Below, one piece after another: positions 1-45,861 of a stretch of DNA of 45,861 nt. The DNA comes from Rickettsiales bacterium. Its GTDB lineage: Bacteria > Pseudomonadota > Alphaproteobacteria > Rickettsiales > UBA1997. Location of the stretch: NCBI GenBank assembly GCA_947425005.1, contig CANDYP010000002.1, forward strand, positions 1-45,861. Reading direction: 5' to 3'. The position numbers and the translations under genes were made by a program. Numbering within the stretch: the stretch's first letter is position 1; the number at the start of each line of letters is the position of its first letter. Under the pieces are notes generated by a model, which had not been told where the DNA came from, did no database searches, and was given only the letters and a program-made list of their open reading frames with translations.

Positions 1-39
1 CCTGATAAGGGGGGTAGGGGGGTTTCTCGTCACAAACTC
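1..39. repeat. Family-A GC-rich palindromic element, right arm only (cut by window edge)
   Basis: cctgataaggggggtaggggggtttctcgtcacaaactc matches the right arm of the full copy at 8881-8993 almost base for base. Confidence 0.85.
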
Positions 40-96
40 TTACTAACATCCCCCCACTTCCCAATTTCAATAACTCAAACAATCTAATCTAATTTT

Positions 97-783
97 ATGG
101 ACAAAGCCGCTTCATTTTCTCTCGTTAGTCTCATCAGCCAAGCCGACATTGTCGTGCAATCAGTAATGGCGCTGCTTGCCATCGCGTCCTTGTGGTCTTG
201 GACAATCATCTTTGACAAGATGATGAAATTTGCCATTCTCAAAAGACGCAGCGATAAATTCGAAAAATCTTTTGAAACCATGGTGTTGGAAGACATTGAA
301 GCTGAGGCGCAAGCTAATAACAACCATCCGCTATCCCGCGTCTTTCTAGCTTGCATGAAGGAGTGGCAGTCGAACAATATCAAGCAGATCAGCATTGATG
401 GCGGCGACAAAAAGACCGGATTGAAAGAAAGATTAAACGGCGCCATGCAAGTCGCGGCTAATCAATCGATGCAAAAGTTGGAAGATGGTTTGGGGTTTTT
501 GGCAGTGGTCGGCTCTTCGATGCCTTTCGTCGGACTCTTCGGCACGGTGTGGGGAATTATGAACAGCTTTCAGGGGATTGCGGTGAGCAAGAATACCAGC
601 CTGTCAGTGGTTGCTCCGGGAATTGCTGAGGCCTTGTTGGCAACCGGTATCGGCCTATTCGCTGCGATTCCCGCGGTGTTCTTTTACAATATTTTTTCAG
701 GAAAAATTAATCGTTTTTCTGAGCGGGTGCAGAATTTCTCGACGCAACTGCTGAATATGTTTTCGAAGGAATTGGATCGGTAG
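97..783 (+). CDS. tolQ: TolQ (MotA/TolQ/ExbB proton-channel family)
   Basis: 228 aa with three hydrophobic segments. The block MPFVGLFGTVWGIMNSF...IAEALLATGIGLFAAIPAV is typical of TolQ/ExbB. Confidence 0.88.
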   Translation: MDKAASFSLVSLISQADIVVQSVMALLAIASLWSWTIIFDKMMKFAILKRRSDKFEKSFETMVLEDIEAEAQANNNHPLSRVFLACMKEWQSNNIKQISIDGGDKKTGLKERLNGAMQVAANQSMQKLEDGLGFLAVVGSSMPFVGLFGTVWGIMNSFQGIAVSKNTSLSVVAPGIAEALLATGIGLFAAIPAVFFYNIFSGKINRFSERVQNFSTQLLNMFSKELDR

Positions 784-801
784 TTGATTTGGAATACGAG
801 G

Positions 802-902
802 CTGGAGAGCCATAGACCCCGGAACAAGTCCGGGGTGACGGAGTGGGAAGAGGTGTCCTCCAGACTTGTCACTCGGATTTGTTCCGGGGTCTATTGCTCC
901 AG
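802..902. repeat. Family-E palindromic element (~100 bp)
   Basis: ctggagagccatagaccccggaacaa (802-827) is the near-perfect reverse complement of ttgttccggggtctattgctccag (879-902). There are inner sub-hairpins (accccgga/tccggggt). Confidence 0.75.
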
Positions 903-915
903 TTGCGAACTTTTC

Positions 916-1098
916 TTAAAAATCAATCGCCCGACAATTCACCTGCCAGTCGCCGAAGTGGGTAGGGTCTAGCTCTTTTTCTAAATTAGTTTTTTGTAAG
1001 GTTTTTTCTTCTGACTTCTTCTGCTCATCATTTTTTTCAGCATTTGTGGATACGCATCCACAAGATGACTTACCGCATTTTCCTTCTTCTGATTTCAT
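916..1098 (-). CDS. DUF1674 / SDHAF4-like small protein
   Basis: 60 aa. The C-terminus PTHFGDWQVNCRAIDF resembles the (Y/F)GDW...(C/V)xDF C-terminal signature of DUF1674/succinate dehydrogenase assembly factor 4. Confidence 0.7.
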   Translation of the reverse strand: MKSEEGKCGKSSCGCVSTNAEKNDEQKKSEEKTLQKTNLEKELDPTHFGDWQVNCRAIDF

Positions 1099-1104
1099 AA
1101 ATTA

Positions 1105-1512
1105 TTAATGTTCCTGCCCTTGTTGTTGTGAAGGCATTATCGACTGGTAGCCTTGACCGGCGCTGAGTTGCTGTCCTGGAGTTACTGCGGTTAAATTAGC
1201 TTTCGACATTTCTGATTCAATCGGGCCAATAGCTGCGGAAGTTGAGAATTTCATTGGCGCTAGAGTGTCCCCCATCTTGTCGGCAAAGCTGAAAACGCTT
1301 TGTCCTAAAGCGGCGTCTTGAGTTGGGAAAACAGTGGATAGGTTTCCGCCAAGTCCAAAATCAATGCTGCCACCTATTTTAGAATGTTCATCAATATTAG
1401 CGCTCAGAACATCGGCACCACCGCTTGGAATACTACTGCTGCTGCGGTGATTGCCGCCACCTGAATGGTTCTGCAGTTCAAAAGAACTTGGGCCCTGAGC
1501 AAGATCTGACAT
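1105..1512 (-). CDS. Hypothetical protein, Gly/Ser/Gln-rich and probably disordered
   Basis: 135-aa ORF packed 8 nt after the maeB stop and 6 nt before the DUF1674 gene on the same strand. No TM segment or signal peptide, and no motif I recognise. Confidence 0.45.
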   Translation of the reverse strand: MSDLAQGPSSFELQNHSGGGNHRSSSSIPSGGADVLSANIDEHSKIGGSIDFGLGGNLSTVFPTQDAALGQSVFSFADKMGDTLAPMKFSTSAAIGPIESEMSKANLTAVTPGQQLSAGQGYQSIMPSQQQGQEH

Positions 1513-1520
1513 ATTTTAGA

Positions 1521-3818
1521 TTATTCGTTACTAGTCGCAGCAAGTGCTGCCATATTGATGATCTCATTGATTGAGGAGCGCATCGTGACAATTTGTACAG
1601 GCTTTTCCAAGCCGTGGAGGATTGGGCCAACGACTGTGCAATTTCCAAGCTCTTCCAAAAGCTTGGTAGCAATTGAAGCTGAATGCAGGCCGGGGCAAAT
1701 CAAAATATTTGCTGGCGCAGTTAAGCGACAGAAAGGATATCTCGACATTTTATCGGCATTCAAAGCCACGTCAGCAGTCATTTCGCCGTCATATTCGAAA
1801 TTAACTTTTATGCCGTCAAGCAAGGCTACGGCGTGTTTGATTCGGCTGGATTCTGTTTTTAAAGCAGAGCCAAAATTTGAGAATGACAAGAAAGCGACGC
1901 GAGGTTGGTAGCCCAATTGACGCACTTTGTCAGCGGTTTGAATGGCAATGCTGACTAGATGTTCAGGAGAAGAAAGTTCGGAACAAGCGGTGTCGGAAAT
2001 GAAAATGGTGCGACCTTTAGAGATCACCATTGAAATGCCCAAAACGATTTTGTCTTTTTTGTTTTTGATTACTTTCCAAACATCGGTGAGGGATTGGCGG
2101 TAACCGCGAGTAAGGCCGGTAACCAGCGCATCGCCGTGTCCGCAGGCCAGCATTGAGGCGGCAAAAATGTTGCGGTCATTTTTTACCATGCGGGAGCAGT
2201 CAGAGCGTAACACGCCTTCGCGTTGCAATTTTTTGTAAAGGTAATCAGTGAATTTGTTGTTATCAGAGGACATTGAGGCGTTGTAGATCTCGATGCCTTT
2301 TGGATCGACATTGGCTTCAGCCATATTTTCCAAAATGCGCTTTTCTTTGCCGATTAGGATTGGCTTGCCGTAGCCGGAATCACGCCACATTGCAGCAGCG
2401 CGGATGATTTCCGGTTGTTCACCTTCAGCGAAAATTACTTTTTTTGGATTACGTTCGAGCTTGTCGAAAATCATGCTCATGGAGTTGACTGTAGGGTCAC
2501 GGCGAGCCTGCAATTGGCGGGTGTAAGCGTCCCAATCTGTAATTGGCTTGCGGGCGACACCGGTTGCAACCGCGGCTTTAGCGACGGCAACTGGTACGAC
2601 ATGAATCAAACGTGAATCAAAAGGAGTTGGAATAATGTATTGTGGGCCGAATTTCATGTCGCGATTGCCGTAAGCTTTCATTACTTCTTCAGGCACATGT
2701 TCGCGGGCTAAGTCAGCAAGAGCTTTGGCGGCGGCGATTTTCATTTCTTCGTTAATCGTTGAGGCGCGTACATCAAGAGCGCCGCGGAAAATGTAAGGGA
2801 AGCCCATTACGTTGTTCACTTGGTTTGGATAGTCAGAGCGGCCCGTTGCAACAATGGCATCGGAGCGGGTGGCGTGAACTTCTTCTGGCGTGATTTCCGG
2901 ATCCGGGTTGGCCATTGCGAAAATCACCGGATTTTTCGCCATTGATTTAACCATTTCTTTGGTCACTGCACCTTTGACCGACAATCCTAAAAATACGTCA
3001 GCGCCTTTCATAGCTTCGGCCAAAGTGCGGGCTTTGGTATTGGCGGCGTGGGCGGATTTCCACTGATTCATTCCTTCGGTACGGCCTTTGTAAATTGTGC
3101 CTTTAGTGTCACACAAAATGGCGTTGTCGTGCGGCAATCCCATTGCTTTCAAAAGTTCAAGGCAAGCGATGCCCGCAGCGCCGGCGCCGTTCACGATCAC
3201 TTTAAGATCTTTAAATTTTTTGCCGGAAATGTGTAAAGCGTTCAAAATACCGGCGGCAGACACGATTGCCGTGCCGTGTTGGTCGTCGTGGAAAACTGGG
3301 ATGTCCATTAATTCACGTAACTTGCTTTCAATGATGAAGCATTCTGGAGCTTTGATGTCTTCAAGGTTGATGCCGCCCCAGGTTGGCCCTAAATATTTTA
3401 CGGCGTTGATGAATTCGTCAGCGTTTTCGGTGGCGACTTCAATGTCGACCGAATCAATATCGGCGAAGCGTTTGAACAAAACTGATTTGCCTTCCATTAC
3501 TGGCTTGCCGGCTAGAGCGCCGAGATTTCCAAGGCCAAGTACAGCAGTGCCGTTTGAAATGACGGCGACGTAATTTCCTTTAGCGGTGTAGTCGTAAGCG
3601 AGGTCAGGATTTTTTTGAATTTCTAAACAAGGAACGGCAACTCCCGGAGAGTAGGCCAGAGCAAGGTCGCGCTGAGTATTAAGTGGTTTGGTTGGTTGCA
3701 TTGAAACTTTGCCGGGCTGACCCTGCATGTGAAATTGTAGCGCTTCGAGATCTTTGGAATTTTGTGTTGTGGATTTGGTTGACGAATTGTTTTTTACCGC
3801 GTCTTTTTTGCTAGCCAT
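1521..3818 (-). CDS. maeB: NADP-dependent malic enzyme (malic enzyme fused to a PTA-like domain)
   Basis: About 765 aa from MASKKD (the ORF-track start at 3860 is probably too far upstream). Conserved blocks: LALAYSPGVA, FHDDQHGTAIV, VNGAGAAG. The C-terminal phosphate-acetyltransferase-like half is typical of MaeB. Confidence 0.93.
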   Translation of the reverse strand: MASKKDAVKNNSSTKSTTQNSKDLEALQFHMQGQPGKVSMQPTKPLNTQRDLALAYSPGVAVPCLEIQKNPDLAYDYTAKGNYVAVISNGTAVLGLGNLGALAGKPVMEGKSVLFKRFADIDSVDIEVATENADEFINAVKYLGPTWGGINLEDIKAPECFIIESKLRELMDIPVFHDDQHGTAIVSAAGILNALHISGKKFKDLKVIVNGAGAAGIACLELLKAMGLPHDNAILCDTKGTIYKGRTEGMNQWKSAHAANTKARTLAEAMKGADVFLGLSVKGAVTKEMVKSMAKNPVIFAMANPDPEITPEEVHATRSDAIVATGRSDYPNQVNNVMGFPYIFRGALDVRASTINEEMKIAAAKALADLAREHVPEEVMKAYGNRDMKFGPQYIIPTPFDSRLIHVVPVAVAKAAVATGVARKPITDWDAYTRQLQARRDPTVNSMSMIFDKLERNPKKVIFAEGEQPEIIRAAAMWRDSGYGKPILIGKEKRILENMAEANVDPKGIEIYNASMSSDNNKFTDYLYKKLQREGVLRSDCSRMVKNDRNIFAASMLACGHGDALVTGLTRGYRQSLTDVWKVIKNKKDKIVLGISMVISKGRTIFISDTACSELSSPEHLVSIAIQTADKVRQLGYQPRVAFLSFSNFGSALKTESSRIKHAVALLDGIKVNFEYDGEMTADVALNADKMSRYPFCRLTAPANILICPGLHSASIATKLLEELGNCTVVGPILHGLEKPVQIVTMRSSINEIINMAALAATSNE

Positions 3819-3902
3819 GTTGGGGGGATAAAAAGAGTTGAGAGTTCGAGGGATGAACAAGGGGAGTGACAGGGCGGCGAAAGTTAGTTTTCAGAAATCT
3901 TA

Positions 3903-4655
3903 ATGTCAAAAAATATGCAGATCGACAAAAGCAAAAAATTTTCACAATTTTTTGACGCCAAAAAAGAGCCAAGAAAAATTGATTTTTTGGTGTTGCATCA
4001 CGTGGAGGCAAATTCTGCGGAACACGCAATTGAACAATTTTTTGAGCATCAAGTGAGCTCACATTTTCTGATTGATGAGCAGGGAAATATTTTTGAATTG
4101 GTGGATGAGAATAACGTGGCGTACCACGCGGGAGTCAGCTTCTGGCGTGGCTTTGAGGCTCTTAATCAAAATTCAATTGGCGTCGAATTTATTAACGCAG
4201 CGCCTTTTTCTAAAAAATTCGAAGCAGCGCAAATGCTTGCGGGAGTTCAACTTTGCAAATATTTGGTCGCGAAATATCAAATTGCGGCGGGAAATATTGT
4301 AGGGCATTCCGACATTGGTTACGTGAAAGAAACTGGAATTTTGGATCGTAAACAAGATCCGTCACATCTTTTTGATTGGAAGTTTTTGGCGGAGAATGGC
4401 GTCGGAATTTTTGTTCCAGCTGCACTGAGCAAGCAGAAAATATTTGAGCTTGGAAATAAAGATGCGGGCATTCTTTTGATCAAAGAAAATCTAAAAAAAT
4501 TTGGCTACCGCGTGACGAATTTAAGCAATGAATTTGATGCTGAAATGCAAGCTTTGGTGCGGGTTTTTAACCGTCGGTTTATCGGGAAGGATTTGGATGT
4601 GTGGTGTGAGGGATCGCAACAAGCCTTAACAAAGGTGATTTTGACTGAGATGTAA
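3903..4655 (+). CDS. N-acetylmuramoyl-L-alanine amidase (AmpD/PGRP amidase_2 fold) with C-terminal peptidoglycan-binding repeat
   Basis: FLVLHH...SSHFLIDEQGNIFELV...AYHAGVSFWRG...SIGVEF...GHSDI is the amidase_2 pattern. The C-terminus LIKENLKKFGY...FDAEMQALVRVFNRRF looks like a PG_binding_1 domain. Confidence 0.85.
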   Translation: MSKNMQIDKSKKFSQFFDAKKEPRKIDFLVLHHVEANSAEHAIEQFFEHQVSSHFLIDEQGNIFELVDENNVAYHAGVSFWRGFEALNQNSIGVEFINAAPFSKKFEAAQMLAGVQLCKYLVAKYQIAAGNIVGHSDIGYVKETGILDRKQDPSHLFDWKFLAENGVGIFVPAALSKQKIFELGNKDAGILLIKENLKKFGYRVTNLSNEFDAEMQALVRVFNRRFIGKDLDVWCEGSQQALTKVILTEM

Positions 4656-4700
4656 TGCTTTCACGCCTTGCTTGGACAAAAATACTTGCGACGAGATGGG

Positions 4701-4718
4701 CCCCGTCATTCGACGGGG
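4701..4718. terminator. Hairpin between convergent genes (possible bidirectional terminator)
   Basis: ccccgtc-attc-gacgggg lies between the amidase stop (4655) and the pilin-like gene stop (4740). There is no clear U-tract. The adjoining ggggtgacgga also occurs inside family E (832-842). Confidence 0.3.
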
Positions 4719-4739
4719 TGACGGATGAGAGTAGGGTGG

Positions 4740-7313
4740 TTAATAAGGATTAAGAATTGAGCCGAAATTCTGTTGATTATTTGAGCATGAGGCGCCCCAA
4801 GAGCCATTGTAACCATTGCCAGCATTAACATCATCTCTGCAATAAAGCTTTGCGTAATAACGACCGTCCACACATTTGAAGGTAAAGTTCGCGCTAGAGT
4901 CATCGTGGTGAGCTTGATACTGACAACGTCTTTCTTCTATAAGATGTTGCGATCCAGCTGGAGTGAGAAGATGTTGAGCTGTTGGAGCGCTACCGCCAGA
5001 ATTCTGGCAGTTAGAGCCCGTTAAACCATAGCAGTCAAAATCATTTATTCCTGCACTAGTCCTATATTTGCCAAAACAATAATTTGCTCCGCTTGGCGTC
5101 GAAGTGGATGTTGCGACAATGGTACTTTTTGCGCCGGTAAGGCTAGTACAACCTTTGCAAGAGGTGCAGGCATTTGAAATTACCCACGTACCATTAGAGC
5201 AAGTGACATATGGGGCGGCGGATATTCTGTCGGTAGTTGTAAATTTATTTGTGCCGTCAATTTCAACGTTACAGATGTCGACTTCGCCAGAGGTGTAGGT
5301 TCTACTAAAATCACTTGCAGCGCCTATGTAAGAGTGTCCAAAGCCAGAGTTACATCTTAAGTTGATGGTGGCTCCGTCGACAGAAGCCCCTGCAGAGTAG
5401 CTTGGATCGTAGGCATTCGCGGTGGTGTAGTATTGGCTTTTGGTGCAAGAGAGTGCAGCGCAGGTTGATGCATCATCAGTGTCAAGATCGGTAAGAAAGC
5501 TTAGTTGATAAGCTGGAGAGACGGACGTTTGGTGAGCGTTAACACTGGAAGTTGCATCACAAGCACTACCCCAAGAGTTATCGTGTCCATTGCCTAGATC
5601 TGCTTCATCGCTACAAGCCATTTTTATATTAAAACGACCATCAACACATTTAGACCAAATTACAGAGCTAGAATTGTCGTTATGACCTTGATACTGACAG
5701 TTATCAAGTGCACTTCCATGCGATAATGATGTCATTGAAAGGGCATGTTCTGAGAAGCTGTAGCTGGTACAGTCACTGGCTATGCCATTAATGTAGTAAC
5801 AGTCGTAATTTCCTGACCAGCCACTGGAGTTTTCATTTCGGAATTTACCCTTGCAGATGTTGGTAGATGAACCGTTGTTATCGTCACTATAATCGTAGAC
5901 TACATATGTTTCTGCGCCACTTACCGAAGAAGAGCAATCCCGGCAAGGGCTGCATGGATTATCTATTAAACCAGCAGTGCCACTTACATGGTTTTTCCAA
6001 GTTCCGTTGTCGCAATATACTGATGGGGCGGTGGCGATTCTATCGGTTGTGTTAAAGGGTTGAACTCCATCTACTCGAGGGTGACATAAGTCCACTTGGC
6101 CATCAGCTGTGGAAGGGTTGGTAAAGCTTCTTGAACTTCCGATCGCATGCCCAGATCCGGGATTGCATCTTAAGTTCGAAATAGTGGTGCCGCTGGCTAA
6201 ATATTCGCTGCGAGCAGCGTAACCGGAATCATGGGCATGTCCATCAGATCCACCATAAGAACAACTTTTTTGACAATAGCCGACGAAGCAAGTGGATGAT
6301 CCAGGAGTGTTGTCATAAGTACATTCAGTAGGGGTTTCCCAGATGCCTTTCAAACTACATTTTCTGGTGGGGTGACTTACAGAATCTCTCCAATATAAAG
6401 GGCAGGCTGTGGGGGAGATTACTGTTTGATCGTGATATGATTTTGGCCAAACTACTTCCGTGCCATCAGTCGTGTGACCAAGTTCGCCACAATATTTATT
6501 CTGAGTTTGTGCAGCACAAGGAACCAAGGTCCAAGCTCCAAAATCATCAAACATTTGGTTTCTGGTTTTGTAAAAAACTACGTCATCAAAATCAGAAGCG
6601 GCAGCAGAGCCAAGGAAGGTGCTGTCAAATGTAGAAGTTGCCGGCGAGACACCATCATTCACTGAAGATAAATCGTTACTCGATTCGTTGCTAACTGAAG
6701 TTGAAGGGCTTGCAGAGTTGGCGGAGTAAGCTCCAGACTGATTAGCTCCACGACTCATCAAAACAAACATCGCGTTAGTTTCAGATGTGCCGCTAATCGT
6801 GATATGTTGGTAAGTAACAGTTCCTCCATCGGCAGCTTCAATGATGCTATTTTCAAAACTATCTGAAGAGGTTGTGGCCAGTCTTCTGTCGACGACGTAA
6901 ACAATTTTATTGCCGTAAGCATCTTCAGCAACGCTACTACTTAACCCCAAAGCCTGAATTGGCACCATTCCGTAGATCAAGTTAGAAGTGGTTGATTTGT
7001 AAATACCAGCATCGCTGCAATCAGTAGCATTGGACGGTGATCCGTAGGCTGTTGAGGTGTTTTTAATATCCGTGATTGGAGCTGGACAAGGAAGGCTGCC
7101 AGTATTCTGCAAATATCTTCCCAAGGCCTGGTAAATTATGGCAATATTGTCGCTGCTGCTTTTAGATTTAGAGTTGATGGTCTTACTAGTTGTTACCGAC
7201 AGAACCCCTACAATGACAACCGACAGTACGGCAATGATGATGGAAAGCTCAATCAAGCTGAAAGCTTTGCTGAATTTTTTACGATTAAATTTTTTTGTAA
7301 AAAGCTGTCTCAT
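4740..7313 (-). CDS. Giant prepilin-leader (type IV pilin/pseudopilin-like) protein with duplicated Cys-rich ectodomain
   Basis: 857 aa. The N-terminus is a basic leader, then KA|FSLIE with Glu at +5, then a ~20-residue hydrophobic helix, which is the class-III (prepilin) signal. The pilin-like head includes EDAYGNKIVYVVD. A Ser/Thr-rich linker follows, then ~600 aa with 38 Cys, including two homologous 14-Cys modules. Confidence 0.8.
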   Translation of the reverse strand: MRQLFTKKFNRKKFSKAFSLIELSIIIAVLSVVIVGVLSVTTSKTINSKSKSSSDNIAIIYQALGRYLQNTGSLPCPAPITDIKNTSTAYGSPSNATDCSDAGIYKSTTSNLIYGMVPIQALGLSSSVAEDAYGNKIVYVVDRRLATTSSDSFENSIIEAADGGTVTYQHITISGTSETNAMFVLMSRGANQSGAYSANSASPSTSVSNESSNDLSSVNDGVSPATSTFDSTFLGSAAASDFDDVVFYKTRNQMFDDFGAWTLVPCAAQTQNKYCGELGHTTDGTEVVWPKSYHDQTVISPTACPLYWRDSVSHPTRKCSLKGIWETPTECTYDNTPGSSTCFVGYCQKSCSYGGSDGHAHDSGYAARSEYLASGTTISNLRCNPGSGHAIGSSRSFTNPSTADGQVDLCHPRVDGVQPFNTTDRIATAPSVYCDNGTWKNHVSGTAGLIDNPCSPCRDCSSSVSGAETYVVYDYSDDNNGSSTNICKGKFRNENSSGWSGNYDCYYINGIASDCTSYSFSEHALSMTSLSHGSALDNCQYQGHNDNSSSVIWSKCVDGRFNIKMACSDEADLGNGHDNSWGSACDATSSVNAHQTSVSPAYQLSFLTDLDTDDASTCAALSCTKSQYYTTANAYDPSYSAGASVDGATINLRCNSGFGHSYIGAASDFSRTYTSGEVDICNVEIDGTNKFTTTDRISAAPYVTCSNGTWVISNACTSCKGCTSLTGAKSTIVATSTSTPSGANYCFGKYRTSAGINDFDCYGLTGSNCQNSGGSAPTAQHLLTPAGSQHLIEERRCQYQAHHDDSSANFTFKCVDGRYYAKLYCRDDVNAGNGYNGSWGASCSNNQQNFGSILNPY

Positions 7314-7346
7314 GATTTTTTCTGTATTGACTAATTTTAGAAACTT

Positions 7347-8069
7347 TCAGCGAAAAACTGTCTTAGCGATTGTCAGTGCCGTCACTTTTTTCGCCCCAGC
7401 TTTTTTCAAAACTTTGGCGCAATTTTCTAAAGTGGCTCCGGTTGTGATTACGTCGTCGATTAGGAGAATTCTTTTATTTTTTACGGTTTGAAAATATTTC
7501 GGATTTAAAGCGAATGCGCTCTTCAGATTTTTTTTGCGCTGCTTTTTTCGGAGCGTAACTTGAGCTGCGGTATTTTTGATACGCAACAAAAAATCAGGAT
7601 AAAACTTTGTTGTGGGTGTGTGTTGTAGCATTGCGCGGCACAAGAGCGAAGCTTGGTTAAATTTTCTCTGACGCAATCTTTTTTTATGAAGTGGTACTGC
7701 TACGATAAGATCAATATTTGTTAGTTCGGCACGACTTCTGTGAAATAAAAATTTTGCTAATTTTTTGGCGATGTAAGTGGTGTCGCGATATTTAAATTGG
7801 CTGATTATTTTTTTAATAATTTCGTTGTAGCGAAAGACCGTGATCGTTTTGTCGTAAGCTGGCGGGTCGCTTAAACAAGAGGCGCAGGTCAAATCATCGC
7901 TCACCTTAAAATCAAAAGGATGCGCGCAAATTTTGCATTTCGGCTCAGTAATGAATTGCAATTTTTGCCAGCAATCACTACAAAATAGACCTTCCGCACT
8001 AATTATTTTTTCGCAGTACAAGCAGTGACTTGGAAAAATAATTTCCAAGATTTTCTTAAAAAATTTCAT
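7347..8069 (-). CDS. comF: ComF-family protein (ComFC-like; zinc-ribbon plus phosphoribosyltransferase fold)
   Basis: 240 aa. The N-terminus has CxxC...CxxC...CxxC...CxxC, and the C-terminus has the PRTase motif ILLIDDVITTGATL. Confidence 0.82.
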   Translation of the reverse strand: MKFFKKILEIIFPSHCLYCEKIISAEGLFCSDCWQKLQFITEPKCKICAHPFDFKVSDDLTCASCLSDPPAYDKTITVFRYNEIIKKIISQFKYRDTTYIAKKLAKFLFHRSRAELTNIDLIVAVPLHKKRLRQRKFNQASLLCRAMLQHTPTTKFYPDFLLRIKNTAAQVTLRKKQRKKNLKSAFALNPKYFQTVKNKRILLIDDVITTGATLENCAKVLKKAGAKKVTALTIAKTVFR

Positions 8070-8073
8070 TTAC

Positions 8074-8880
8074 GTGATGACTCAAGAGGTTTTATTCGAC
8101 CGTGATTTGCTGCGCCAAAACCGAGCGCGCACTGCCCAAAATTTCGCGCAGCATAATTTTCTGCATCACGAGATTGCAAATAGAATCAAAGAGAATGTTG
8201 AGATGCTGAATCGCAAGTTTGAAAGCATTTTAGAAATCGGTGCTCGTGATACTTACTTGTCTGAGCTCTTTCTTGAAGGGCCGGCTGATTCTTCTGAAGC
8301 CGCTGGTTTAGGAGATCTAACGCCACGTTTGCACAAAGGAATTTTTTACGAATTTTTTGATGACGAAGAAATTTTACCGCAAGAGCCAGAGGCGTTTGAT
8401 CTGATTTTGAGCAATCTAAATTTTCACTACATTAACCAAATTCCGCAATTTTTGCTGCAAGTAAAAAACTTGCTAAAGCCAAATGGCATCTTCATTGCCA
8501 GCTTTTTTGGCGAAGAAAATTTAAGTCAGCTAGTGCACGTAATGCATGAAACTGAAACTGAAATTTACGGCGGAATTTCGCCAAGAACTCCGCCGACGAT
8601 TGACGTCAAAACCGCGGCCGCTCTGCTGCAAAAGGCCGGTTTCCAAAATCCGATTTCTGATTTTGAAAAAATCGAAGTAAATTATTCTGATCCTTTGAAT
8701 CTGTTAAAAGATTTGAAAATGATGGGTCAGGGCAATATTTTAACCAAGCGCTCGCGCAAGTTTTTTACCAAAAAATTCCTCGGAAAAGTTTCACAAAATT
8801 ATCGTAAGACCTACGGAAATACCGATGGTGGCGTTACTGCTACTTTTGAAATTGTTACTGTAACTGGGTGGAAAGTTTGA
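8074..8880 (+). CDS. Class I SAM-dependent methyltransferase-like protein (BioC/NDUFAF5-like)
   Basis: 268 aa. LEIGARD (a degenerate motif I), FDLILSNLNFHYIN and LKPNGIFIASFFG fit the methyltransferase_11 pattern. The start could be GTG 8074 or ATG 8077. Confidence 0.6.
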   Translation: MMTQEVLFDRDLLRQNRARTAQNFAQHNFLHHEIANRIKENVEMLNRKFESILEIGARDTYLSELFLEGPADSSEAAGLGDLTPRLHKGIFYEFFDDEEILPQEPEAFDLILSNLNFHYINQIPQFLLQVKNLLKPNGIFIASFFGEENLSQLVHVMHETETEIYGGISPRTPPTIDVKTAAALLQKAGFQNPISDFEKIEVNYSDPLNLLKDLKMMGQGNILTKRSRKFFTKKFLGKVSQNYRKTYGNTDGGVTATFEIVTVTGWKV

Positions 8881-8993
8881 CTGAGTTTGTGACGAGAAAC
8901 CCCCCTACCCCCCTTGTCAGGGGGGCTTTGCACCGAACTCGATAAGCCCCCCCCTGACAAGGGGGGTAGGGGTGTTTCTCGTCACAAACTCAG
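8881..8993. repeat. Family-A GC-rich palindromic element, full copy
   Basis: ctgagtttgtgacgagaaacccccctaccccccttgtcagggggg...cccccctgacaaggggggtaggggtgtttctcgtcacaaactcag is a near-perfect 113-bp palindrome. It starts at the base after the methyltransferase stop and ends 20 nt before the miaB ATG. Confidence 0.92.
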
Positions 8994-9013
8994 TCCAAAA
9001 TTAAAATTAAAAA

Positions 9014-10390
9014 ATGAAAAAATTACACATCAAAACCTACGGCTGCCAAATGAACGTCTACGATTCAGACCGCATGCAAGACCTCATGACCGCTGTCGGA
9101 TACGAAACCTCTGACACTCCCGAAGGAGCAGACATGGTCATCATCAACACCTGTCACATTCGCGAAAAAGCTTCGGAAAAATTATTTTCCGATTTGGGTC
9201 GCATCCGTCCCCACAAAGACAAAATGAAAAATGACGGTAACCAGATGATCGTTGCTGTTGCTGGCTGCGTAGCTCAAGCCGAGGGTGAAGAAATTTTCAA
9301 ACGTTCTAATGTTGTTGATATTATTGTCGGACCAGAAAGTTACCAAACCTTGCCAGACTTGGTTGGGAAGGTGATTCGCGAAAAAAAGAAGCAAATTAAT
9401 TTGGAATTTACGCCGAACGACAAATTCGATGTTTTGCCACAAAGCGCTGCCGGAGTTGGTGCTTCAGCATTTGTAACAGTGCAAGAAGGTTGCGACAAAT
9501 TTTGTACTTTCTGCGTCGTGCCTTACACTCGCGGCGCTGAATATTCCCGCGAAGTTTCCAAAATTGTCGACGACGCCAAAAGACTTGCAGGTCAAGGTGT
9601 TTCTGAAATTTATTTGTTGGGACAAAATGTAAATGCGTACCACGGATTAGATGTGAGCGGCCAGTCCGCCAGCCTCGCCAAGCTAATCGAAGAAATTGCT
9701 AAAATCGAAAATATAAAGCGCATCCGCTACACCACGTCACATCCACGTGACATGTCGGATGATCTGATCGCGGCGCATCGCGATGTTGAAAAGTTAATGC
9801 CATTCTTGCACTTGCCAGTTCAAGCTGGATCAAACTCAGTGCTTAAAGGCATGAACCGTAAACACACTCGCCAAGATTATTTTAAAATTATTGAGAAGAT
9901 CCGCCAAGCCAAGCCAGACATGGGCCTGTCTTCTGATTTCATCGTTGGCTTCCCCGGCGAAACTGACAAAGATTTTGAAGATACTTTGGACTTAATAAAA
10001 CAAATCGGCTTTGCGCAGTGCTATTCTTTTAAATATTCACCGCGTCCGGGAACGCCCGCCAATGATGCTAAAATTCAAGTCGAAGAAAAGGTAAAAGAAG
10101 AGCGTTTAGCGATTTTGCAAAAACTTCTAACTGAGCAGCAAATCGAATTTAATCAGAAATTTGAAAACACCGTAATGCCAGTGCTTTTTGAGAAAGAAGC
10201 TCCGAAGAGTAAAGCCAATAGTCCGAAAACTTCGCGTCCCGGCACGCAACTTTGGGGGAAGTCTCCTTGGCTACAATCCGTGATTGTCGATGTTTCCAGC
10301 GAAGAAGAGGCAAAAAAGTATTTTGGCCAAATTGCTGAAGTAAAAATTTTAAAAAGCCGCCCGAGCAGCTTGGTGGGCGAGTTAAGTTAG
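9014..10390 (+). CDS. miaB: tRNA-2-methylthio-N6-dimethylallyladenosine synthase
   Basis: 458 aa. N-terminal KTYGCQMNVYDS, radical-SAM motif CDKFCTFCVVPYTRG and a C-terminal TRAM region. Confidence 0.93.
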   Translation: MKKLHIKTYGCQMNVYDSDRMQDLMTAVGYETSDTPEGADMVIINTCHIREKASEKLFSDLGRIRPHKDKMKNDGNQMIVAVAGCVAQAEGEEIFKRSNVVDIIVGPESYQTLPDLVGKVIREKKKQINLEFTPNDKFDVLPQSAAGVGASAFVTVQEGCDKFCTFCVVPYTRGAEYSREVSKIVDDAKRLAGQGVSEIYLLGQNVNAYHGLDVSGQSASLAKLIEEIAKIENIKRIRYTTSHPRDMSDDLIAAHRDVEKLMPFLHLPVQAGSNSVLKGMNRKHTRQDYFKIIEKIRQAKPDMGLSSDFIVGFPGETDKDFEDTLDLIKQIGFAQCYSFKYSPRPGTPANDAKIQVEEKVKEERLAILQKLLTEQQIEFNQKFENTVMPVLFEKEAPKSKANSPKTSRPGTQLWGKSPWLQSVIVDVSSEEEAKKYFGQIAEVKILKSRPSSLVGELS

Positions 10391-10554
10391 GTATAATCCA
10401 ATTTTTACGCGACTCATCTCGCAATGAAATTGAGATGGAAAATAAAAAATATCACAATTTATGAAAATTGTAGGAGACTTTATTTTTCCTATGTTACAAA
10501 TAGATCGTGGCTTTACGGAGCTACATCAATTTATAAATTTTAAGAAATACAAAA

Positions 10555-10770
10555 ATGACAGATCAAGTTAGCGGTACAGTAAAATGGTTTAATGACGAAA
10601 AAGGTTTCGGTTTCATCGAAATCCCGGACAGCAAAGACGTTTTCGTTCATCACAGTGCAATCAATGCTAGTGGTGGTCGCCGCACTCTATTCGAAGGCCA
10701 AAAAGTAACTCTAGAAGTTATTCAAGGCAAAAAAGGTTTAGAAGCTACAAACGTAGTTGCACAAAACTAA
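10555..10770 (+). CDS. cspA: Cold-shock protein (CSD)
   Basis: 71 aa. [15 protein letters not shown] and VFVHHSAI are the RNP1/RNP2 motifs. A ~160-nt leader lies upstream. Confidence 0.93.
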
Positions 10771-10814
10771 ACCCATTTTTTGATTCTCAGAATTTCTGAT
10801 TTTCAAAAATAATT

Positions 10815-10849
10815 AAGCCCTCTCAAAAATTTTTGAGAGGGCTTTTTTT
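10815..10849. terminator. Rho-independent terminator (potentially bidirectional)
   Basis: aagccctctcaaaaa/tttttgagagggctt is a perfect stem followed by T-run ttttttt. It lies between the convergent cspA and SRPBCC genes. Confidence 0.75.
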
Positions 10850-10874
10850 ATTGTCTAAAATTTGAAGTGAAGCA

Positions 10875-11525
10875 TTACCTAGTGGTTACTGGTGGTGTAG
10901 TGGTGGTTGCGGGAGCGGGGGTTACTGTAGGGCTACCCTCTTCTTTTGTGGCGGTTGCGGCTGCTTCGGATTTAATTTCTTTTGTAAGCCTTTCTCCCAA
11001 ACGGGGCTTTTCCAAAATTACTTTTAAATCTTTTAGACCTTTCTCAAAATCTTTTTCAACTTTGCTATGCATCAAGAGGCAGATCAGGTTAAAAGGAACG
11101 GGTGTGTGGCCAGACATTTCCCAAGTTACTCTTGTTTGATTTACGCCAGCATCTTCAGTGAGAAAGTATGCGGTGTTGGTGGTTTTTATCGGCTTTTCAA
11201 AACGTAGTTCAAAATCAATCCGTTCGTTGCTGGAAATTTCTTTAATTTCTTCCTCGCCAACTCCAACCTCTCTATTTCCTGACCAAGAAGAGATCGCTCC
11301 CACGGTGCCGTCAACACCCCTAATATTCATTTTAATATTAGGATCCATCTTTGACCAAGGTTGCCAATTTCTGGAATTTTCCATCAATTTTAAATAAGAG
11401 AAGACTTCGGATTTGGGTTTGTTGACTGTAATTGATTTTTTGATTTCAAAATCTTGTGGAGCTACTATTGCGGCTACAAGGACTAGAGCGACTAGAGCGA
11501 GGAGGGCTGTGAGAAGTTTTTTCAT
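10875..11525 (-). CDS. Secreted SRPBCC-family (polyketide-cyclase/START-like) protein with Thr/Pro-rich tail
   Basis: The start at MKKLLTALLALVALVLVAA gives a signal peptide. The SRPBCC-like core includes KSEVFSYL...WQPWS...TRVTWEMSG. The C-terminus is TVTPAPATTTTPPVTTR. Confidence 0.65.
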   Translation of the reverse strand: MKKLLTALLALVALVLVAAIVAPQDFEIKKSITVNKPKSEVFSYLKLMENSRNWQPWSKMDPNIKMNIRGVDGTVGAISSWSGNREVGVGEEEIKEISSNERIDFELRFEKPIKTTNTAYFLTEDAGVNQTRVTWEMSGHTPVPFNLICLLMHSKVEKDFEKGLKDLKVILEKPRLGERLTKEIKSEAAATATKEEGSPTVTPAPATTTTPPVTTR

Positions 11526-11677
11526 AAATCCTACCAAATTAATTGTTAAAATTATTTTGGGATTTTTTGTGGTGAAAAGTGACGCTAAACATTCACGAAA
11601 TCACGTGCACGAATCTAGGACGGTAGTCATTTTTTTCAATTCCTAATCTCGGAAGTCTGGAGTTTAATTTTTTCTCT

Positions 11678-12334
11678 TTAAGAATTTTTGTTTGTTGTCG
11701 GTTTTGTAAACTCTACTTCTAAAATAATTTCGACCTTGTCGCTGACGCCCATGCTGGAACCTTTTTCTGGAATGCCAAATATGATTCCAAAGTCAGAACG
11801 CTTTAAAGCTCCGCGGGCGGAAAATCCGATGCGGGATCCACTTGGATCCATCGGGTTTCCGGCGTAGCCACCGTTAAATTTGACTTCCAAAATCATTGGG
11901 CGCTTAACGCCGTGCAATTCAAGCTCGCCAATGATGCGGGCGGTATTGGTGCCGGTTAATTCGATTCTGGTGGAATTAAAATTAATTGCTGGGAATCGGA
12001 GCGCATCAAGCCACTGCTCATTTTGCAGCAAGGTATTGAAGTTAAGTTTCTCGGAATTCGGGTAATCTGTTTCGATCGAAGATGGGTCTATACTAGCTGA
12101 AACGCTTGATTTATCTGGGTTGGCTGGGTCAAACTGCAAGGTGGCGTCAAACCTTTTGAAGCGAGCGGTGTAGTAAGAGAATCCTAAATGATTGACGCGA
12201 AAAATTAGGCTGGCATGCGATTTATCTAACTCGTAAACGCCGGCTGGCAATTCTTTTGTAGCTGGGTTGGGGAGTTCTTGCGGAGTACAAAATGTGAGTG
12301 CAAATAAGATGTAAATGGCTGAAATTTTTTTCAT
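11678..12334 (-). CDS. YceI-family periplasmic (polyisoprenoid-binding) protein
   Basis: 218 aa with a signal peptide. YELDKSHASLIFRVNHLGFSYYTARFKRFDATLQFD...LELHGV is the YceI-like domain pattern. Confidence 0.85.
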   Translation of the reverse strand: MKKISAIYILFALTFCTPQELPNPATKELPAGVYELDKSHASLIFRVNHLGFSYYTARFKRFDATLQFDPANPDKSSVSASIDPSSIETDYPNSEKLNFNTLLQNEQWLDALRFPAINFNSTRIELTGTNTARIIGELELHGVKRPMILEVKFNGGYAGNPMDPSGSRIGFSARGALKRSDFGIIFGIPEKGSSMGVSDKVEIILEVEFTKPTTNKNS

Positions 12335-12428
12335 AAAATCTGCTGAAATTAATTAATAAGTTTTAGCAAAAAAACTACTGACAAAGCCTCCAAAGACTGA
12401 CAAAGACCTCTAAAGTAACTCAAAAAAT

Positions 12429-13013
12429 ATGCCAAAAAGTTTCTTACAAATAATCACCTTTCTAATTTTTATGTTTCCAATTTTTGAGAATTCTAATGCC
12501 GCAACTCCAGCCACAAAATACGAGAAAGCCATCTTGGCGGGAGGATGTTTTTGGGGCGTGCAGGAATTAATTGGCAGCCTTGACGGCGTAGTAAAAAGCG
12601 AAGTGGGTTACATTGGAGGAGGGGATCTTAACCCAACTTACGAGCTGATTTCGACAGGTTTGACCAATTACGCCGAAAGTGTTGAAATAACTTTCGATCC
12701 TCAAAAAATTTCTTACGAAAAAATTTTAAAATTCTTTTTTACGATTCACGATCCAACAACTCTAAACCGCCAGCAGAACGACACGGGCAGCCAATATCGT
12801 TCAGAAATTTTTTACTTAAATGACGGGCAAAAAAACATTGCTGCAAAAGTTATTGAGCAGGCGAATAAATCTGGGGTTTTCGCGAAGCCGGTGGTGACAA
12901 AGCTTTCCAAGGCAGAAAAATTTTACCCTGCTGAAGAGTACCACCAAAATTATCTGCAAAAACACCCTTACGGCTACACCTGCCATCATGTGCGCAATGA
13001 ATGGAAGTTTTAA
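12429..13013 (+). CDS. msrA: Peptide-methionine (S)-S-oxide reductase, exported form
   Basis: 194 aa with a signal peptide. Active-site GGCFWGVQ, then DPTTLNRQQNDTGSQYRS and EYHQNYL. Confidence 0.92.
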   Translation: MPKSFLQIITFLIFMFPIFENSNAATPATKYEKAILAGGCFWGVQELIGSLDGVVKSEVGYIGGGDLNPTYELISTGLTNYAESVEITFDPQKISYEKILKFFFTIHDPTTLNRQQNDTGSQYRSEIFYLNDGQKNIAAKVIEQANKSGVFAKPVVTKLSKAEKFYPAEEYHQNYLQKHPYGYTCHHVRNEWKF

Positions 13014-13094
13014 CGGAGAACAAACATCTGTCGTCCCAGGCTGTTGAACAAGCCTTCATTAAAACCACTTCTTTCAACCAGTGGGTGAGGTAGT

Positions 13095-13709
13095 TTAAAG
13101 CATCCGATTGCTAATCACCCCACGTACCACGCCTTCCACCCTAAAATCCTTCGCAGCTAAAAACGGCTCAAATTCACTATTTAGTGACACCAAAATCACG
13201 CTGTCCTTCTTATTTTGTTGTTTAATTTTCTTGATCAAAACCTGCTCATCGTTAACGCACAGAGCCATTACACCATTTTCTGCTTTGTTGGTTTTTTCAA
13301 TAATTACAAAATCTCCACTACTAATTTTTGGTAACATCGAATCACCCTTAGCCTTTACCATGAAGGCTTTGCTAGCTGGAAAGCTTAAAAATTTTGTTGA
13401 AATGGGAATGCGATCAATCGGGCTGCCATCCAAAACCGATCCGTTGGGACCGCAAGCAGCAAGGCCGTACAAATTTAAGTAGGCAATTTCTTTGTCGGGG
13501 CGTTTTAAAATCTGGTAATCTTTGGAGTCGTAAGGGTTCTTTTTTAAGTAACCTTTTTTCTCGAGCTGCGACATGTGATGCACTACAACACTAGTGGAAG
13601 AGGCGCCGATTAAATTTTGCAATTCTCGGATAGTTAGAGGCTCGTCAATATTTTTGGACAAGATCTCAATCAATTTTTCCTGAGCTGGATGAATGCGGGC
13701 CTGAGACAT
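13095..13709 (-). CDS. lexA: LexA-type repressor (wHTH plus S24 autopeptidase)
   Basis: 204 aa. N-terminal winged helix, candidate cleavage site LAACGPN (Ala-Gly equivalent), catalytic GDSMLP and LIKK. The C-terminus SLNSEFEPF...VEGVVRGVI parallels E. coli LexA. Confidence 0.8.
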   Translation of the reverse strand: MSQARIHPAQEKLIEILSKNIDEPLTIRELQNLIGASSTSVVVHHMSQLEKKGYLKKNPYDSKDYQILKRPDKEIAYLNLYGLAACGPNGSVLDGSPIDRIPISTKFLSFPASKAFMVKAKGDSMLPKISSGDFVIIEKTNKAENGVMALCVNDEQVLIKKIKQQNKKDSVILVSLNSEFEPFLAAKDFRVEGVVRGVISNRML

Positions 13710-13762
13710 TTTAACTTAGGACGTTTTAAAAATTTGGTTGTGTTAATAATTTCTAGTTCTAA

Positions 13763-13776
13763 TTGTTCTAGAACAA
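13763..13776. promoter_or_regulatory. Candidate operator: perfect 14-bp palindrome TTGTTCTAGAACAA in the lexA divergent promoter region
   Basis: Seen directly. A further GTTC lies at 13756-13759. The site is ~55 bp upstream of the lexA start and ~100 bp upstream of the divergent ORF. Confidence 0.35.
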
Positions 13777-13872
13777 CACAGAATAAACTATTAATTCTGG
13801 CCAGAGATTAAAGTCAAATTTAAAAATAAGTGTCGGCCAGTTTTAATTTTTTTAACTTCAAAAAATAAATTT

Positions 13873-14157
13873 ATGGAAGCGCAAGAAATCTTGAAAAAAG
13901 CCATGTCGAACAGAAGACCAATCTCTTTTCAATATTACAAAATCGGCAAAATGCAGGCAGAAGAAATAGGCAACGCCCGCATTATCCTCATCTCAACTGA
14001 TGAGTCTGGCAAAGAGACCGTGATGCTTGATCTGTTTCGGAATAAAGTTGGGGTGCAAAATAAATTTAAAAATCTCCTCCCAATCTGGAGATATTTCGAC
14101 ATGAGCGAGATGTCCAACATCCAAATTCTAAATGAGAGCAAAGTGGATGAAGTTTAA
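13873..14157 (+). CDS. Hypothetical small protein divergent from lexA (weak WYL/Sm-like resemblance)
   Basis: 94-aa ORF. RPISFQYYK...ARIILIS...WRYFDMSEMSNIQIL loosely resembles the WYL-domain pattern (x-i-x-Y ... R-x-F-x-x-x-x-I). I found no stronger motif. Confidence 0.5.
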   Translation: MEAQEILKKAMSNRRPISFQYYKIGKMQAEEIGNARIILISTDESGKETVMLDLFRNKVGVQNKFKNLLPIWRYFDMSEMSNIQILNESKVDEV

Positions 14158-14237
14158 ATCAATGGCAAAACGAATTCTGAAAAAAGGAAGAGAAAAAAAA
14201 GGGAGGAGGGTAAATCTTGAGGGAGTATTTAATGAGT

Positions 14238-14314
14238 TGGTTGCGGGGGCTGGATTTGAACCAACGACCTTCAGGTTATGAGCCTGACAAGCTACCGGGC
14301 TGCTCTACCCCGCG
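14238..14314 (-). tRNA. Initiator tRNA-Met (tRNA-fMet, anticodon CAT)
   Basis: The reverse complement is cgcggggtagagcagcccggtagcttgtcaggctcataacctgaaggtcgttggttcaaatccagcccccgcaacca. It folds as a cloverleaf with the C1-A72 mismatch typical of bacterial initiators, is near-identical in layout to E. coli tRNA-fMet, and has an encoded CCA. Confidence 0.95.
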
Positions 14315-14382
14315 GTATGAAATGTAGCTCTGAGTTTTTGCGCTCAGAAGTTTTGATTTGTTTGCTTGCGCAAACTGGGGGT

Positions 14383-14397
14383 TGCTCTACCCCGCGG
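14383..14397 (-). pseudogene. Duplicated fragment of the tRNA-fMet 5' end (acceptor/D-arm) with part of its leader
   Basis: tgctctaccccgcgg at 14383-14397 is identical to 14301-14315. The flanking ...agctcagag resembles agctctgag upstream of the intact tRNA. Confidence 0.6.
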
Positions 14398-14440
14398 ATG
14401 TGAAATAAACTGAATTTGTGAAGCTCAGAGCAAGGGCGCG

Positions 14441-14467
14441 CACCTTAGGAAGGCGAAAACTAAGGTG
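14441..14467 (-). terminator. Hairpin just downstream of the ileS stop
   Basis: caccttag...ctaaggtg (8-bp stem, 11-nt loop) lies 7 nt after the ileS stop codon. There is no obvious U-tract. Confidence 0.35.
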
Positions 14468-14473
14468 CAAGAA

Positions 14474-17059
14474 TTAGTTTGATGTTTTTTGGTGAAGACT
14501 TTTCCACACAAATTCCGATGTGAATGGAAGTAGCGGTGCCGCGGTTTCGCACATTGAAACTAAAACTGTGTAAAGCACATCGTAGGCGTCCTGCTTATCT
14601 TGATCAAAAATATTCTCCTCAGCTTTCTTCCAAAATCTTTGACGATTGCGGCGGATGTACCAGTTGTTCAAAGCTTCAAAAAATTGAATGAATTCTTCAC
14701 AAGCGGCGACAGTGTCGTAGTTCGTCATTGAGCCATCGATCTTAGAAACCGTTGCCTTCAGCTTGGCCAGAATGTAGCGATCCAGAATGTTGCTCAGATC
14801 TTTTTTGTACTCGATGCGATTGGCTTTTATTCCGTCAGCATTGGCGTAAAGGCAGAAGAAATTAAACGCGTTAATCAAAGGTTTGATTGACAAGCGTAAC
14901 GTGTCGCGAATCGCTTTACCGTCTTTGTCGATGCGCAATTCTTGGCCGCGCATGACGGGTTGAGAAATCATGTAGAAGCGCATGGCGTCTGATCCAAAAG
15001 TCGAAAAAATTTCCAAAGGATCGGCGTAATTTTTTAGACGCTTCGAAAGCTTTTGTGATTTTTCGTCCAAAATTGTGCCGTGGCAAATTACGTTTTTAAA
15101 CGGCGCGCGATCAAAAAGAGCGGTTGATAAAACCATTAATGTGTAGAACCAACCGCGAGTTTGGGCGACGTATTCCGTGATGAAGTCGGCGGGGAAATTT
15201 TGTTCAAAATGTTCTTTATTTTCGAAGGGATAATGCACTTGGGCGTAAGGCATTGAACCAGATTCGAACCAGCAATCTAGCACGTCGGTGACTCTACGAT
15301 AAGTCTCGCCATTTTCTTCAAAAACAATTTCGTCGATGTAAGGGCGGTGTAAATTGTCGATTTTTTTGCCGGCAACTTTTTCTAATTCCGCGACTGATCC
15401 GAAGACTTTTATTTTGCCGGACTCACTTTTCCAAACCGGTACGGGACAGCCCCAGAAGCGGTTGCGCGTGATTGACCAATCGCGTGCGCCTTCCAACCAT
15501 TTGCCGAATTGGCCGTCTTTGATGTGCGACGGAATCCAGTTGATGCCTTGGTTGAGCTCAACCATGCGGTCTTTAATGTCAGTAACTTTTACGTACCAAG
15601 AAGAGACGGCGCGGTAGATTAGTGGAGTGTCGGTGCGCCAGCAGTGCGGGTAGTTGTGGAGATATTGTTCGGTTTTTAGCCAAGCGCCGGTGCCTTTTAA
15701 ATATTTAATGATGTCGTCATTGGTGTCGAAAACTTGGCGGCCTTTTAGGGATAGAGATTGGGACGAGGAATCCTCCGTCGCGCTTTGCGCGCCATCTCCT
15801 TTTTCAAAGGAGTCTGGAATGTCGAATATCTCGGGGGTGAACTTTCCGCCTTCATCAACTGGGCAGAGAGTTGGGATTCCGTTGGCTTTACAAAGCAGTT
15901 GATCGTCTTCGCCGAATCCTGGCGCCATGTGAACGATGCCCGTTCCTTCCTCTGTGGTGACGAAGTCGCCGTGAAGGACCGTGAAGACGTTTTTATTGTT
16001 TTGAGTTTTTTCGTGATTGGCGAGGTAAGGGAAGAGGGGTTTGTACTTTAGGCCGACTAAATCAGTGCCTTTGCAGCTGGCGACTTTTTCCAACTCGCCA
16101 AAATCCTTCGAGAATTTTTCAATCAACCCTTCGGCCAAAATTAAAATTTCGCCACCTTTCTTAATTGCAGCGTAGTCAATATTTTTTCCGACGGCCAAAC
16201 CTAAATTCGAAGGAAGTGTCCAAGGGGTAGTTGTCCAAGCAACTAAGGAAATTCTAGCGGAATCGTGTTGTTTTAAAAATTCTGGCACTTCCTCTAACTC
16301 AAACTTCACCGTCACCGCCTTACTAGCCTTCTGCCTGTAAGAGTTATCCATCCTGGTCTCAAAGTTCGACAAAGGAGTTTGACAAGCCCAAGAATAAGGC
16401 ACGACGCGAAAATCTTCGTAAAGCAAACCCTTCTCATGCAGCTGTTTAAAGGCCCAAATCACCGATTCCATGTAGCTCAAATCCATCGTTTTGTAGCTGT
16501 TTTGGAAGTCGACAAAACGGCCTTGGCGCGTCACGTAATTTTCCCAATCATCCGCATATTTCATCACCGACTTGCGGCAGGCATTATTAAACTTTTCAAT
16601 CCCGTATTCCTGAATGGCGATTTGGCCGGAAATATTGCGGCCTTCCAGCGCGGTTAATTCTTTTTCAGTTTCCATTTCAACTGGCAGGCCGTGAGTATCC
16701 CAACCAAATTTGCGTTCAACTTTTTTGCCTTTCATGGTCTGGTAACGGGCGACTAAATCTTTGATGAAGCCGGTCAGCAAATGGCCGTAATGTGGTAAGC
16801 CGTTGGCAAAAGGGGGGCCGTCGTAAAAAACGAATTCTGATTTTTCTTCTTTAGGATGACGACAATTAGTGTGATTCTTCAAAGCGCATGGCTCTAATAC
16901 CGGAGACACGTTATCTTCATCCAACTCTTCAGAAAAATTTCTAATCTCAACCGATTTTTCGAAGATTTTTTCGGCTTGCCAAAAGCGCAAGATTTCTTCC
17001 TCCATTTTAGCGAAATCAAGATTCTGATTTGCCTCAGGATAATGTGATTTTTTTGTCAT
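14474..17059 (-). CDS. ileS: Isoleucyl-tRNA synthetase, eukaryote-like type 2, apparently lacking the C-terminal domain
   Basis: Start at MTKKSHYPE. Class-I signatures: PPFANGLPHYGHLLTG (HIGH) and KLSKRLKNY (KMSKS in the type-2 form). The ORF stops ~185 aa after KMSKS, at ...LPFTSEFVWKSLHQKTSN. Confidence 0.9.
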   Translation of the reverse strand: MTKKSHYPEANQNLDFAKMEEEILRFWQAEKIFEKSVEIRNFSEELDEDNVSPVLEPCALKNHTNCRHPKEEKSEFVFYDGPPFANGLPHYGHLLTGFIKDLVARYQTMKGKKVERKFGWDTHGLPVEMETEKELTALEGRNISGQIAIQEYGIEKFNNACRKSVMKYADDWENYVTRQGRFVDFQNSYKTMDLSYMESVIWAFKQLHEKGLLYEDFRVVPYSWACQTPLSNFETRMDNSYRQKASKAVTVKFELEEVPEFLKQHDSARISLVAWTTTPWTLPSNLGLAVGKNIDYAAIKKGGEILILAEGLIEKFSKDFGELEKVASCKGTDLVGLKYKPLFPYLANHEKTQNNKNVFTVLHGDFVTTEEGTGIVHMAPGFGEDDQLLCKANGIPTLCPVDEGGKFTPEIFDIPDSFEKGDGAQSATEDSSSQSLSLKGRQVFDTNDDIIKYLKGTGAWLKTEQYLHNYPHCWRTDTPLIYRAVSSWYVKVTDIKDRMVELNQGINWIPSHIKDGQFGKWLEGARDWSITRNRFWGCPVPVWKSESGKIKVFGSVAELEKVAGKKIDNLHRPYIDEIVFEENGETYRRVTDVLDCWFESGSMPYAQVHYPFENKEHFEQNFPADFITEYVAQTRGWFYTLMVLSTALFDRAPFKNVICHGTILDEKSQKLSKRLKNYADPLEIFSTFGSDAMRFYMISQPVMRGQELRIDKDGKAIRDTLRLSIKPLINAFNFFCLYANADGIKANRIEYKKDLSNILDRYILAKLKATVSKIDGSMTNYDTVAACEEFIQFFEALNNWYIRRNRQRFWKKAEENIFDQDKQDAYDVLYTVLVSMCETAAPLLPFTSEFVWKSLHQKTSN
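15766..15812. repeat. Family-B repeat fragment embedded in frame in the ileS CDS
   Basis: gaggaatcctccgtcgcgctttgcgcgccatctcctttttcaaaggag aligns with gccaaatcctccgtcgctacgcgccacctccttttgcaaaggagg (32087-32130). It encodes ...SFEKGDGAQSATEDS... in IleRS. Confidence 0.7.
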
Positions 17060-17178
17060 TTTTTTGGAAAATTTTTTAGAAGTGACTCTGTCGCAAGATA
17101 ACAAACAGCTTGAATTTAGGTCAATGGAAACTTAAAAAACCTGGGTCAATTCCCCCTCCTTAAAAATTATTTCCAGCC

Positions 17179-17649
17179 ATGACAAATAATAAAAACCAAG
17201 CGGTTATCAGCCATCTTAATATTATTCTTCGTAACGAATTAGTGGCGATTAACCAATATTTTTTGCATGCCAAAATCCTTGAAGATCAAGGCTTCACAAA
17301 GCTTGGCGCAGTAACAAAGGCTGAATCAATTGACGAGATGAGACATGCCGACATCATCATCGCCCGCATTTTATTTTTAAAAGGCATCCCAAAAATGACT
17401 GATTACAAAAACTTAAATATCGGTGAAACCGTTGAAGTGATGCTGGCAAATGATTTTCAATTAGAAGTTGAAGCGATTGCTGATTTAAAAAGTGCAATCT
17501 CGGCAGCTTGTGAAAATAAAGACACCGGAACTAAAGACCTTTTAGAAAAAATCCTCATCAGTGAAGAAGGGCACTACTCTTTCCTAGAGACTCAAATTGA
17601 TCTCATCAAAAAAATCGGATTACAAAATTATCTGACGACGCAGTTGTAA
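17179..17649 (+). CDS. bfr: Bacterioferritin
   Basis: 156 aa. HLNIILRNELVAINQYFLHAKIL...EMRHAD...EEGH is the ferritin-like di-iron pattern of Bfr. Confidence 0.92.
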   Translation: MTNNKNQAVISHLNIILRNELVAINQYFLHAKILEDQGFTKLGAVTKAESIDEMRHADIIIARILFLKGIPKMTDYKNLNIGETVEVMLANDFQLEVEAIADLKSAISAACENKDTGTKDLLEKILISEEGHYSFLETQIDLIKKIGLQNYLTTQL

Positions 17650-17699
17650 TCACCCTCCAACACCACGTAAATTTTAAAATTCTCTCCATTCTCGTACAA

Positions 17700-18971
17700 A
17701 TGAAAAAAATTAAAGTTGGTCTTGCGGGGCTTGGCACCGTAGGGCAGGGCGTTTATGACATTATTAAAAAAGACGCCAAGATTTTAGAATTGCGCAGCCA
17801 AACTAATTTTGAAATCACCGCAGTGGCTTCGCGCAGCAAAAAAGATTTCGTTGATCCAAAAATTAAATTTTACTCAAACATTATTGATCTAGCTAGCGAC
17901 CCAGAAGTCGACGTGGTCGTTGAAGTTATTGGCGGAACTGAGGTTGCCAAAGATCTCGTGGTAGCTGCAATTAAAAATGGCAAAAAAGTTATTACGGCAA
18001 ACAAAGCTTTGCTTGCAGAATGCGGCGCTGAAATTGCTGAATTAGTGCAAAAGCACAACGGCCACATCGGCTTCGAAGCTTCAACCGCCGGCGCTAATCC
18101 CGTCATTAAAACCTTCAAAGAAAGTTTTACTGCCGGCGAAGTTACGGAATTTTACGCGATCTTGAATGGCACTTGTAATTTTATTCTGACCAAAATGACC
18201 AACGAAGGGTCAGATTTTTCCGAGACTTTGCAAGAGGCTCAAAGGTTGGGCTACGCTGAAGCTGATCCAACTTTGGACATCAAGGGCATCGACACCGCTC
18301 ACAAATTAGCAATTCTTGCTGCGATCTCATCCTCATCCAACCCAGCATTTAAGCAGCTTCACATCGAAGGCGTTGACGAAGTTACGATTGAAGATGTTAA
18401 GCTCGCTGATGATTTGGGCTACAAAATCAAACTTTTAGCGATTTACAAAAAGCTCGATGGAGCCATGCAGCAAGCGGTTTACCCTGCCTTGCTAAAAAAA
18501 TCGGAAAAGATCGCGCAAGTTGACGGGCCGTTTAATGCGGTCTTGGTTAACACTACAAATGCGAGTTGGAATTTGTCGGTTGGACGCGGTGCTGGTGGGC
18601 TTACAACTGGCTCAGCCGTAGTTGCAGATTTGATCGACATTGCTTGTAATCGCGCATCTCCCTTGTTTGGTGTTGAGGCTTCACAATTGTCTGAATCCAA
18701 GCTAATCAACATCTCACAACGTGTCGGTAAATATTTTTTAAAATTAGTAATCGACAAAAATTCTGCGCAAAAAACTAATTTGGCGGAAGTTGTTTTCGGC
18801 GACAAAATTAAAATCGAACAAGTCGCTTTCATTGATGCTGGCGAAGAAATTGTGTGCGGCTTTTTAACCGATGGGCAGAAAGAGCAAAATGTGGTGGAGC
18901 TCTTGAAAGGCCTTGATTCTGGCTTGGTTAAGTCTGCTAAGTTTTTGCGTGTCGAAGAAACTAATTTTTAA
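17700..18971 (+). CDS. hom: Homoserine dehydrogenase
   Basis: 423 aa. N-terminal GLAGLGTVG Rossmann motif, then VITANKAL, FEASTAGANPVI, ILNGTCNFIL and LGYAEADPTLDI, with a C-terminal ACT-like region. Confidence 0.92.
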   Translation: MKKIKVGLAGLGTVGQGVYDIIKKDAKILELRSQTNFEITAVASRSKKDFVDPKIKFYSNIIDLASDPEVDVVVEVIGGTEVAKDLVVAAIKNGKKVITANKALLAECGAEIAELVQKHNGHIGFEASTAGANPVIKTFKESFTAGEVTEFYAILNGTCNFILTKMTNEGSDFSETLQEAQRLGYAEADPTLDIKGIDTAHKLAILAAISSSSNPAFKQLHIEGVDEVTIEDVKLADDLGYKIKLLAIYKKLDGAMQQAVYPALLKKSEKIAQVDGPFNAVLVNTTNASWNLSVGRGAGGLTTGSAVVADLIDIACNRASPLFGVEASQLSESKLINISQRVGKYFLKLVIDKNSAQKTNLAEVVFGDKIKIEQVAFIDAGEEIVCGFLTDGQKEQNVVELLKGLDSGLVKSAKFLRVEETNF

Positions 18972-18976
18972 GTTCA

Positions 18977-21148
18977 ATGTCCAATTTCATCCTCGAAATT
19001 CTAAGCGAAGAAATTCCTGCCGTAATGCAAAAAGCAGCAGCAGAAAATTTCACCAAAATCGCACTCGAAATTTTTGCCAAAAATAATTTAGCACTCGATC
19101 AATCTCAGGTAAAATCTTTCGTCACCCCGCGCCGCTTAGTTCTTTTTATTAGCGACTTACAAATCGCGCAAACCATTCCCCCAGTTAGGCGAGTCGGTCC
19201 CAAAATTAACGCCGACAAAAAGGCTGTTGCCGGATTTTTAAAATCAGTCGGTCTACAAAATGAATCCGAACTTGAGCAAGTCGAAAATAACGGCGCCATT
19301 TGTTTTCTTTTTGAAGGTAAGGCTCAAGAGGTTAGAACTGCCGAAGTAATCAAAAATTCTTTGCCGCAAATTTTACAAAAAATGGTCAGTGCTTGGCCAA
19401 AATTAATGCGCTTCGATGTGGCTGGAAGCGTTGAACAGCCTAGATGGATTCGGCCGGTCAGAAATATTTTAGCACTTTTTGATTCAGAAATTATTCCTTT
19501 CGAATTTGCTGGATTAAAATCAAACAACCTAACTTACGGACATTTTTTAAAATGCCGCGACGCCGTTAAAATCAACTCCGCAGCAGATTACAAAAAAACT
19601 CTGCAAGAAAATTTTGTGATGTTGGATGGCGCAGAGCGTAAGAAAAAAATCTTGGAACAGGTCGCTAAAATTAAGTCTGATTTGAACTTAGTAACAATTG
19701 ACGACGCCGAAAAATCTCCACTTTTTGACGAGATCACCGGACTGTGCGAATGGCCAACAGCATTGGTCGCATCCATTGATCAAAAATTCATGGATTTGCC
19801 GGACGAAGTTTTGATTTTAACTCTGAAACTAAACCAAAAATATTTGTGTTTGAGAGACGCTAAAGAAAATTTGGCGCCGAAATTTATCTTCATTAGCAAT
19901 GCAATCTCTGACCAAAATTCCGAAAAAAAAATCATCAAAGACAACGAAAAATTAGTTCACGCTCGCTTGAGCGACGCTCAATTTTTTATCGCTGAAGATT
20001 TGAAGAGGTCTTTAATTTCAAGGCTTGATAGTCTGAAGCAAGTTGTGCTTCACGCCAAGCTCGGATCAGTTTACGACAAAACCCGCCGCCTAAATCACTT
20101 AACAAAATTCCTGTCAATTTTTGTGCCGCATTGCGATTTACCTTTGGTGGAGCGCGCCACAGATTTGTGTAAAATTGATTTAGTCACTAAAACTGTTGCA
20201 GAGTTGCCAGAGCTGCAAGGCCGAGTGGGCAGCTTCTACGCTCAAAAACAAGGCGAAAATAAAAAAATTGTTGCCGCAATTTACGAACATTATTTGCCGC
20301 AAGGTTCAGGCGCTGAATTACCAAAAACTTCTCTCGGCATCGCCCTTTCAATTGCTGACAAAATGGACGCGATTGTGGGCTTCTTTTTGGCTGACGAAAA
20401 GCCAACCAGTTCAAAAGATCCCTACGCTTTGCGCCGTGCTGCTCTAGGCATCATCCGCATTGGTTTTGAATACAACATCGCTTTTCCAATTCGCATTTTA
20501 GTCGAGAAATCACTCAGCGCTTACCAAGTGAAATTGGCCAAAACTTTGCTGAAAGACAAAGAACTAAAATTTGAAGAAGCCAAAAAAGTTTTGGTTGAAG
20601 AGATCATCCGATTCTTCGTCGAAAGGTTAAAATTTTACCTCAAAGAAACTGAATTGCTCCGAGCTGACATCATTAACGAAGTGATCGACCAATATCTCGC
20701 GAACCTAGAGATTCACAAGTATTGCGACATTTTGTATTTGGCCAAAAAAATCAGATTTTTAGATTCTTTCATCAAAGACGAGAAGAATCGCAACATCCTC
20801 GAACTCTACAAAAGATCGGCAAATATTTTAGCGATTGAAGAGAAAAAAGACGGCAAAAAATTTCACGAAAAACCAGTACTACTTTCTTTGAAAAGCAAAT
20901 ACGAAACACTGCTTTACAAGCGCATCAAAGAGATTCGCTCTGATTTTAAAAAGTTGATTATTAAAGGTGAATTCGAAGCGGCATTTAAATTACTTCACGT
21001 CCTGGAGGCGCCATTGACGCACTTCTTCGACCATTTGATTGTTAATGATGCTGACGAACATGTCCGCTCGAATCGTTTGGCAATCCTTGCTAAAATCCGC
21101 ACACTTTTTGCGCAAGTGGCTGATCTTTCCAAGATCGAAATTTCGTAA
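18977..21148 (+). CDS. glyS: Glycyl-tRNA synthetase beta subunit
   Basis: 723 aa. N-terminal ILEILSEEIPA, then TPRRL, ELPELQG and DPYALRR. No glyQ lies immediately upstream (hom does). Confidence 0.92.
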   Translation: MSNFILEILSEEIPAVMQKAAAENFTKIALEIFAKNNLALDQSQVKSFVTPRRLVLFISDLQIAQTIPPVRRVGPKINADKKAVAGFLKSVGLQNESELEQVENNGAICFLFEGKAQEVRTAEVIKNSLPQILQKMVSAWPKLMRFDVAGSVEQPRWIRPVRNILALFDSEIIPFEFAGLKSNNLTYGHFLKCRDAVKINSAADYKKTLQENFVMLDGAERKKKILEQVAKIKSDLNLVTIDDAEKSPLFDEITGLCEWPTALVASIDQKFMDLPDEVLILTLKLNQKYLCLRDAKENLAPKFIFISNAISDQNSEKKIIKDNEKLVHARLSDAQFFIAEDLKRSLISRLDSLKQVVLHAKLGSVYDKTRRLNHLTKFLSIFVPHCDLPLVERATDLCKIDLVTKTVAELPELQGRVGSFYAQKQGENKKIVAAIYEHYLPQGSGAELPKTSLGIALSIADKMDAIVGFFLADEKPTSSKDPYALRRAALGIIRIGFEYNIAFPIRILVEKSLSAYQVKLAKTLLKDKELKFEEAKKVLVEEIIRFFVERLKFYLKETELLRADIINEVIDQYLANLEIHKYCDILYLAKKIRFLDSFIKDEKNRNILELYKRSANILAIEEKKDGKKFHEKPVLLSLKSKYETLLYKRIKEIRSDFKKLIIKGEFEAAFKLLHVLEAPLTHFFDHLIVNDADEHVRSNRLAILAKIRTLFAQVADLSKIEIS

Positions 21149-21312
21149 CTGATCGTAATAATTTGTCAGAAATTTTACCTTCCAAAGCTTTGCTTTACAA
21201 AAAGTTGCGGTTAGAATTTCTGGAAATTTGACACTTGATTTCGCCCTACATAATCAAGTCGCCAAACATCTCTTACAGTAAAAAAATTTCCCAAAAAACT
21301 ACGTTTTAAAAA

Positions 21313-21485
21313 CCTCCTTTGAAAAAGGAGGTGGCGCGAGAAGCGCTGGAGGATTTGCTGCAACAAGCGCGGTCTGTTTTAGCTAAACCGACTCGTTGCC
21401 AAATCATCCGCCGCTACGCACCTTCTTGCTAAAAACGTGCATTAAGCACGTTTTTTTAACGCTTAAAGCCTTTTTCAAAGGAGGC
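21313..21485. repeat. Family-B nested palindromic element (~173 bp), orientation 1
   Basis: The ends cctcctttgaaaaaggagg...cctttttcaaaggaggc are inverted repeats. Internal pairs are ggaggatttgc/gccaaatcatcc and the hairpin aaaaacgtgc-atta-gcacgttttt. Its reverse complement aligns along its whole length with 31956-32131. Confidence 0.85.
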
Positions 21486-21510
21486 TTACACGACAACAAT
21501 TTCTTAAAAA

Positions 21511-24171
21511 ATGACTACACAAAAATTCGTTTATTCTTTCGGTGACGGTAAATCTGAAGGCGATGCCTCGATGAAAAATCTTTTAGGTGGCAAAGGTGCC
21601 AACCTTGCAGAGATGTCTAAAATGGGTCTGCCAGTGCCTCCAGGGTTTACCATCACAACTGAATTTTGCGATTTTTATTACAAGAATGACAAAAAATTTC
21701 CCGACACTTTAAGAAAAAAAGTTGCCGTCGCTCTTGCCCAAGTCGAAGAAAAAATTGGCGCCAAATTCGGCAGCGAAGAAAACCCACTTTTATTCTCAGT
21801 GCGCTCCGGAGCTAGAGCTTCAATGCCTGGAATGATGGACACAGTTTTAAATTTAGGCTTGAACGACAAAACAGTTTTGGGCCTTGCCGAAAAATCCGGC
21901 AACAAACGCTTCGCTTTCGACTCTTACCGTCGCTTCATTCAAATGTATTCCGACGTAGTTTTGGGAGTCGATCACTACAATTTTGAAGTGATCTTGGATG
22001 AGAAAAAACACGAGTTCGGCGCCTCTGCTGACACCGATCTTTCCGCCGAAAATCTTGAAGAAATCTCGGTGCTTTTCAAAGCAAAAGTAAAAGAAGAATT
22101 GGGTCGCGAATTTCCGCAAGACGTTAACGAACAGTTGTGGGGCGCGGTTGAAGCCGTCTTTGCTTCTTGGATGAATGATCGTGCCACGATTTACCGCCAA
22201 TTGAATGACATCCCAGCAAGTTGGGGCACGGCTGTGAACGTGCAGTCAATGGTCTTCGGCAACATGGGTGACACTTCCGCAACCGGCGTGGCCTTTACGC
22301 GCAACCCCTCAACTGGGGCGCACGAACTTTACGGAGAATATTTAATTAACGCGCAAGGCGAAGATGTGGTTGCCGGTATTAGAACTCCACAATCAATCAC
22401 TAATGCAGGCAAGAAGCAGCTCGATTCCACTTTGCCTTCAATGGAAGAAACCATGCCGGAAGTGTTTTTAGAGCTCGAAAAGATTTACCAAAAATTGGAA
22501 TTGCATTACCGCGACATGCAAGACATCGAATTCACCGTGCAAAATAAAAAGCTGTGGATGCTACAAACCCGCAACGGTAAACGCACTGCTCACGCTGCCG
22601 TAAAAATCGCTGTTGACATGGTTGGCGAAAAATTAATCAGCAAAAAAGAAGCTTTGCTGCGCATTGATCCCGCTAGTTTGGATCAACTTTTACATCCAAC
22701 TCTTGATCCAAAAGCCAAAGTACAAATTATTGCGAAGGGTCTCCCAGCTTCTCCTGGCGCCGCTTCTGGTGTTGTGGTATTTTCTTCTGCTGAAGCTGAA
22801 AAAAGATCTGAAAATGGCGACAAAGTTATTTTGGTCCGCGTTGAAACCAGTCCTGAAGACATCAAAGGAATGCACGTTTCTCAAGGAATTCTCACCGCTC
22901 GCGGTGGAATGACATCACACGCAGCCGTTGTAGCGCGTGGCATGGGAACGCCTTGCGTGTCTGGCGCTGGCGGTCTTAACGTTGATCACGCCGGGCAATT
23001 TTTTACTGCCAATGGCGTGAAAGTAAAAGAAGGCGAAACCATCACCATCAACGGCTCAACCGGTGACGTGATTCTCGGTTTAGTGCCAACTTTAAAGCCA
23101 AATTTATCCGAAGATTTTCAAACAATAATGAAATGGGCGGATGAGGTGCGTGTGTTAAAAGTGCGCACCAATGCTGAAACTCCACTTGATTGCCAAACCG
23201 CGCGCGACTTTGGCGCCGAAGGTATCGGCCTCTGCCGAACTGAGCACATGTTTTTCAGCTCTGATCGCATCGTTGCAGTTCGCGAAATGATTTTGGCCGA
23301 AGAATTAGACGGCCGCAAAAAAGCTTTGGCAAAATTGCTTCCAATGCAACGCGCTGACTTTGTCGAGATTTTCAAAATAATGGACAGCTTGCCGGTTACA
23401 ATCCGCTTGCTTGATCCCCCGCTTCACGAATTTTTGCCGCACAAAGATCACGAAATTGCTGAAGTTGCGAAAGCTGTGGGCGTTGATGTTAATTACGTCA
23501 AACACCGCACCAGCCAACTTCAAGAACAAAATCCGATGCTTGGCCACCGCGGTTGTCGTCTTGGAATTTCTTATCCGGAAATCTACGAAATGCAGGCTCG
23601 CGCGATTTTTGAAGCTGCTTCAATCGTCAAAAAAGAAACCGGACAAAACGTACTTTTAGAAATAATGGTGCCGCTAGTTGCGACCAGAAAAGAGCTACAA
23701 ATTTTGAAAGATTTGATTGTTGCAACTGAGAAATCCGTCGAAACAGAATCTGGCGTAAAATTAAGCTACATGGTTGGAACAATGATCGAGCTTCCTAGGG
23801 CTGCTTTGATGGCCGACCAAATTGCAAATGAAGCTGAGTTCTTCAGTTTTGGCACCAACGATCTAACTCAAACTACTTTTGGATTAAGTCGTGACGACTC
23901 CGCCAGTTTCTTGGGTCACTACCAAAAAGCCGGAATTTTAGAAAAAGATCCCTTTGCCGAACTAGACCAAGACGGCGTCGGCCAGTTAATCAAAATCGCC
24001 GTCGAAAAAGGCAAGGCTACAAGAAAAGACATCAAACTAGGCATCTGCGGCGAACACGGCGGCAACCCCGCCTCAATCGAATTCTGCCACAAAACGGGAT
24101 TGCATTACGTCAGCTGCTCTCCTTACCGCGTGCCGATCGCGAGATTGGCGGCGGCTCGGGCGGCTTTGTAG
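21511..24171 (+). CDS. ppdK: Pyruvate, phosphate dikinase
   Basis: 886 aa. GGKGANLAEM, the phospho-His region GGMTSHAAVVARG and the PEP-utilising C-terminus GLCRTEHMF...FFSFGTNDLTQ. Confidence 0.95.
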   Translation: MTTQKFVYSFGDGKSEGDASMKNLLGGKGANLAEMSKMGLPVPPGFTITTEFCDFYYKNDKKFPDTLRKKVAVALAQVEEKIGAKFGSEENPLLFSVRSGARASMPGMMDTVLNLGLNDKTVLGLAEKSGNKRFAFDSYRRFIQMYSDVVLGVDHYNFEVILDEKKHEFGASADTDLSAENLEEISVLFKAKVKEELGREFPQDVNEQLWGAVEAVFASWMNDRATIYRQLNDIPASWGTAVNVQSMVFGNMGDTSATGVAFTRNPSTGAHELYGEYLINAQGEDVVAGIRTPQSITNAGKKQLDSTLPSMEETMPEVFLELEKIYQKLELHYRDMQDIEFTVQNKKLWMLQTRNGKRTAHAAVKIAVDMVGEKLISKKEALLRIDPASLDQLLHPTLDPKAKVQIIAKGLPASPGAASGVVVFSSAEAEKRSENGDKVILVRVETSPEDIKGMHVSQGILTARGGMTSHAAVVARGMGTPCVSGAGGLNVDHAGQFFTANGVKVKEGETITINGSTGDVILGLVPTLKPNLSEDFQTIMKWADEVRVLKVRTNAETPLDCQTARDFGAEGIGLCRTEHMFFSSDRIVAVREMILAEELDGRKKALAKLLPMQRADFVEIFKIMDSLPVTIRLLDPPLHEFLPHKDHEIAEVAKAVGVDVNYVKHRTSQLQEQNPMLGHRGCRLGISYPEIYEMQARAIFEAASIVKKETGQNVLLEIMVPLVATRKELQILKDLIVATEKSVETESGVKLSYMVGTMIELPRAALMADQIANEAEFFSFGTNDLTQTTFGLSRDDSASFLGHYQKAGILEKDPFAELDQDGVGQLIKIAVEKGKATRKDIKLGICGEHGGNPASIEFCHKTGLHYVSCSPYRVPIARLAAARAAL

Positions 24172-24264
24172 TAAGGTTTAATATTTTTAACCTCACACCG
24201 TAAAACAGAGCTAACCCACTAAAAAATCTCTCTCAAATACAAAGAAATTTTTAAGTATTTTCGT

Positions 24265-24369
24265 TGCTAAAAAATAAAATATTTTTTGCGAGCCAACAGG
24301 CAGAAGGGTTTGAGCGGAGCAATTGTTGCCGCCGGCGGCAACAATTCAAAAAATATTCGTCAAAAATTC
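24265..24369. repeat. Family-C element copy 1 (conserved flanks plus variable GC hairpin)
   Basis: tgctaaaaaataaaatatttttt-gcgagccaacaggcagaagggtttgagcggagc-[aattgttgccgcc/ggcggcaacaatt]-caaaaaat... aligns with 39714-39813. Confidence 0.75.
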
Positions 24370-24407
24370 TTTAGAAGTGGGTAGGTTTGTGAGTTGTAGA
24401 AAAAGAT

Positions 24408-24625
24408 TGTATAACTCAAAAATATGTAAAAAATGAGTTATATACCCAACCTAATCCAAAACACCGAACTTCTGACTTCGCCTTTTTGGTAAAAATTTGC
24501 TCGGAAAACTTGGCTGTAGCACTTGCTACAGCCGGCGTTTTCTGTCGCAATTTTTCCTCAAAAATTCTCGTCATAAGTTCGGTGTTTTGAATCAGGTTGG
24601 GTATAGAAATAACTTTTATAACTCA
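24408..24625. repeat. Family-D large palindrome (~220 bp) abutting the fic start codon
   Basis: The arms tatacccaacctaatccaaaacaccgaactt (24441-24471) and aagttcggtgttttgaatcaggttgggtata (24575-24605) are inverted repeats. Outer tataactca/tgagttata motifs lie at 24410-24442 and 24617-24625. The central hairpin is ggctgtagca/tgctacagcc (24512-24533). Confidence 0.8.
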
Positions 24626-24632
24626 TGAATTT

Positions 24633-25745
24633 ATGAAAACTTGGAGTTGGGAGAAGAAAGGGTGGCCGGGATTTACCTTTGATGAAGGTGTTTTGAAGGG
24701 CGCAGAATCTAGCTTTCTGACTAACGCCGGATTATTTACCGGCGTTTTAAAACATAGTTCTGACGACGACAAAAACTCTCTAAAAATCAGTTTAATCGGA
24801 AGCGAGGCTTACAAGACTTCAGAAATTGAAGGAGAAATTCTTGATCGCGAAAGCTTGCAATCTTCGATCCGCCGTAATTTTGGACTTGCCCCTACAGCAA
24901 AAAAATCCAGCAAAAAAGATGCCAAGCTTGCCGAAGAAGGCGTTGCTGAAATGATGTCGGATCTTTACCGAAATTTTGCCAAGCCACTGACTCACGCCCA
25001 ACTTTTTTCGTGGCATGAAATGCTGATGAAAGGCCGCAAAGACTTGAAAATAGCGGCTTACCGCACTCACTTAGATCCGATGCAAGTTGTCTCAGGGAAA
25101 ATTCACGCTCCCAAAATTCACTTCGAAGCGCCACCGTCGAAACAGATAAAAAGTGAAATGAGTGACTTCATTAAATGGTTTAACGGCAGCAAAAATTTAC
25201 CAATTTTAACTCGCGCTGCCATCGCCCATCTTCATTTTATTTTGATCCATCCTTTTGAAGACGGCAACGGACGTATTGCCCGCGCACTCACGATTAAAGC
25301 GCTTTCGCAAGGTTTGAATCAATCAAGTTTGATTTCGCTTTCTCACGCGATTCAAAGTAAAAAGAAAAAATATTACGACGCGCTTGAGGCCAGCAACAGA
25401 TCGCTCGAAATCAATAATTGGCTTGGCTATTTTTCAAAAACAATTTTGGAAGCGCAGGGCTATTCACAAGCTTTGGTTGAGCTCTCAATCACAAAAAATA
25501 ATTTATTCAAAACTCTGCAAGGCCGCTTAAATGAACGGCAAATCAAGGTTTTGAACCGCATGTTCCAAGAAGGTCCTAAAGGTTTTGACGGCGGATTGAG
25601 TGCAGAAAATTACATTAAAATTACCAAAACTTCACGCGCTACGGCGACTCGTGATTTACAAGATTTACTTGAAATGAAAGCGCTGAAAAAAACCGGCGAA
25701 GGCCGTTGGACGCGCTATTTTCCTAAGACTCAGGACGGGTTCTAA
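24633..25745 (+). CDS. Fic-family protein (DUF4172-type N-terminus, class II intramolecular inhibitory motif, C-terminal wHTH)
   Basis: Fic motif HPFEDGNGRIAR (25248-25283). Inhibitory [ST]xxxE[GN] motif TSEIEG (24816-24833). The N-terminus MKTWSWEKKGWPGF is typical of DUF4172-Fic proteins. The TTG at 24597 in the ORF track would translate the repeat and is less likely. Confidence 0.88.
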   Translation: MKTWSWEKKGWPGFTFDEGVLKGAESSFLTNAGLFTGVLKHSSDDDKNSLKISLIGSEAYKTSEIEGEILDRESLQSSIRRNFGLAPTAKKSSKKDAKLAEEGVAEMMSDLYRNFAKPLTHAQLFSWHEMLMKGRKDLKIAAYRTHLDPMQVVSGKIHAPKIHFEAPPSKQIKSEMSDFIKWFNGSKNLPILTRAAIAHLHFILIHPFEDGNGRIARALTIKALSQGLNQSSLISLSHAIQSKKKKYYDALEASNRSLEINNWLGYFSKTILEAQGYSQALVELSITKNNLFKTLQGRLNERQIKVLNRMFQEGPKGFDGGLSAENYIKITKTSRATATRDLQDLLEMKALKKTGEGRWTRYFPKTQDGF

Positions 25746-25762
25746 CATCAACGCCGCTAAAA

Positions 25763-26134
25763 ATGATTAGATTTATTATTTTGATGATCGTGACGATTTT
25801 TGTTTCGGCGGTGATTCGCGTTTTGATTACGGGGTCGGAGGATGTTAGTGACAAGAAAGACGCGGTTTATTTTGTGACGGCGGAGAAGGGCGCCATTGGG
25901 TGTTTGTCGAAAGAGGCCTTTAGAGAAGAAGAAGGATATTACACGAAGGGTGATTTTGCGGCGGCGCAGAAAATGCTGGATGAGAAGATTTGTTTCTTTT
26001 TGGCGAAGGGGGTGAAGATGTTCGCGCCAGAGGGGACGTGCTCGGCGCGTGACAAAGACAGCGATTTATTTCCGTTCAAGCCCAATGATTTTATGATGTT
26101 GCAGCCTTATTTGCCTTGCTCGGCGGTGCGGTAA
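25763..26134 (+). CDS. Hypothetical membrane-anchored small protein (4 Cys)
   Basis: 123-aa ORF starting 17 nt after the fic stop. N-terminal TM helix IRFIILMIVTIFVSAVIRVLI. No motif I recognise. Confidence 0.5.
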   Translation: MIRFIILMIVTIFVSAVIRVLITGSEDVSDKKDAVYFVTAEKGAIGCLSKEAFREEEGYYTKGDFAAAQKMLDEKICFFLAKGVKMFAPEGTCSARDKDSDLFPFKPNDFMMLQPYLPCSAVR

Positions 26135-26136
26135 AA

Positions 26137-26156
26137 GCCTCCTTTTGCAAAGGAGG
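26137..26156. terminator. Solo family-B terminal hairpin between convergent genes
   Basis: gcctcc-ttttgcaa-aggagg is identical to the terminal hairpin of the family-B copy at 32112-32131. It abuts the uup stop codon at 26157. Confidence 0.5.
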
Positions 26157-27971
26157 TTATCCCTCAAGCTCCAGCCAGCGCTCTTCCGCAGCATCTAATT
26201 CTTTTTGGTGTTTGGCGATTTCCATTGCGATGTGGGCTAGATTTGCGGGGTTTCGGTCTTCAGTCTCGCTGAGCTCTTCACTTAATTCGCGAATTTTTAT
26301 TTCTAATTTTTCGATTTTTGCCGGAAGTTTTTCGAGCTCAAATTTGTGTTTGTAAGAAACTTTTTTTGGCTGCTCCGGCTTCTTAACTTCCACCATTTCC
26401 AGCTTAGTTCTTGCTTCTCTAGCCTGAGTATCTTGCTCAAAAATAACCTGCTGCTGATATTTTTCTTTGTACTCAATGTAGTCCGAATATCCGCCGACGT
26501 GAGTCGTAATTTCGCCGTCTCCTTCAAAAGCCAAAATCGAAGTCGCAACATTATCCAAAAAGTCGCGATCGTGCGAGACCACGATTAGTGTGCCTTCGTA
26601 CTTCTCCAAATAATCTTGCAACATGTCGAGCGAGTCCATGTCGAGGTCGTTTGTTGGCTCATCCAAAATCATAAAATTTCCGGGATTGGCCAAAGTTTTC
26701 GCCAGCAGTAAACGGTTTTGTTGCCCACCGGACAAGGTTCCGGCCAATGTCACGACATCTTTGGGATCGAATAAAAAATCCTTCATGTAGCCGCAAATGT
26801 GGCGTACTTTGCCGTTGCCGAGTTGAACGTAATCGCCGCCGGAATCGCAGAGAATTTCTTGAATTGTGGAGTGGGGTTTGATTTTGCTGCGGCCTTGATC
26901 GAAGTAGGCGATGCTTATGTCGCGGGCGGGTTTGACGGTGCCGGAATCTGGCCCTAATTCGCTGATCATCATTTTCAGCATCGTTGATTTCCCTGAACCG
27001 TTTTTGCCAATGATGCCGATTTTTTCGCCGCGTAAAATTTTTAGAGAAAATTTGTTAACAAGATTTTTTCCGCCGAAACCTTTACTAACATTGTTGAAGC
27101 TTAGAATCACCTGCGGCGCATCCTCTTCGACTTTTTGTGATTCGATTTTCATGTAGCTCTGATTGGCGCGGACTAATTTTTTTTGTGCTTCTAATTTGCC
27201 GCGTAGTTCCTGCAAATAATGCAAGCGCCCAATATTTCTCTTCCTTCTCCCAGTTACTCCCGTCTGCAACCAGCCGCTTTCCAATTTTACTTTTTTCTGC
27301 AAATTGTCGAGCTCGCGTTGCTCGTGTTCAATAATTTTTTGCGACCATTCATCGAAGTCTCTGTAGCCCTGATGATTGATTTGCAGTTTATTAGCGCGCA
27401 GCCAAAAAACTTTATTCGAAACTTTTTCTAAAAATTTGCGATCGTGCGAGATCACGATTAGCGCGCCTTGATAGGCTTGCAGATAGCCTTCCAGCCATTC
27501 AATGATGTGTAGATCTAAATGGTTAGTCGGCTCATCCAACATTAAAATGTCGGGCTCTAAAACCAAAGCGCGCGCCAAATTTACGCGACGTTTTTGACCG
27601 CCGGAAAGCGTGTGGGTGAGGGCTTCTTTGTCGAGTTGTAATTGTTCGCAAACGATGTCGACGACGTAAGATTTGTGCTCGTCAATTTTTAAGCCATCCA
27701 TGATGAAGTCAAAGACGGTGCGGTTTGCGGGCAGGTGTTCACTTTGCGAAAGATAGCCGATGACGGAGTTGGGAGTGACCCAGCGTTCGCCGCAATCAAG
27801 ATCAAATTGGCCGACAATTGCATTCATCAAGGTAGTTTTTCCGACGCCATTTTTCCCGATCAAACAAATGCGATCGCGCGGAAAAAGATTGAGGTGCAGA
27901 TTTTCGAAAAGAACTTTTTTAGCGAAAGAAATTGTGGCTTCGCGAATTGACAGGACGGGGGAGGATTTCAT
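26157..27971 (-). CDS. uup: ABC-F family ATPase (Uup-like)
   Basis: 604 aa. Two ABC cassettes (GKNGVGKTT / GKNGSGKST, LSGGQKRR / LSGGQQNR), no TM domain, and a C-terminal coiled-coil tail. Confidence 0.88.
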   Translation of the reverse strand: MKSSPVLSIREATISFAKKVLFENLHLNLFPRDRICLIGKNGVGKTTLMNAIVGQFDLDCGERWVTPNSVIGYLSQSEHLPANRTVFDFIMDGLKIDEHKSYVVDIVCEQLQLDKEALTHTLSGGQKRRVNLARALVLEPDILMLDEPTNHLDLHIIEWLEGYLQAYQGALIVISHDRKFLEKVSNKVFWLRANKLQINHQGYRDFDEWSQKIIEHEQRELDNLQKKVKLESGWLQTGVTGRRKRNIGRLHYLQELRGKLEAQKKLVRANQSYMKIESQKVEEDAPQVILSFNNVSKGFGGKNLVNKFSLKILRGEKIGIIGKNGSGKSTMLKMMISELGPDSGTVKPARDISIAYFDQGRSKIKPHSTIQEILCDSGGDYVQLGNGKVRHICGYMKDFLFDPKDVVTLAGTLSGGQQNRLLLAKTLANPGNFMILDEPTNDLDMDSLDMLQDYLEKYEGTLIVVSHDRDFLDNVATSILAFEGDGEITTHVGGYSDYIEYKEKYQQQVIFEQDTQAREARTKLEMVEVKKPEQPKKVSYKHKFELEKLPAKIEKLEIKIRELSEELSETEDRNPANLAHIAMEIAKHQKELDAAEERWLELEG

Positions 27972-28007
27972 TTATTTTTGATTTGGGGGGAAATAGGTTT
28001 TGAATTC

Positions 28008-28105
28008 GTGACCAAGAACCCCCCTACCCCCCTTGTCAGGGGGGCTTTAAACCGAGCTCGGAAAAGCCCCCCTGACAAGGGGGGTAGGGGGGTTTCTTTA
28101 GTTAC
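28008..28105. repeat. Family-A GC-rich palindromic element, full copy
   Basis: gtgaccaagaacccccctaccccccttgtcaggggggctttaaaccgagctcggaaaagcccccctgacaaggggggtaggggggtttctttagttac. It occupies most of the divergent uup/copA spacer. Confidence 0.9.
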
Positions 28106-28143
28106 AGAAGAAAGAAAATTCTAGCCCCCTCATCCAGTAAGTC

Positions 28144-29673
28144 ATGAAATTATTTTTTTATTTTGCTTTCGCGATTCTGCTGCAAGCCGCACCAGTCTTG
28201 GCTAAAACTTACGACCTCGAAATCAAAAAGCAGAAAGTTTTTGTCACGGGAAAGGCGGTTGAGGCATTTACAATCAACGACACGATTCCTGGTCCAACCT
28301 TGCGCTTCAAGGAGGGAGAGGATGTTGAGATTCGCGTAAAAAATTCTTCCGATGAGACAACTTCGATTCATTGGCACGGAATTTTACTGCCGGGCAAGAT
28401 GGATGGTGTGCCCGGACTCAACGGTTTTGAAGGCATCGCGCCGGGTAAAACTTTTACTTACAAATTCAAAATTCGCCAAAACGGAACTTACTGGTACCAC
28501 TCGCATTCGAACCTGCAGGAGCAGCGTGGAATGTACGGGGCGATTGTGATTGAGCCGCGTAATTCTAAGCCTCAACCCGATCACGTGATTTTACTTTCCG
28601 ACTTTTCCGAAGAAAATCCGCAGCGAATTTTAGACAATCTCAAACTCGATTCCGGCTACTACAATTACAACAAACGTACGATTTTTACTTTCTTCAGCGA
28701 CGTCAAAAAAGACGGATTTTTTGCGACGTTAAAAGATCGAATGTCTTGGGGTCAGATGCGGATGGATCCTACGGATCTCTCGGATGTCAGTCGTTACCAT
28801 TTTTTAATTAACGACAAAACGGCGCAGCAAAATTATTGGATACCGACGACGGAAAAATGGACTCGCCTTCGCTTCATCAACGCCGGCGCAATGACTTTTT
28901 TTGACGTTTCGATTCCTAATTTAAAAATGAAAGTAGCCGCCGCGGATGGTCAAAACATTAAGCCCGTAACGGTTGACGAATTCAGAATTGCCCCGGCAGA
29001 AACTTACGATGTGATCGTTGAACCTAAGAACGACAAGGCTTACACGATTTTCGCCGAGTCGATTGATCGCACCGGATATGCTCGCGCAACGCTTGCACCA
29101 AGGCCAGACATGATCGCAGAAATTCCGGCAATGCGCCCACGAACCTTGTTAACAATGTCTGACATGGCGATGAATTCTAAGATGGGCGAGATGGACATGA
29201 GTGCAAAAAGCGGTTGGGCTAATGCTTCAACTCCCGCGGGACACAAGGCTTTGAGCTATTCCGATTTAATTTCTGCAACGCCGCAAAAAGATTTGCGTGA
29301 GCCGATTCGCGAAATTGAATTTCGTTTTGGTGGCACGATGAATCGCTACATTTGGACGATTAACGGCGAAAAATTTCCCTCACCGATTCACTTAAAATTC
29401 GGCGAGCGCGTGCGTTTGAAATTTATTAACGAGACGATGATGGCCCATCCGGTGCACCTTCACGGCATGTTCGTGCAATTAGAAAATGGCCAGCCAATGA
29501 AGTGGATGCCAAATAAACACACGGTGATCGCACCTCCCGGGCAAACGGTTTCAACGCTTTTGACGGTGGATGAAGAAGGCGAGTGGGCCTTTCATTGCCA
29601 CCTGCTTTACCACATGGCGACGGGGATGATGAGTAGTGTTACGGTTGAGAGGGGCGAAAAAAATGTTGAGTAA
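28144..29673 (+). CDS. copA: Copper-resistance multicopper oxidase
   Basis: 509 aa with a signal peptide. Cu-site motifs HWHG, WYHSH, HPVHLHG and HCHLLYHMATGMM, plus a short Met-rich stretch. Confidence 0.9.
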   Translation: MKLFFYFAFAILLQAAPVLAKTYDLEIKKQKVFVTGKAVEAFTINDTIPGPTLRFKEGEDVEIRVKNSSDETTSIHWHGILLPGKMDGVPGLNGFEGIAPGKTFTYKFKIRQNGTYWYHSHSNLQEQRGMYGAIVIEPRNSKPQPDHVILLSDFSEENPQRILDNLKLDSGYYNYNKRTIFTFFSDVKKDGFFATLKDRMSWGQMRMDPTDLSDVSRYHFLINDKTAQQNYWIPTTEKWTRLRFINAGAMTFFDVSIPNLKMKVAAADGQNIKPVTVDEFRIAPAETYDVIVEPKNDKAYTIFAESIDRTGYARATLAPRPDMIAEIPAMRPRTLLTMSDMAMNSKMGEMDMSAKSGWANASTPAGHKALSYSDLISATPQKDLREPIREIEFRFGGTMNRYIWTINGEKFPSPIHLKFGERVRLKFINETMMAHPVHLHGMFVQLENGQPMKWMPNKHTVIAPPGQTVSTLLTVDEEGEWAFHCHLLYHMATGMMSSVTVERGEKNVE

Positions 29674-30535
29674 AATTCAAAATCACCTCCAGCCGCATTA
29701 CCCCCTGCTGTCAGTTGAGCAACAACCCCTTCCGTCGGTTGAGCGGAGTCGAAACCCCGTGAGTTCGGCTTCATTACCGCAGCCAAACTCACGTAGTTTC
29801 AGCTCCGCTCAACCGACGGCTGGGGTTTTTTTAATTTTATTATTTCTACTCTTCGCCCCACAAAATCTTTTCGCCGCAATGAATCACGGCTCTGATCACC
29901 AGCAAATTTTTCACGCTTTTATTTTGGAGGGCGATGTCGGTCACGATCACGATGGATCAGCCAAGGCATTGAGTTTAAACGGTTGGATAGGCGGTGATCT
30001 AAATCGTCTTTGGATCAAAAACGAAACGAAGTCTTTTGGAAAATACGACACTCAAAATGAAACTCAGCTGCTTTACGGCAGAAATATTTCGCAATTTTGG
30101 GACGCACAAATTGGGGTTCGTCACGACATTAAAACCGACTTTTCTTCTCACAGCGTAGATTACTTAACCCTTGGCCTTGAAGGCTTAGCGCCTTATCTTT
30201 TTGAAACCGAGGCGCAAGTTTTTGTCAGTAATGAAGGAAATTACAGCGCGCATTTAAAGCAAGAATTTGACATTTTTCTGACGCAAAAATTAATCACTCA
30301 ACCTTATTTCGAAGCCGATTTTTTTGCGCAAAATGTACCGAAATTGAAAGTGAGTTCTGGTCTGTCAGAGGTTGAGATTGGCCTGTTGACGCGTTACGAA
30401 ATCACTCGCCGTTTTGCGCCGTATTTCGCCGTGCGCTACAATCGCAAAACTTTCGGCACGGCGGATTTAGCTAAACAATACGGCGATCGAGTTGGCGATT
30501 TTATTGCCGGGGCGGGTTTGCGGTTGAGGTTTTGA
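29663..30535 (+). CDS. copB: Copper-resistance outer-membrane protein CopB, with a repeat-derived N-terminal extension
   Basis: The ATG at 29663 overlaps the copA stop by 11 nt. The CopB core is WIGGDLNRLWIKNE...LLYGRNISQFWDAQIGVRHD...YFAVRY, ending in RF. The hydrophobic signal segment (GVFLILLFLLFAPQNLFA) lies ~55 aa from the ATG. Confidence 0.78.
   Translation: MLSKIQNHLQPHYPLLSVEQQPLPSVERSRNPVSSASLPQPNSRSFSSAQPTAGVFLILLFLLFAPQNLFAAMNHGSDHQQIFHAFILEGDVGHDHDGSAKALSLNGWIGGDLNRLWIKNETKSFGKYDTQNETQLLYGRNISQFWDAQIGVRHDIKTDFSSHSVDYLTLGLEGLAPYLFETEAQVFVSNEGNYSAHLKQEFDIFLTQKLITQPYFEADFFAQNVPKLKVSSGLSEVEIGLLTRYEITRRFAPYFAVRYNRKTFGTADLAKQYGDRVGDFIAGAGLRLRF
29726..29825. repeat. ~100-bp palindromic element inside the copB 5' coding region
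   Basis: ccccttccgtcggttgagcggag (29726-29748) is the reverse complement of ctccgctcaaccgacggctgggg (29803-29825). The inner pair is cgtgagtt/aactcacg. A T7 run follows. There is a partial tandem copy, gtcagttgagcaaca, just upstream. Confidence 0.8.
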
Positions 30536-30559
30536 AGTGCTTTTTAGATTTACGTTTTT

Positions 30560-30665
30560 AGGTTAAGACGAGAAACCCCCCTACCCCCCTTATCAGGGGG
30601 GCTTTGATCGAGTTCGGTTTAAGCCCCCCTGACAAGGGGGGTAGGGGGGTTTCTCGTCCCAACCT
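30560..30665. repeat. Family-A GC-rich palindromic element, full copy
   Basis: aggttaagacgagaaacccccctaccccccttatcaggggggctttgatcgagttcggtttaagcccccctgacaaggggggtaggggggtttctcgtcccaacct, between the copB stop and the M16 peptidase start. Confidence 0.92.
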
Positions 30666-30680
30666 CATAATCCCCCCCAA

Positions 30681-31940
30681 ATGACAAAAGAAATAATCAC
30701 CCTGCCAAACGGCTTGCGCGTTGCTGTTGATGAAATGAAAGAAGTGGAAACCGTGTCGGTTGGTGTGTTTGTGAACACCGGAAGTCGCAACGAAATTCCG
30801 GAAATTAACGGCATCTCACACTTCCTTGAGCACATGGCGTTCAAGGGCACAGCAAAAAGATCGGCGCGACAAATTGCAGAAGAATTTGAAGGAATTGGTG
30901 GTCGGATTAACGCTTACACCTCGAAAGAAAAAACAGTTTACTACGCCAAAGTATTGAAGAAACACGCCGAGTTCGCGGTCGAATTTCTGGCCGACATTTT
31001 ACAGAACTCAACTTTCGATTCAGTGGAATTGGAAAAAGAACGCGGTGTAATTTTGCAAGAAATCGCAATGACCAACGACACGCCGGACGACATTGTTTTC
31101 GATTATTTTCAAGAAGCGGCTTACCCTACACAAGCCCTTGGGCGTTCGATCTTAGGCCCTGTCAAAAACATTAAAAAATTCGGGCGCGATCATTTTGTCG
31201 ACTACATTGCCAAGCAATACAACTACCAAAACATGTGTGTAGTTGCGGCGGGAAATATTAAAGAAGCAGATTTGGTGAAGTGGACGAAAAAATATTTCAA
31301 CCAACTTGGCGACAATAAAATCAAGCCTGTAGAGGCGGCGAAATATTCTGGTGGTGATTTCAGAAAAGAAAAAAAGCTCGAGCAAATTAATTTAGTGATG
31401 GGCTTCAAAGGCTTGCCTTATTTGCACAAAGACTATTACGCCTCGCAAATTTTGGCGATGGTTTTGGGGGGAGGAATGTCTTCGCGATTGTTTCAAGAAG
31501 TGCGGGAGAATCGCGGATTGGCCTATTCGGTTTACGCTTTCAACTACTCGCATCACGATTCTGGATTGTTTGGAATTTACGCCGGAACGACACCGGAAAA
31601 AACTAACGAATTAATTTCGGCGACTTGCTCCGAAGTTAAAAAAATCTGCGAAAAAATTTCCGACAAAGAATTGCAAAGAGTGAGAACGCAATTTGAAGCG
31701 AGCTTGTTAATGGCGAAAGAAAGCACGAGCACGAGAATGCAAAAACTCGGCGGCGACATTTTTTCGCACGGTCGTTTGATTTCGGATGAAGAGATTTTGA
31801 AAAAAGTTTTGGCGGTGAAAAAGGCGGATGTGACAAGAATTGCGGAAGAAATTTTTAGCGGCTCGAAGCCGACATTCGCGGCGGTGGGGAAGGTGGCTAA
31901 GGTGATGGAGCTTACGAAGGTGCGGAAGTTGTTTAAGTAG
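30681..31940 (+). CDS. M16-family zinc peptidase (mitochondrial-processing-peptidase-like)
   Basis: 419 aa. Inverted zincin motif HFLEHMAFKG with a downstream E (GVILQEI), and the two-domain M16 layout. Confidence 0.9.
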   Translation: MTKEIITLPNGLRVAVDEMKEVETVSVGVFVNTGSRNEIPEINGISHFLEHMAFKGTAKRSARQIAEEFEGIGGRINAYTSKEKTVYYAKVLKKHAEFAVEFLADILQNSTFDSVELEKERGVILQEIAMTNDTPDDIVFDYFQEAAYPTQALGRSILGPVKNIKKFGRDHFVDYIAKQYNYQNMCVVAAGNIKEADLVKWTKKYFNQLGDNKIKPVEAAKYSGGDFRKEKKLEQINLVMGFKGLPYLHKDYYASQILAMVLGGGMSSRLFQEVRENRGLAYSVYAFNYSHHDSGLFGIYAGTTPEKTNELISATCSEVKKICEKISDKELQRVRTQFEASLLMAKESTSTRMQKLGGDIFSHGRLISDEEILKKVLAVKKADVTRIAEEIFSGSKPTFAAVGKVAKVMELTKVRKLFK

Positions 31941-31955
31941 ATCTCGATCAGGAGA

Positions 31956-32131
31956 CCTCCTTTGAAAAAGGCTTCGAGCGTTAAGAAAACAGCCTAAACG
32001 GCTGTTTTTAGCGAGAAGGCGAGGAGCGCCGGAGGATTTGGCGCAACAAACGCGGTTTGTTTTAGCTTAAACCGAACTCGGTTGTGCCAAATCCTCCGTC
32101 GCTACGCGCCACCTCCTTTTGCAAAGGAGGC
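31956..32131. repeat. Family-B nested palindromic element (~176 bp), orientation 2
   Basis: cctcctttgaaaaaggctt...gccaaatcctccgtcgctacgcgccacctccttttgcaaaggaggc. It is the reverse-complement homologue of 21313-21485 and lies between the convergent M16 peptidase and OMP genes. Confidence 0.85.
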
Positions 32132-32142
32132 TTTAGATCGAG

Positions 32143-33069
32143 TTAAAAATTGTACCCCAAAATCATTTTGTACAAATTCTGCGGCACTAGCTGATTGCCG
32201 TTTACGTTGCGGTAAATTGGGAATTCTACGTCGGCGTAAAGTTTGAAATCGTTGAAGCTTAGCTCGATTCCCGGAGCGAAGAAAATCTGAGTGTAGCCGC
32301 TGCTTAAATTGTGATCGTAAGTTGCCCAGCCGGAATCTTGAGTTTTCTTTGAACCAGTCACCTGCGCAATCGGAGCTACTTTTTTTAATCCAAAAAATGA
32401 TCCGGCATTGTAATAAATTCCACTAGCGCCGGAAACTTCGTCGCCAGGATGGTAACCGCGGTGGATGATTGCAGGATGTTCCCACGAAGCTTGCGCGAAA
32501 TAATTAAATTTTCCTGCTTCGTCAACTTGCCCCATGTGGTAAGCGCCCAAGATTGTATCTGTGCTGCCGGTGCCGATTTGTGTGGTGCGGCTGAAAGTTT
32601 TGACGCTGCTACTTCCGGTTGGAAGTTTTAGGCCGAAAGTAATTCCGGTCGACATGTCGGAAAAAAATCCTGAGTAAATTCCGTTAACACGAATGTCGCC
32701 GACGTCGCTGTGTCTCGAGTAAGACATGCCGCTGTGGTGAGGAAGAGTTTGTACGTAACGAGTTACGTAAGGAATACGAATCGCCGCGCCCCACTCGCGA
32801 TTGAACATGTATTGCGTGCCGGCGGTAACGGTTTGGGTGTTAATGCGTCTGTCGTGATTGTGCCCATTGGAGTCTTTAGTTTTGCTCCAGTTCTGCGCTT
32901 GGTCCATGTAATCGTACTGCAAAAACGCCGTACCGCCTTGACGATTAGGAATCAGGGCGCTGGTGCCAACATTAAAAACCCCACAGCCACAAGCGCAGGC
33001 GAGGGCATCGCTTGCAAATAAGACGAGCAAAAAAAGCGCAGCGCAAAACTGTTGGTAGAAATTTTTCAT
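32143..33069 (-). CDS. Outer-membrane beta-barrel protein with N-terminal CACGCG motif
   Basis: 308 aa with a signal peptide ending ...ASDALA. Alternating amphipathic strands and the C-terminal ...MILGYNF (terminal Phe) are typical of OMPs. The family is uncertain (possibly MetA/phenol-degradation-like transporter). Confidence 0.65.
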   Translation of the reverse strand: MKNFYQQFCAALFLLVLFASDALACACGCGVFNVGTSALIPNRQGGTAFLQYDYMDQAQNWSKTKDSNGHNHDRRINTQTVTAGTQYMFNREWGAAIRIPYVTRYVQTLPHHSGMSYSRHSDVGDIRVNGIYSGFFSDMSTGITFGLKLPTGSSSVKTFSRTTQIGTGSTDTILGAYHMGQVDEAGKFNYFAQASWEHPAIIHRGYHPGDEVSGASGIYYNAGSFFGLKKVAPIAQVTGSKKTQDSGWATYDHNLSSGYTQIFFAPGIELSFNDFKLYADVEFPIYRNVNGNQLVPQNLYKMILGYNF

Positions 33070-33212
33070 TAATCTTTGGCTTGTTGAATTATGCCGATCA
33101 ATCAGCGGCAGGGGGGTAAATTTCGGGCAGAAACTAATTGCAGCTCACAAAAGTGACAGATATTTTCTTCGCCCCTACAAAAATTGTCCCTCCCAAAATA
33201 AATTTCAAAAAA

Positions 33213-35693
33213 ATGACAGAAGTAGAAAGCCGCAAGGAATTGTTTAACGTGGAAGCAGAGCAGGCAGTGCTCGGCACAATTATTTTAAACAACGAATATT
33301 TAAATCGTGTTTCAGAATTCTTGCGTGAGGAACATTTTTACGAGCCGGCGCATCAGAGAATTTACGCGCAGATTTTGCACAATGTGGAGAAGGTCAACAT
33401 CATTGCCAATCAAGTTACGCTGAAGCAATTTTTTGAATCCGATCCTGCGATTAAAGCAATCGGCGGCGTGATTTATCTTTCGACGCTTTTGGGTTCAGCC
33501 TCGGCAATCATTGATATTGCTGACTACGGACGCTTGATTCACGACTTGGCTTTGAAGCGTTCGCTCTCAATGGTTGGAGAAGAGATCGTCAATCGCGTTT
33601 ACAAAGTGGAAGAAAAAACTTCGGCGACGGAACAGATCGAACTTGCTGAAGCCACGCTGTTCAAGCTTTCAGAGCATGGCAACGGTCGCAGTGATTTTCG
33701 CAGCATTTCCACTTCACTCAAAGAAACTCTCGACAAAACAATCATTGCCAGACAGCGCGACAGCCACATCAGCGGCGTCTCCACGGGGTTGACCGATCTA
33801 GACAAAATCCTCAGCGGCATGCAGCAATCCGACCTAATCATCCTCGCCGGACGTCCGTCAATGGGGAAGGCTCAGCCGCTTAATGCTAAGATTTTAACTA
33901 CTTCGGGCTGGAAAAAAATGGGGGAGTTAAAAATTGGTGACAAGCTAGCATCCACTGATGGCAAGGCTTCAAAGGTAAAGGGTATTTTTCCGCAAGGCAA
34001 AAAACAAATTTATCGCATTACATTTTCTGACGGTCGTTCAGCCGAATGTTGTGCCGAGCATTTGTGGAAAATTCATTGTCGTCATTTTGAAGAGGCGCGA
34101 ATTCTCTCGACGGAAAAGGTTATTTCAATGTTGGAAAAAAAGCGTTACCAGAATCGTCTCTGGATTGATACAGTGTCGGGTGATTTTGGTGACGACAAAA
34201 AATTACCACTAGATCCGTGGCTGCTTGGCGCCTTGATTGGCGACGGTACGTTATCCGGTGGCGCGGTGCGCTTCTCGACTGCCAGTGAGGAAATGTTAAA
34301 AATTCTGGCGAAAAAAATTGGCAAAGATTTCTTGATCCAACATGCCGGAAAATACGACTACCGGATTATTCAAAGTAAAGGCATTCATCACAAAGGTCTT
34401 GAGGGAGTAAGTAAAAACGGGATCAAAGAATCGCTAAAAAAATTAGGATTGTGGGATATTGTAAGTGAGCAAAAATTTATTCCTGAGCAATATTTTCAAG
34501 CTGATCACAAGTCTCGTCTCGAGCTTTTACAAGGTTTGATTGATACTGACGGTTGGGTTGAAAAATTTGGCGCCTTGCGTTTTTGCACCGTTAGCAAAAA
34601 GCTTGCTGATGATGTGGTGATGCTTGTGCGTTCGCTTGGAGCCGTTGCTTCTCTTTCTTCTAAACAAACTTCTTACACTCACAAAGGTGAAAAAAAGTCG
34701 GGTCAAACTGCTTTTGTGATTAACATTTCTCACGTAAATCAAAAAACTTTTGCTTCCCTGTCGGATAAGGTGAAGCGCATGGAGCAAGGGCGCAAGCGTC
34801 AGAATCGCCTCACCATTACCGAGATTGAAATGACTCGCAAAGCTGAAGCGCAATGCATTTCCGTAACTCATCCGGACCATCTTTATATTACTGATGATTA
34901 CGTGGTAACGCACAACACGGCACTCGCAATCAACGTGGCTGTAAATGCCTGCAAGTTTTTGAATCACAGTGGAGTTGAGGCGAAGGACAAAAAGGCGGTG
35001 GGGTTTTTTTCGCTCGAGATGTCGGCGGATCAGCTGTCAGCGCGTATTCTTTCAATGGAGAGCAGCATTAATGCGACGAAATTTCGCACGGGGCAATTGA
35101 GCGACATTGAGTGGGAAGCAATCGCCACGCGCTCTGCCGAGATTTCAAAATTGCCGTTTTTTATTGACGACACGCCGGCGCTTTCGATTGCGGCGCTTCG
35201 TACGCGTACGCGCAGAATGGTGCGTAAACACAACCTGGCGTTTTTGTTGGTGGATTATTTGCAGCTGATTCGCGGCTCTTCGACTCGCTCGAATGACGGT
35301 CGGGTGCAGGAAATTTCTGAGATCACGCAAGGTTTAAAGGCGATCGCGAAAGAGTTTAATATTCCGGTGATTGCGCTGTCGCAATTGTCGCGCGCGGTGG
35401 AGCAGAGGGACGACAAGAGGCCGCAACTTTCAGATCTGCGTGAGTCGGGTTCGATTGAGCAAGACGCCGATGTGGTGGCCTTCATCTACCGCGAGAGTTA
35501 TTATTTTGAACGCAAAAAACCGCCGGAAACTGATCGTGAGCAGTTTGAACAATGGTCGCAAAAAATGAATGAGCTGCGTCACGTTTCGGAGGTAATCATC
35601 GCCAAGCAGCGTAATGGCCCGATCGGTAAAGTTGATCTTTATTTCGATCCAGAATTCACCCGCTTCGGTAATTTGGATGTGCGGCATTATTAA
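33213..35693 (+). CDS. dnaB: Replicative DNA helicase DnaB, interrupted by an intein in the Walker A P-loop
   Basis: Start at MTEVESRKELFNVEAEQAVLG. Exteins: ...LIILAGRPSMGK | TALAINVA..., followed by SLEMS, LLVDYLQL, ALSQLSR and KQRNGP. The two exteins sum to ~477 aa, a normal DnaB size. Confidence 0.93.
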   Translation: MTEVESRKELFNVEAEQAVLGTIILNNEYLNRVSEFLREEHFYEPAHQRIYAQILHNVEKVNIIANQVTLKQFFESDPAIKAIGGVIYLSTLLGSASAIIDIADYGRLIHDLALKRSLSMVGEEIVNRVYKVEEKTSATEQIELAEATLFKLSEHGNGRSDFRSISTSLKETLDKTIIARQRDSHISGVSTGLTDLDKILSGMQQSDLIILAGRPSMGKAQPLNAKILTTSGWKKMGELKIGDKLASTDGKASKVKGIFPQGKKQIYRITFSDGRSAECCAEHLWKIHCRHFEEARILSTEKVISMLEKKRYQNRLWIDTVSGDFGDDKKLPLDPWLLGALIGDGTLSGGAVRFSTASEEMLKILAKKIGKDFLIQHAGKYDYRIIQSKGIHHKGLEGVSKNGIKESLKKLGLWDIVSEQKFIPEQYFQADHKSRLELLQGLIDTDGWVEKFGALRFCTVSKKLADDVVMLVRSLGAVASLSSKQTSYTHKGEKKSGQTAFVINISHVNQKTFASLSDKVKRMEQGRKRQNRLTITEIEMTRKAEAQCISVTHPDHLYITDDYVVTHNTALAINVAVNACKFLNHSGVEAKDKKAVGFFSLEMSADQLSARILSMESSINATKFRTGQLSDIEWEAIATRSAEISKLPFFIDDTPALSIAALRTRTRRMVRKHNLAFLLVDYLQLIRGSSTRSNDGRVQEISEITQGLKAIAKEFNIPVIALSQLSRAVEQRDDKRPQLSDLRESGSIEQDADVVAFIYRESYYFERKKPPETDREQFEQWSQKMNELRHVSEVIIAKQRNGPIGKVDLYFDPEFTRFGNLDVRHY
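33870..34916 (+). mobile_element. DnaB intein (349 aa) with LAGLIDADG homing-endonuclease domain; class-3-like (Ala1, Trp-B12, Cys-F4, Thr-G5)
   Basis: It begins AQPLNAKILT right after GRPSMGK and ends ...DDYVVTHN before Thr+1. Block B is CAEHLW (H308, W310). Block F is AQCISV (C573). Block G is VVTHN. The LAGLIDADG motifs are LLGALIGDG and LLQGLIDTDG. Confidence 0.9.
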
Positions 35694-35700
35694 ATTACCG

Positions 35701-35759
35701 TTGACTTTGTGAAGCTGTAAATACAAATATACAGCGATACAGCAAGCTGGCTTTACAGC
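35701..35759 (+). promoter_or_regulatory. Possible dinJ-yafQ promoter/operator
   Basis: TTGACT at 35701-35706. Inverted repeat gctgtaaa (35714-35721) / tttacagc (35752-35759). Direct atacagc repeats lie between them. No clean -10 could be fixed. Confidence 0.3.
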
Positions 35760-35782
35760 AAAAATCAAAAACTAGGTAATTT

Positions 35783-36088
35783 GTGAAAAACGTAAAAATG
35801 ACAATTAATGTTCCGGAAGATCTTTACAAAATGATCAAGGTTCAATCAGCGGTTAATGGCTCTACCATTAAGGATTACGTGGTGGGGACTATTTCTAATT
35901 CGATGAAAAGTGGGAGGGATGAATCTAATAAAAAAAGCGTAAAAATTTCTGCAAATTTAAGAAAAAAAATTCCTAACAAAACGACGATCAGAGCTTTGAA
36001 AGAGTACGAACAAGGTAAGTTTACCACTTACAAAAGTTCTGAAGAATTATTCGCAAAATTGGATGAGATAGTAAAAAAGAATAGTTAA
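35783..36088 (+). CDS. dinJ: DinJ/RelB-family antitoxin
   Basis: RHH-like N-terminus (INVPEDLYKMIK). The C-terminus PNKTTIRALKEYEQGKFTTYKSSEELFAKLDEI parallels the E. coli DinJ C-terminus PNQLTIQSIKNSEAG...DADDLFDKLGI. The start is GTG 35783 (AGGT 5 nt upstream) or ATG 35798. Confidence 0.8.
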   Translation: MKNVKMTINVPEDLYKMIKVQSAVNGSTIKDYVVGTISNSMKSGRDESNKKSVKISANLRKKIPNKTTIRALKEYEQGKFTTYKSSEELFAKLDEIVKKNS

Positions 36089-36091
36089 AAA

Positions 36092-36364
36092 ATGCTTGAA
36101 ACAATCACCACAAAAACCTTCGACAGAGACTACGCTAAAATAGTCAGACAGGGCAAAAAAATAGAAAAAATTAATCTTGTGATCAGGCTCCTACAAGAAG
36201 GTCTGAAGTTGAATTTAAAATATCGAGATCACAAGCTAACTGGCGTCTACAAAGGATGGAGAGACTGTCACGTTGAACCTGATTGGTTGCTGATTTACAA
36301 AATTTCTAAAAACTTTTTGATACTAGAGCGAACTGGTACTCATTCGGAATTGTTCAAAAAATAA
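36092..36364 (+). CDS. yafQ: YafQ-family mRNA-interferase toxin (RelE/ParE superfamily)
   Basis: 90 aa. F.RDY.K, DHKLTG.....RDCHVEPDWLLIY and RTGTHSELF are YafQ hallmarks. The gene starts 3 nt after the antitoxin stop. Confidence 0.88.
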   Translation: MLETITTKTFDRDYAKIVRQGKKIEKINLVIRLLQEGLKLNLKYRDHKLTGVYKGWRDCHVEPDWLLIYKISKNFLILERTGTHSELFKK

Positions 36365-37423
36365 ATGAAAATCCTCGGCATTGAAACTTCTTGTGATGAA
36401 ACCGCTGTGGCCATTGTGGATGGGCAGAAGAATATTTTGGCGCAGGTTTTGAATTCGCAAATTGAGTTACACAAGCAATTTGGTGGAGTGGTGCCAGAGC
36501 TTGCGGCGCGCGGGCATGTCGAGGTTTTGGACAAGTTGATTTTGGAAGCTTTGGCTCAGGCTAAACTTACTTTGAATGATGTGGATGCTTTTGCGGCAAC
36601 GGCCGGTCCTGGATTAATTGGCGGCGTGATTGTTGGCTTGATGACGGCGAAAACCTTAGCGTCGGTTTACCAAAAACCTTTAATTGCGGTGAATCATTTG
36701 GAAGCGCACGCTTTGACGGCGCGGCTTACGGGCGATGTGGAATTTCCTTATTTGTTACTTTTGCTTTCAGGCGGCCATTGCCAAATTTTGTTGGCGAAGG
36801 GTGTCGGTGATTACGAAAAACTTGGTGAGACAATGGACGATGCTCTCGGTGAAGCTTTCGACAAAGTAGCACAAATGCTTGGCCTGCCTTATCCTGGAGG
36901 TCCGGCAGTTGAAAAAATGGCACAACTCGGAAACGCAAAACGTTTTAAATTTTCGCGCCCGTTAATTGATTCGCTGAATAAAGATCACCTGTGCGACTTC
37001 TCATTTTCTGGCCTTAAAACTGCAGTGCGACGCGAGATTGAAAAACTCACCTGCGAAGATTTTTCTCACTTCACGACGCCACAAAAAATTTCGAAACAAG
37101 ACAAGGTGGATATCTGCGCATCCTTTCAACATGTGGTTTGCGAGATTATTTTGAATCGACTGAATAATGTGATGCGCGTCGCGAATCTTGCTGACGGAAT
37201 AAAAAATTTGGTAATTGCCGGAGGAGTTGCGGCTAATCGTGTGATCTTTGCGAGCCTTCAGAATTGGGCGTTGCAACATGGTTTGGAAGTAGTGACGCCG
37301 CCGATAAATTTGTGTACGGACAATGCTGTGATGGTTGCTTGGGCTGGGGTGGAGAGGTTTAAGTTGGGGATGGTGGATGGTTTAGATTTTAAGCCGAGGG
37401 CGCGCTGGCCCCTTTGCGAGTAG
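36365..37423 (+). CDS. tsaD: tRNA N6-adenosine threonylcarbamoyltransferase
   Basis: 352 aa. [34 protein letters not shown] and GGVAAN. The ATG immediately follows the yafQ stop codon. Confidence 0.93.
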
Positions 37424-37431
37424 TCTTGCGA

Positions 37432-38751
37432 CTAATATTTCAAAAACCTCTCAACTGGCTTGTCGACAGTTTCGAAGCGATCTCTTTTAACTTGAAGTAT
37501 TGCTAAATTTCTTTGCACCAAACCGTTTGGTAAGAATCTGAACAGCCCGTCAACTCCTTCAAAACCATTTTTAGGCCACACGCTGTAAGCCGTGAAGTCG
37601 CCTACCTCAACAACCACATCTTTCTTTTTTTCGACCAAGTTAGAAATCACCGCGACGGAATCGTAAACAATCGAAGAAATTCTGGGCGGAAATTTGTTAA
37701 AAGTTTGGTAGTAAGACTTTTCGAAGATGCGGAATTTTTCGCTTTCTGGCGCAGCAAACCAAGCGCCAAAAAGGTTGGGATCGGTGAAGGTTGAAATGTC
37801 GTCCCACTGGCTGGTGCCAACGAATTGGAAATCTCTTTCGTCGTGGTTTTGTGCTTTGATTGCTTCGACAATTTTTGATAAAGTTTTTCCTGATTCAGGA
37901 ATGACGATCACCTTTGGATAGATGCGGTCAGAGTCTTTTAAGGACGTATCTTTTTTTACTTTATTGCCGCCGCCTTCAGCAAGGCGTGAGGGAACTTTGA
38001 ATGATTTGACAATGCGCTCGGCTAGCTTGTCGAAGTCTTTGTTGGTAGGTTCGTAAAATTCAGAGATGATGAAAGTGCCGTCTTTTTTCTTCACGATTGT
38101 TTTAAGAAGATCGGTGATTGTCAGGCCGTATTGATTATTTGGAGCAATGATTGAGAAGCTTGATTTGTCTTGGGAGACAGCGTAGCTCACAATTTTTTCA
38201 ATCTGATTTTCCGGCATTATTCCTGCTAAAAAAATAGCACTTTTGCCAGTGGTTTTACCGATTAATTTTGGATTGTTTGAAAGCGAAATTGCGACAATAT
38301 TATTTTCTTTTACATCTTTCTCGATTGCGTCTACTGAAGCGCTGAAGACTGGTCCGATTACGATTTTGATGTCCTGCTTTACGATTTCTTTGAAGGCTTT
38401 TGCGGCGTCGGCAGGGGTGTCTTTACTGTCGACTAAAACTAATTCGATGTTGTTGCTGGTGTCGTTGTCAAACAAAGACAAGGTGGCGGCGTTAAATAAG
38501 TTCCATCCCAATTCTTTGTTCTTGCCGGAAAATGGTAAAAACAAAGCCACTTTAACTTTTTGCTTATTGGCTTTGATGGTGACTAAATCACGCGATTCTA
38601 AAATATCGCGCGGAGTTCCTTTGCTGGTTAGCTCGGGCAGAGTTGCGGGCTGATTATTGATTCCATTTGGTCTGCCGCTGATTTCCGGTAAATGACAAGC
38701 GCAAAGAAAAAACGCCAAAGAAAGTACCGATTTTTTAAATGAATTTTGCAT
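37432..38751 (-). CDS. lpoA: LpoA/LppC-like lipoprotein (penicillin-binding-protein activator; type-I periplasmic-binding fold)
   Basis: 439 aa with a lipoprotein-like signal (LAFFLCAC) and PBP-type-I-like repeats. It is divergent from rsmI with yraN nearby, matching the E. coli lpoA(yraM)/rsmI(yraL)/yraN neighbourhood. Confidence 0.6.
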   Translation of the reverse strand: MQNSFKKSVLSLAFFLCACHLPEISGRPNGINNQPATLPELTSKGTPRDILESRDLVTIKANKQKVKVALFLPFSGKNKELGWNLFNAATLSLFDNDTSNNIELVLVDSKDTPADAAKAFKEIVKQDIKIVIGPVFSASVDAIEKDVKENNIVAISLSNNPKLIGKTTGKSAIFLAGIMPENQIEKIVSYAVSQDKSSFSIIAPNNQYGLTITDLLKTIVKKKDGTFIISEFYEPTNKDFDKLAERIVKSFKVPSRLAEGGGNKVKKDTSLKDSDRIYPKVIVIPESGKTLSKIVEAIKAQNHDERDFQFVGTSQWDDISTFTDPNLFGAWFAAPESEKFRIFEKSYYQTFNKFPPRISSIVYDSVAVISNLVEKKKDVVVEVGDFTAYSVWPKNGFEGVDGLFRFLPNGLVQRNLAILQVKRDRFETVDKPVERFLKY

Positions 38752-38822
38752 GAATTGACATCAATGAATTGTTGGTCGTGCGACAGGAACTGCGAATAAA
38801 ACTAACTTAGAAACCAAAAAAT

Positions 38823-39713
38823 ATGCAAGATTTTTCCCCGACAGAAACGCAGGGCGCGCTTGAGATAAAATTACAAAATGCACTTTACGTCGTAGCAACT
38901 CCGATTGGTAATTTACGCGACATTACGCTGCGCGCTTTGGAAGTTTTGCGCAACGCTGACCACATTATTTGTGAGGATACGCGGGTTACGCGGAAGCTGC
39001 TCAACCACTACAAAATCACCGACAAAAAACTAATCATTTACAACGATCATTGTGGCGATCAGGCACGCGAAAAAATTCTTAATTTTCTGATTCAAGGCAG
39101 TGCGATTGCCTTGGTGAGTGACGCCGGCACGCCGTTAATTTCTGATCCTGGGCACAAGCTTGTCCAATTTTTACGCAAATACAATCAGGTGATCGTGCCG
39201 ATTCCAGGTGCGTCGTCAGTGACTTCGGCGCTTTGCGCTTCAGGTCTTGCTTGCGACAATTTTTTATTTTTAGGTTTTTTGCCAACGACAAAAATTCAGA
39301 AAATTAATTTACTGAAATCGCTGCCGAAAAATTTTACTGCGGTGTTTTTTGAATCGGCGAATCGTATTGAAGCGACGTTGGAAGCAATTGCGGAAACGCT
39401 TGGAAATAGAAAGGTGGCGCTGGCTCGCGAGCTTACTAAAATTCACGAAGAAGTTCTGGCGGATGAGGCAAAAAACCTTCGCGAATTCTTCGCAAAAAAT
39501 CCGCAAAAAGTACGCGGAGAATTCGTGGTAATGATTGAAAAAGCGTCGCGCGACGAGAAGAGCTTAAGCGCAGAGGAATTAGTGGAAGAGATCGAGAAGG
39601 CGCTTTCAGCAGGATTTAGCGTCAAAGAACTTTCTCAAAACATTGCCGAAATTTACGATTTAAACAAAAAAGAAATTTACAAAATCGCCCTGCAAGTCTC
39701 ACAAAGAAAATGA
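38823..39713 (+). CDS. rsmI: 16S rRNA (cytidine1402-2'-O)-methyltransferase
   Basis: 296 aa. LYVVATPIGNLRDITLRALEVL...CEDTR...SDAGTPLISDPG is the tetrapyrrole-methylase-fold RsmI pattern. Confidence 0.92.
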   Translation: MQDFSPTETQGALEIKLQNALYVVATPIGNLRDITLRALEVLRNADHIICEDTRVTRKLLNHYKITDKKLIIYNDHCGDQAREKILNFLIQGSAIALVSDAGTPLISDPGHKLVQFLRKYNQVIVPIPGASSVTSALCASGLACDNFLFLGFLPTTKIQKINLLKSLPKNFTAVFFESANRIEATLEAIAETLGNRKVALARELTKIHEEVLADEAKNLREFFAKNPQKVRGEFVVMIEKASRDEKSLSAEELVEEIEKALSAGFSVKELSQNIAEIYDLNKKEIYKIALQVSQRK

Positions 39714-39813
39714 TGCTAAAAAATAAAATATTTTTTTAGAGCCAATGGGCAAGCGGGTTTGAACGGAGCAAAACTGGACGCCGCGTCCAGTTTTCAAAAA
39801 TTAGCAGAAAATT
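39714..39813. repeat. Family-C element copy 2
   Basis: tgctaaaaaataaaatattttttt-agagccaatgggcaagcgggtttgaacggagc-[aaaactggacg-ccg-cgtccagtttt]-caaaaatt... begins at the base after the rsmI stop. Confidence 0.75.
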
Positions 39814-39834
39814 TAACTTCACCACAGTTTAAAA

Positions 39835-40185
39835 ATGACCAAGAAAAAAACTTACCAATTCGGAATTCTGGCGGAGAAAATAACGATTCTTTTTCTGTCG
39901 TTGAAGGGCTACCAAATTTTGGCCTGGCGTTACAAAACTTATTTTGGCGAGATCGACATTGTGGCTAAAAAAGGTCGGACGATCGTAATGGTTGAGGTGA
40001 AGGCGAGGAAGGCTAGGAGTGCGGTTGAAGAGGTTTTGAAATCGAAACAAATTGACCGCATTAAGCGTGCGGCGGAATCTTTTTTGTGCAAGAATCCACA
40101 ATTTCAAAATCATTCTTTGCGTTTTGATTTTGTTTTGGTCAGCAAGTTTCTTTTGCCAAAACATTACAAAAATTTTTGGCAATAA
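39835..40185 (+). CDS. yraN: YraN-family (UPF0102) endonuclease-like protein
   Basis: 116 aa. GEIDIVAKKGRTIVMVEVKAR and RFDFV are the UPF0102 signatures. Confidence 0.85.
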   Translation: MTKKKTYQFGILAEKITILFLSLKGYQILAWRYKTYFGEIDIVAKKGRTIVMVEVKARKARSAVEEVLKSKQIDRIKRAAESFLCKNPQFQNHSLRFDFVLVSKFLLPKHYKNFWQ

Positions 40186-40310
40186 TTGAGCAATGAGAAG
40201 GCCAAAATTTTCAACAGTAATGGGGTTGAAATTTAGAAAGCGGATCTTTAATTTGCCGCGGCTTGCAACTTCTTTTGCAAGAAAATCATTTTAACAACTA
40301 ATGTAACTTC

Positions 40311-40850
40311 GTGAAACCATTCAGAAATCAGCAAGCCCCAAATTTCGACAAATTATTTCGCATCAACGAACAAATTAAAGCCAAAGAAGTTAGGCTGATT
40401 GATCACGAAGCCAAGATGGTCGGAGTTATTGCCACTGCTGAAGCTTTGAAGATGGCACAAGATGTTAGTTTAGATTTAGTTGAAGTGTCTCCGAATGTGG
40501 TTCCACCAGTTTGCAAGATCGCCAATTTTGGCAAGATGAAGTACGAGATGCAGAAGAAAGCAGCGGATGCGAAGAAGAAGCAGAAGGTTGTAGAAGTCAA
40601 AGAAGTCAAAATGACAATCAACATCGGTAAGGGTGATTTCGATACTAAGATCAGACACACCTTAGAATTCATTGAGAAAGGCAATAAAGTTAAGATTAGC
40701 ATCAGAATGAAAGGTCGAGAAATTACTCACCAAGATTTAGCTGAAAAAATGATGCAGGATATTTTTAGAGATACTGAAGAGTTTGCTAAGCCAGAAGTGC
40801 GTCACAGGCTAGAAGGCATGCAGATGGTTGTGATTCTTGTAAAAAAATAA
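40311..40850 (+). CDS. infC: Translation initiation factor IF-3
   Basis: 179 aa. RINEQIKAKEVRLID...LDLVEVSPN..PPVCKI..FGK is typical IF-3. The start is GTG, with an in-frame TAA 12 nt upstream. Confidence 0.9.
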   Translation: MKPFRNQQAPNFDKLFRINEQIKAKEVRLIDHEAKMVGVIATAEALKMAQDVSLDLVEVSPNVVPPVCKIANFGKMKYEMQKKAADAKKKQKVVEVKEVKMTINIGKGDFDTKIRHTLEFIEKGNKVKISIRMKGREITHQDLAEKMMQDIFRDTEEFAKPEVRHRLEGMQMVVILVKK

Positions 40851-40940
40851 TGACTTACAAAATGTAGCCTTACTTCGAATTTTAATGATCCGGAGGTGAG
40901 GCTTATTTTGTTCAGGACCTAACTAAATTTTCTTAGATTT

Positions 40941-43900
40941 ATGGAAAAAATGGAAAATCTGATTGAGCAGCTAATTAATTTTTCTCATCAAAAAAAATAC
41001 GAAAAAACTTTTTCTCGTGAAAAATTTTTGGATTTCGCCAAGTTGTTTTATTTACAAAACCAAGGACGTGATTTTGTAAATTATCCCGTGGAAGAGCTTC
41101 ACAACGCCACTCTTCTAAGTTTCAGTTTTGCGGCAGAAAAGCTCAAAATTTTTAAAGTTAGAATTTACAATCCGACGGTGGATGTAGATGGTTTCAATTC
41201 CACCAATACTTTTTTAGAAGTAATTAGCGACGACATGCCATTCTTGGTAGATTCAATCGTTGGCTATCTAGATCGCATCGGCATCAGAATTAAAAATATT
41301 ATTCATCCGATTTACCCAATAGTTCGCACTAAAAATGGCGAGTTGGAGTCAATAGAAGCGACAGAAAATTCTAAACAAGAGTCAGTAATTCAGCTGCATT
41401 TGGATAAAATTACTTCCGAGTCAGACATCCAAATGCTGCAAGAAAGCATTTCTAAAATTATTGAGACTTTGGTGCTGGTAGTTGGCGATTGGAAGAAGAT
41501 GACCGAAGTAGCAAAAAAATCACAAAAACAAATCGATAACGCCAAAAAACTTATCAAAGACCTTAAAGAAATTGACGAGAGCAAAGATTTTATCTCGTGG
41601 ATTCTCGACGGAAATTTTATCTTTTTAGGCGCTAAAGAATTCGATATTAAGGAATTTGAAAAAGGTGAGCATCATCTTGTGGAAGTTGAAAACTCGGGGC
41701 TTGGAGTTTTTCAGTCACCTTACGCCGATGTCACTCCGGAGGTTTTAAATTCATCTTTTGAAGAGGTTGGCGATTCTCTTAAAAATCCTTACGTAATTGA
41801 AATTTTAAAATCTCGCTACAGATCCCGCATCCACAGAATTTCTAACGCCGAAAGAATCAGAGTTCAGAAAGTTTCTGAAGACGGCAAGGTCATCGGCGAA
41901 TACAGGTTTGTCGGATTATTCACGTCTTCAGCTTACAGCCACAGCCCCACTTCCATTCCTCTAATCAAAAATAAAATCGCCAAAGTTGTCGCCGATTCAA
42001 ATTTCACAAAAGGCAGCCACAACCACAAAGAGTTAATTTCAATTCTTGAGTCTTATCCGCGCGACGAATTATTTCAAACCAACGCCGCAGATTTATTGCG
42101 CATCGCCACCGGCATCGTGGCCATTTGCGGCAGATCGCAAGTTAGATTTTTCCCGCGCAAAGATAAATACAGTCGCTTCGTCAGCTGTTTAATTTTTACA
42201 CCAAGAGACCGCAGCAATTCTGACTTGAGAGAAAAAATAAAAGATTACCTCGCCGAAATTTATAACGGCGAAATTGCCGACTCTTTCGTAGAAATCACCG
42301 AATCAAAACTGATTAGATTTCACGTAATCGTGCGCACCAATAATGGCATTCCGGCCATTGACAGCGCTAAAGTTGAGCGTGAAATCACCAACATGACTAA
42401 GGTCTGGAGCGATGATCTTAGAGAAGCGATCGCAGCAAAATTTGAAAATGAAAAACAGATCGCTTTATTCGCAAAATATCGCGACGCCTTCTCTGTCAGT
42501 TACGTTAACAGATTTGATCCAAAACGTGCAGCAATCGACATTGCAAGGGTTGAAGACTGCTTAAACAAAAATTCAATTTTATTTAATCTTTACAAATCTT
42601 CGGAAGCTTTGGCGGATGAAGTCACCGAATTAAAAATCTACAATCCTCAGAAAAAGCTGATTCTTTCTGAAATCATGCCAGTTCTTGAAAGCTTTGGTTT
42701 CAACGTAATCCAAGAACACACTTACGTAGTCAGTCCAGAAATAGACGACAGAAAAAACTCGCAGACCAAAGTTTGGATCCACTATTTCCACCTCAATCTC
42801 AGTAAAGGCGGCGATAAATTTGCCGAAAAAACCAAGCATAATTTTGAAAAAGCTGTTGCCCTAATTTGGCAAAAAATTACTGACGTAAGTCTGCTTAACA
42901 GATTGGTAGTCGCTTCTGATCTAGACTGGAAGCAGATCTACATGCTGCGCGCCTACACAAAATACATTTACCAAGCCGGCTTCAAATACAGTCAAAGTTA
43001 CATCTCGGATGCTTTGGTAAGAAATCGCGATCTCACTAAATTGTTGGTAGAGCTTTTCGAAACTAAATTTAATCCGCATCTCAAGCTCAGCATGTCAGAA
43101 AGATGCAAAAAAGCTGACGAGATTTCTGCCAACATCACCAAGAGCTTGATCAAAGTTAAAGACATTCTTGATGACGCCGTAATTAAAAGATTCTTCAACG
43201 TCATCAAAGCGACTTTGCGCACTAACTACTACCAGCCATCCAAAGAAGGTGGCTTCAAGGGTTACGTCTCATTTAAGTTTGATTGTAAGCAAGTTCTGGA
43301 CCTGCCATTGCCACTACCTCACGCTGAAATTTTTGTTTATTCAGCAGTCATGGAAGGTATTCATTTGCGCGGTGGACGCGTTGCTCGCGGCGGATTACGT
43401 TGGTCAGATCGTCACGAAGATTTCCGTACTGAAGTTTTGGGCTTGATGAAAGCGCAAATGACTAAAAATGCCGTGATCGTTCCGGTCGGCTCAAAAGGCG
43501 GCTTCGTAGTAAAAAAACCAACGGCAAATTTAAGTCGTGACGAAATTTTGCAAGAAGGCATCTCTTGCTACCAAACTTTTTTACGCGGTCTTTTGGACAT
43601 CACGGACAACGTAATTGATGGCAAAATTGATCATCCACAAAACTGCATCATGCACGATGATTCTGATCCTTACCTAGTGGTTGCAGCCGATAAAGGCACA
43701 GCAACTTTCTCCGACATCGCTAACGGAATTTCTGCCGAATATAATTTTTGGCTGGGCGACGCTTTTGCTTCTGGTGGATCAGTTGGTTACGATCACAAAA
43801 AAATGGGCATTACCGCTAAAGGCGCGTGGATCTCGGTTAAAAGACACTTTGCTGAGATGGGCATCGACACTCAAACCCAAGATTTTACCTGTGTCGGTAT

Positions 43901-45782
43901 TGGCGATTTAGCCGGCGACGTGTTTGGTAATGGCATGTTGCTATCGCCGCACATCAAGATGGTAGCGGCTTTCAACCACATGCATATTTTCTTCGATCCA
44001 AATCCAAACCCAACAGAATCTTTCGCCGAAAGAGTGCGCATGTTTAATCTACCTCGTTCAACCTGGATGGATTACAACCAATCTTTGATTTCTAAAGGTG
44101 GTGGAATTTTCGAAAGAGCTGCCAAATCAATTAAAATTTCCTCGGAAGTAAAAGCGGTTTTGGCAATTGAAGAAGACGAGCTTGAGCCTAACGAATTGAT
44201 CAAAGCAATTCTGCAAGCTCCTGTTGATTTATTGTGGAATGGCGGCATCGGAACTTACGTAAAAGCCGCCGATGAATCTCACCAAGATGTAGGAGATCGC
44301 GCTAACGACATGCTTCGAATCAATGGTTCTGATCTCAGATGTAAAGTAATAGGCGAGGGTGGAAATCTCGGCTTCACCCAAAAAGGCCGTATTGAATACG
44401 CTTTAAAAGGTGGTCGCGTTAATACTGACGCAATGGATAACTCAGCTGGCGTAGATTGCTCGGATCATGAAGTGAATATTAAAATCGCTTTGATTCAGGC
44501 CATGCGCAGCAAAAAAATTACACTCGAAGAAAGAAATAAAGTTTTAGAAACGATGACGGACGACGTTTCTAATCTAGTTCTTGCTGACAACAGACTGCAA
44601 ACTCAAGCAATCTCCATCGCTTCTTCGCAAGGCGTATCAAACCTCGGTGACCAGGCGCAATTTTTAGACAGATTAGAAAAGACCGGATTGTTAAATCGCA
44701 AAATCGAGTTTTTACCTTCCAAAAAAGAAATCGATAAAAGACAAACTGATCGCGTGGGCATGACCAGGCCAGAGCTTTGCGTGATGTTGGCCTATTCCAA
44801 AATGGACATCTACAACGCGCTTTTAACCTCTGACTTGATCAAGGATAAATATTTCGAAAGTGAGCTACTTTCTTACTTCCCGAAATTATTGCAGAAAAAA
44901 TTCTCCGACGAAATCATTGGCCATCAACTAAGAAACGAGATCATCGCCACTCAAATTACCAACTTCGTAGTTAACAGAGCTGGAATAACTTTTGTTAATC
45001 AGCTTTGTCAAGATAGCGGCTTTGCAATTGGTGATGTGGTGAAGAGCTTCATCATCGCTTGTGACTCGTTCAGATTGCGCGAAATTTGGGAAGAGATTGA
45101 AAAATTAGACGGAAAAATTGCGCCGCACATTCAAGCGCAAATGTTTTTGAGTGCCAGCAAGTTACTGGAAAGATCAGTGCTGTGGTTGCTACGCAATCAA
45201 GCGAAAGGCAGCATTTCACCAATTATCACGCGCTTTAGAAAAATTGCCGATGAGTTGTCCTCTTTGTTGTCAGAAGTTTTAGCTCAAGCATCTCGCGAAT
45301 CTTTCGAACGTAAAATTGAAAGATATTGCCTGAATAATGTTGATCGCAAACTAGCAAATAAGATCGCCTCTCTTGATCCACTAGCATCAGTTTTTGATAT
45401 TGCAGAAATCTCTGCGGCATCAAGTTTTGATCTCAAAGTTATTGCTAAAATTTACTTTGCTGTCGGCACAAGATTTTCGTTGAAATGGTTACGCACCAAG
45501 GTTGCAAGCGCCAGTCACGATAATTATTGGCAAAAGCTTTCCGGTAAAACTATTCTTGAAGATCTTTACAGTTACCAAATGAGAATCGCGAAATGCGTTG
45601 TTGATTCCAGTTGTAACGACAAGAACCTTTGTGAAGTAGATTCCCTGAGTAGCTGGATTACCAAAGCCAGTTTCTTGGTGGAAAGATTCGACAATTTTAT
45701 TGCCGAATTAAAAACTCAGCCAAATCCCGATATGTCGGTTTTTGTTGTTGCTCTAAATCGTTTGAAACCTTTGGTGAAGTAG
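40941..45782 (+). CDS. NAD-specific glutamate dehydrogenase, large (~180 kDa) class
   Basis: 1613 aa. The central catalytic block is RGGLRWSDR...VPVGSKGGFV...VAADKGTATFSD...GGSVGYDHKKMGITA...GDLAGDVFGNGML. The size and layout match the Bac_GDH family. Confidence 0.93.
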   Translation: MEKMENLIEQLINFSHQKKYEKTFSREKFLDFAKLFYLQNQGRDFVNYPVEELHNATLLSFSFAAEKLKIFKVRIYNPTVDVDGFNSTNTFLEVISDDMPFLVDSIVGYLDRIGIRIKNIIHPIYPIVRTKNGELESIEATENSKQESVIQLHLDKITSESDIQMLQESISKIIETLVLVVGDWKKMTEVAKKSQKQIDNAKKLIKDLKEIDESKDFISWILDGNFIFLGAKEFDIKEFEKGEHHLVEVENSGLGVFQSPYADVTPEVLNSSFEEVGDSLKNPYVIEILKSRYRSRIHRISNAERIRVQKVSEDGKVIGEYRFVGLFTSSAYSHSPTSIPLIKNKIAKVVADSNFTKGSHNHKELISILESYPRDELFQTNAADLLRIATGIVAICGRSQVRFFPRKDKYSRFVSCLIFTPRDRSNSDLREKIKDYLAEIYNGEIADSFVEITESKLIRFHVIVRTNNGIPAIDSAKVEREITNMTKVWSDDLREAIAAKFENEKQIALFAKYRDAFSVSYVNRFDPKRAAIDIARVEDCLNKNSILFNLYKSSEALADEVTELKIYNPQKKLILSEIMPVLESFGFNVIQEHTYVVSPEIDDRKNSQTKVWIHYFHLNLSKGGDKFAEKTKHNFEKAVALIWQKITDVSLLNRLVVASDLDWKQIYMLRAYTKYIYQAGFKYSQSYISDALVRNRDLTKLLVELFETKFNPHLKLSMSERCKKADEISANITKSLIKVKDILDDAVIKRFFNVIKATLRTNYYQPSKEGGFKGYVSFKFDCKQVLDLPLPLPHAEIFVYSAVMEGIHLRGGRVARGGLRWSDRHEDFRTEVLGLMKAQMTKNAVIVPVGSKGGFVVKKPTANLSRDEILQEGISCYQTFLRGLLDITDNVIDGKIDHPQNCIMHDDSDPYLVVAADKGTATFSDIANGISAEYNFWLGDAFASGGSVGYDHKKMGITAKGAWISVKRHFAEMGIDTQTQDFTCVGIGDLAGDVFGNGMLLSPHIKMVAAFNHMHIFFDPNPNPTESFAERVRMFNLPRSTWMDYNQSLISKGGGIFERAAKSIKISSEVKAVLAIEEDELEPNELIKAILQAPVDLLWNGGIGTYVKAADESHQDVGDRANDMLRINGSDLRCKVIGEGGNLGFTQKGRIEYALKGGRVNTDAMDNSAGVDCSDHEVNIKIALIQAMRSKKITLEERNKVLETMTDDVSNLVLADNRLQTQAISIASSQGVSNLGDQAQFLDRLEKTGLLNRKIEFLPSKKEIDKRQTDRVGMTRPELCVMLAYSKMDIYNALLTSDLIKDKYFESELLSYFPKLLQKKFSDEIIGHQLRNEIIATQITNFVVNRAGITFVNQLCQDSGFAIGDVVKSFIIACDSFRLREIWEEIEKLDGKIAPHIQAQMFLSASKLLERSVLWLLRNQAKGSISPIITRFRKIADELSSLLSEVLAQASRESFERKIERYCLNNVDRKLANKIASLDPLASVFDIAEISAASSFDLKVIAKIYFAVGTRFSLKWLRTKVASASHDNYWQKLSGKTILEDLYSYQMRIAKCVVDSSCNDKNLCEVDSLSSWITKASFLVERFDNFIAELKTQPNPDMSVFVVALNRLKPLVK

Positions 45783-45793
45783 TAAGAGTCTTG

Positions 45794-45861
45794 GACGAGA
45801 AACCCCCCTACCCCCCTTGTCAGGGGGGCTTTGACCGAGTTCGGTTTAAAGCCCCCCTGAC
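45794..45861. repeat. Family-A GC-rich palindromic element, left arm and centre (cut by window edge)
   Basis: gacgagaaacccccctaccccccttgtcaggggggctttgaccgagttcggtttaaagcccccctgac starts 12 nt after the GDH stop. Confidence 0.88.

Follow-up and report, generated by a model that had tools for sequence, protein, structure and literature searches.

A probable modular type IV pilin-like subunit with cysteine-rich repeats from an aquatic Rickettsiales bacterium

The window, a stretch of 45,861 nucleotides from an aquatic, uncultured Rickettsiales bacterium, contains an open reading frame on the reverse strand (7313–4740) that encodes a protein of 857 amino acids. This reading frame, picked out in a first-pass annotation, is real: a second assembly (GCA_973627075.1) encodes the same protein, residue for residue, in the same gene neighbourhood. 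A comF-family gene lies directly upstream on the same strand (7347–8069), and the earlier assignment of this gene is confirmed by its double zinc ribbon and PRTase domains (Pfam DZR_2, E = 1e-15; Pribosyltran, E = 2.6e-8). It matches the comF model TIGR00201 with an E-value of 4.3e-35, under the cut-off of the model, and the GntX model likewise under its cut-off. The 33 nt between the comF stop codon and the start codon of the pilin-like gene (7314–7346, reverse strand) contain neither a terminator-like hairpin nor a clear Shine-Dalgarno sequence. A terminator-like hairpin approximately 30 nt past the stop codon (4689–4708, reverse strand) came from a consensus scan only, in which the number of such sites was not above that in shuffled sequence. 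We scanned 31 ORFs, i.e. every ORF of at least 120 aa in the window unless it was nested in, or overlapped with, a longer one. As annotated before, pil, gsp and comEC genes were not found among them; genes for a prepilin peptidase, an ATPase, a platform protein or a secretin as well as comEA were likewise not found among these ORFs of the 45.9-kb window.

The protein starts with a basic leader peptide, MRQLFTKKFNRKKFSKA (residues 1–17; 7263–7313, reverse strand), which contains seven Lys/Arg residues and has Ala at position -1. The hydrophobic α1N segment FSLIELSIIIAVLSVVIVGVLSV follows (residues 18–40; 7194–7262, reverse strand) with Phe at +1 and Glu at +5. The prepilin signal is as previously described, with the junction between A17 and F18-S-L-I-E22 and hydrophobic residues from 17 to 40 (nt 7194–7265). 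Judged by these residues, the N-terminus has what defines a class III (prepilin) signal: a hydrophilic leader (here of 17 aa) that ends with Gly or Ala (here Ala17), followed by 20–25 mainly hydrophobic residues (here about 23), usually with Glu at +5 as in this protein. Ala at -1 replaces the more usual Gly; the class III definition permits both (PMC10191384), and in the family Ala is found in 126 and Gly in 11 of 138 members. Across 16 homologues, residues L20, I21, E22, L23 and S24 do not vary, and E+5, F+1 and a small residue at -1 are near-invariant across more than 130 members. A match to the Pfam N_methyl family (PF07963) was present, but it stayed below the gathering score (17.3 versus 21.2 bits, E = 0.0034). 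This score is attained by two relatives (L079, 22.7 bits; L075, 21.6 bits), PF07963 is precomputed for 39 of 120 listed homologues, and several sources name homologues [quoted passage not shown]. Profile A2 retrieved solved pilins only (PilE1, 8pfb, E = 9.3e-5; PilA, 8tj2, E = 2.8e-4; also geopilin, MshA and GspG), with the Phe of the family aligned to residue 1 of the mature solved pilins.

The pilin-like module (6528–7256, reverse strand) is predicted to comprise an α1 helix (residues 20–71) and a β-sheet head (residues 72–262). In the AlphaFold2 model (120-row MSA, mean pLDDT 86.2, pTM 0.81) a helix of 52 residues precedes the strands of a head of approximately 190 aa. This predicted lollipop fold is pilin-like. 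A search with the head against the PDB yielded no match at E ≤ 0.001; the best hit, an ETEC type IVb pilin (9iuf_A), is weak (probability 0.99, E = 0.03, TM 0.27/0.42). The previously reported Cys pair C76/C99 is invariant across the family, and the motif EDAYGNKIVYVVD, which we located at residues 130–142, includes the invariant residues D131, G134, K136, Y139 and D142. The first-pass annotation had assumed a pilin of normal size followed by a Ser/Thr-rich linker. The module is instead a family-specific head of 245 aa without a Pfam model of its own, and the supposed linker (residues ~195–240) lies inside this conserved, confidently modelled head, which reaches to about residue 262. A resemblance to GspG, also proposed at first, is limited to the N-terminal α1 with Glu5 and a D-x-x-G-N-like block and is undetectable past α1. 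The model TIGR01710 reaches 12.6 of the 88.85 bits required and covers residues 17–75 only, and 5wda_A aligns in α1 only (E = 0.44). We rejected an identity as GspG major pseudopilin.

The head is followed by a small cysteine unit (residues 263–335; 6309–6527, reverse strand) of approximately 70 aa with four Cys and the pattern WPKSY..CP..RKC..G.W..C, which is HRM/Sushi-like. It is present in most family members, with C266, C304, C319, W325 and C331 each conserved to 90% or more. Of 50 such units, 24 were matched by Pfam HRM (PF02793) when E-values up to 10 were allowed; the best E-value was 7e-4, and none of the matches passed the cut-off. The unit in the window reaches 18.1 of the 26.2 bits (E = 0.0037) and has four conserved Cys, compared to six in HRM. 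It aligns to the CRFR1 ectodomain (E = 0.45), and weak fold matches were obtained with class-B GPCR ectodomains (probability up to 0.93, E ≥ 0.05) and viral CCP proteins.

Our count agrees with the 38 Cys reported earlier, and 36 of them lie past residue 262. The distal ~520 aa are built up from two tandem repeats of approximately 255 aa, which are 38% identical (E = 8e-54 in a self-alignment): repeat 1 (residues 336–600; 5514–6308, reverse strand) contains 16 Cys and repeat 2 (residues 601–857; 4743–5513, reverse strand) contains 15. The tandem repeat had not been noticed in the first-pass annotation. In repeat 1, covered by HMM A3 at residues 339–588, the first half is Sushi-like; a CxxCxxC triplet follows, and then a second half with CQYQxH...KCVDGRF. 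The Sushi model (PF00084, gathering score 20.7 bits) did not match either copy in the window; the homologous modules of P0010 and P0002 scored 24.5 and 19.3 bits, and those of the giant proteins L023 and L026 scored 20.8 and 15.7 bits. Profile A3 gave an E-value of 0.13 with the vaccinia CCP structure 1e5g_A, and AlphaFold2 produced a poor model of the tail (pLDDT 45.5). The units share with the eukaryotic Sushi/CCP and HRM domains the four-Cys spacing and the WP, CP and C..G.W..C motifs, whereas the window's own copies stay under every curated cut-off and approximately 45 extra residues are inserted in the Sushi-like half. These signals mark a likeness for which common descent is not established. 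A phmmer search with residues 335–857 against 1.84 billion cluster representatives returned five matches, all of the same family; just four other proteins in this set match the tail. The distal domains showed no match to described bacterial adhesin families, in agreement with the first-pass annotation, which had not recognised them. By composition only, the net charge is -10 for the head, -2 for the small unit, -12 for repeat 1 and -6 for repeat 2.

Genes with this head (residues 18–262) make up an undescribed family, more than 150 in number and frequently arranged in tandem, and profile A1 matched 298 proteins. The family is almost confined to MAGs labelled Rickettsiales, Pelagibacterales or unclassified Alphaproteobacteria, and its hosts are Gamibacteraceae-like Rickettsiales MAGs; MaeB of the Gamibacteraceae MAG UBA2645 is 92% identical to that of the window. 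The majority of members, approximately 320 aa long, consist of the head and the 70-aa, four-Cys unit. Even these short members are twice the size of an ordinary pilin, a point against a pilin reading. About one quarter of the members carry grafted tails, either cysteine-rich, Gly_rich_2 or with a Peptidase_S74 chaperone. The cysteine-rich module of the window type is also found at the end of non-pilin proteins of approximately 2000 aa, which have an ordinary N-terminal hydrophobic segment.

The position next to comF is a synteny slot of a single clade, comprising the window, 7 of 78 genome loci and a Logan contig with P0003 (L084). The comF neighbour is missing at approximately 70 other family loci, including P0016, and is not adjacent at a second conserved slot of the family. 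Within the slot the order of comF and the pilin-like gene is kept in relatives with gaps of 3–33 nt, and miaB, a methyltransferase gene and comF form a retained block with housekeeping genes. The tails of the orthologues in this slot are absent (339 aa), Gly-rich or Cys-rich. The head is 47–54% identical to those of its orthologues, compared to 62–93% for the flanking proteins. Tail swapping at the same chromosomal slot together with divergence much faster than that of the neighbours is the pattern expected for a surface-recognition protein. Genes for a prepilin peptidase, an ATPase, a platform protein or a secretin are not conserved neighbours of the approximately 150 family genes at the 78 loci. 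One distant member (L079) resides in a cluster with the gene order secretin, N_methyl protein, family member, T2SSE ATPase and T2SSF platform, and at L078 a T2SSE ATPase gene is located 7 kb from the family member.

We consider it somewhat better than even (a probability of about 55%) that an aquatic, Gamibacteraceae-like member of the Rickettsiales uses this gene to make a modular, type IV pilin-like subunit for a type 4 filament (T4F). Of the giant pilin put forward in the first-pass annotation, the class III signal, the pilin-like predicted fold and the modular-pilin architecture stand; DNA capture and a family-wide link to comF do not. Modular pilins, in which effector modules are grafted onto a pilin module, are a published concept (PMC8179133). 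The corresponding survey lists pilins of up to 860 residues and records an architecture combining IPR012902 (class III signal motif) with peptidase S74 (PMC8179133). By sequence, the protein of the window is such a combination of a pilin module with extra modules that also occur outside pilus biology, namely two repeats of a module that also ends the giant proteins; relatives carry Gly_rich_2 or S74 in its place. In Streptococcus sanguinis, PilB (vWA module) and PilC (lectin module) likewise join a class III signal and a pilin module to bulky extra modules that are not pilus-specific, and the filament is predicted to present these for the binding of ligands (Raynaud et al. 2021, PMC8179133; PMC9934059). 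The S74 chaperone domain appears both in the survey architecture and in the window family. In contrast to these pilins, the window protein has Ala at -1, its pilin module is a 245-aa head and not small, its grafts are undescribed cysteine-rich units known from sequence alone and not a recognisable vWA or lectin module, and its host is a diderm Rickettsiales bacterium. Among the type IVb minor pilins, CofB of ETEC and TcpB of Vibrio cholerae are also large and combine a pilin domain with β-rich domains missed by bioinformatic signatures, and it is an ETEC type IVb pilin that gave the weak best fold match of the head. However, CofB and TcpB are encoded within their own pilus operons, they have no detectable sequence similarity to the window protein, and the architecture of cysteine-rich repeats is unrelated. 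The sub-threshold N_methyl score, the weak pilin fold matches and the lack of assembly genes nearby argue against a pilin.

The first and the last of these points would also suit a pilin-derived inner-membrane anchor that is never polymerised. In that case the helix would be a signal-anchor and the Cys-rich domains would be periplasmic, e.g. as part of a structural or sensory envelope protein. The very large head and the highly expanded family, both atypical for pilins, fit such a protein, as does the use of the Cys-rich module on giant proteins with an ordinary hydrophobic segment. The near-invariance of E+5, F+1 and the small -1 residue is, however, hard to explain for a mere anchor. Moreover, the family profile matches pilins in register, distant members are found within a T4F gene cluster, and genes for T4aP-type pilins are often scattered away from the machinery (PMC10191384). 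We rate a non-polymerised anchor as rather unlikely.

Still less probable, in our judgement, is a component of a T2SS pseudopilus, namely a tip subunit resembling GspK, or else an effector of the tail-fibre type delivered by the filament, with distal modules that are secreted or released and do not serve stable adhesion. A core T2SS with three pseudopilins has been reported for the sister lineage Deianiraea, and other family members carry modules of the phage tail-fibre type, i.e. Gly_rich_2 and the auto-cleaving intramolecular chaperone Peptidase_S74. Yet the GspG and T2SS models are unmatched past α1, and the window protein has no S74 or other cleavage module. GspK resembles it in its large size, but GspK-type tip subunits lack the Glu5 that is invariant in the family (PMC10191384) and contain an inserted α-domain rather than C-terminal modules.

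The remaining alternative is a competence (DNA-receptor) pilin that is co-transcribed with comF, works together with ComF and uses the tip of a competence pilus to capture DNA. The short terminator-free gap and the retention of the arrangement with comF in relatives agree with such a role. Neisseria ComP and Thermus ComZ are pilin-like proteins linked to competence, and the latter bears a large extra module (PMC8179133). We found no similarity to these proteins, however, and no family-wide conserved genetic link to DNA-uptake genes. DNA capture, as suggested in the first-pass annotation, is very unlikely, because the comF slot, shared with housekeeping genes, is restricted to one clade, the tails within the slot vary so that no conserved ligand-binding module accompanies comF, all four protein regions are net negative instead of offering an electropositive surface (composition only), and comEC and comEA were not found in the window.

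For the modular pilin-like subunit we propose the following pathway. Sec would insert the preprotein into the inner membrane so that its C-terminal part lies in the periplasm, where up to 19 disulfides could form. A prepilin peptidase would cut after Ala17, and the T4F assembly machinery would then extract the subunit and incorporate it in a pilus or pseudopilus. Given its 600-aa tail, the subunit would most probably be of low abundance and located at or near the tip. We infer the terms "minor" and "tip-located" solely from the protein's bulk. CofB has been proposed to form a trimer at the pilus tip (PMC8179133). In many tip complexes Glu5 is missing from the capping subunit (PMC10191384), whereas it is present here, a point against this model. 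By analogy, and in view of the Cys content and the weak Sushi/HRM-like signals, the extra modules may serve in adhesion or ligand binding; their target would most plausibly be the cell surface of a eukaryote that serves as host or prey.

Components of T4P/T2SS have been reported in Deianiraea and the DDG clade. In phylogenomic work, ancestral as well as extant extracellular Rickettsiales were proposed to attach to protist hosts by type IV pili or a T2SS-like apparatus, and the two studies name neither a pilin nor an adhesin (PMC9352585, PMC10847448, bioRxiv 10.1101/479196). The pilin-like family could supply the pilin or adhesin left unnamed. Since it comprises more than 150 genes, is almost confined to the MAG groups named above, evolves much faster than the flanking housekeeping genes and has swappable distal modules, this unannotated family provides concrete targets for antibodies, for metaproteomics and for heterologous cleavage assays. 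With it, the modular-pilin concept comes to include a pilin head that is both new and large, as well as cysteine-rich modules missed by existing domain libraries, and the question arises whether HRM/Sushi-like folds exist in bacteria. As a tentative, more speculative extension, aquatic and probably ectosymbiotic Rickettsiales (Gamibacteraceae and relatives) might possess a lineage-specific, expanded family of large pilins whose filaments show interchangeable, disulfide-rich HRM/Sushi-like and tail-fibre-like modules, a cassette system for recognising protist hosts with modules used also on giant surface proteins of 2000 aa. If this were true, host attachment by pili, at the origin of rickettsial host association, would have its long-hypothesised molecular basis in this family. 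The family may be a means of attachment to host cells.

The window ORF at 7313..4740 (minus strand) was confirmed; its product of 857 aa has an identical counterpart, flanked by the same neighbours, in a second public assembly (GCA_973627075.1). Its N-terminus reads MRQLFTKKFNRKKFSKA|FSLIELSIIIAVLSVVIVGVLSV and displays the full set of class III signal features: a basic leader of 17 residues with Ala at −1, Phe at +1, Glu at +5 and then ~23 hydrophobic residues. The protein can be subdivided into four parts, namely the basic leader (residues 1–17), a pilin-like module (residues 18–262), a small unit (residues 263–335) with conserved Cys and Trp positions, and two Cys-rich repeats (residues 336–600 with 16 Cys and 601–857 with 15 Cys), each of which contains a CxxCxxC triplet. 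A recount gave 38 cysteines, 36 of them beyond residue 262. The comF gene ends 33 nt upstream of the ORF on the same strand, and the gap contains no terminator-like site. The first-pass annotation had described the locus correctly, since the ORF, the signal with its A|F junction and hydrophobic helix, the cysteine count, the comF spacing and the absence of pil and comEC genes from the window were all confirmed. The Pfam N_methyl model does match, yet only at 17.3 bits and thus under the cut-off of 21.2; membership in this curated model extends to many relatives but not to the window protein.

The pilin-like module was modeled by AlphaFold2 from a 120-sequence alignment with a mean pLDDT of 86.2 and a pTM of 0.81. 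The model consists of a single helix (residues 20–71) followed by a β-sheet head and is uncertain only at residues 164–175. Cys76 and Cys99 are invariant in the family. Residues ~195–240, initially taken for a Ser/Thr-rich linker, belong instead to this conserved, confidently modeled domain. A search of all PDB sequences with the 120-member family profile yielded type IV filament subunits only: PilE1 (8pfb, E = 9.3e-5), geopilin, PilA, MshA and GspG. In the profile alignment the family Phe falls on the first residue of the mature pilin chains. The proposed resemblance of the head to GspG was rejected, as the GspG model aligns to α1 alone and reaches 12.6 bits against a cut-off of 88.85. At the level of the fold, the ETEC type IVb pilin 9iuf_A came out as the best PDB hit (probability 0.99); this match is weak (E = 0.03, TM 0.27/0.42), and none of the PDB hits was as good as E = 0.001. 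After this lone pilin the matches were class-B GPCR ectodomains, all of them weak. A Foldseek search of BFVD gave no significant match; weak ones were herpesvirus complement-control (Sushi) proteins. From the profiles and the predicted model we judge the N-terminal module to be pilin-like, its head being novel and unusually large.

The small unit of 70 aa and four Cys follows the head in most family members; the copy in the window lies at nt 6309–6527. Five of its positions (Cys266, Cys304, Cys319, Trp325 and Cys331) are at least 90% conserved. The Pfam HRM model gave matches below the cut-off for 24 of 50 members, with a best E-value of 7e-4 and 0.0037 for the window copy. In an alignment with the CRFR1 ectodomain the WP, CP and C..G.W..C motifs are in register. 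Judged from sequence and models, the small unit bears a weak resemblance to Sushi domains and to the class-B GPCR ectodomain of the hormone-receptor (HRM) type.

The distal 520 residues are composed of two tandem repeats with 38% identity (E = 8e-54), which the first-pass annotation had overlooked. Its statement that the distal domains are unrecognized held up: Pfam and PDB sequence searches with the tail gave no significant match. A HoxU match (NF005745, E = 0.2) was attributed to the CxxCxxC triplet and discarded as spurious. A phmmer search with residues 335–857 against 1.84 billion cluster representatives found the query and four others, three with the family head and one a fragment. A word-index search with a profile of the Cys-rich repeat returned zero matches at E ≤ 0.01, its own protein included, probably due to a composition-bias filter. 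The fold search with the first repeat was uninformative (meaningless Foldseek matches only, probability ≤ 0.06) because the AlphaFold2 model, built from an 8-row alignment, was poor (pLDDT 45.5). The same Cys-rich module forms the end of giant proteins of ~2000 aa with ~100 Cys and no Pfam domain. Their genes are located 1–3 kb from family genes at seven loci (L018, L023, L025, L026, L028, L039 and L062), for example at L026:12547-18576 on the minus strand. The Cys-rich module occurs on both pilin-like and giant proteins and is therefore a mobile extracytoplasmic unit common to two kinds of carrier. Two homologous modules, those of P0010 (24.5 bits) and of a giant protein (20.8 bits), attain the Pfam Sushi cut-off over the first half of the repeat; the window's own copies do not.

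A full-length search with the window protein retrieved 16 proteins only. All of them share the N-terminal 260–340 residues and differ in their tails, which are Cys-rich in P0002–P0005, P0010 and P0015 and of the Gly_rich_2 type (PF21722) in the rest. With the head profile 298 proteins were found, the majority 310–360 aa long; some sources name family proteins [quoted passage not shown]. When one genome per species was scanned, 78 loci with 168 HMM matches emerged (149 with at least 80 bits). Nearly all loci come from lake, aquifer and estuary MAGs that bear the label Rickettsiales, Pelagibacterales or unclassified Alphaproteobacteria; the labels "Rickettsia typhi" and "Rhizobium sp." on some look like automatic mislabels. 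Family genes often form tandem arrays of two to five, with products of ~250 to 1526 aa. Of 138 members, 126 have Ala and 11 have Gly at position −1. Past the head the tail has a median length of 70 aa, and 70 of the 86 short-tailed members have four Cys in it. About a quarter of the members carry tails of more than 170 aa, which are Cys-rich (up to 57 Cys), Gly_rich_2 or Peptidase_S74 ("chaperone of endosialidase"). Peptidase_S74 is a trimerization and auto-cleavage module typical of phage tail fibres. Members of ~700–760 aa with this module are encoded at L074:9977-16327, L077:4004-10351 and L075:22-2310, at the first two as three tandem paralogues. At L073:3577-5285 two small proteins of 280–286 aa, weakly matching the head profile, stand beside a family member. 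The one scanned (L073:3577-4419) showed a weak match to Laminin_G_3, a concanavalin-like lectin domain, under the cut-off; the pair recalls PilC of S. sanguinis, a modular pilin of the lectin type.

We favor the reading that the window protein is a modular pilin, displayed in the tip region of a filament and binding a ligand of a host or prey, and assign it a probability of roughly 0.55. The class III signal features, the predicted lollipop fold and the swappable modular tails carry this reading, together with a divergence faster than that of the flanking genes: proteins encoded around the gene are 62–93% identical to their orthologues, the pilin-like head just 47–54% (window 1521-10390 compared with L001, L006, L008, L009 and L011). 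A pilin-derived anchor that is never polymerized appears unlikely. It would agree with the lack of machinery nearby, but Phe+1, Glu+5 and a small residue at −1 are near-invariant. Pfam scans of 31 window ORFs (all of at least 120 aa, minus those nested in or overlapping longer ones) revealed housekeeping functions only and no pil, gsp or comEC gene; the window holds no further class III signal protein and no second family member. The housekeeping genes include MaeB, an AmpD-like amidase, MiaB, LexA, ValRS-type and GlyS synthetases, PPDK, TsaD, IF3 and a large GDH. Among them are also a DnaB helicase gene (33138-35693, plus strand) interrupted by an intein with a homing-endonuclease domain (LAGLIDADG_3, residues 461–539) and a CopA-like multicopper oxidase with the copper-resistance outer-membrane protein CopB, encoded by overlapping ORFs (28144-30535, plus strand). 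Situated between these housekeeping genes is one for a Fic/DOC protein that begins with a DUF4172 domain (24597-25745, plus strand).

For the family as a whole, 982 ORFs from 82 loci were clustered and the top clusters scanned with Pfam. This survey found no conserved pilus-machinery neighbours, only housekeeping genes save a VirB10-like TrbI (type IV secretion system), and even the most widespread neighbour occurs in at most 11 of the 78 loci. Simple motif searches located GspE/PilB-type ATPases at L078 and L079 only, and two distant members alone lie near machinery. L079:7563-13780 is a compact type 4 filament cluster of a secretin, an N_methyl protein, the family member (308 aa), a T2SSE ATPase (with MshEN) and T2SSF; the next two ORFs match nothing in Pfam. 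At L078 a T2SSE ATPase is 7 kb away from the family member. UBA2645, which encodes a member, is one of the founding members of Candidatus Gamibacteraceae (bioRxiv 10.1101/2021.08.31.458344). The sister lineage of that family is the ectosymbiont Deianiraea, reported to have a core T2SS that includes three pseudopilins. T4P components have been reported for this "DDG clade" (PMC10847448); UBA2645, UBA1997, PilD and PilQ were not found in the supplements of that paper. We consider it improbable that the window protein is a tip subunit of a T2SS pseudopilus or a released effector resembling a tail fibre.

The window comF encodes a double zinc ribbon and a PRTase domain and matches the TIGR00201 and GntX models below their cut-offs. 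Seven genome loci and the window have the gene order miaB, methyltransferase, comF, family gene, amidase, malic enzyme in common; the part downstream of the family gene is also found on the Logan contig that carries P0003, where the contig end cuts through the upstream gene. MaeB of the window and of UBA2645 are 92% identical. The occupant of the slot, and with it the tail module, differs among genomes: a 339-aa protein lacking any extra module in UBA2645, 663–686 aa with glycine-rich tails, 700, 723 or 857 aa with Cys-rich tails, and at L007 an entire array of family genes. We rejected comF as a functional partner typical of the family, because P0016 (between aminotransferase and ATP-grasp genes) and a second conserved slot (FabD, one to three family genes, DUF2335, purE, the gene of a giant Cys-rich protein, murD, rpe) have no link to it. 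Despite the adjoining comF, a DNA receptor is very improbable, as the comF link is clade-specific, no tail is conserved at the slot and all regions carry a net negative charge (−10, −2, −12, −6).

Modular pilins as a kind are already known. A survey covers more than 1,200, pilins of 860 residues included, and also lists pilins combining the class III signal motif IPR012902 with peptidase S74 (PMC8179133); PilB and PilC of S. sanguinis have the design proposed for the window protein. The head family appears undescribed in the literature searched, and so do the growth of this family in Rickettsiales MAGs, the Ala−1 rule, the HRM/Sushi-like unit, the nearly orphan Cys-rich repeat and the presence of that repeat on giant proteins as well.

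For the modular pilin we propose the following sequence of events. The protein would be inserted via Sec and its disulfides would form in the periplasm. A prepilin peptidase would cut after Ala17, and the subunit would then be built into a type 4 filament. The tail, displayed at the tip or close to it, may finally bind a ligand that a host or prey cell presents.

Follow-up and report, generated by a model that had tools for sequence, protein, structure and literature searches.

Type IV pilins are synthesized with a class III signal peptide, which comprises a short basic leader, a cleavage site, F or M at position +1, E at position +5 and about 20 hydrophobic residues; the canonical prepilin residue at position -1 is Gly. 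Modular pilins, in which additional modules are grafted onto the pilin, are a recognised route to new binding abilities of type IV pili and, to our knowledge, most of the modules grafted in this way are unnamed. In Streptococcus sanguinis, PilB corresponds to a pilin with a vWA module and PilC to a pilin with a lectin module (Raynaud et al., 2021; PMC8179133), while CofB of ETEC and TcpB of Vibrio cholerae combine a pilin with a beta-repeat and a beta-sandwich (PMC8179133). The same effector modules are found on pilins and, likewise as grafts, on PilY1, a tip adhesin that is not a pilin (PMC8179133).

The protein of 857 aa described here is encoded in a window of 45,861 nucleotides (the whole stretch of DNA that was analysed) from the 1.34-Mb genome of an uncultured Rickettsiales-like bacterium, obtained from a cave metagenome (Table 1), and a homologue of its gene occupies the equivalent location in a relative. 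The protein contains 38 Cys and its mature form has, from its composition, a mass of about 89 kDa and a pI of 4.9. Like the modular pilins, it presents an N-terminal pilin followed by linker-joined C-terminal effector modules, whose bulk leads to the expectation of a position at the tip of the filament and, as in the case of PilY1, its module is also present on a non-pilin carrier. Unlike in these systems, the graft is an undescribed, predicted disulfide-rich cassette of two sub-domains, A and B, present as a tandem pair; the pilin module, with about 245 aa, is of unusual size and has a small sushi/HRM-like domain of its own behind it; and the protein, known from its sequence and from models, belongs to a small-genome diderm. 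We consider it fairly probable that this protein is a modular type IV tip pilin with a binding head that underwent an ancient doubling.

Table 1. Features of the gene for the 857-aa protein and of its surroundings (nucleotide positions in the window).
Feature	Residues	Position (nt)	Strand	Basis or remark
Complete gene (modular type IV pilin-like protein, 857 aa)		4740..7313	-	intact ORF
Predicted prepilin leader and hydrophobic alpha-1 helix	1-17 (leader), 20-71 (helix)	7101..7313	-	N_methyl, AF2
Predicted globular pilin domain, order-wide carrier	72-262	6528..7100	-	AF2, Foldseek
Small Cys/Trp domain (C266, C275, C304, C319, C331)	263-333	6315..6527	-	conservation
Module copy 1, 16 Cys	341-590	5544..6293	-	alignments
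Sub-domain A1	about 342-454	5952-6290	-	
Sub-domain B1	about 454-585	5559-5954	-	
Cys-free linker between copies, 26 residues, D/S/T-rich	591-616	5466..5543	-	pLDDT <50
Module copy 2, 15 Cys	617-857	4743..5465	-	alignments
Sub-domain A2	618-716	5166-5462	-	
Sub-domain B2 and 14-residue tail	716-843 and tail	4743-5168	-	
comF-type phosphoribosyltransferase		7347..8069	-	Pfam DZR_2 and Pribosyltran; ends 33 nt upstream
Terminator-like hairpin and T-rich tail		4689..4708	-	consensus match; site count not above shuffle expectation

All the elements of a type IV pilin N-terminus (leader, F or M at +1, E at +5 and hydrophobic stretch) are present in the 857-aa protein, which starts with MRQLFTKKFNRKKFSKA followed, after a cleavage predicted behind A17, by FSLIELSIIIAVLSVVIVGVL, so that F18 takes position +1 and E22 position +5. 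L20, I21 and E22 are nearly invariant among 41 sequences of the carrier family. The Pfam profile N_methyl (PF07963) scored 17.3 bits (E = 0.003) on this protein, below its cut-off of 21.2 bits, and 26.2 bits, above the cut-off, on the homologue P0003; it was the only motif recovered when the whole protein was compared with Pfam, NCBIfam and PDB sequences. Pilins fold as a long N-terminal alpha-1 helix that packs on an antiparallel beta-sheet, and the AF2 model displays this type of fold, with a 52-residue alpha-1 helix preceding a beta domain (block-mean pLDDT 79-97 for residues 21-150, mostly 80-97 for residues 20-340), and the top Foldseek match of the pilin domain is the type IVb pilin 9iuf_A of ETEC (probability 0.99, 176 columns, TMt 0.46, E = 0.1). 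A cognate type IV pilus machinery is encoded in the same genome, i.e., a prepilin peptidase (PilD; Peptidase_A24), PilB-like and PilT-like ATPases (T2SSE, 412 bits; PilT-like match, 178 bits), the platform protein PilC (T2SSF) and a secretin.

The N-terminus could also belong to an unpolymerised, pseudopilin-anchored protein of the periplasm or cell surface, serving as an anchor, an export signal or a GspK-type pseudopilus cap. This would agree with the sub-threshold N_methyl score and with the Ala at position -1, with a weak GspG match of the 857-aa protein (E = 0.1) and the name 'type II secretion system protein' given by NCBI to one relative, as well as with the difficulty that such a very large extension would need passage through the secretin. 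However, Ala instead of Gly occupies position -1 in 12 of the 12 pilin-like N-termini found in the genome, indicating a habit of the lineage rather than a defect, and large modular tip pilins are documented (PilB, CofB and TcpB; PMC8179133). Moreover, the PilT-type ATPase is typical of retractile type IV pili and members of the carrier family occur in tandem arrays of 2-5 paralogues, like sets of minor pilins, making a pseudopilin anchor unlikely.

In the tip pilin that we favour, the pilin domain is followed by the small Cys/Trp domain. The earlier note had described a short segment from C304 to C331 as a third Cys/Trp-containing piece in front of the duplicated modules; this segment exists, but it is part of a domain with 4-5 Cys belonging to the carrier (about residues 263-333) and lies outside of the duplicated module. 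C304 is invariant and C331 is present in at least 90% of the 41 carrier-family sequences. The domain has the pattern C...W...C-P-x-x-W...R-K-C-x-x-x-G-x-W...C, and Foldseek with about residues 263-333 retrieved the ectodomains of class-B GPCRs, which contain the hormone-receptor domain HRM (PTH1R and CGRP receptor, 20-32% identity; E = 0.3, probability 0.77 and 24% identity). It differs from HRM in having 4-5 Cys instead of 6 and in that every score is sub-threshold (E = 0.3 for the fold, 0.003-0.014 for the profile); the Pfam profile HRM (PF02793), whose cut-off is 26.2 bits, scored 16-18 bits in the relatives P0007 (E = 0.0029) and P0012 (E = 0.014). Residues 1-340 are confidently modelled as a type IV pilin and a small domain, probably of a sushi/hormone-receptor-like kind.

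The carrier (about residues 5-260) was matched in 201 of the 301 genomes of the order. In further proteins with this carrier, the C-terminal position is occupied by different modules, e.g., Gly_rich_2 or RCC1 repeats, which makes it a swappable effector slot. A BLASTP search of the genome encoding the 857-aa protein with its 340 N-terminal residues detected no further copy of the carrier family; the order-wide genome search lists a second carrier match in this genome. The other 300-residue pilins of the genome belong to a different family.

The region downstream of the carrier contains a real and old internal duplication. The two-fold repetition of one module, as proposed in the earlier note, is well supported by BLASTP (E = 8e-45, with 38% identity and 57% positives in an alignment of 250 columns) and by a Smith-Waterman score of 413, compared with 48.7 +/- 8.8 for 500 shuffles (z = 41). 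The six sequence islands listed in that note were each found in copy 1 and in copy 2, the sequence between islands being strongly diverged. At the nucleotide level, the alignment is limited to the best-conserved islands (69% over 132 nt), which is expected for an old duplication; this merely residual nucleotide similarity rules out a recent DNA-level repeat or an assembly artefact.

The cysteine register of the two copies could be retained with one correction. From the 14 Cys pairs initially proposed, 13 were recovered by BLAST and MAFFT, while the first one (351/623) was off by four residues, and the realignment raises the number of pairs to 15. The motif C-x4-C-(Q/T)-(K/R), conserved in the family, sets the register to C342/C618 and C347/C623 as the true N-terminal pairs and leaves C351 unpaired, opposite Q627, so that the modules start about 9 residues earlier than first thought (nt 6290 and 5462). 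The correspondence between residues and nucleotides was accurate throughout (C351, 6261-6263; C585, 5559-5561; C623, 5445-5447; C843, 4785-4787). Cys accounts for 8 of the 13 columns that are invariant across 13 module sequences, in agreement with the view of a conserved cysteine scaffold. We infer that the module cysteines form disulfide bonds, although the odd number of Cys in copy 2 makes an all-paired scaffold within each copy impossible for both copies. For the formation of disulfides in the periplasm, the genome encodes DsbB and a pair of DsbA-like proteins.

The module, of about 240 residues, is composite, consisting of sub-domain A (about 95-113 aa) and sub-domain B (about 140 aa), as can be seen in the relative L012, in which sub-domain A alone is duplicated (A-A-B). 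Sub-domain A is probably Sushi/CCP-like. Sushi/CCP domains, also called SCR, have about 60 residues, with four Cys (bonded C1-C3 and C2-C4) and a Trp between C3 and C4; they are present in factor H, CD46, CD55, beta2-glycoprotein I and the complement-control proteins of poxviruses, and their fold is usually associated with animals and the viruses that infect them. The pattern of sub-domain A, C1 ... G-x-x-I-x-L-x-C2-x-x-G-Y/F-G ... C3-x-N-G-T-W ... C4, contains four Cys and a Trp in CCP order, to which are added a fifth invariant Cys and an insertion of 25-45 residues between C2 and C3; the first description of this piece as vaguely Sushi-like with a wrong spacing was thus fair. The Cys/Trp pattern and an all-beta model bring it close to Sushi/CCP, whereas its length of 95-113 instead of about 60 residues, the fifth Cys, the long C2-C3 insertion and its occurrence in a bacterium set it apart.

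The Pfam profile Sushi (PF00084) did not match either copy of the 857-aa protein at E <= 1. It matched 4 of the 13 modules of the family, all below the gathering threshold of 20.7 bits (best E = 1.2e-4), including P0012 with 19.1 bits (profile positions 1-53 of 56) and P0016 with 17.5 bits. Copy 2 was left unmodelled in the full-length AF2 model; modelled as a module, it is all-beta with medium confidence (pLDDT 66.5, pTM 0.62). Of the 50 best Foldseek matches of this module model, almost all are CCP proteins (the top 46 PDB matches all contain CCP domains), with a best E of 0.02 and TM values of 0.16-0.41. The PDB profile search with sub-domain A gave insignificant matches, in which Ig V-domains and CCPs were mixed (E >= 0.008). 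An origin of sub-domain A as an expanded version of the sushi/HRM-like domain of the carrier, or of the simple 4-Cys modules of paralogues, was not supported by hhalign (probabilities of 4% and 0.2%, respectively).

Sub-domain B, with the motifs C-x2-C-x2-C ... CQYQxH ... CVDGRF ... GNGxNxxWG, has no match to any named family. Pfam yielded just faint matches of single members to Ephrin_CRD and Furin-like_2, NCBIfam gave no relevant match and the PDB profile search gave none at E <= 10. All profile searches with the module thus remained below threshold, leaving it outside already named domain families. The Cys-rich tails of P0003, P0004 and P0002 were considered as degenerate second copies of B and rejected (hhalign probability <1%).

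Only 7 matches to the module were obtained among 1.84 billion representative proteins. It is present in 13 of the 15 genomes of one genus, presumably of host-associated, small-genome Rickettsiales-like bacteria, and absent elsewhere among the 301 genomes of the order. In the same genus, the module has a second carrier, a Cys-rich protein of roughly 2,000 residues that ends with it; the module therefore has two carriers and is not confined to pilins. In this giant protein, neither the PilY1 beta-propeller nor any other Pfam domain was found. In relatives, it is encoded at 1-2 kb from pilin genes of the carrier family, an arrangement reminiscent of large non-pilin adhesins that work with minor pilins, like the PilY1/PilC tip adhesins of type IVa pili, and we conjecture that it is associated with the pilus. 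In the genome encoding the 857-aa protein, TBLASTN for the giant protein retrieved only the modules of the pilin; the syntenic place (rpe-murD ... purE) is located at the end of contig C41. The purE gene is missing from this assembly.

The two-module layout is rare, being found in the 857-aa protein and in the metagenomic fragment P0010 among roughly 20 distinct module-bearing proteins; the sharing of this layout indicates that the duplication is older than the split between the two. In phylogenetic analysis, both copies group with the modules of two other, single-module pilins in one clade (support 99/98) with long branches, in which copy 2 is no closer to copy 1 than to the modules of these relatives. 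The capture of copy 2 from the terminal module of the giant protein was rejected, the modules of the latter falling outside of this pilin-type clade. The rarity of the layout, with a single copy sufficing in most relatives, and the strong divergence between islands could suggest that binding does not involve the second copy, which would either passively lengthen a stalk or be a neutral remnant in decay. We consider this very unlikely: neither copy has lost any of the 15 aligned Cys or any conserved island after long divergence, copy 2 shares 56-57% identity with its P0010 orthologue and the ORF is intact, which together point to purifying selection on both copies.

The comF-type gene upstream of the pilin gene, with which it possibly forms one transcription unit, raises the alternative that the protein acts as a minor pilin in a competence pilus for DNA uptake, with modules that would capture or handle DNA like ComP/ComZ. 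The two genes are on the same strand and their pairing is retained in relatives, a comF-type neighbour being also present in L001 and L004; in addition, a competence pilus would agree with the PilT-type retraction ATPase. However, comF is part of a housekeeping string with a methyltransferase gene and miaB, and the module-bearing L003 orthologue, although adjoining the same amidase and maeB genes, is preceded by four further pilin paralogues (two of them partial matches) and not by comF. The modules, with pI values of 4.9 and 6.2, are acidic to neutral, unlike basic DNA-receptor pilins, which argues against DNA binding, and the presence of the module at the end of a secreted protein of 2,000 residues fits adhesion better than DNA uptake. 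A competence role is thus highly improbable. On the other side of the gene, the terminator-like hairpin is located just past the stop codon, before a convergent amidase gene.

Returning to the modular tip pilin, we infer its display on the pilus, its position at the tip, its adhesive function and the existence of a ligand from the features described above. The leader and the alpha-1 helix would direct processing by the prepilin peptidase and insertion into the filament by the pilus machinery, the tip being the most likely position in view of the 65-kDa extension. The pilin domain and the small sushi/HRM-type domain would then be followed by two tandem disulfide-rich units, each composed of a stretched Sushi/CCP-like beta domain (A) and an unrelated, putatively beta-rich end domain with 10 Cys (B). 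This A+B unit may be a binding head, i.e., a genus-restricted ligand-recognition cassette, which would have been reused at the C-terminus of the secreted Cys-rich giant protein in related genomes, its tandem copy in the 857-aa protein probably originating from an old intragenic duplication within the pilin lineage. Having two units could mean two binding heads, or a greater reach, when the pilus attaches to the surface of a partner or host cell. A more specific proposal, which we regard as doubtful but conceivable, is that A+B is the receptor-binding head of an attachment apparatus specific to the genus, carried both by a pilus-tip pilin and by the giant protein of roughly 2,000 residues, which would be a fibre of Sushi beads encoded near pilin genes, and that pilus and fibre recognize the same surface ligand of a host, possibly a protist. 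If this were true, the doubled head would make the pilin tip bivalent or provide two tips whose specificities have diverged, and sub-domain B would be a new disulfide-rich ligand-binding fold.

The modular design of pilins is already known; the A+B module itself is undescribed and, with its sub-domain A, contributes a further bacterial example of a Sushi-like module. The duplication is an ordinary evolutionary event, whose value is that the diverged copies mark the constrained residues. The graft present here is a defined one, with clear boundaries of A and B, 15 conserved Cys, restriction to one genus and reuse on a giant secreted protein, which makes it a concrete candidate for a host-attachment determinant of this lineage.

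The earlier note on this DNA, made from the sequence alone, had proposed that the pilin-like protein carries one module repeated twice, and the alignment bears this out: copy 1 (residues 341-590) and copy 2 (617-857) align over 250 columns, of which 38% are identical and 57% positive (E 8e-45); their Smith-Waterman score is 413, where shuffled copies give 48.7 +/- 8.8 (z = 41). Similarity between the copies at the DNA level is merely residual (69% over 132 nt). The coordinates given for the duplicated cysteines proved exact, and the six conserved islands were each found in both copies. Thirteen of the 14 cysteine pairs proposed as equivalent were reproduced by BLAST and MAFFT, but the first (351/623) was four residues off. 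Copy 1 holds 16 cysteines and copy 2 holds 15, C351 being without a partner, and the pairs C342/C618 and C347/C623 fall in a motif, C-x4-C-(Q/T)-(K/R), that is shared by seven modules from the closest relatives. With the first pair shifted and these two aligned, there are therefore 15 aligned cysteine pairs. The duplication is confirmed with this one register correction, and its earlier interpretation, as an old duplication under selection for the disulfide scaffold, is supported.

An alignment of 13 modules revealed 13 invariant columns, eight of them cysteines, and two sub-domains: A (~95 aa; C...G-x-x-I-x-L-x-C-x-s-G-y-G...C...T-D-R...P...C-x-N-G-t-W...N-x-C) and B (~140 aa; C-x2-C-R-x-C ... 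C-Q-y-Q-x-H-x-x-d-S-S ... k-C-(V/L)-D-G-r-F ... G-N-G-x-N-x-y-W-G-x-x-C). At one locus in a relative (L012, ORF in frame +2, residues 410-703), the Sushi-like sub-domain A alone is duplicated, giving the layout A-A-B, which shows that A and B are separable units that have been shuffled independently. Both window modules are acidic to neutral in charge.

Searches of the whole protein against Pfam, NCBIfam and PDB sequences, which addressed whether the module is an already named domain family, detected the leader motif only and no named domain. A profile of the two copies matched seven proteins in total among 1.84 billion representative proteins; iterated local searches, seeded with matches from a 5.8-billion-sequence collection and from a scan of species genomes, extended the module-bearing set to ~16 proteins, every one on the same pilin-like carrier. 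An AF2 model of copy 2 (13-sequence alignment) is all-beta and of medium confidence (pLDDT 66.5, pTM 0.62). Foldseek comparison of this model with the PDB gave no match at E <= 1e-3 (best E 0.02); at this model pLDDT of 66.5, the top 50 matches are nearly all CCP/Sushi proteins (CD46, factor H, SPICE, factor XIII B, beta2-GPI, C1s). Pfam Sushi was matched below threshold by four of the 13 modules (best E 1.2e-4), that of the homologue P0012 reaching 19.1 bits (cut-off 20.7) over profile positions 1-53 of 56, and had no match in window copies 1 and 2, whose sub-domain A contains a 25-45-residue insertion and a fifth cysteine. Against PDB sequences, the sub-domain A profile gave insignificant matches and the sub-domain B profile none. 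Sub-domain A, a candidate member of the Sushi family at most, probably adopts a stretched Sushi-like fold; sub-domain B is assigned to no family or fold.

The N-terminus of the window protein, MRQLFTKKFNRKKFSKA followed by FSLIELSIIIAVLSVVIVGVL, is a prepilin-type leader (+1 = F, +5 = E); it matches Pfam N_methyl slightly under the cut-off (E 0.003), and the homologue P0003 exceeds it. A comF-type gene lies 33 nt upstream on the same strand, an Amidase_2 gene and maeB are convergent neighbours, and a terminator-like hairpin is found 3' of the stop codon. In an AF2 model of the full protein (41 family sequences), residues 20-340 mostly reach pLDDT 80-97 and comprise an alpha-1 helix of 52 residues followed by a beta domain. 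Foldseek ranks the ETEC type IVb pilin first for this carrier (probability 0.99), followed by class-B GPCR ectodomains, with which sub-threshold Pfam HRM matches in relatives agree; in our reading, the latter fit residues ~263-333, the Foldseek table being without query coordinates. The Cys/Trp segment C304-C331, noted earlier as a third segment preceding the modules, exists but belongs to this small carrier domain at residues ~263-333, which is kept throughout the carrier family, including ~320-aa members without further extension.

Of 301 genomes sampled from across the order, 201 contain the pilin domain. Carrier paralogues form tandem arrays of 2-5 in relatives; as a rule, one member of the array has the Cys module or a Gly_rich_2 domain grafted onto its C-terminus as a large extension. 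At the syntenic place, the window holds a single carrier copy. Other members of the carrier family bear different C-terminal grafts (Gly_rich_2, RCC1 repeats), the ORFs reaching 2,600 aa. In other genera of the family, the carrier is fused to RCC1-repeat regions (~1,000-1,100 aa) and to ORFs of ~2,500-2,650 aa; these are extreme modular pilins.

Coordinates of the module-bearing gene and of related features in the own genome and in relatives
Feature	Location	Strand	Remarks
Module-bearing gene	4740..7313	-	single intact ORF, 857 aa, 38 Cys
Pilin-like N-termini, own genome	window 7260-7313; contigs C11, C25 (2), C30 (2), C31, C64, C76, C78 (2)		
Carrier tandem arrays, relatives	L003 73-4625; L005; L007; L033 10043-13634		
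Long carrier fusions, other genera	P0042, P0043; G266:C8, G116:C10		
Giant protein ORF, relatives	L033 1917-7913 (G259:C25); also L034, L035, L036		
Contig end with murD, own genome	C41:1-730		murD runs off contig end

In the window's own genus, 13 of 15 genomes matched the module profile, as did none of nine from other genera of the family and none of the remaining genomes sampled in the order. MAGs of this genus bear the label Rickettsiales or Alphaproteobacteria and were obtained from lakes and groundwater; a cave metagenome is the source of the window. The search for other carriers, suggested in the earlier note, uncovered a second, non-pilin one: in 11 of the 13 module-positive genomes, a module lies at the C-terminus of a giant ORF of 1,870-2,565 aa. 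The four giant ORFs read are mutual homologues (35-38% identity), Cys-rich and devoid of Pfam domains, and three of these four loci have carrier-family pilin genes at a distance of 1-2 kb. Conserved across the genus, the giant ORF occupies a place between murD and purE; one A+B module forms its end, with several Sushi-like motifs (R-x-C-x-x-x-G-x-W-x-x-x-x-N-P-C) upstream. It was not found in the own assembly (1.34 Mb, 87.5% complete), where the syntenic place is a contig end, the exact spot of the giant protein gene in relatives, and purE is missing; at this break, a long, repeat-like, Cys-module gene may have left a gap in the assembly.

In the module phylogeny, both window copies group with the single modules of the homologues P0003 and P0004 and with copy 2 of P0010, a metagenomic fragment (support 99/98), to the exclusion of the giant-protein modules and every other pilin module. 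Within this clade, copy 2 of P0010 is the sister of window copy 2 (96/98), and P0010 also holds the end of a first copy. Together, these data indicate an intragenic duplication that took place in the pilin lineage, before the split from the P0010 organism and at about the time of the split from P0003 and P0004. The latter two proteins also have Cys-rich tails, which proved unrelated to the module.

Genes for PilB-like and PilT-like ATPases, PilC, a prepilin peptidase and a secretin are present in the own genome, as are genes for DsbB and two DsbA-like proteins. The genome has about ten more pilin genes (~300 aa), which do not belong to the family of the window's carrier. A search pattern admitting G, A or S at -1 recovered 12 pilin-like N-termini in this genome, all with Ala instead of Gly at this position (K/S/Q-A followed by FSL(I/V)E); at least ten of the 12 are from the ~300-residue pilins of the other family.

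In modular pilins, a pilin carries a grafted effector module and so displays it, probably at the pilus tip, and the same modules are also grafted on PilY1, a non-pilin tip adhesin (Raynaud et al., 2021; PMC8179133). The architecture of the window protein matches this concept; compared with the published modular pilins, the grafted A+B cassette itself and its tandem doubling are new. The window protein is a modular type IV pilin with an undescribed, genus-restricted, presumably disulfide-rich A+B head in two copies, and its role would most likely be adhesion at the pilus tip, a reading that we favour with moderate confidence.

Follow-up and report, generated by a model that had tools for sequence, protein, structure and literature searches.

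How has a piece of intergenic palindromic repeat come to lie in frame inside a presumably essential gene, and what does it add to the protein? The question is raised by ileS, the isoleucyl-tRNA synthetase (IleRS) gene on a 45,861-nucleotide stretch of DNA (the window) from an uncultured alphaproteobacterium. A sequence-only reading had recognized there part of a repeat family, called family B, and had likened it to the Rickettsia palindromic elements (RPE). Our analysis makes it very probable that the segment is a degenerate single family-B unit, in frame in ileS and translated as a tolerated 19-residue loop in the manner of RPE. The RPE-like reading is supported by a significant repeat match, translation in frame, the absence of the segment from most orthologues and from solved IleRS structures, and further copies of the family that are in frame elsewhere.

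The ileS gene and its in-frame insert

The gene and the parts of its insert are as follows.

14474-17059, minus strand: ileS, an intact 861-aa isoleucyl-tRNA synthetase ORF (TIGR00392 match, E = 1e-258)
15758-15814, minus strand: in-frame insert of 57 nt, codons D416-Q434, giving the 19 residues DSFEKGDGAQSATEDSSSQ
15768-15812, plus strand: family-B unit (arm and terminal hairpin), found by nhmmer, Smith-Waterman alignment and pattern search, in reverse orientation to ileS transcription
15779-15791: inner hairpin, CGCGC-TTT-GCGCG
15796-15812: terminal hairpin, CTCCTTT-TTC-AAAGGAG, 7 bp

The ileS product covers positions 3-792 of 861 of the TIGR00392 profile. Its ORF stops some 230 aa short of type-2 IleRS and is followed by a tRNA fragment, and a truncated pseudogene was considered; this idea was dropped because the short form is kept in more than 100 relatives. 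The 119 homologues measure 808-1217 aa, mostly 820-900 aa, and the short form (~820-900 aa, without the usual C-terminal domain) is clade-wide and not a truncation. The gene order glyS-hom-ferritin-ileS is conserved across eight genomes, a synteny that supports a presumptive housekeeping role of ileS. An Rfam search gave no match besides tRNA-Met.

As had been claimed, the repeat segment is translated inside this intact ORF, with the minus strand reading ...FDIPDSFEKGDGAQSATEDSSSQSLSLKGRQVF... in frame through it. The alignment permits the insert limits to shift by one codon, to S417-S435. The insert peptide has a GRAVY of -1.45 and a net charge of -4. Peptides across the insert junctions are FDIPDSFEK and GDGAQSATEDSSSQSLSLK.

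The proposed nucleotide similarity to the intergenic repeat was tested formally and proved significant. The matching string is 48 nt long (15765-15812, plus strand), starting one base before the position first given, and comprises the arm and also the terminal hairpin. It aligns to 32087-32130 on the plus strand and to 21313-21360 read as the reverse complement. Each alignment spans about 40 positions, 37-38 of them identical, with a single indel of 2-4 nt that falls within the inner loop. The Smith-Waterman scores were 26.5 and 28.0, against a mean of 9.4-9.9 (sd ~1.05, maximum 15) for 1000 dinucleotide shuffles of ileS, which corresponds to z = 16-17. The repeat listing contains a 33-nt pair, 91% complementary, at 15780-15812 and 21314-21346, and the hairpin motif CTCCTTTNNCAAAGGAG occurs four times in the window where none is expected. 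With nhmmer, a unit profile made from 55 copies (53 from genome-scan loci and the window's two intergenic copies) matches 15768-15812 with E = 2e-11, a value that is inflated because the pattern used to select the copies was designed partly on the ileS copy.

The remnant is a single unit, made up of the terminal hairpin, the arm and some 12 nt of the spacer. The element as a rule occurs as inverted doublets. The outermost consensus C:G pair of its terminal hairpin has changed to A/A, which gives two Asp codons. The inner-hairpin stem differs from other copies by paired changes (e.g., G:C in the window and A:T in orthologue P0014), and both hairpins can still fold (RNA, -21 kcal/mol, z = -2.1); either feature could reflect some structural constraint. 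The 3' extension of the unit, CCTCGTC..., matches the spacer following the unit in loci L027 and L034. An SSQS extension common to the window and orthologue P0077 was rejected as proof of orthologous insertions, because CCTCGTC... also follows units in intergenic and other in-ORF copies.

Family B in the window and in related genomes

Outside ileS, the window holds three further family-B features.

21312-21485: full intergenic element, between glyS and a pyruvate phosphate dikinase gene
26138-26157: lone terminal hairpin, CCTCCTTTTGCAAAGGAGGT, between two convergent genes (nhmmer E = 4.5e-5)
31955-32130: second full intergenic element, running opposite to the first, between a 308-aa ORF and the convergent gene for an M16 peptidase

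The first full element is laid out as [hairpin+arm]-spacer-[arm+hairpin], and a hairpin module resembling a terminator is inserted in its right unit (~21427-21468). Its DNA fold has -46.5 kcal/mol (z = -6.8) and that of the second -57.1 kcal/mol (z = -8.9); both are matched by the unit profile, and the second also contains listed repeats.

The family-B unit is about 45 nt long, has the consensus AAATCCTCCGGCGCTTCGCGCCACCTCCTTTTTCAAAGGAGG and usually occurs as 120-180-nt inverted doublets. In all, 60 copies were found at 44 loci, almost all of them in related metagenome-assembled genomes (MAGs). The hosts are related uncultured Alphaproteobacteria/'Rickettsiales' assemblies, labeled in public records just as 'Rickettsiales bacterium' or 'Alphaproteobacteria bacterium' MAGs. 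The sampled copies are mostly intergenic, with about 5 of the 60 in real ORFs, and tandem arrays of alternating inverted units are found in L012 (5100-5580) and L028 (1170-1560).

A search for more in-ORF copies, suggested by the sequence-only reading, found them in related genomes, namely in leuS, in a gene for an ABC ATPase and in further alleles of ileS. Those in leuS are in frame, a doublet in one case and in the other a single unit that reads SFEKGVGARSATEDL; the ABC ATPase gene has a 150-nt doublet in frame, and ileS of MEMO01 likewise carries an in-frame copy. The ileS and leuS copies have the reading frame SFEKGxGAxSAxED in common. No target-site duplication was seen at the junctions of the ileS, leuS, and ABC ATPase copies, where the flanking TTTAA is part of the unit end GGAGGATTTA(A). 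The window's ileS copy and its own intergenic copy at 32090 both have CCGTC, while CCGGC is found in most other genomes.

A blastn search of the PLSDB plasmids with the full element gave no match. A profile of the translated repeat gave one 38-aa match among 5.8 billion proteins, which is uninformative with so short and low-complexity a query. We found no paper on repeats of the bacterial lineage that carries family B.

The insertion site in CP1 and its occupants

In Thermus thermophilus IleRS (1ILE), the blocks aligned to either side of the insert meet directly at F354|K355. This junction belongs to the CP1 editing domain and lies inside the CP1 construct 1WK8, and all solved IleRS structures are without the insert segment. 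We mapped the insert on a structure model built from 119 sequences, whose overall mean pLDDT of 59 is mediocre and which is usable for CP1 and its surroundings only; an earlier AlphaFold model from 37 sequences (mean pLDDT 47.8) was unusable. The pLDDT is below 50 for exactly residues 416-434 (block mean 26), which have no secondary structure and form the sole low-confidence stretch in the region, while the CP1 core reaches 80-90. The surface loop expected by the sequence-only reading is placed between the equivalents of Thermus F354 and K355, about 30 residues past the conserved GTGIVH...GEDD editing motifs, and it is probably exposed and functionally neutral.

The blocks flanking the insert had been said to lie closer together in other IleRS, and the alignment agrees: FD(L/I)PxLS(L/I)KG is uninterrupted in 77 of the 120 homologues nearest in sequence (74-100% identity). 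Most of the closest relatives, at 84-90% identity, are without the insert. The same peptide is present in orthologues P0010, P0014, P0048, P0065, P0077, P0093, and P0112. Carriers of the peptide without family B would have pointed to an ancestral segment; this objection does not apply, since of the carriers' genomes at least two (MEMO01 and REEB439) have family B elsewhere.

The recurrence of SFEKG...ED at the site in several orthologues might suggest an ancestral clade-specific loop whose similarity to the repeat is coincidental or derived from ileS. Repeats are also a classic source of chimeric assemblies, so the insert might be a metagenome assembly artefact. Against both stand the z of 16-17 over shuffles, the dozens of intergenic copies across several genomes, and the lack of the segment in the 77 orthologues and all solved structures. 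Moreover, a second public assembly, GCA_973627075.1 (locus L045), has the identical insert, with the frame intact on either side and only 2 nt different in ileS. These readings are already largely refuted, and we regard them as extremely improbable.

Could the segment have been co-opted, with selection keeping it as an acidic flexible part of CP1 that acts on editing, on the handling of tRNA(Ile) or on an interaction with a partner? Its intactness in two assemblies, its place within the editing domain soon after the conserved motifs, and the frame common to the ileS and leuS copies would fit. However, the closest relatives mostly do without it, the site holds anything from 0 to 153 extra residues of variable sequence, the insert is predicted to be disordered, and the common frame is more simply an open hydrophilic frame that survived selection. 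We therefore consider co-option very unlikely.

The site itself has a varied set of occupants among the orthologues: DUF559 in 6 alleles, family-B units in 9, another repeat in 3, and nothing in 77. The extra residues amount to up to a whole DUF559 domain, and in the IleRS tree (a quick NJ tree) insert-bearing alleles are scattered among empty ones. Six alleles carry two family-B units, all with the identical 5' junction FDL|NHPS. P0014 equals P0010 minus exactly 60 nt, a decay series from two units to one. A second palindromic family occupies the same site in some alleles, and in the six DUF559 alleles the ORF there comes with 55-nt terminal inverted repeats; P0025, with INLE...NLT in common, resembles the scar of such a DUF559-bearing element. 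The site is a recurrent target of at least three other element types, and the insertion in ileS may consequently mean inheritance or allele transfer instead of fresh transposition in this genome. No target-site duplication was found at five junctions, and since no ileS junction has either a duplication or a clean insertion scar, cut-and-paste transposition of the classical type is not demonstrated. The 45-nt subtype, whose inner stem has 7 bp, was also looked for in metagenomes with a pattern too narrow for a census, and the three matches were all ileS alleles already known. This restriction to ileS is compatible with one old insertion spread by descent or recombination, as opposed to repeated insertion.

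Genes for DUF559 'endonuclease domain-containing' proteins, a large family, are abundant and functionally unassigned. They had family-B units on both sides in all six loci examined (three of three DUF559 ORFs from repeat-selected loci and three of three close homologues fetched by protein alone), which hints at a mobilizing or associated nuclease. The position of the ORF relative to the units varies among loci, so the units could be the target or neighborhood of the nuclease gene and not its ends. Many DUF559 homologues lie on contigs of <2 kb. No transposase gene and no DUF559 gene was found in the window, and tblastn with an E. coli RayT sequence, a weak test, had no match in the window or in 55 loci (~0.4 Mb). 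We found no paper on DUF559 as a mobile-element gene. DUF559 is grouped with Vsr and the homing endonuclease I-Bth0305I in the PD-(D/E)XK group (PMC3424549). We infer that the Vsr-like DUF559 genes embedded among the units move family B or travel with it.

This association bears on how the insert reached ileS. Instead of being inserted by transposition in this lineage, it may have spread at the level of alleles. An ileS allele carrying the element would have come in from a related lineage by homing or homologous recombination, most of the element would then have been lost (a 'homing cycle'), and a DUF559 endonuclease would specifically target this conserved site. The scattered occupation of one site, the identical junction of the six two-unit alleles, the six DUF559 alleles, the apparent DUF559 scar in P0025, the finding of the subtype in ileS only, and the kinship of DUF559 with a proven homing endonuclease all fit such a course. 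So does locus L056, arranged as [arm-hairpin]-DUF559-[hairpin-arm], since removal of its ORF would leave the two-unit ileS layout, [arm-hairpin]-linker-[hairpin-arm]. However, none of the DUF559 elements seen inside ileS has ends of family B, and the DUF559 alleles there have a different repeat type. The window's 5' junction differs from that of the two-unit alleles because the window retains a Pro codon that they lack, and the CCGTC common to the ileS copy and the intergenic copy at 32090 may reflect gene conversion or an origin within this genome. Allele-level spread is a possibility, to which we give the smaller chance.

On the favored RPE-like reading, a family-B copy would have landed in, or been transferred into, the part of ileS encoding the CP1 surface loop, in a stop-free frame. 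With a length that is a multiple of three and a loop tolerant of extra residues, ileS stayed functional. The repeat would now be read as a 19-residue, acidic, Ser/Gly-rich disordered loop, most likely useless to the enzyme: tolerated selfish DNA that is decaying. The empty site was probably ancestral, and the window's copy probably arose from a longer one by deletion.

Family B among known repeat and homing elements

Rickettsia palindromic elements were reportedly described by Ogata et al. in 2000 and 2002. Their behavior has been summarized for RPE-1 to RPE-10 (PMC10969869). Like RPE, family B is a short palindromic repeat with many copies, both intergenic and in frame in unrelated housekeeping genes, where it adds hydrophilic peptide segments at fold-compatible positions, leaves the host ORF intact and decays. 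The two differ in that family B is modular, with 45-nt units in alternating arrays, in that its hosts are uncultured, apparently non-reduced alphaproteobacteria (~43% G+C, with LexA, copper resistance genes, and PPDK), and in the in-ORF share of sampled copies (the ~5 of 60 above, against nearly half for some RPE families). Family B thus seems to work like RPE, a likeness judged on behavior, and we do not file it as a member.

The REP/BIME/REPIN elements are mobilized by RAYT, IS200/IS605-like Y1 transposases. They resemble family B in their imperfect palindromic units of 20-40 nt (~40 nt in family B), clustered in tandem in alternating orientation with conserved linkers (as in L012 and L028), in their inverted doublets and in the lack of target-site duplication. 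Unlike them, family B is not strictly extragenic, and the gene embedded in its arrays is DUF559 and not a Y1 transposase. REP palindromes end on one side in a conserved tetranucleotide, GTAG or CGTC (PMC3733652); the family-B consensus has no GTAG, and CGTC is present in a few variant copies only.

In-frame fusions are also made by MITEs, such as ERIC, Correia/NEMIS, and cyanobacterial MITEs (PMC10969869). Family B shares with MITEs a short non-coding form with terminal inverted repeats and a stable hairpin (the 120-180-nt doublets, with z = -6.8 and -8.9), perhaps ends in common with a longer ORF-bearing form, and occasional in-frame insertion. No target-site duplication was seen, and the candidate ORF-bearing partner, with DUF559 between units in 6/6 loci in no constant arrangement, encodes a Vsr-like endonuclease instead of a DDE transposase.

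Homing endonuclease genes (of inteins and introns; Vsr-like I-Bth0305I, PDB 3R3P) resemble the situation at the ileS site, though not the window's copy: a specific conserved site in an essential gene is occupied recurrently and with patchy phylogeny, ORF-bearing, ORF-less, and empty states coexist, and the nuclease fold group is the same. The difference is that no splicing element is involved and the insert stays in mRNA and protein; no intein or intron features were seen at the ileS insert alleles, whose ORF is continuous. More speculatively, and in our view improbably, DUF559 genes may encode the nucleases of hairpin-ended palindromic elements that form a widespread class, its ORF-less members including family B and the C6/G6 family A of the window. 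Elements of this class would repeatedly home into the same loop-coding sites in essential genes (ileS CP1 and leuS) without splicing, and would leave translated scars such as the insert in ileS. If true, homing-type elements would have, next to introns and inteins, a third means of inhabiting an essential gene. The tight association with the repeats provides a concrete hypothesis on the role of the large DUF559 family.

High-frequency in-frame colonization of housekeeping genes by palindromic repeats is known mainly from the genus Rickettsia, and a 2024 review called repeat-driven protein evolution outside it 'conceivable' yet unexplored (PMC10969869). What is new here is an in-frame palindromic repeat in uncultured alphaproteobacteria, of a kind already known from RPE. 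It is a second RPE-like system, in environmental alphaproteobacteria, and perhaps unrelated in sequence. Such inserts inflate the apparent diversity of aminoacyl-tRNA synthetases and break metagenome assemblies. Across the relatives, ileS presents the ORF-bearing element, two units, one unit, the scar, and the empty site side by side; with all stages displayed in one gene, the dynamics of insertion and decay, and the tolerance of the IleRS editing domain for 0-153 extra residues, are directly testable.

A family-B repeat unit within ileS

Coordinates and, where applicable, strands of ileS, its downstream features and the repeats of the window
1-55, 8867-8998, 27998-28112, 30555-30670 and 45780-45861: second abundant palindromic family (AACCCCCCTACCCCCCTTGTCAGGGGGGCTTT...), in 5 intergenic regions
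14238-14314, minus: tRNA-Met(CAT), directly downstream of ileS
~14379-14396, minus: 18-nt copy of the tRNA-Met 5' end (CGCGGGGTAGAGCAACCC), ~80 nt upstream of tRNA-Met
14474-17059, minus: ileS, 861-aa IleRS (TIGR00392, E = 1e-258)
21312-21485: full family-B element, intergenic, ~175-nt composite palindrome, folding z = -6.8
21427-21468: terminator-like hairpin module in one unit of a family-B element, AAAAACGTGC-ATTAA-GCACGTTTTT
24265-24334 and 39714-39783: 70-nt direct repeat at two gene ends
24429-24617: palindrome with 81-nt arms, upstream of a Fic gene
29721-29830: nearly perfect 110-nt palindrome after a copA-like gene
31955-32130: full family-B element, intergenic, ~175-nt composite palindrome, folding z = -8.9
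31973-32011: terminator-like hairpin module in one unit of a family-B element, AAAACAGCC-TAAAC-GGCTGTTTT

A 48-nt string in ileS (15765-15812, plus strand) aligns to the right end of one intergenic family-B element (32087-32130) and to the reverse complement of 21313-21360. The alignment comprises the blocks AATCCTCC, CGC, CGCGCCA, and the entire terminal hairpin CTCCTTTTTCAAAGGAG, and the sole gap, of 2-4 nt, lies in the inner loop. The local alignment scores were 26.5 and 28.0 (z = 16-17), compared with 9.4-9.9 on average and at most 15 in 1000 dinucleotide-preserving shuffles of the gene, which confirms the match, hairpin included, that the sequence-only reading had proposed. The repeat search of the window returned a 33-nt pair at 91% involving the ileS copy, and the terminal hairpin motif occurs four times in the window versus 0 expected. 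A unit profile of 55 copies (53 from genome-scan loci and the 2 intergenic copies of the window) matches 15768-15812 with an E value of 2e-11, which is optimistic because the copy-collecting pattern was designed partly on 15768-15812.

As had been claimed, the repeat is read through in frame on the minus strand, giving FDIP-DSFEKGDGAQSATEDSSSQ-SLSLKGRQVF within the 861-aa protein. A second public assembly has the identical insert in a gene differing by 2 nucleotides, so the insert is unlikely to be an artefact in the assembly of this one contig.

The window IleRS ends ~230 residues short of the usual type-2 enzymes. Truncation was suspected from the early stop and from the tRNA-Met gene and the fragment of its 5' end after ileS, and was ruled out, as more than 100 homologues (74-90% identity) share the short architecture. 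These are named "MAG: Rickettsiales bacterium," "Alphaproteobacteria bacterium," or "Proteobacteria bacterium" in public records. The synteny glyS-hom-(ferritin)-ileS is kept in 8 genomes. The genes downstream of ileS vary among related genomes, so that region has the look of a point of rearrangement or integration. Before the HIGH motif there is a clade-specific N-terminal insertion (16850-16990, minus; residues ~41-75) in which C58, C66, and H68 are invariant and H63 is nearly so; these four residues could form a small zinc knuckle. This insertion and the absence of the C-terminal domain define an unusual short IleRS architecture. Elsewhere in the window, in an 851-aa DnaB helicase (33138-35693, plus), a LAGLIDADG_3 domain (residues 461-539) separates the N-terminal DnaB domain from the C-terminal one; the protein presumably contains an intein.

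The insertion site in the CP1 editing domain

Of the 120 closest homologues, 77 have the blocks flanking the insert joined as FD(L/I)PxLS(L/I)KG. In alignments with IleRS of solved structure, a gap falls at the insert position in the human, yeast, and Priestia enzymes, and in Thermus thermophilus IleRS the blocks meet exactly at F354|K355, within the CP1 editing domain as crystallised alone (1WK8) and ~30 residues past the GTGIVH...GEDD editing motifs. The conserved blocks are thus indeed closer together in most other IleRS sequences, as the sequence-only reading had stated.

A first AlphaFold model was unusable. The second, built with 119 sequences, reaches a mediocre mean pLDDT of 59 overall, with a CP1 core at 80-90; residues 416-434, precisely the insert, are the only low-confidence stretch in the CP1 region (block mean pLDDT 26) and have no secondary structure. 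The peptide is strongly hydrophilic, as expected from the sequence, and acidic (GRAVY -1.45, charge -4), and the number of extra residues at this site ranges from 0 to 153 among orthologues. A surface loop had been anticipated: the insert does look disordered in the model, which, with the composition of the peptide and the lengths in orthologues, leads us to infer that the site is probably an exposed, permissive loop.

States of the CP1 site among 120 IleRS homologues
Empty site: 77 alleles
Two family-B units, [arm-hairpin]-linker-[hairpin-arm], all starting FDL|NHPS: 6 alleles
One family-B unit: 3 alleles (the window, its near-identical twin in the second assembly, and P0014)
Different palindromic family (...GVSTLPQGEG...): 3 alleles
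Complete DUF559/Vsr-like endonuclease ORF: 6 alleles
Other short segments, some scar-like: remaining alleles

In a neighbor-joining tree of 791 conserved columns, occupied alleles are scattered among empty ones, and the window's allele has as its sister group a large clade made up wholly of empty alleles. In nucleotide sequence, P0014 equals P0010 minus exactly 60 nt (GATTTAAA|AGCCTCC); deletion can therefore turn two-unit alleles into one-unit alleles. At its 5' junction the window copy retains the empty-site Pro codon, and on its 3' side it extends ~12 nt (CCTCGTCC...) into the spacer of the element found in loci L027 and L034. It probably represents the left portion of a longer copy. Its terminal hairpin lacks the outermost base pair, a loss that created its two Asp codons. 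No target-site duplication was found at any junction examined.

The DUF559 ORF is inserted in frame at the identical site in P0069, P0081, P0089, P0095, P0097, and P0116, which encode continuous IleRS proteins of 977-1217 aa. In the DNA (L055 ~2700-3250) it has 55-nt inverted repeats at both ends, with the hairpin CCCTCTCCCTTGAGGGGAGAGGG in each. P0025 has INLE...NLT in common with these alleles, and its segment looks like a scar. GNAT domains are also present in P0069 and P0117. At least four further variable IleRS sites (alignment columns 280-400, 440-480, 500-600, and 630-650) hold repeat-like peptides (MLSLSKHD...FDKLRVT, NHPPLEGGSNNFL, GVSTLPQGEG, CHSREGGNP / CHP(I/V)AGRDL), and in this clade repeat invasion of ileS has occurred at many positions, though in the window not at those further sites.

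Distribution of family B and its association with DUF559 genes

Both full elements of the window have the layout [terminal hairpin + arm]-spacer-[arm + terminal hairpin]; the terminator-like module, present inside one unit of each, is either nested there by insertion or a functional addition. A degenerate unit pattern, applied to one genome per species, found 60 copies in 44 loci, mostly intergenic and nearly all in MAGs of uncultured Alphaproteobacteria or "Rickettsiales" from lakes, reservoirs, and groundwater. The genome with the largest number is RIFCSPLOWO2_01_FULL_40_26, where two unit subtypes alternate in opposite orientation in tandem arrays with conserved linkers; others are in LJ-5-9m_bin-1355, Loc080925, REEB439, RE-14apr17-14, and M_DeepCast, and a handful in bins with other labels. 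The Rfam search matched only tRNA-Met, a blastn search of PLSDB plasmids with the full element gave no match, and a literature search on repeats of this lineage found none. A metagenome scan with a narrow pattern for the ileS subtype and a profile search of the translated peptide against proteins were uninformative.

In-frame copies are also found in ileS of MEMO01 (P0077), in leuS of REEB439 (L017 1-3030), and in an ABC-transporter ATPase gene, where a 150-nt doublet lies between conserved motifs. In leuS, a full doublet immediately precedes the TTRPDT editing motif, and the anticodon-binding domain holds a single unit (SFEKGVGARSATEDL); REEB439 LeuRS also has a large extra CP1 segment. Copies in real ORFs read SFEKGxGA..., a frame that is open and hydrophilic. 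The proposed likeness to Rickettsia palindromic elements (RPEs) is borne out by these genes, and the behavior is therefore a property of the family and not a one-off.

No transposase or DUF559 gene is present in the window. With the DUF559 domain as tblastn query, matches were found in three repeat-selected loci, as ORFs of 117-120 aa (PF04480, E = 1e-27 to 1e-31) with B-type units on both sides within tens of bases in all three. To remove the repeat-selection bias, three homologues of one of these proteins (66-72% identical to it) were fetched by protein sequence alone, and again B units were on both sides in 3/3.

Free-standing DUF559 genes (117-120 aa) between B units, 6/6 loci
L027, 6196-7060
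L041, 1560-2070
L014, 5000-5600
L056, 1028-1686 (the DUF559 stop codon falls in the hairpin loop)
L057, 1093-1800
L058, 92-680

The arrangement of units around the ORF varies among loci. Short contigs (<2 kb) hold many of the DUF559 homologues, as repeated or mobile DNA would be expected to show. A more distant homologue, from Cyanobacterium aponinum FACHB-4101, has just upstream of the gene (L059 1100-1145) an CCCCCCTTATTAAGGGGGGCTAGGGGGG unit very similar to the window's other repeat family (AACCCCCCTACCCCCCTTGTCAGGGGGGCTTT...). Among PD-(D/E)XK nucleases, DUF559 falls in the Vsr group, alongside the homing endonuclease I-Bth0305I (PMC3424549). Our literature search found no paper that assigns DUF559 genes to mobile elements. 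The nuclease may mobilise the repeats, target them, or merely have the same insertion preferences.

Comparison with known repeat systems

Family B resembles REP/BIME elements in its arrays of tandem alternating units, but its units lack the GTAG/CGTC tag of REPs; RAYT was not found in the window or 55 loci by tblastn, a weak search with an approximate E. coli RayT query. It is similar to MITEs in size and palindromic ends but has no target-site duplication. The states seen at the ileS site recall a homing cycle, but one without splicing; we consider it possible but unlikely that DUF559 is the nuclease of hairpin-ended palindromic elements that repeatedly home into loop sites of essential genes in this way. 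The closest functional parallel is the behavior of RPEs (summarised in PMC10969869): judged by behavior, family B in ileS is the same phenomenon in a different host, and we class it as RPE-like rather than as an RPE family. A mobile palindromic repeat joined ileS in frame, at a place the enzyme tolerates, and by now the repeat is a translated, decaying passenger.

What the first reader, a model, noticed from the sequence alone, without database searches (positions are those of the whole stretch)
33870..34916. Class-3-type intein with LAGLIDADG endonuclease splitting the DnaB P-loop
The Walker A motif of DnaB reads GRPSMGK | [349 aa] | TALAINVA. The insert ends in the canonical ...VVTHN followed by Thr+1, and it carries two LAGLIDADG motifs (LLGALIGDG, LLQGLIDTDG).

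Its first residue is Ala (gct, 33870-33872), so it lacks the Cys/Ser nucleophile of class-1 inteins. It does carry the triplet used to define class-3 inteins:
- Trp two residues after the block-B His (CAEHLW, W at nt 34065-34067)
- Cys at the block-F position normally held by Asp (AQCISV, C at nt 34854-34856)
- Thr before the terminal His-Asn (T at nt 34908-34910)

Class-3 inteins splice through a branched thioester on the block-F Cys. They were first described in a phage DnaB at the P-loop. Finding one with an intact-looking homing endonuclease in an essential gene of a likely intracellular alphaproteobacterium is uncommon. It also suggests horizontal exchange, possibly with phage.
Basis: partly seen in the sequence, partly recalled or inferred. 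Interest (0 to 1): 0.66.

Follow-up and report, generated by a model that had tools for sequence, protein, structure and literature searches.

The report
Class 3 intein in DnaB P-loop

Summary
dnaB (33213..35693, +) carries a 1047-bp in-frame insert (33870..34916) between the Walker A Lys and Thr codons. The closest relatives (93% and 89% identical DnaB) have an uninterrupted GRPSMGK-TALAIN at the same syntenic locus.

The insert shows every sequence feature that defines class 3 inteins:
- Ala1
- His64 (B:10)
- Trp66 (B:12)
- Cys329 (F:4)
- Thr347 (G:5), His348, Asn349
- Thr+1

These residues align column for column with the biochemically characterised Bethlehem prototype (W67/C320/T339) and with the M. 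smegmatis DnaBi1 crystal structure. An AlphaFold model (pLDDT 91.6) matches PI-SceI (TM 0.73). Both catalytic LAGLIDADG aspartates are present, and the endonuclease is as constrained as the splicing domain.

The element is not rare. Relatives occur in 535 GTDB species genomes, mostly at this same DnaB site. The best matches (61-74%) are 'Rickettsiales bacterium' MAGs. There are also at least 580 viral contigs and 864 phage records, including the helicase of Stx2a-converting phages.

Three side claims are weak. The prototype's host protein is a terminase, not a DnaB. Viral relatives are at most 46% identical, so no recent phage transfer is shown. An intracellular lifestyle was not tested.

Verdict: a new member of a known kind, of low interest. 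Splicing chemistry and endonuclease activity remain inferred.

The parts
33213..33869 (+). dnaB N-extein (219 codons from the ATG at 33213; an in-frame TTG lies upstream at 33138). Ends in the first half of Walker A, GRPSMGK.
   Evidence: Pfam DnaB N-terminal domain and DnaB_C; NCBIfam replicative DNA helicase PRK09165, 638 bits against a cut-off of 540. The public gene call is 826 aa. 92% and 89% extein identity to the intein-less P0122 and P0123.
33870..34916 (+). The whole intein: 349 codons, Ala1 to Asn349.
   Evidence: Exact 1047-bp in-frame gap against the intein-less alleles L002 and L003. Homologous inteins at E = 1e-124. AlphaFold model with pLDDT 91.6 and pTM 0.90. Foldseek match to PI-SceI, TM 0.73.
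33870..34109 (+). N-terminal splicing (HINT) region, about residues 1-80, holding blocks A and B. Key codons: Ala1 33870-72; Cys60-Cys61 (B:6, B:7) 34047-52; His64 (B:10) 34059-61; Trp66 (B:12) 34065-67.
   Evidence: phmmer alignment to gp41-1 and to the M. smegmatis class 3 DnaBi1 (6bs8) over residues 4-69. Block alignment with the MP-Be prototype H65/W67. His and Trp are invariant in 56 of 56 family members. The domain limit is taken from the model's secondary structure and is approximate.
34110..34808 (+). Linker plus LAGLIDADG (dodecapeptide) homing-endonuclease domain, about residues 81-313. Motif 1 is LLGALIGDG at 34221-34247 (Asp125 at 34242-44). The KFIP motif has Lys202 at 34473-75. 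Motif 2 is LLQGLIDTDG at 34524-34553 (Asp227 at 34548-50).
   Evidence: Pfam LAGLIDADG_3 (E = 3e-12) and Hom_end. Asp125 and Asp227 align with PI-SceI D218 and D326. Fold match to PI-SceI, TliVMA and PI-PfuI. pN 0.16 against pS 0.69 versus L009, the same as the splicing domain. Equating Lys202 with PI-SceI K301 is inference.
34809..34916 (+). C-terminal splicing region, about residues 314-349, holding blocks F and G. Key codons: Cys329 (F:4, the predicted initiating nucleophile) 34854-56; Thr347 (G:5) 34908-10; His348 34911-13; Asn349 34914-16.
   Evidence: Aligns with MP-Be C320/T339/H340/N341 and with M. smegmatis DnaBi1 RCVEV...PTHN. Cys, Thr, His and Asn are invariant in 56 of 56 members and in 169 parsed family members.
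34917..35693 (+). dnaB C-extein, starting with Thr+1 (34917-19). This is the Walker A Thr and the second nucleophile. The stop codon is included.
   Evidence: TALAINVA continues the Walker A motif of the intein-less homologues. Pfam DnaB_C covers 592-845 of the 851-aa frame. Extein pN 0.06-0.07 against pS 0.66-0.68 versus L002 and L003.

Best explanation
This is a full-length, bifunctional class 3 intein sitting at the DnaB-b site, the P-loop between Lys and Thr, of the chromosomal replicative helicase gene.

Predicted splicing mechanism:
1. The DnaB precursor (826 aa) is translated with its Walker A motif split, so it cannot bind or hydrolyse ATP until it is spliced.
2. Because residue 1 is Ala, splicing starts with the thiol of Cys329 (block F:4). 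This is activated by His64 (B:10) and Thr347 (G:5), with Trp66 (B:12) packing the active site. The thiol attacks the Lys(-1)-Ala1 peptide bond and forms a branched thioester on block F.
3. The N-extein is passed to the hydroxyl of Thr+1, forming the block G branched ester.
4. Asn349 cyclises, assisted by His348, and releases the intein.
5. An O-to-N acyl shift restores GRPSMGK-TALAIN, that is, an intact P-loop and an active 477-residue DnaB.

The excised intein is a PI-SceI-type LAGLIDADG endonuclease. It most likely cuts intein-less dnaB alleles at the P-loop codons, so that repair copies the intein in (homing). This accounts for its patchy distribution among close relatives.

Shown here: the boundaries, all signature residues, the fold, the family membership, and purifying selection on the extein, the splicing domain and the endonuclease domain. 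Inferred: the chemistry, the splicing competence and the endonuclease activity.
For: - Exact in-frame 1047-bp insertion relative to the syntenic intein-less dnaB of the closest relatives.
- Ala1, H64, W66, C329, T347, H348, N349 and T+1 align with the characterised prototype MP-Be (H65/W67/C320/T339/H340/N341/T+1). They also align with M. smegmatis DnaBi1 6bs8.
- These are the defining features of class 3 in Tori et al. 2010 (PMC2807308).
- The same K|S/T P-loop site in mycobacterial DnaB was shown biochemically to use the class 3 pathway (PMC5222942; PMC6195587).
- H, W, C, T, H and N are invariant in 56 family members, and Ala1 is present in 165 of 169.
- The model is high-confidence and matches PI-SceI, TliVMA and PI-PfuI over both domains.
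- PI-SceI catalytic residues D218 and D326 correspond to D125 and D227.
- The dnaB extein is under strong purifying selection (pN 0.06 against pS 0.66) and scores above the NCBIfam equivalog cut-off. The host therefore depends on this gene and hence on splicing.
- The endonuclease domain is constrained to the same degree as the splicing domain (pN 0.16, pS 0.68-0.69).
- The distribution is sporadic: the three nearest DnaBs (92, 89 and 88% identical) lack the intein, while six more distant ones (77-81%) carry 61-77% identical inteins.
Against: - No biochemistry was done.
- Beyer et al. 2020 (PMC7664689) showed that grafting W, C, T and Ala1 onto a class 1 intein gives cleavage, not splicing. 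The signature is therefore necessary but not sufficient.
- Only 45.9 kb of the genome is visible, so a second intact dnaB elsewhere cannot be excluded.
- Synonymous sites are saturated in all comparisons (pS 0.66-0.85), so the dN/dS values are rough and say nothing about very recent loss of endonuclease activity.
- Block B:7 is Cys here, whereas the characterised class 3 inteins have Ser or Asp. The fine detail of N-junction activation may therefore differ.
Confidence: 0.85

Rival explanations
1. The intein splices, but its endonuclease is no longer active. On this view it is a 'stranded' element. It persists because it sits in an essential P-loop, where only a base-perfect deletion is tolerated, and not because it is still homing.
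For: Endonuclease activity could not be tested. The mycobacterial inteins at the same site have lost the endonuclease entirely (PMC6195587), which shows that persistence without homing does happen at this site. The intein's GC3 (0.40) lies within the range of the window's genes (mean 0.448, sd 0.061), consistent with long residence.
Against: Both LAGLIDADG aspartates and the KFIP lysine motif are intact and near-invariant in the family. The endonuclease domain shows the same pN (0.16) as the splicing domain against pS 0.69. Nearly all of the 77 parsed DnaB inteins keep the full length of 339-356 aa. Presence and absence are patchy among DnaBs that are 77-92% identical.
Confidence: 0.3
2. The intein splices by a class 2 (KlbA-like) route. 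Thr+1 attacks the N-terminal junction directly, without a Cys329 thioester intermediate.
For: Ala1 is shared with the KlbA inteins, and no chemistry was measured here.
Against: Class 2 inteins are defined by the lack of the WCT triplet (PMC2807308), and all three residues are present and invariant here. Every tested intein with this signature, including two at the same DnaB site, needs the F:4 Cys absolutely (PMC5222942).
Confidence: 0.04
3. The intein is splicing-dead and this dnaB copy is a non-functional or redundant paralogue, with replication served by another helicase gene outside the window.
For: Only one contig is available. WCT plus Ala1 does not by itself guarantee splicing (PMC7664689). 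An Arthrobacter 'DnaB' intein was shown to be a pseudogene (PMC3196547, title and abstract).
Against: The ORF is intact at 826 aa. The extein has pN 0.06 against pS 0.66. The gene lies at the conserved locus M16 peptidase - dnaB - tsaD - lppC - rsmI, shared with relatives whose dnaB at that locus is uninterrupted. It scores above the equivalog cut-off for replicative helicase. The sequence is identical in a second assembly that differs by 8 SNPs elsewhere.
Confidence: 0.04

Closest known systems
Mycobacterial DnaB-b inteins: M. smegmatis DnaBi1 / DnaB-1 (PDB 6bs8), M. leprae DnaB, M. chimaera DnaB-1 (6rix)
   Same: They use the same host protein and the same insertion point, between the P-loop Lys and the Ser/Thr that becomes +1 (FGVGK|...|STLGL against PSMGK|...|TALAI). 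They share Ala1 and W (B:12), C (F:4), T (G:5), H and N. Their class 3 mechanism has been shown biochemically (PMC5222942, PMC6195587).
   Different: The mycobacterial inteins are 139-145-residue mini-inteins without an endonuclease, whereas this one keeps a full LAGLIDADG domain. Sequence identity is only about 29% over the N-terminal splicing region. The +1 residue is Thr rather than Ser. B:7 is Cys rather than Asp. The host is an alphaproteobacterial MAG, not an actinobacterium.
Mycobacteriophage Bethlehem 'MP-Be DnaB' intein, the class 3 prototype (Tori et al. 2010)
   Same: It has the same overall architecture: 341 aa, HINT plus LAGLIDADG endonuclease, a non-nucleophilic residue 1, W67/C320/T339/H340/N341 and Thr+1. 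Every signature column aligns. The endonuclease of this intein was shown to be active (PMC5050341).
   Different: Identity is 27%. Residue 1 is Pro after Gln-1, not Ala after Lys. The host protein is a terminase large subunit (site TerL1-c), not DnaB, and the site is not the P-loop.
The uncharacterised 'K|AQPL...EHLW...QCI...VTHN|T' intein family in bacterial DnaB and in phage P-loop ATPases (PhoH, DnaA/IstB-like, AAA_24, and the DnaB-type helicase of Stx2a-converting phages)
   Same: The window's intein belongs to this family directly. It is 61-77% identical to inteins in DnaB of related MAGs and 51-59% identical to DnaB inteins in Caulobacterales, Burkholderiales, Phycisphaerae, Rokubacteria, Blastocatellia and cable bacteria. 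It is 33-46% identical to phage and PhoH versions. All sit after the P-loop Lys, with the same length and the same blocks.
   Different: Nothing qualitative. It is a new allele in a lineage, freshwater 'Rickettsiales'-labelled MAGs, for which no intein has been described in the papers searched.
PI-SceI (Sce VMA1 intein), the structural archetype of intein-borne LAGLIDADG endonucleases
   Same: It has the same two-domain fold (TM 0.73, E = 5e-16). Catalytic D218 and D326 align with D125 and D227.
   Different: PI-SceI is a class 1 intein (Cys1, Cys+1) in a eukaryotic V-ATPase. Identity is 15-16%, and it is larger (454 aa), with an extra DNA-recognition region.

Membership tests
Class 3 inteins (Tori et al. 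2010, PMC2807308) | Non-nucleophilic residue at intein position 1 (not Cys, Ser or Thr) | tested here: met
   Ala (gct, 33870-72). The boundary is fixed by the exact gap against the intein-less alleles.
Class 3 inteins (Tori et al. 2010, PMC2807308) | Trp at block B position 12, two residues after the B:10 His | tested here: met
   H64-L-W66 aligns with MP-Be H65-G-W67 and M. smegmatis H65-Q-W67. Invariant in 56 of 56 members.
Class 3 inteins (Tori et al. 2010, PMC2807308) | Cys at block F position 4 | tested here: met
   C329 (AQCISV) aligns with MP-Be C320 (VKCIGI) and M. smegmatis C118 (VRCVEV). Invariant.
Class 3 inteins (Tori et al. 2010, PMC2807308) | Thr at block G position 5, followed by His-Asn | tested here: met
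   T347-H348-N349 aligns with MP-Be T339-H340-N341. Invariant.
Class 3 inteins (Tori et al. 2010, PMC2807308) | [quoted passage not shown] | tested here: met
   Thr+1 (acg, 34917-19), which is the Walker A Thr.
Class 3 inteins (Tori et al. 2010, PMC2807308) | Mechanism: obligate F:4 Cys nucleophile and a block F branched thioester intermediate before the block G branch | not testable with these tools
   Needs mutagenesis and detection of the intermediate. WCT alone is not sufficient (PMC7664689).
HINT-fold intein (any class) | Hedgehog/intein fold of the splicing domain, with blocks A, B, F and G flanking the endonuclease insertion | tested here: met
   AlphaFold model with pLDDT 91.6. Foldseek hits to gp41-1, M. 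smegmatis and M. chimaera DnaB inteins, Prp8, Hedgehog and Ssp DnaB. phmmer hits.
Intein-associated LAGLIDADG (dodecapeptide) homing endonucleases, PI-SceI type | Two LAGLIDADG helices, each ending in a catalytic acidic residue, within the alpha-beta-beta-alpha-beta-beta-alpha double fold | tested here: met
   LLGALIGD125G and LLQGLIDTD227G align with PI-SceI D218 and D326. Pfam LAGLIDADG_3 and Hom_end are above their cut-offs. TM 0.73 to 1lwt.
Intein-associated LAGLIDADG (dodecapeptide) homing endonucleases, PI-SceI type | Site-specific cleavage of the intein-less allele (homing) | not testable with these tools
   Indirect support only: purifying selection on the domain and patchy presence among close relatives.
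DnaB-b (P-loop) intein insertion site | Insertion between the invariant Walker A Lys and the following Ser/Thr of a DnaB-family helicase | tested here: met
   GRPSMGK|intein|TALAINVA against GRPSMGKTALAINIA in P0122-P0124. Mycobacterial DnaB-b is FGVGK|...|STLGL.
Class 1 (standard) inteins | Cys, Ser or Thr at position 1 initiating an N-S/N-O acyl shift | tested here: not met
   Residue 1 is Ala. It is Ala in 165 of 169 family members.
Class 2 (KlbA-like) inteins | No N-terminal nucleophile and no WCT triplet; Cys+1 attacks the N-junction directly | tested here: not met
   The WCT triplet is present and +1 is Thr. Definition taken from PMC2807308.

The most novel reading that the evidence does not exclude
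The Cys60-Cys61 pair at block B:6 and B:7 lies directly before the catalytic His64. B:7 is the position that faces the N-terminal scissile bond and is Thr in class 1 inteins and Asp or Ser in the characterised class 3 inteins. Together with the nucleophile Cys329 and His348, this pair might form a reversible disulfide or a Zn2+ site that blocks splicing. Maturation of the replicative helicase, and hence replication, would then be gated by redox or metal status. That would be a built-in, family-wide version of the accidental Cys48-Cys118 trap described for M. smegmatis DnaBi1.

The CC pair is present in about two thirds of 169 family members, so if it is functional it would apply to hundreds of bacterial species and phages. 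No coordinates were available to measure the S-S distance. The idea rests only on sequence position and analogy.
Probability: 0.12. Interest if true: 0.5.

Novelty: new member of a known kind. Interest (0 to 1): 0.2.

Why it matters
For annotation, the gene should be called an intein-containing replicative helicase: an 826-aa precursor giving a 477-aa mature DnaB and a 349-aa intein endonuclease. It is not an aberrantly long DnaB.

Biologically, this adds a full-length, endonuclease-bearing class 3 intein at the DnaB P-loop in a little-studied group of freshwater alphaproteobacterial MAGs. Intein-less sister alleles are available, so the set forms a natural homing pair for experiments.

More generally, the searches show that this 'AQPL' class 3 family is very widespread at P-loops of DnaB, PhoH and other ATPases in both bacteria and phages, yet apparently none of its members has been characterised. 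The characterised class 3 inteins are distant relatives at 27-29% identity. A representative could serve as a new splicing tool or as a test of conditional splicing.

None of this changes current understanding of inteins.

Tried and rejected
- **Shifted boundaries hiding a Cys/Ser1.** Rejected. The gap against L002 and L003 is exact, and a one-residue shift would give GKAALA instead of GKTALA.
- **Compositional evidence for recent foreign origin.** The intein's GC3 (0.40) is well below that of the dnaB exteins (0.57). It is, however, inside the spread of the window's 30 ORFs (0.448 +/- 0.061). The extein is the outlier, not the intein, so nothing can be concluded.
- **Dating the insertion, or comparing vertical with horizontal spread, by synonymous divergence.** Synonymous sites are saturated everywhere (pS 0.66-0.85), so this is uninformative. 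The intein and extein identity matrices neither clearly agree nor clearly conflict.
- **Exact-protein look-up of the neighbouring tsaD to identify the organism.** Not on record. The organism was approached instead through the DnaB look-ups and the GTDB scan. The window's own genome is not a GTDB species representative (best 74%).
- **Searching the protein database with the intein alone.** This returned only proteins of 611 aa or fewer. It missed the window's own 826-aa protein and the six closest intein-bearing DnaBs, which surfaced only in the extein search. The first list therefore understates close relatives.
- **Bethlehem gp52 'phosphoesterase' and gp62 'DnaB-like helicase' as the prototype host.** gp52 carries a different, class 1 intein (C...GN|S), and gp62 has no intein. 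The prototype is in gp11.
- **Tori and Perler 2011 (PMC3133030) and the supplementary tables of Tori 2010.** Neither is held.
- **Rfam and tRNA scans of the window.** They found only one tRNA-Met, far from the locus.
- **Distances between Cys61, Cys329 and the scissile bond in the model.** Coordinates are not exposed by the tools, so these could not be measured.
Full report
**1. What is in the sequence.**
The + strand carries one long ORF from 33138 (TTG) or 33213 (ATG) to 35693. The public protein collection holds the 826-aa version starting at the ATG (P0121). The N-termini of the homologues agree with that start. Pfam and NCBIfam identify it as the replicative helicase DnaB: DnaB N-terminal domain, DnaB_C, and PRK09165 at 638 bits against a cut-off of 540. 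LAGLIDADG_3 and Hom_end domains sit in the middle.

Reading the DNA gives ...GGA CGT CCG TCA ATG GGG AAG | GCT CAG CCG CTT ... GTG GTA ACG CAC AAC | ACG GCA CTC GCA ATC.... That is GRPSMGK | AQPL...VVTHN | TALAI.
- Ala1 at 33870-72
- His64 at 34059-61
- Trp66 at 34065-67
- Cys329 at 34854-56
- Thr347-His348-Asn349 at 34908-16
- Thr+1 at 34917-19

**2. The boundaries are proven by empty sites.**
The two closest DnaB proteins in the 5.8-billion-protein collection are 481 and 478 aa long. They are 92-93% and 89% identical to the window's spliced extein and read GRPSMGKTALAINIA without interruption. Their contigs are syntenic with the window: M16 peptidase ... dnaB - tsaD - lppC-like - rsmI-like methylase. 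A nucleotide alignment shows one clean 1047-bp gap exactly between the Lys and Thr codons. The insert is therefore an in-frame element of 349 codons, and its first residue really is Ala.

**3. It is an intein of the class 3 type.**
Tori et al. 2010 (PMC2807308) define class 3 by three things: a non-nucleophilic residue 1; the co-varying triplet Trp (B:12), Cys (F:4) and Thr (G:5); and Ser or Thr at +1. I retrieved the prototype from phage Bethlehem (AY500153 gp11; 341 aa; W67, C320, T339, as in the paper). I aligned it with the window's intein and 54 relatives.
- H64 and W66 fall in the prototype's H65 and W67 columns.
- C329 falls in the C320 column.
- T347-H348-N349 fall in the T339-H340-N341 columns.

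HMMER alignment to the crystal-structure sequence of the M. smegmatis class 3 DnaBi1 intein (6bs8) gives the same correspondence: AQHQW against AEHLW, VRCVEV against AQCISV, PTHN against VTHN.

An AlphaFold2 model of the intein with five flanking residues, built on a 54-sequence alignment, has pLDDT 91.6 and pTM 0.90. Foldseek matches both domains to PI-SceI (TM 0.73, E = 5e-16), TliVMA and PI-PfuI. It matches the splicing part to gp41-1, the M. smegmatis and M. chimaera class 3 DnaB inteins, Prp8 inteins and Hedgehog. Every sequence or fold criterion for membership is met. The mechanistic criterion, an obligate F:4 Cys and a block F branched thioester, cannot be tested in silico.

One caution applies. 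Beyer et al. 2020 (PMC7664689) found that grafting Ala1 plus W, C and T onto the class 1 gp41-1 intein yields cleavage rather than splicing. The signature is therefore necessary but not sufficient.

**4. Is it functional?**
The DnaB extein is strongly constrained (pN 0.06-0.07 against pS 0.66-0.68 versus L002 and L003). It sits at the canonical locus. A second assembly of a near-identical strain (GCA_973627075.1; 8 differences in 10,481 bp) has an identical dnaB plus intein. A split Walker A cannot work, so the host must rely on splicing. That step is inference.

The endonuclease looks intact:
- Both LAGLIDADG motifs end in Asp (D125, D227), and these align with the PI-SceI catalytic residues D218 and D326.
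- A KFIP motif is near-invariant in the family and probably corresponds to PI-SceI K301 in KNIP. That equivalence is inference.
- The endonuclease domain shows the same non-synonymous divergence as the splicing domain (pN 0.16, pS 0.68-0.69 versus the 74%-identical intein of L009).

Synonymous sites are saturated, so these ratios are only rough.

**5. Mechanism proposed.**
1. Cys329, in a Cys-His-Thr arrangement with His64 and Thr347 and with Trp66 packing the site, attacks the Lys-Ala1 peptide bond. This gives a block F branched thioester.
2. The N-extein is transferred to Thr+1, giving the block G branched ester.
3. Asn349 cyclises and frees the intein.
4. An O-to-N shift restores the P-loop GKT.

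This is the pathway established for the Bethlehem, D. radiodurans Snf2, M. smegmatis DnaB-1, M. leprae DnaB and B. vietnamiensis IcmO inteins (PMC2807308, PMC5222942, PMC6195587). The free intein would then act as a PI-SceI-type homing endonuclease on intein-less dnaB alleles.

**6. How common is it, and where does it come from?**
- A pattern scan of one genome per GTDB species found 535 genomes encoding a relative.
- Of the best 80, all 77 that could be parsed by the later, stricter pattern lie in DnaB at [GA]RPxMGK|. The most frequent block motifs are CCAEHLW, QCI[AS]V and [IV]VTHN, and most are about 339-356 aa long.
- The three best hits (74, 63 and 61% identity) are MAGs labelled 'Rickettsiales bacterium' from groundwater and lake samples.
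- The next hits (51-59%) span Caulobacter and Brevundimonas, Burkholderiales, Phycisphaerae and Tepidisphaerales, Rokubacteria, Blastocatellia and cable bacteria. They include cultured strains: Giesbergeria anulus, Ramlibacter sp. WS9, Dyella flagellata and Methylohalomonas lacus.
- Among the 120 DnaB clusters closest to the window's extein, seven including the window's own carry the intein, with pairwise identity to the window's of 61-77%. The three nearest (92, 89 and 88% extein identity) do not. This patchiness is what homing plus loss produces.

The same family also sits after the P-loop Lys of other proteins: PhoH-like, DnaA/IstB-like and AAA_24 proteins in the protein collection, and other GK-type P-loops on viral contigs, at 33-46% identity. 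tblastn finds it in 864 GenBank phage records. One is the DnaB-type helicase of Stx2a-converting phages, which reads ARPGMGK|AMAL...NHLW...LCIMV...VTHN|TELA.

The family is thus clearly shared between phages and bacteria. This agrees with the proposed phage origin of class 3 inteins, a proposal I know only from citations. The nearest viral sequences, however, are far more distant than the bacterial DnaB ones, so nothing points to a recent phage-to-host jump into this genome. Base composition does not help either. The intein's GC3 of 0.40 is typical for the window, and it is the extein (0.57) that is atypical.

**7.
- The prototype 'MP-Be DnaB' intein is not in a DnaB. Its host protein has a TerL_nuclease domain and no DnaB domain. 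It precedes the portal gene, and its junction is Q|P, not the P-loop K|T. Kelley et al. 2016 name the site TerL1-c. The real same-site precedents are the mycobacterial DnaB-b mini-inteins (FGVGK|...|STLGL).
- 'Uncommon' is relative. About 0.3% of species representatives carry a relative, which is still hundreds of lineages.
- 'Intracellular' was not examined. The neighbourhood encodes copper oxidase and CopB, an NAD-glutamate dehydrogenase, periplasmic binding proteins and the like, which does not decide the question.
- The residue numbers A245/W310/C573/T591 use the TTG start. With the ATG start they are A220/W285/C548/T566.

**8. What is a little different.**
Block B reads E-C-C-A-E-H-L-W, so Cys occupies both B:6 and B:7. 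The characterised class 3 inteins have Ser (MP-Be) or Asp (M. smegmatis) at B:7, and class 1 inteins have Thr there. The CC pair occurs in 114 of 169 parsed family members. B:7 lies next to residue 1 and the catalytic centre in the M. smegmatis structure (PMC6195587). M. smegmatis DnaBi1 is reversibly inhibited by a disulfide to its F:4 Cys, and according to the title and abstract of PMC7360933 (listed) by zinc. A redox or metal switch is therefore conceivable here. I rate it unlikely to be more than a structural preference (probability about 0.12), because the model coordinates could not be inspected and B:6 is Cys in PI-SceI as well. That last point is from my own reading of the PI-SceI block B sequence and was not tested here.

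**9. Verdict.**
The element is a new allele of a known and very widespread kind: a class 3, P-loop, LAGLIDADG-bearing DnaB intein. Interest is low (0.2). The useful outputs are a correct annotation, a natural pair of intein-bearing and intein-less alleles for a homing assay, and the note that this large 'AQPL' subfamily has no characterised representative.

Noticed in passing
window 35783..36364 (+): A type II toxin-antitoxin pair sits between dnaB and tsaD: a 101-aa ParD/ribbon-helix-helix-like antitoxin (35783..36088) and a 90-aa YafQ-family toxin (36092..36364, Pfam E = 5e-31). It has the lowest GC in the region (0.32-0.36). It is absent from the relatives L002 and L003, where tsaD follows dnaB within 4-23 bp. 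This looks like a separate recent insertion next to the intein-bearing gene.
   Followed up: partly
window 33070..33212 compared with L002 2563..3916 and L003 2516..3928: In the intein-less relatives a two-component pair (HisKA sensor kinase plus a response regulator with an HTH_8 domain) lies immediately upstream of dnaB. In the window it is missing. dnaB is instead preceded directly by a divergent 308-aa ORF with no Pfam match (32143..33069, -), whose counterpart in L003 lies upstream of the two-component pair.
   Followed up: partly
window 34047..34052 (Cys60, Cys61 of the intein): A Cys-Cys pair occupies block B positions 6 and 7, directly before the catalytic His64. It is conserved in 114 of 169 members of this intein family, but the position is Ser or Asp in the biochemically characterised class 3 inteins. 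It may be a redox or metal-sensitive site, or it may simply reflect a structural preference.
   Followed up: partly
L008 (phage Bethlehem AY500153 7260..9971): The class 3 prototype known as the 'MP-Be DnaB intein' lies in a 903-aa protein with a TerL_nuclease domain, just upstream of the portal gene. Its host is therefore a terminase large subunit, not a DnaB, and the junction (Q|P...N|T) is not a P-loop. The record's annotated 'DnaB-like helicase' gp62 has no intein, and gp52 carries a different, class 1 intein.
   Followed up: yes
L089 298..2691 (Stx2-converting phage Stx2a 981509, LC487996.1): The DnaB-type helicase of Stx2a-converting phages of E. coli O157:H7 carries a homologous class-3-signature intein (41% identical) at the same P-loop site: ARPGMGK|AMAL...NHLW...LCIMV...VTHN|TELA. 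In many of these records nothing is annotated under it.
   Followed up: partly
P0039, P0048, P0067, P0075, P0099 and others; viral loci L091-L170: The same intein family (33-46% identity, all starting K|AQPL and ending THN|T/S) is inserted after the Walker A Lys of unrelated P-loop proteins. These include PhoH-like, DnaA/IstB-like and AAA_24 proteins in the protein collection and other GK-type P-loops on phage contigs. This suggests an endonuclease lineage that follows the P-loop coding sequence across host genes.
   Followed up: partly
window 31393 (L001 position 2181): A second public assembly of a near-identical strain (GCA_973627075.1 contig CCYLYQ010000047.1) differs from the window at 8 of 10,481 positions. 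The T-to-G difference at 31393 puts a stop codon into the M16 peptidase gene, giving two calls of 237 and 180 aa there against one 419-aa ORF in the window. dnaB and the intein are identical in both.
   Followed up: partly
window 33870..34916 compared with 33213..33869 and 34917..35690: Third-position GC is 0.40 in the intein but 0.57 in the surrounding dnaB exteins. The 30 other ORFs of the window average 0.448 (sd 0.061). The extein, not the intein, is therefore the compositional outlier.
   Followed up: yes
window 34527..34967 (-): A 146-aa antisense ORF (GTG start) lies entirely inside the intein and C-extein coding region. No evidence was sought beyond the ORF list. It is most likely a chance ORF on the opposite strand of a coding region.
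   Followed up: no
tool behaviour: The protein-database search with the intein alone listed only proteins of 611 aa or fewer. It missed the window's own 826-aa DnaB and six 825-828-aa intein-bearing DnaBs with 61-77% identical inteins. These appeared only when the spliced extein was used as the query. Lists of closest relatives from that tool can therefore be incomplete for domains embedded in long proteins.
   Followed up: partly
window 40941..45782 (+): A 1613-aa large NAD-specific glutamate dehydrogenase (Bac_GDH catalytic domain, E = 5e-259, with ACT and helical-motif domains). Together with a multicopper oxidase and CopB pair at 28144..30535, it gives no support to the 'intracellular' guess, though it does not settle the lifestyle.
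   Followed up: no
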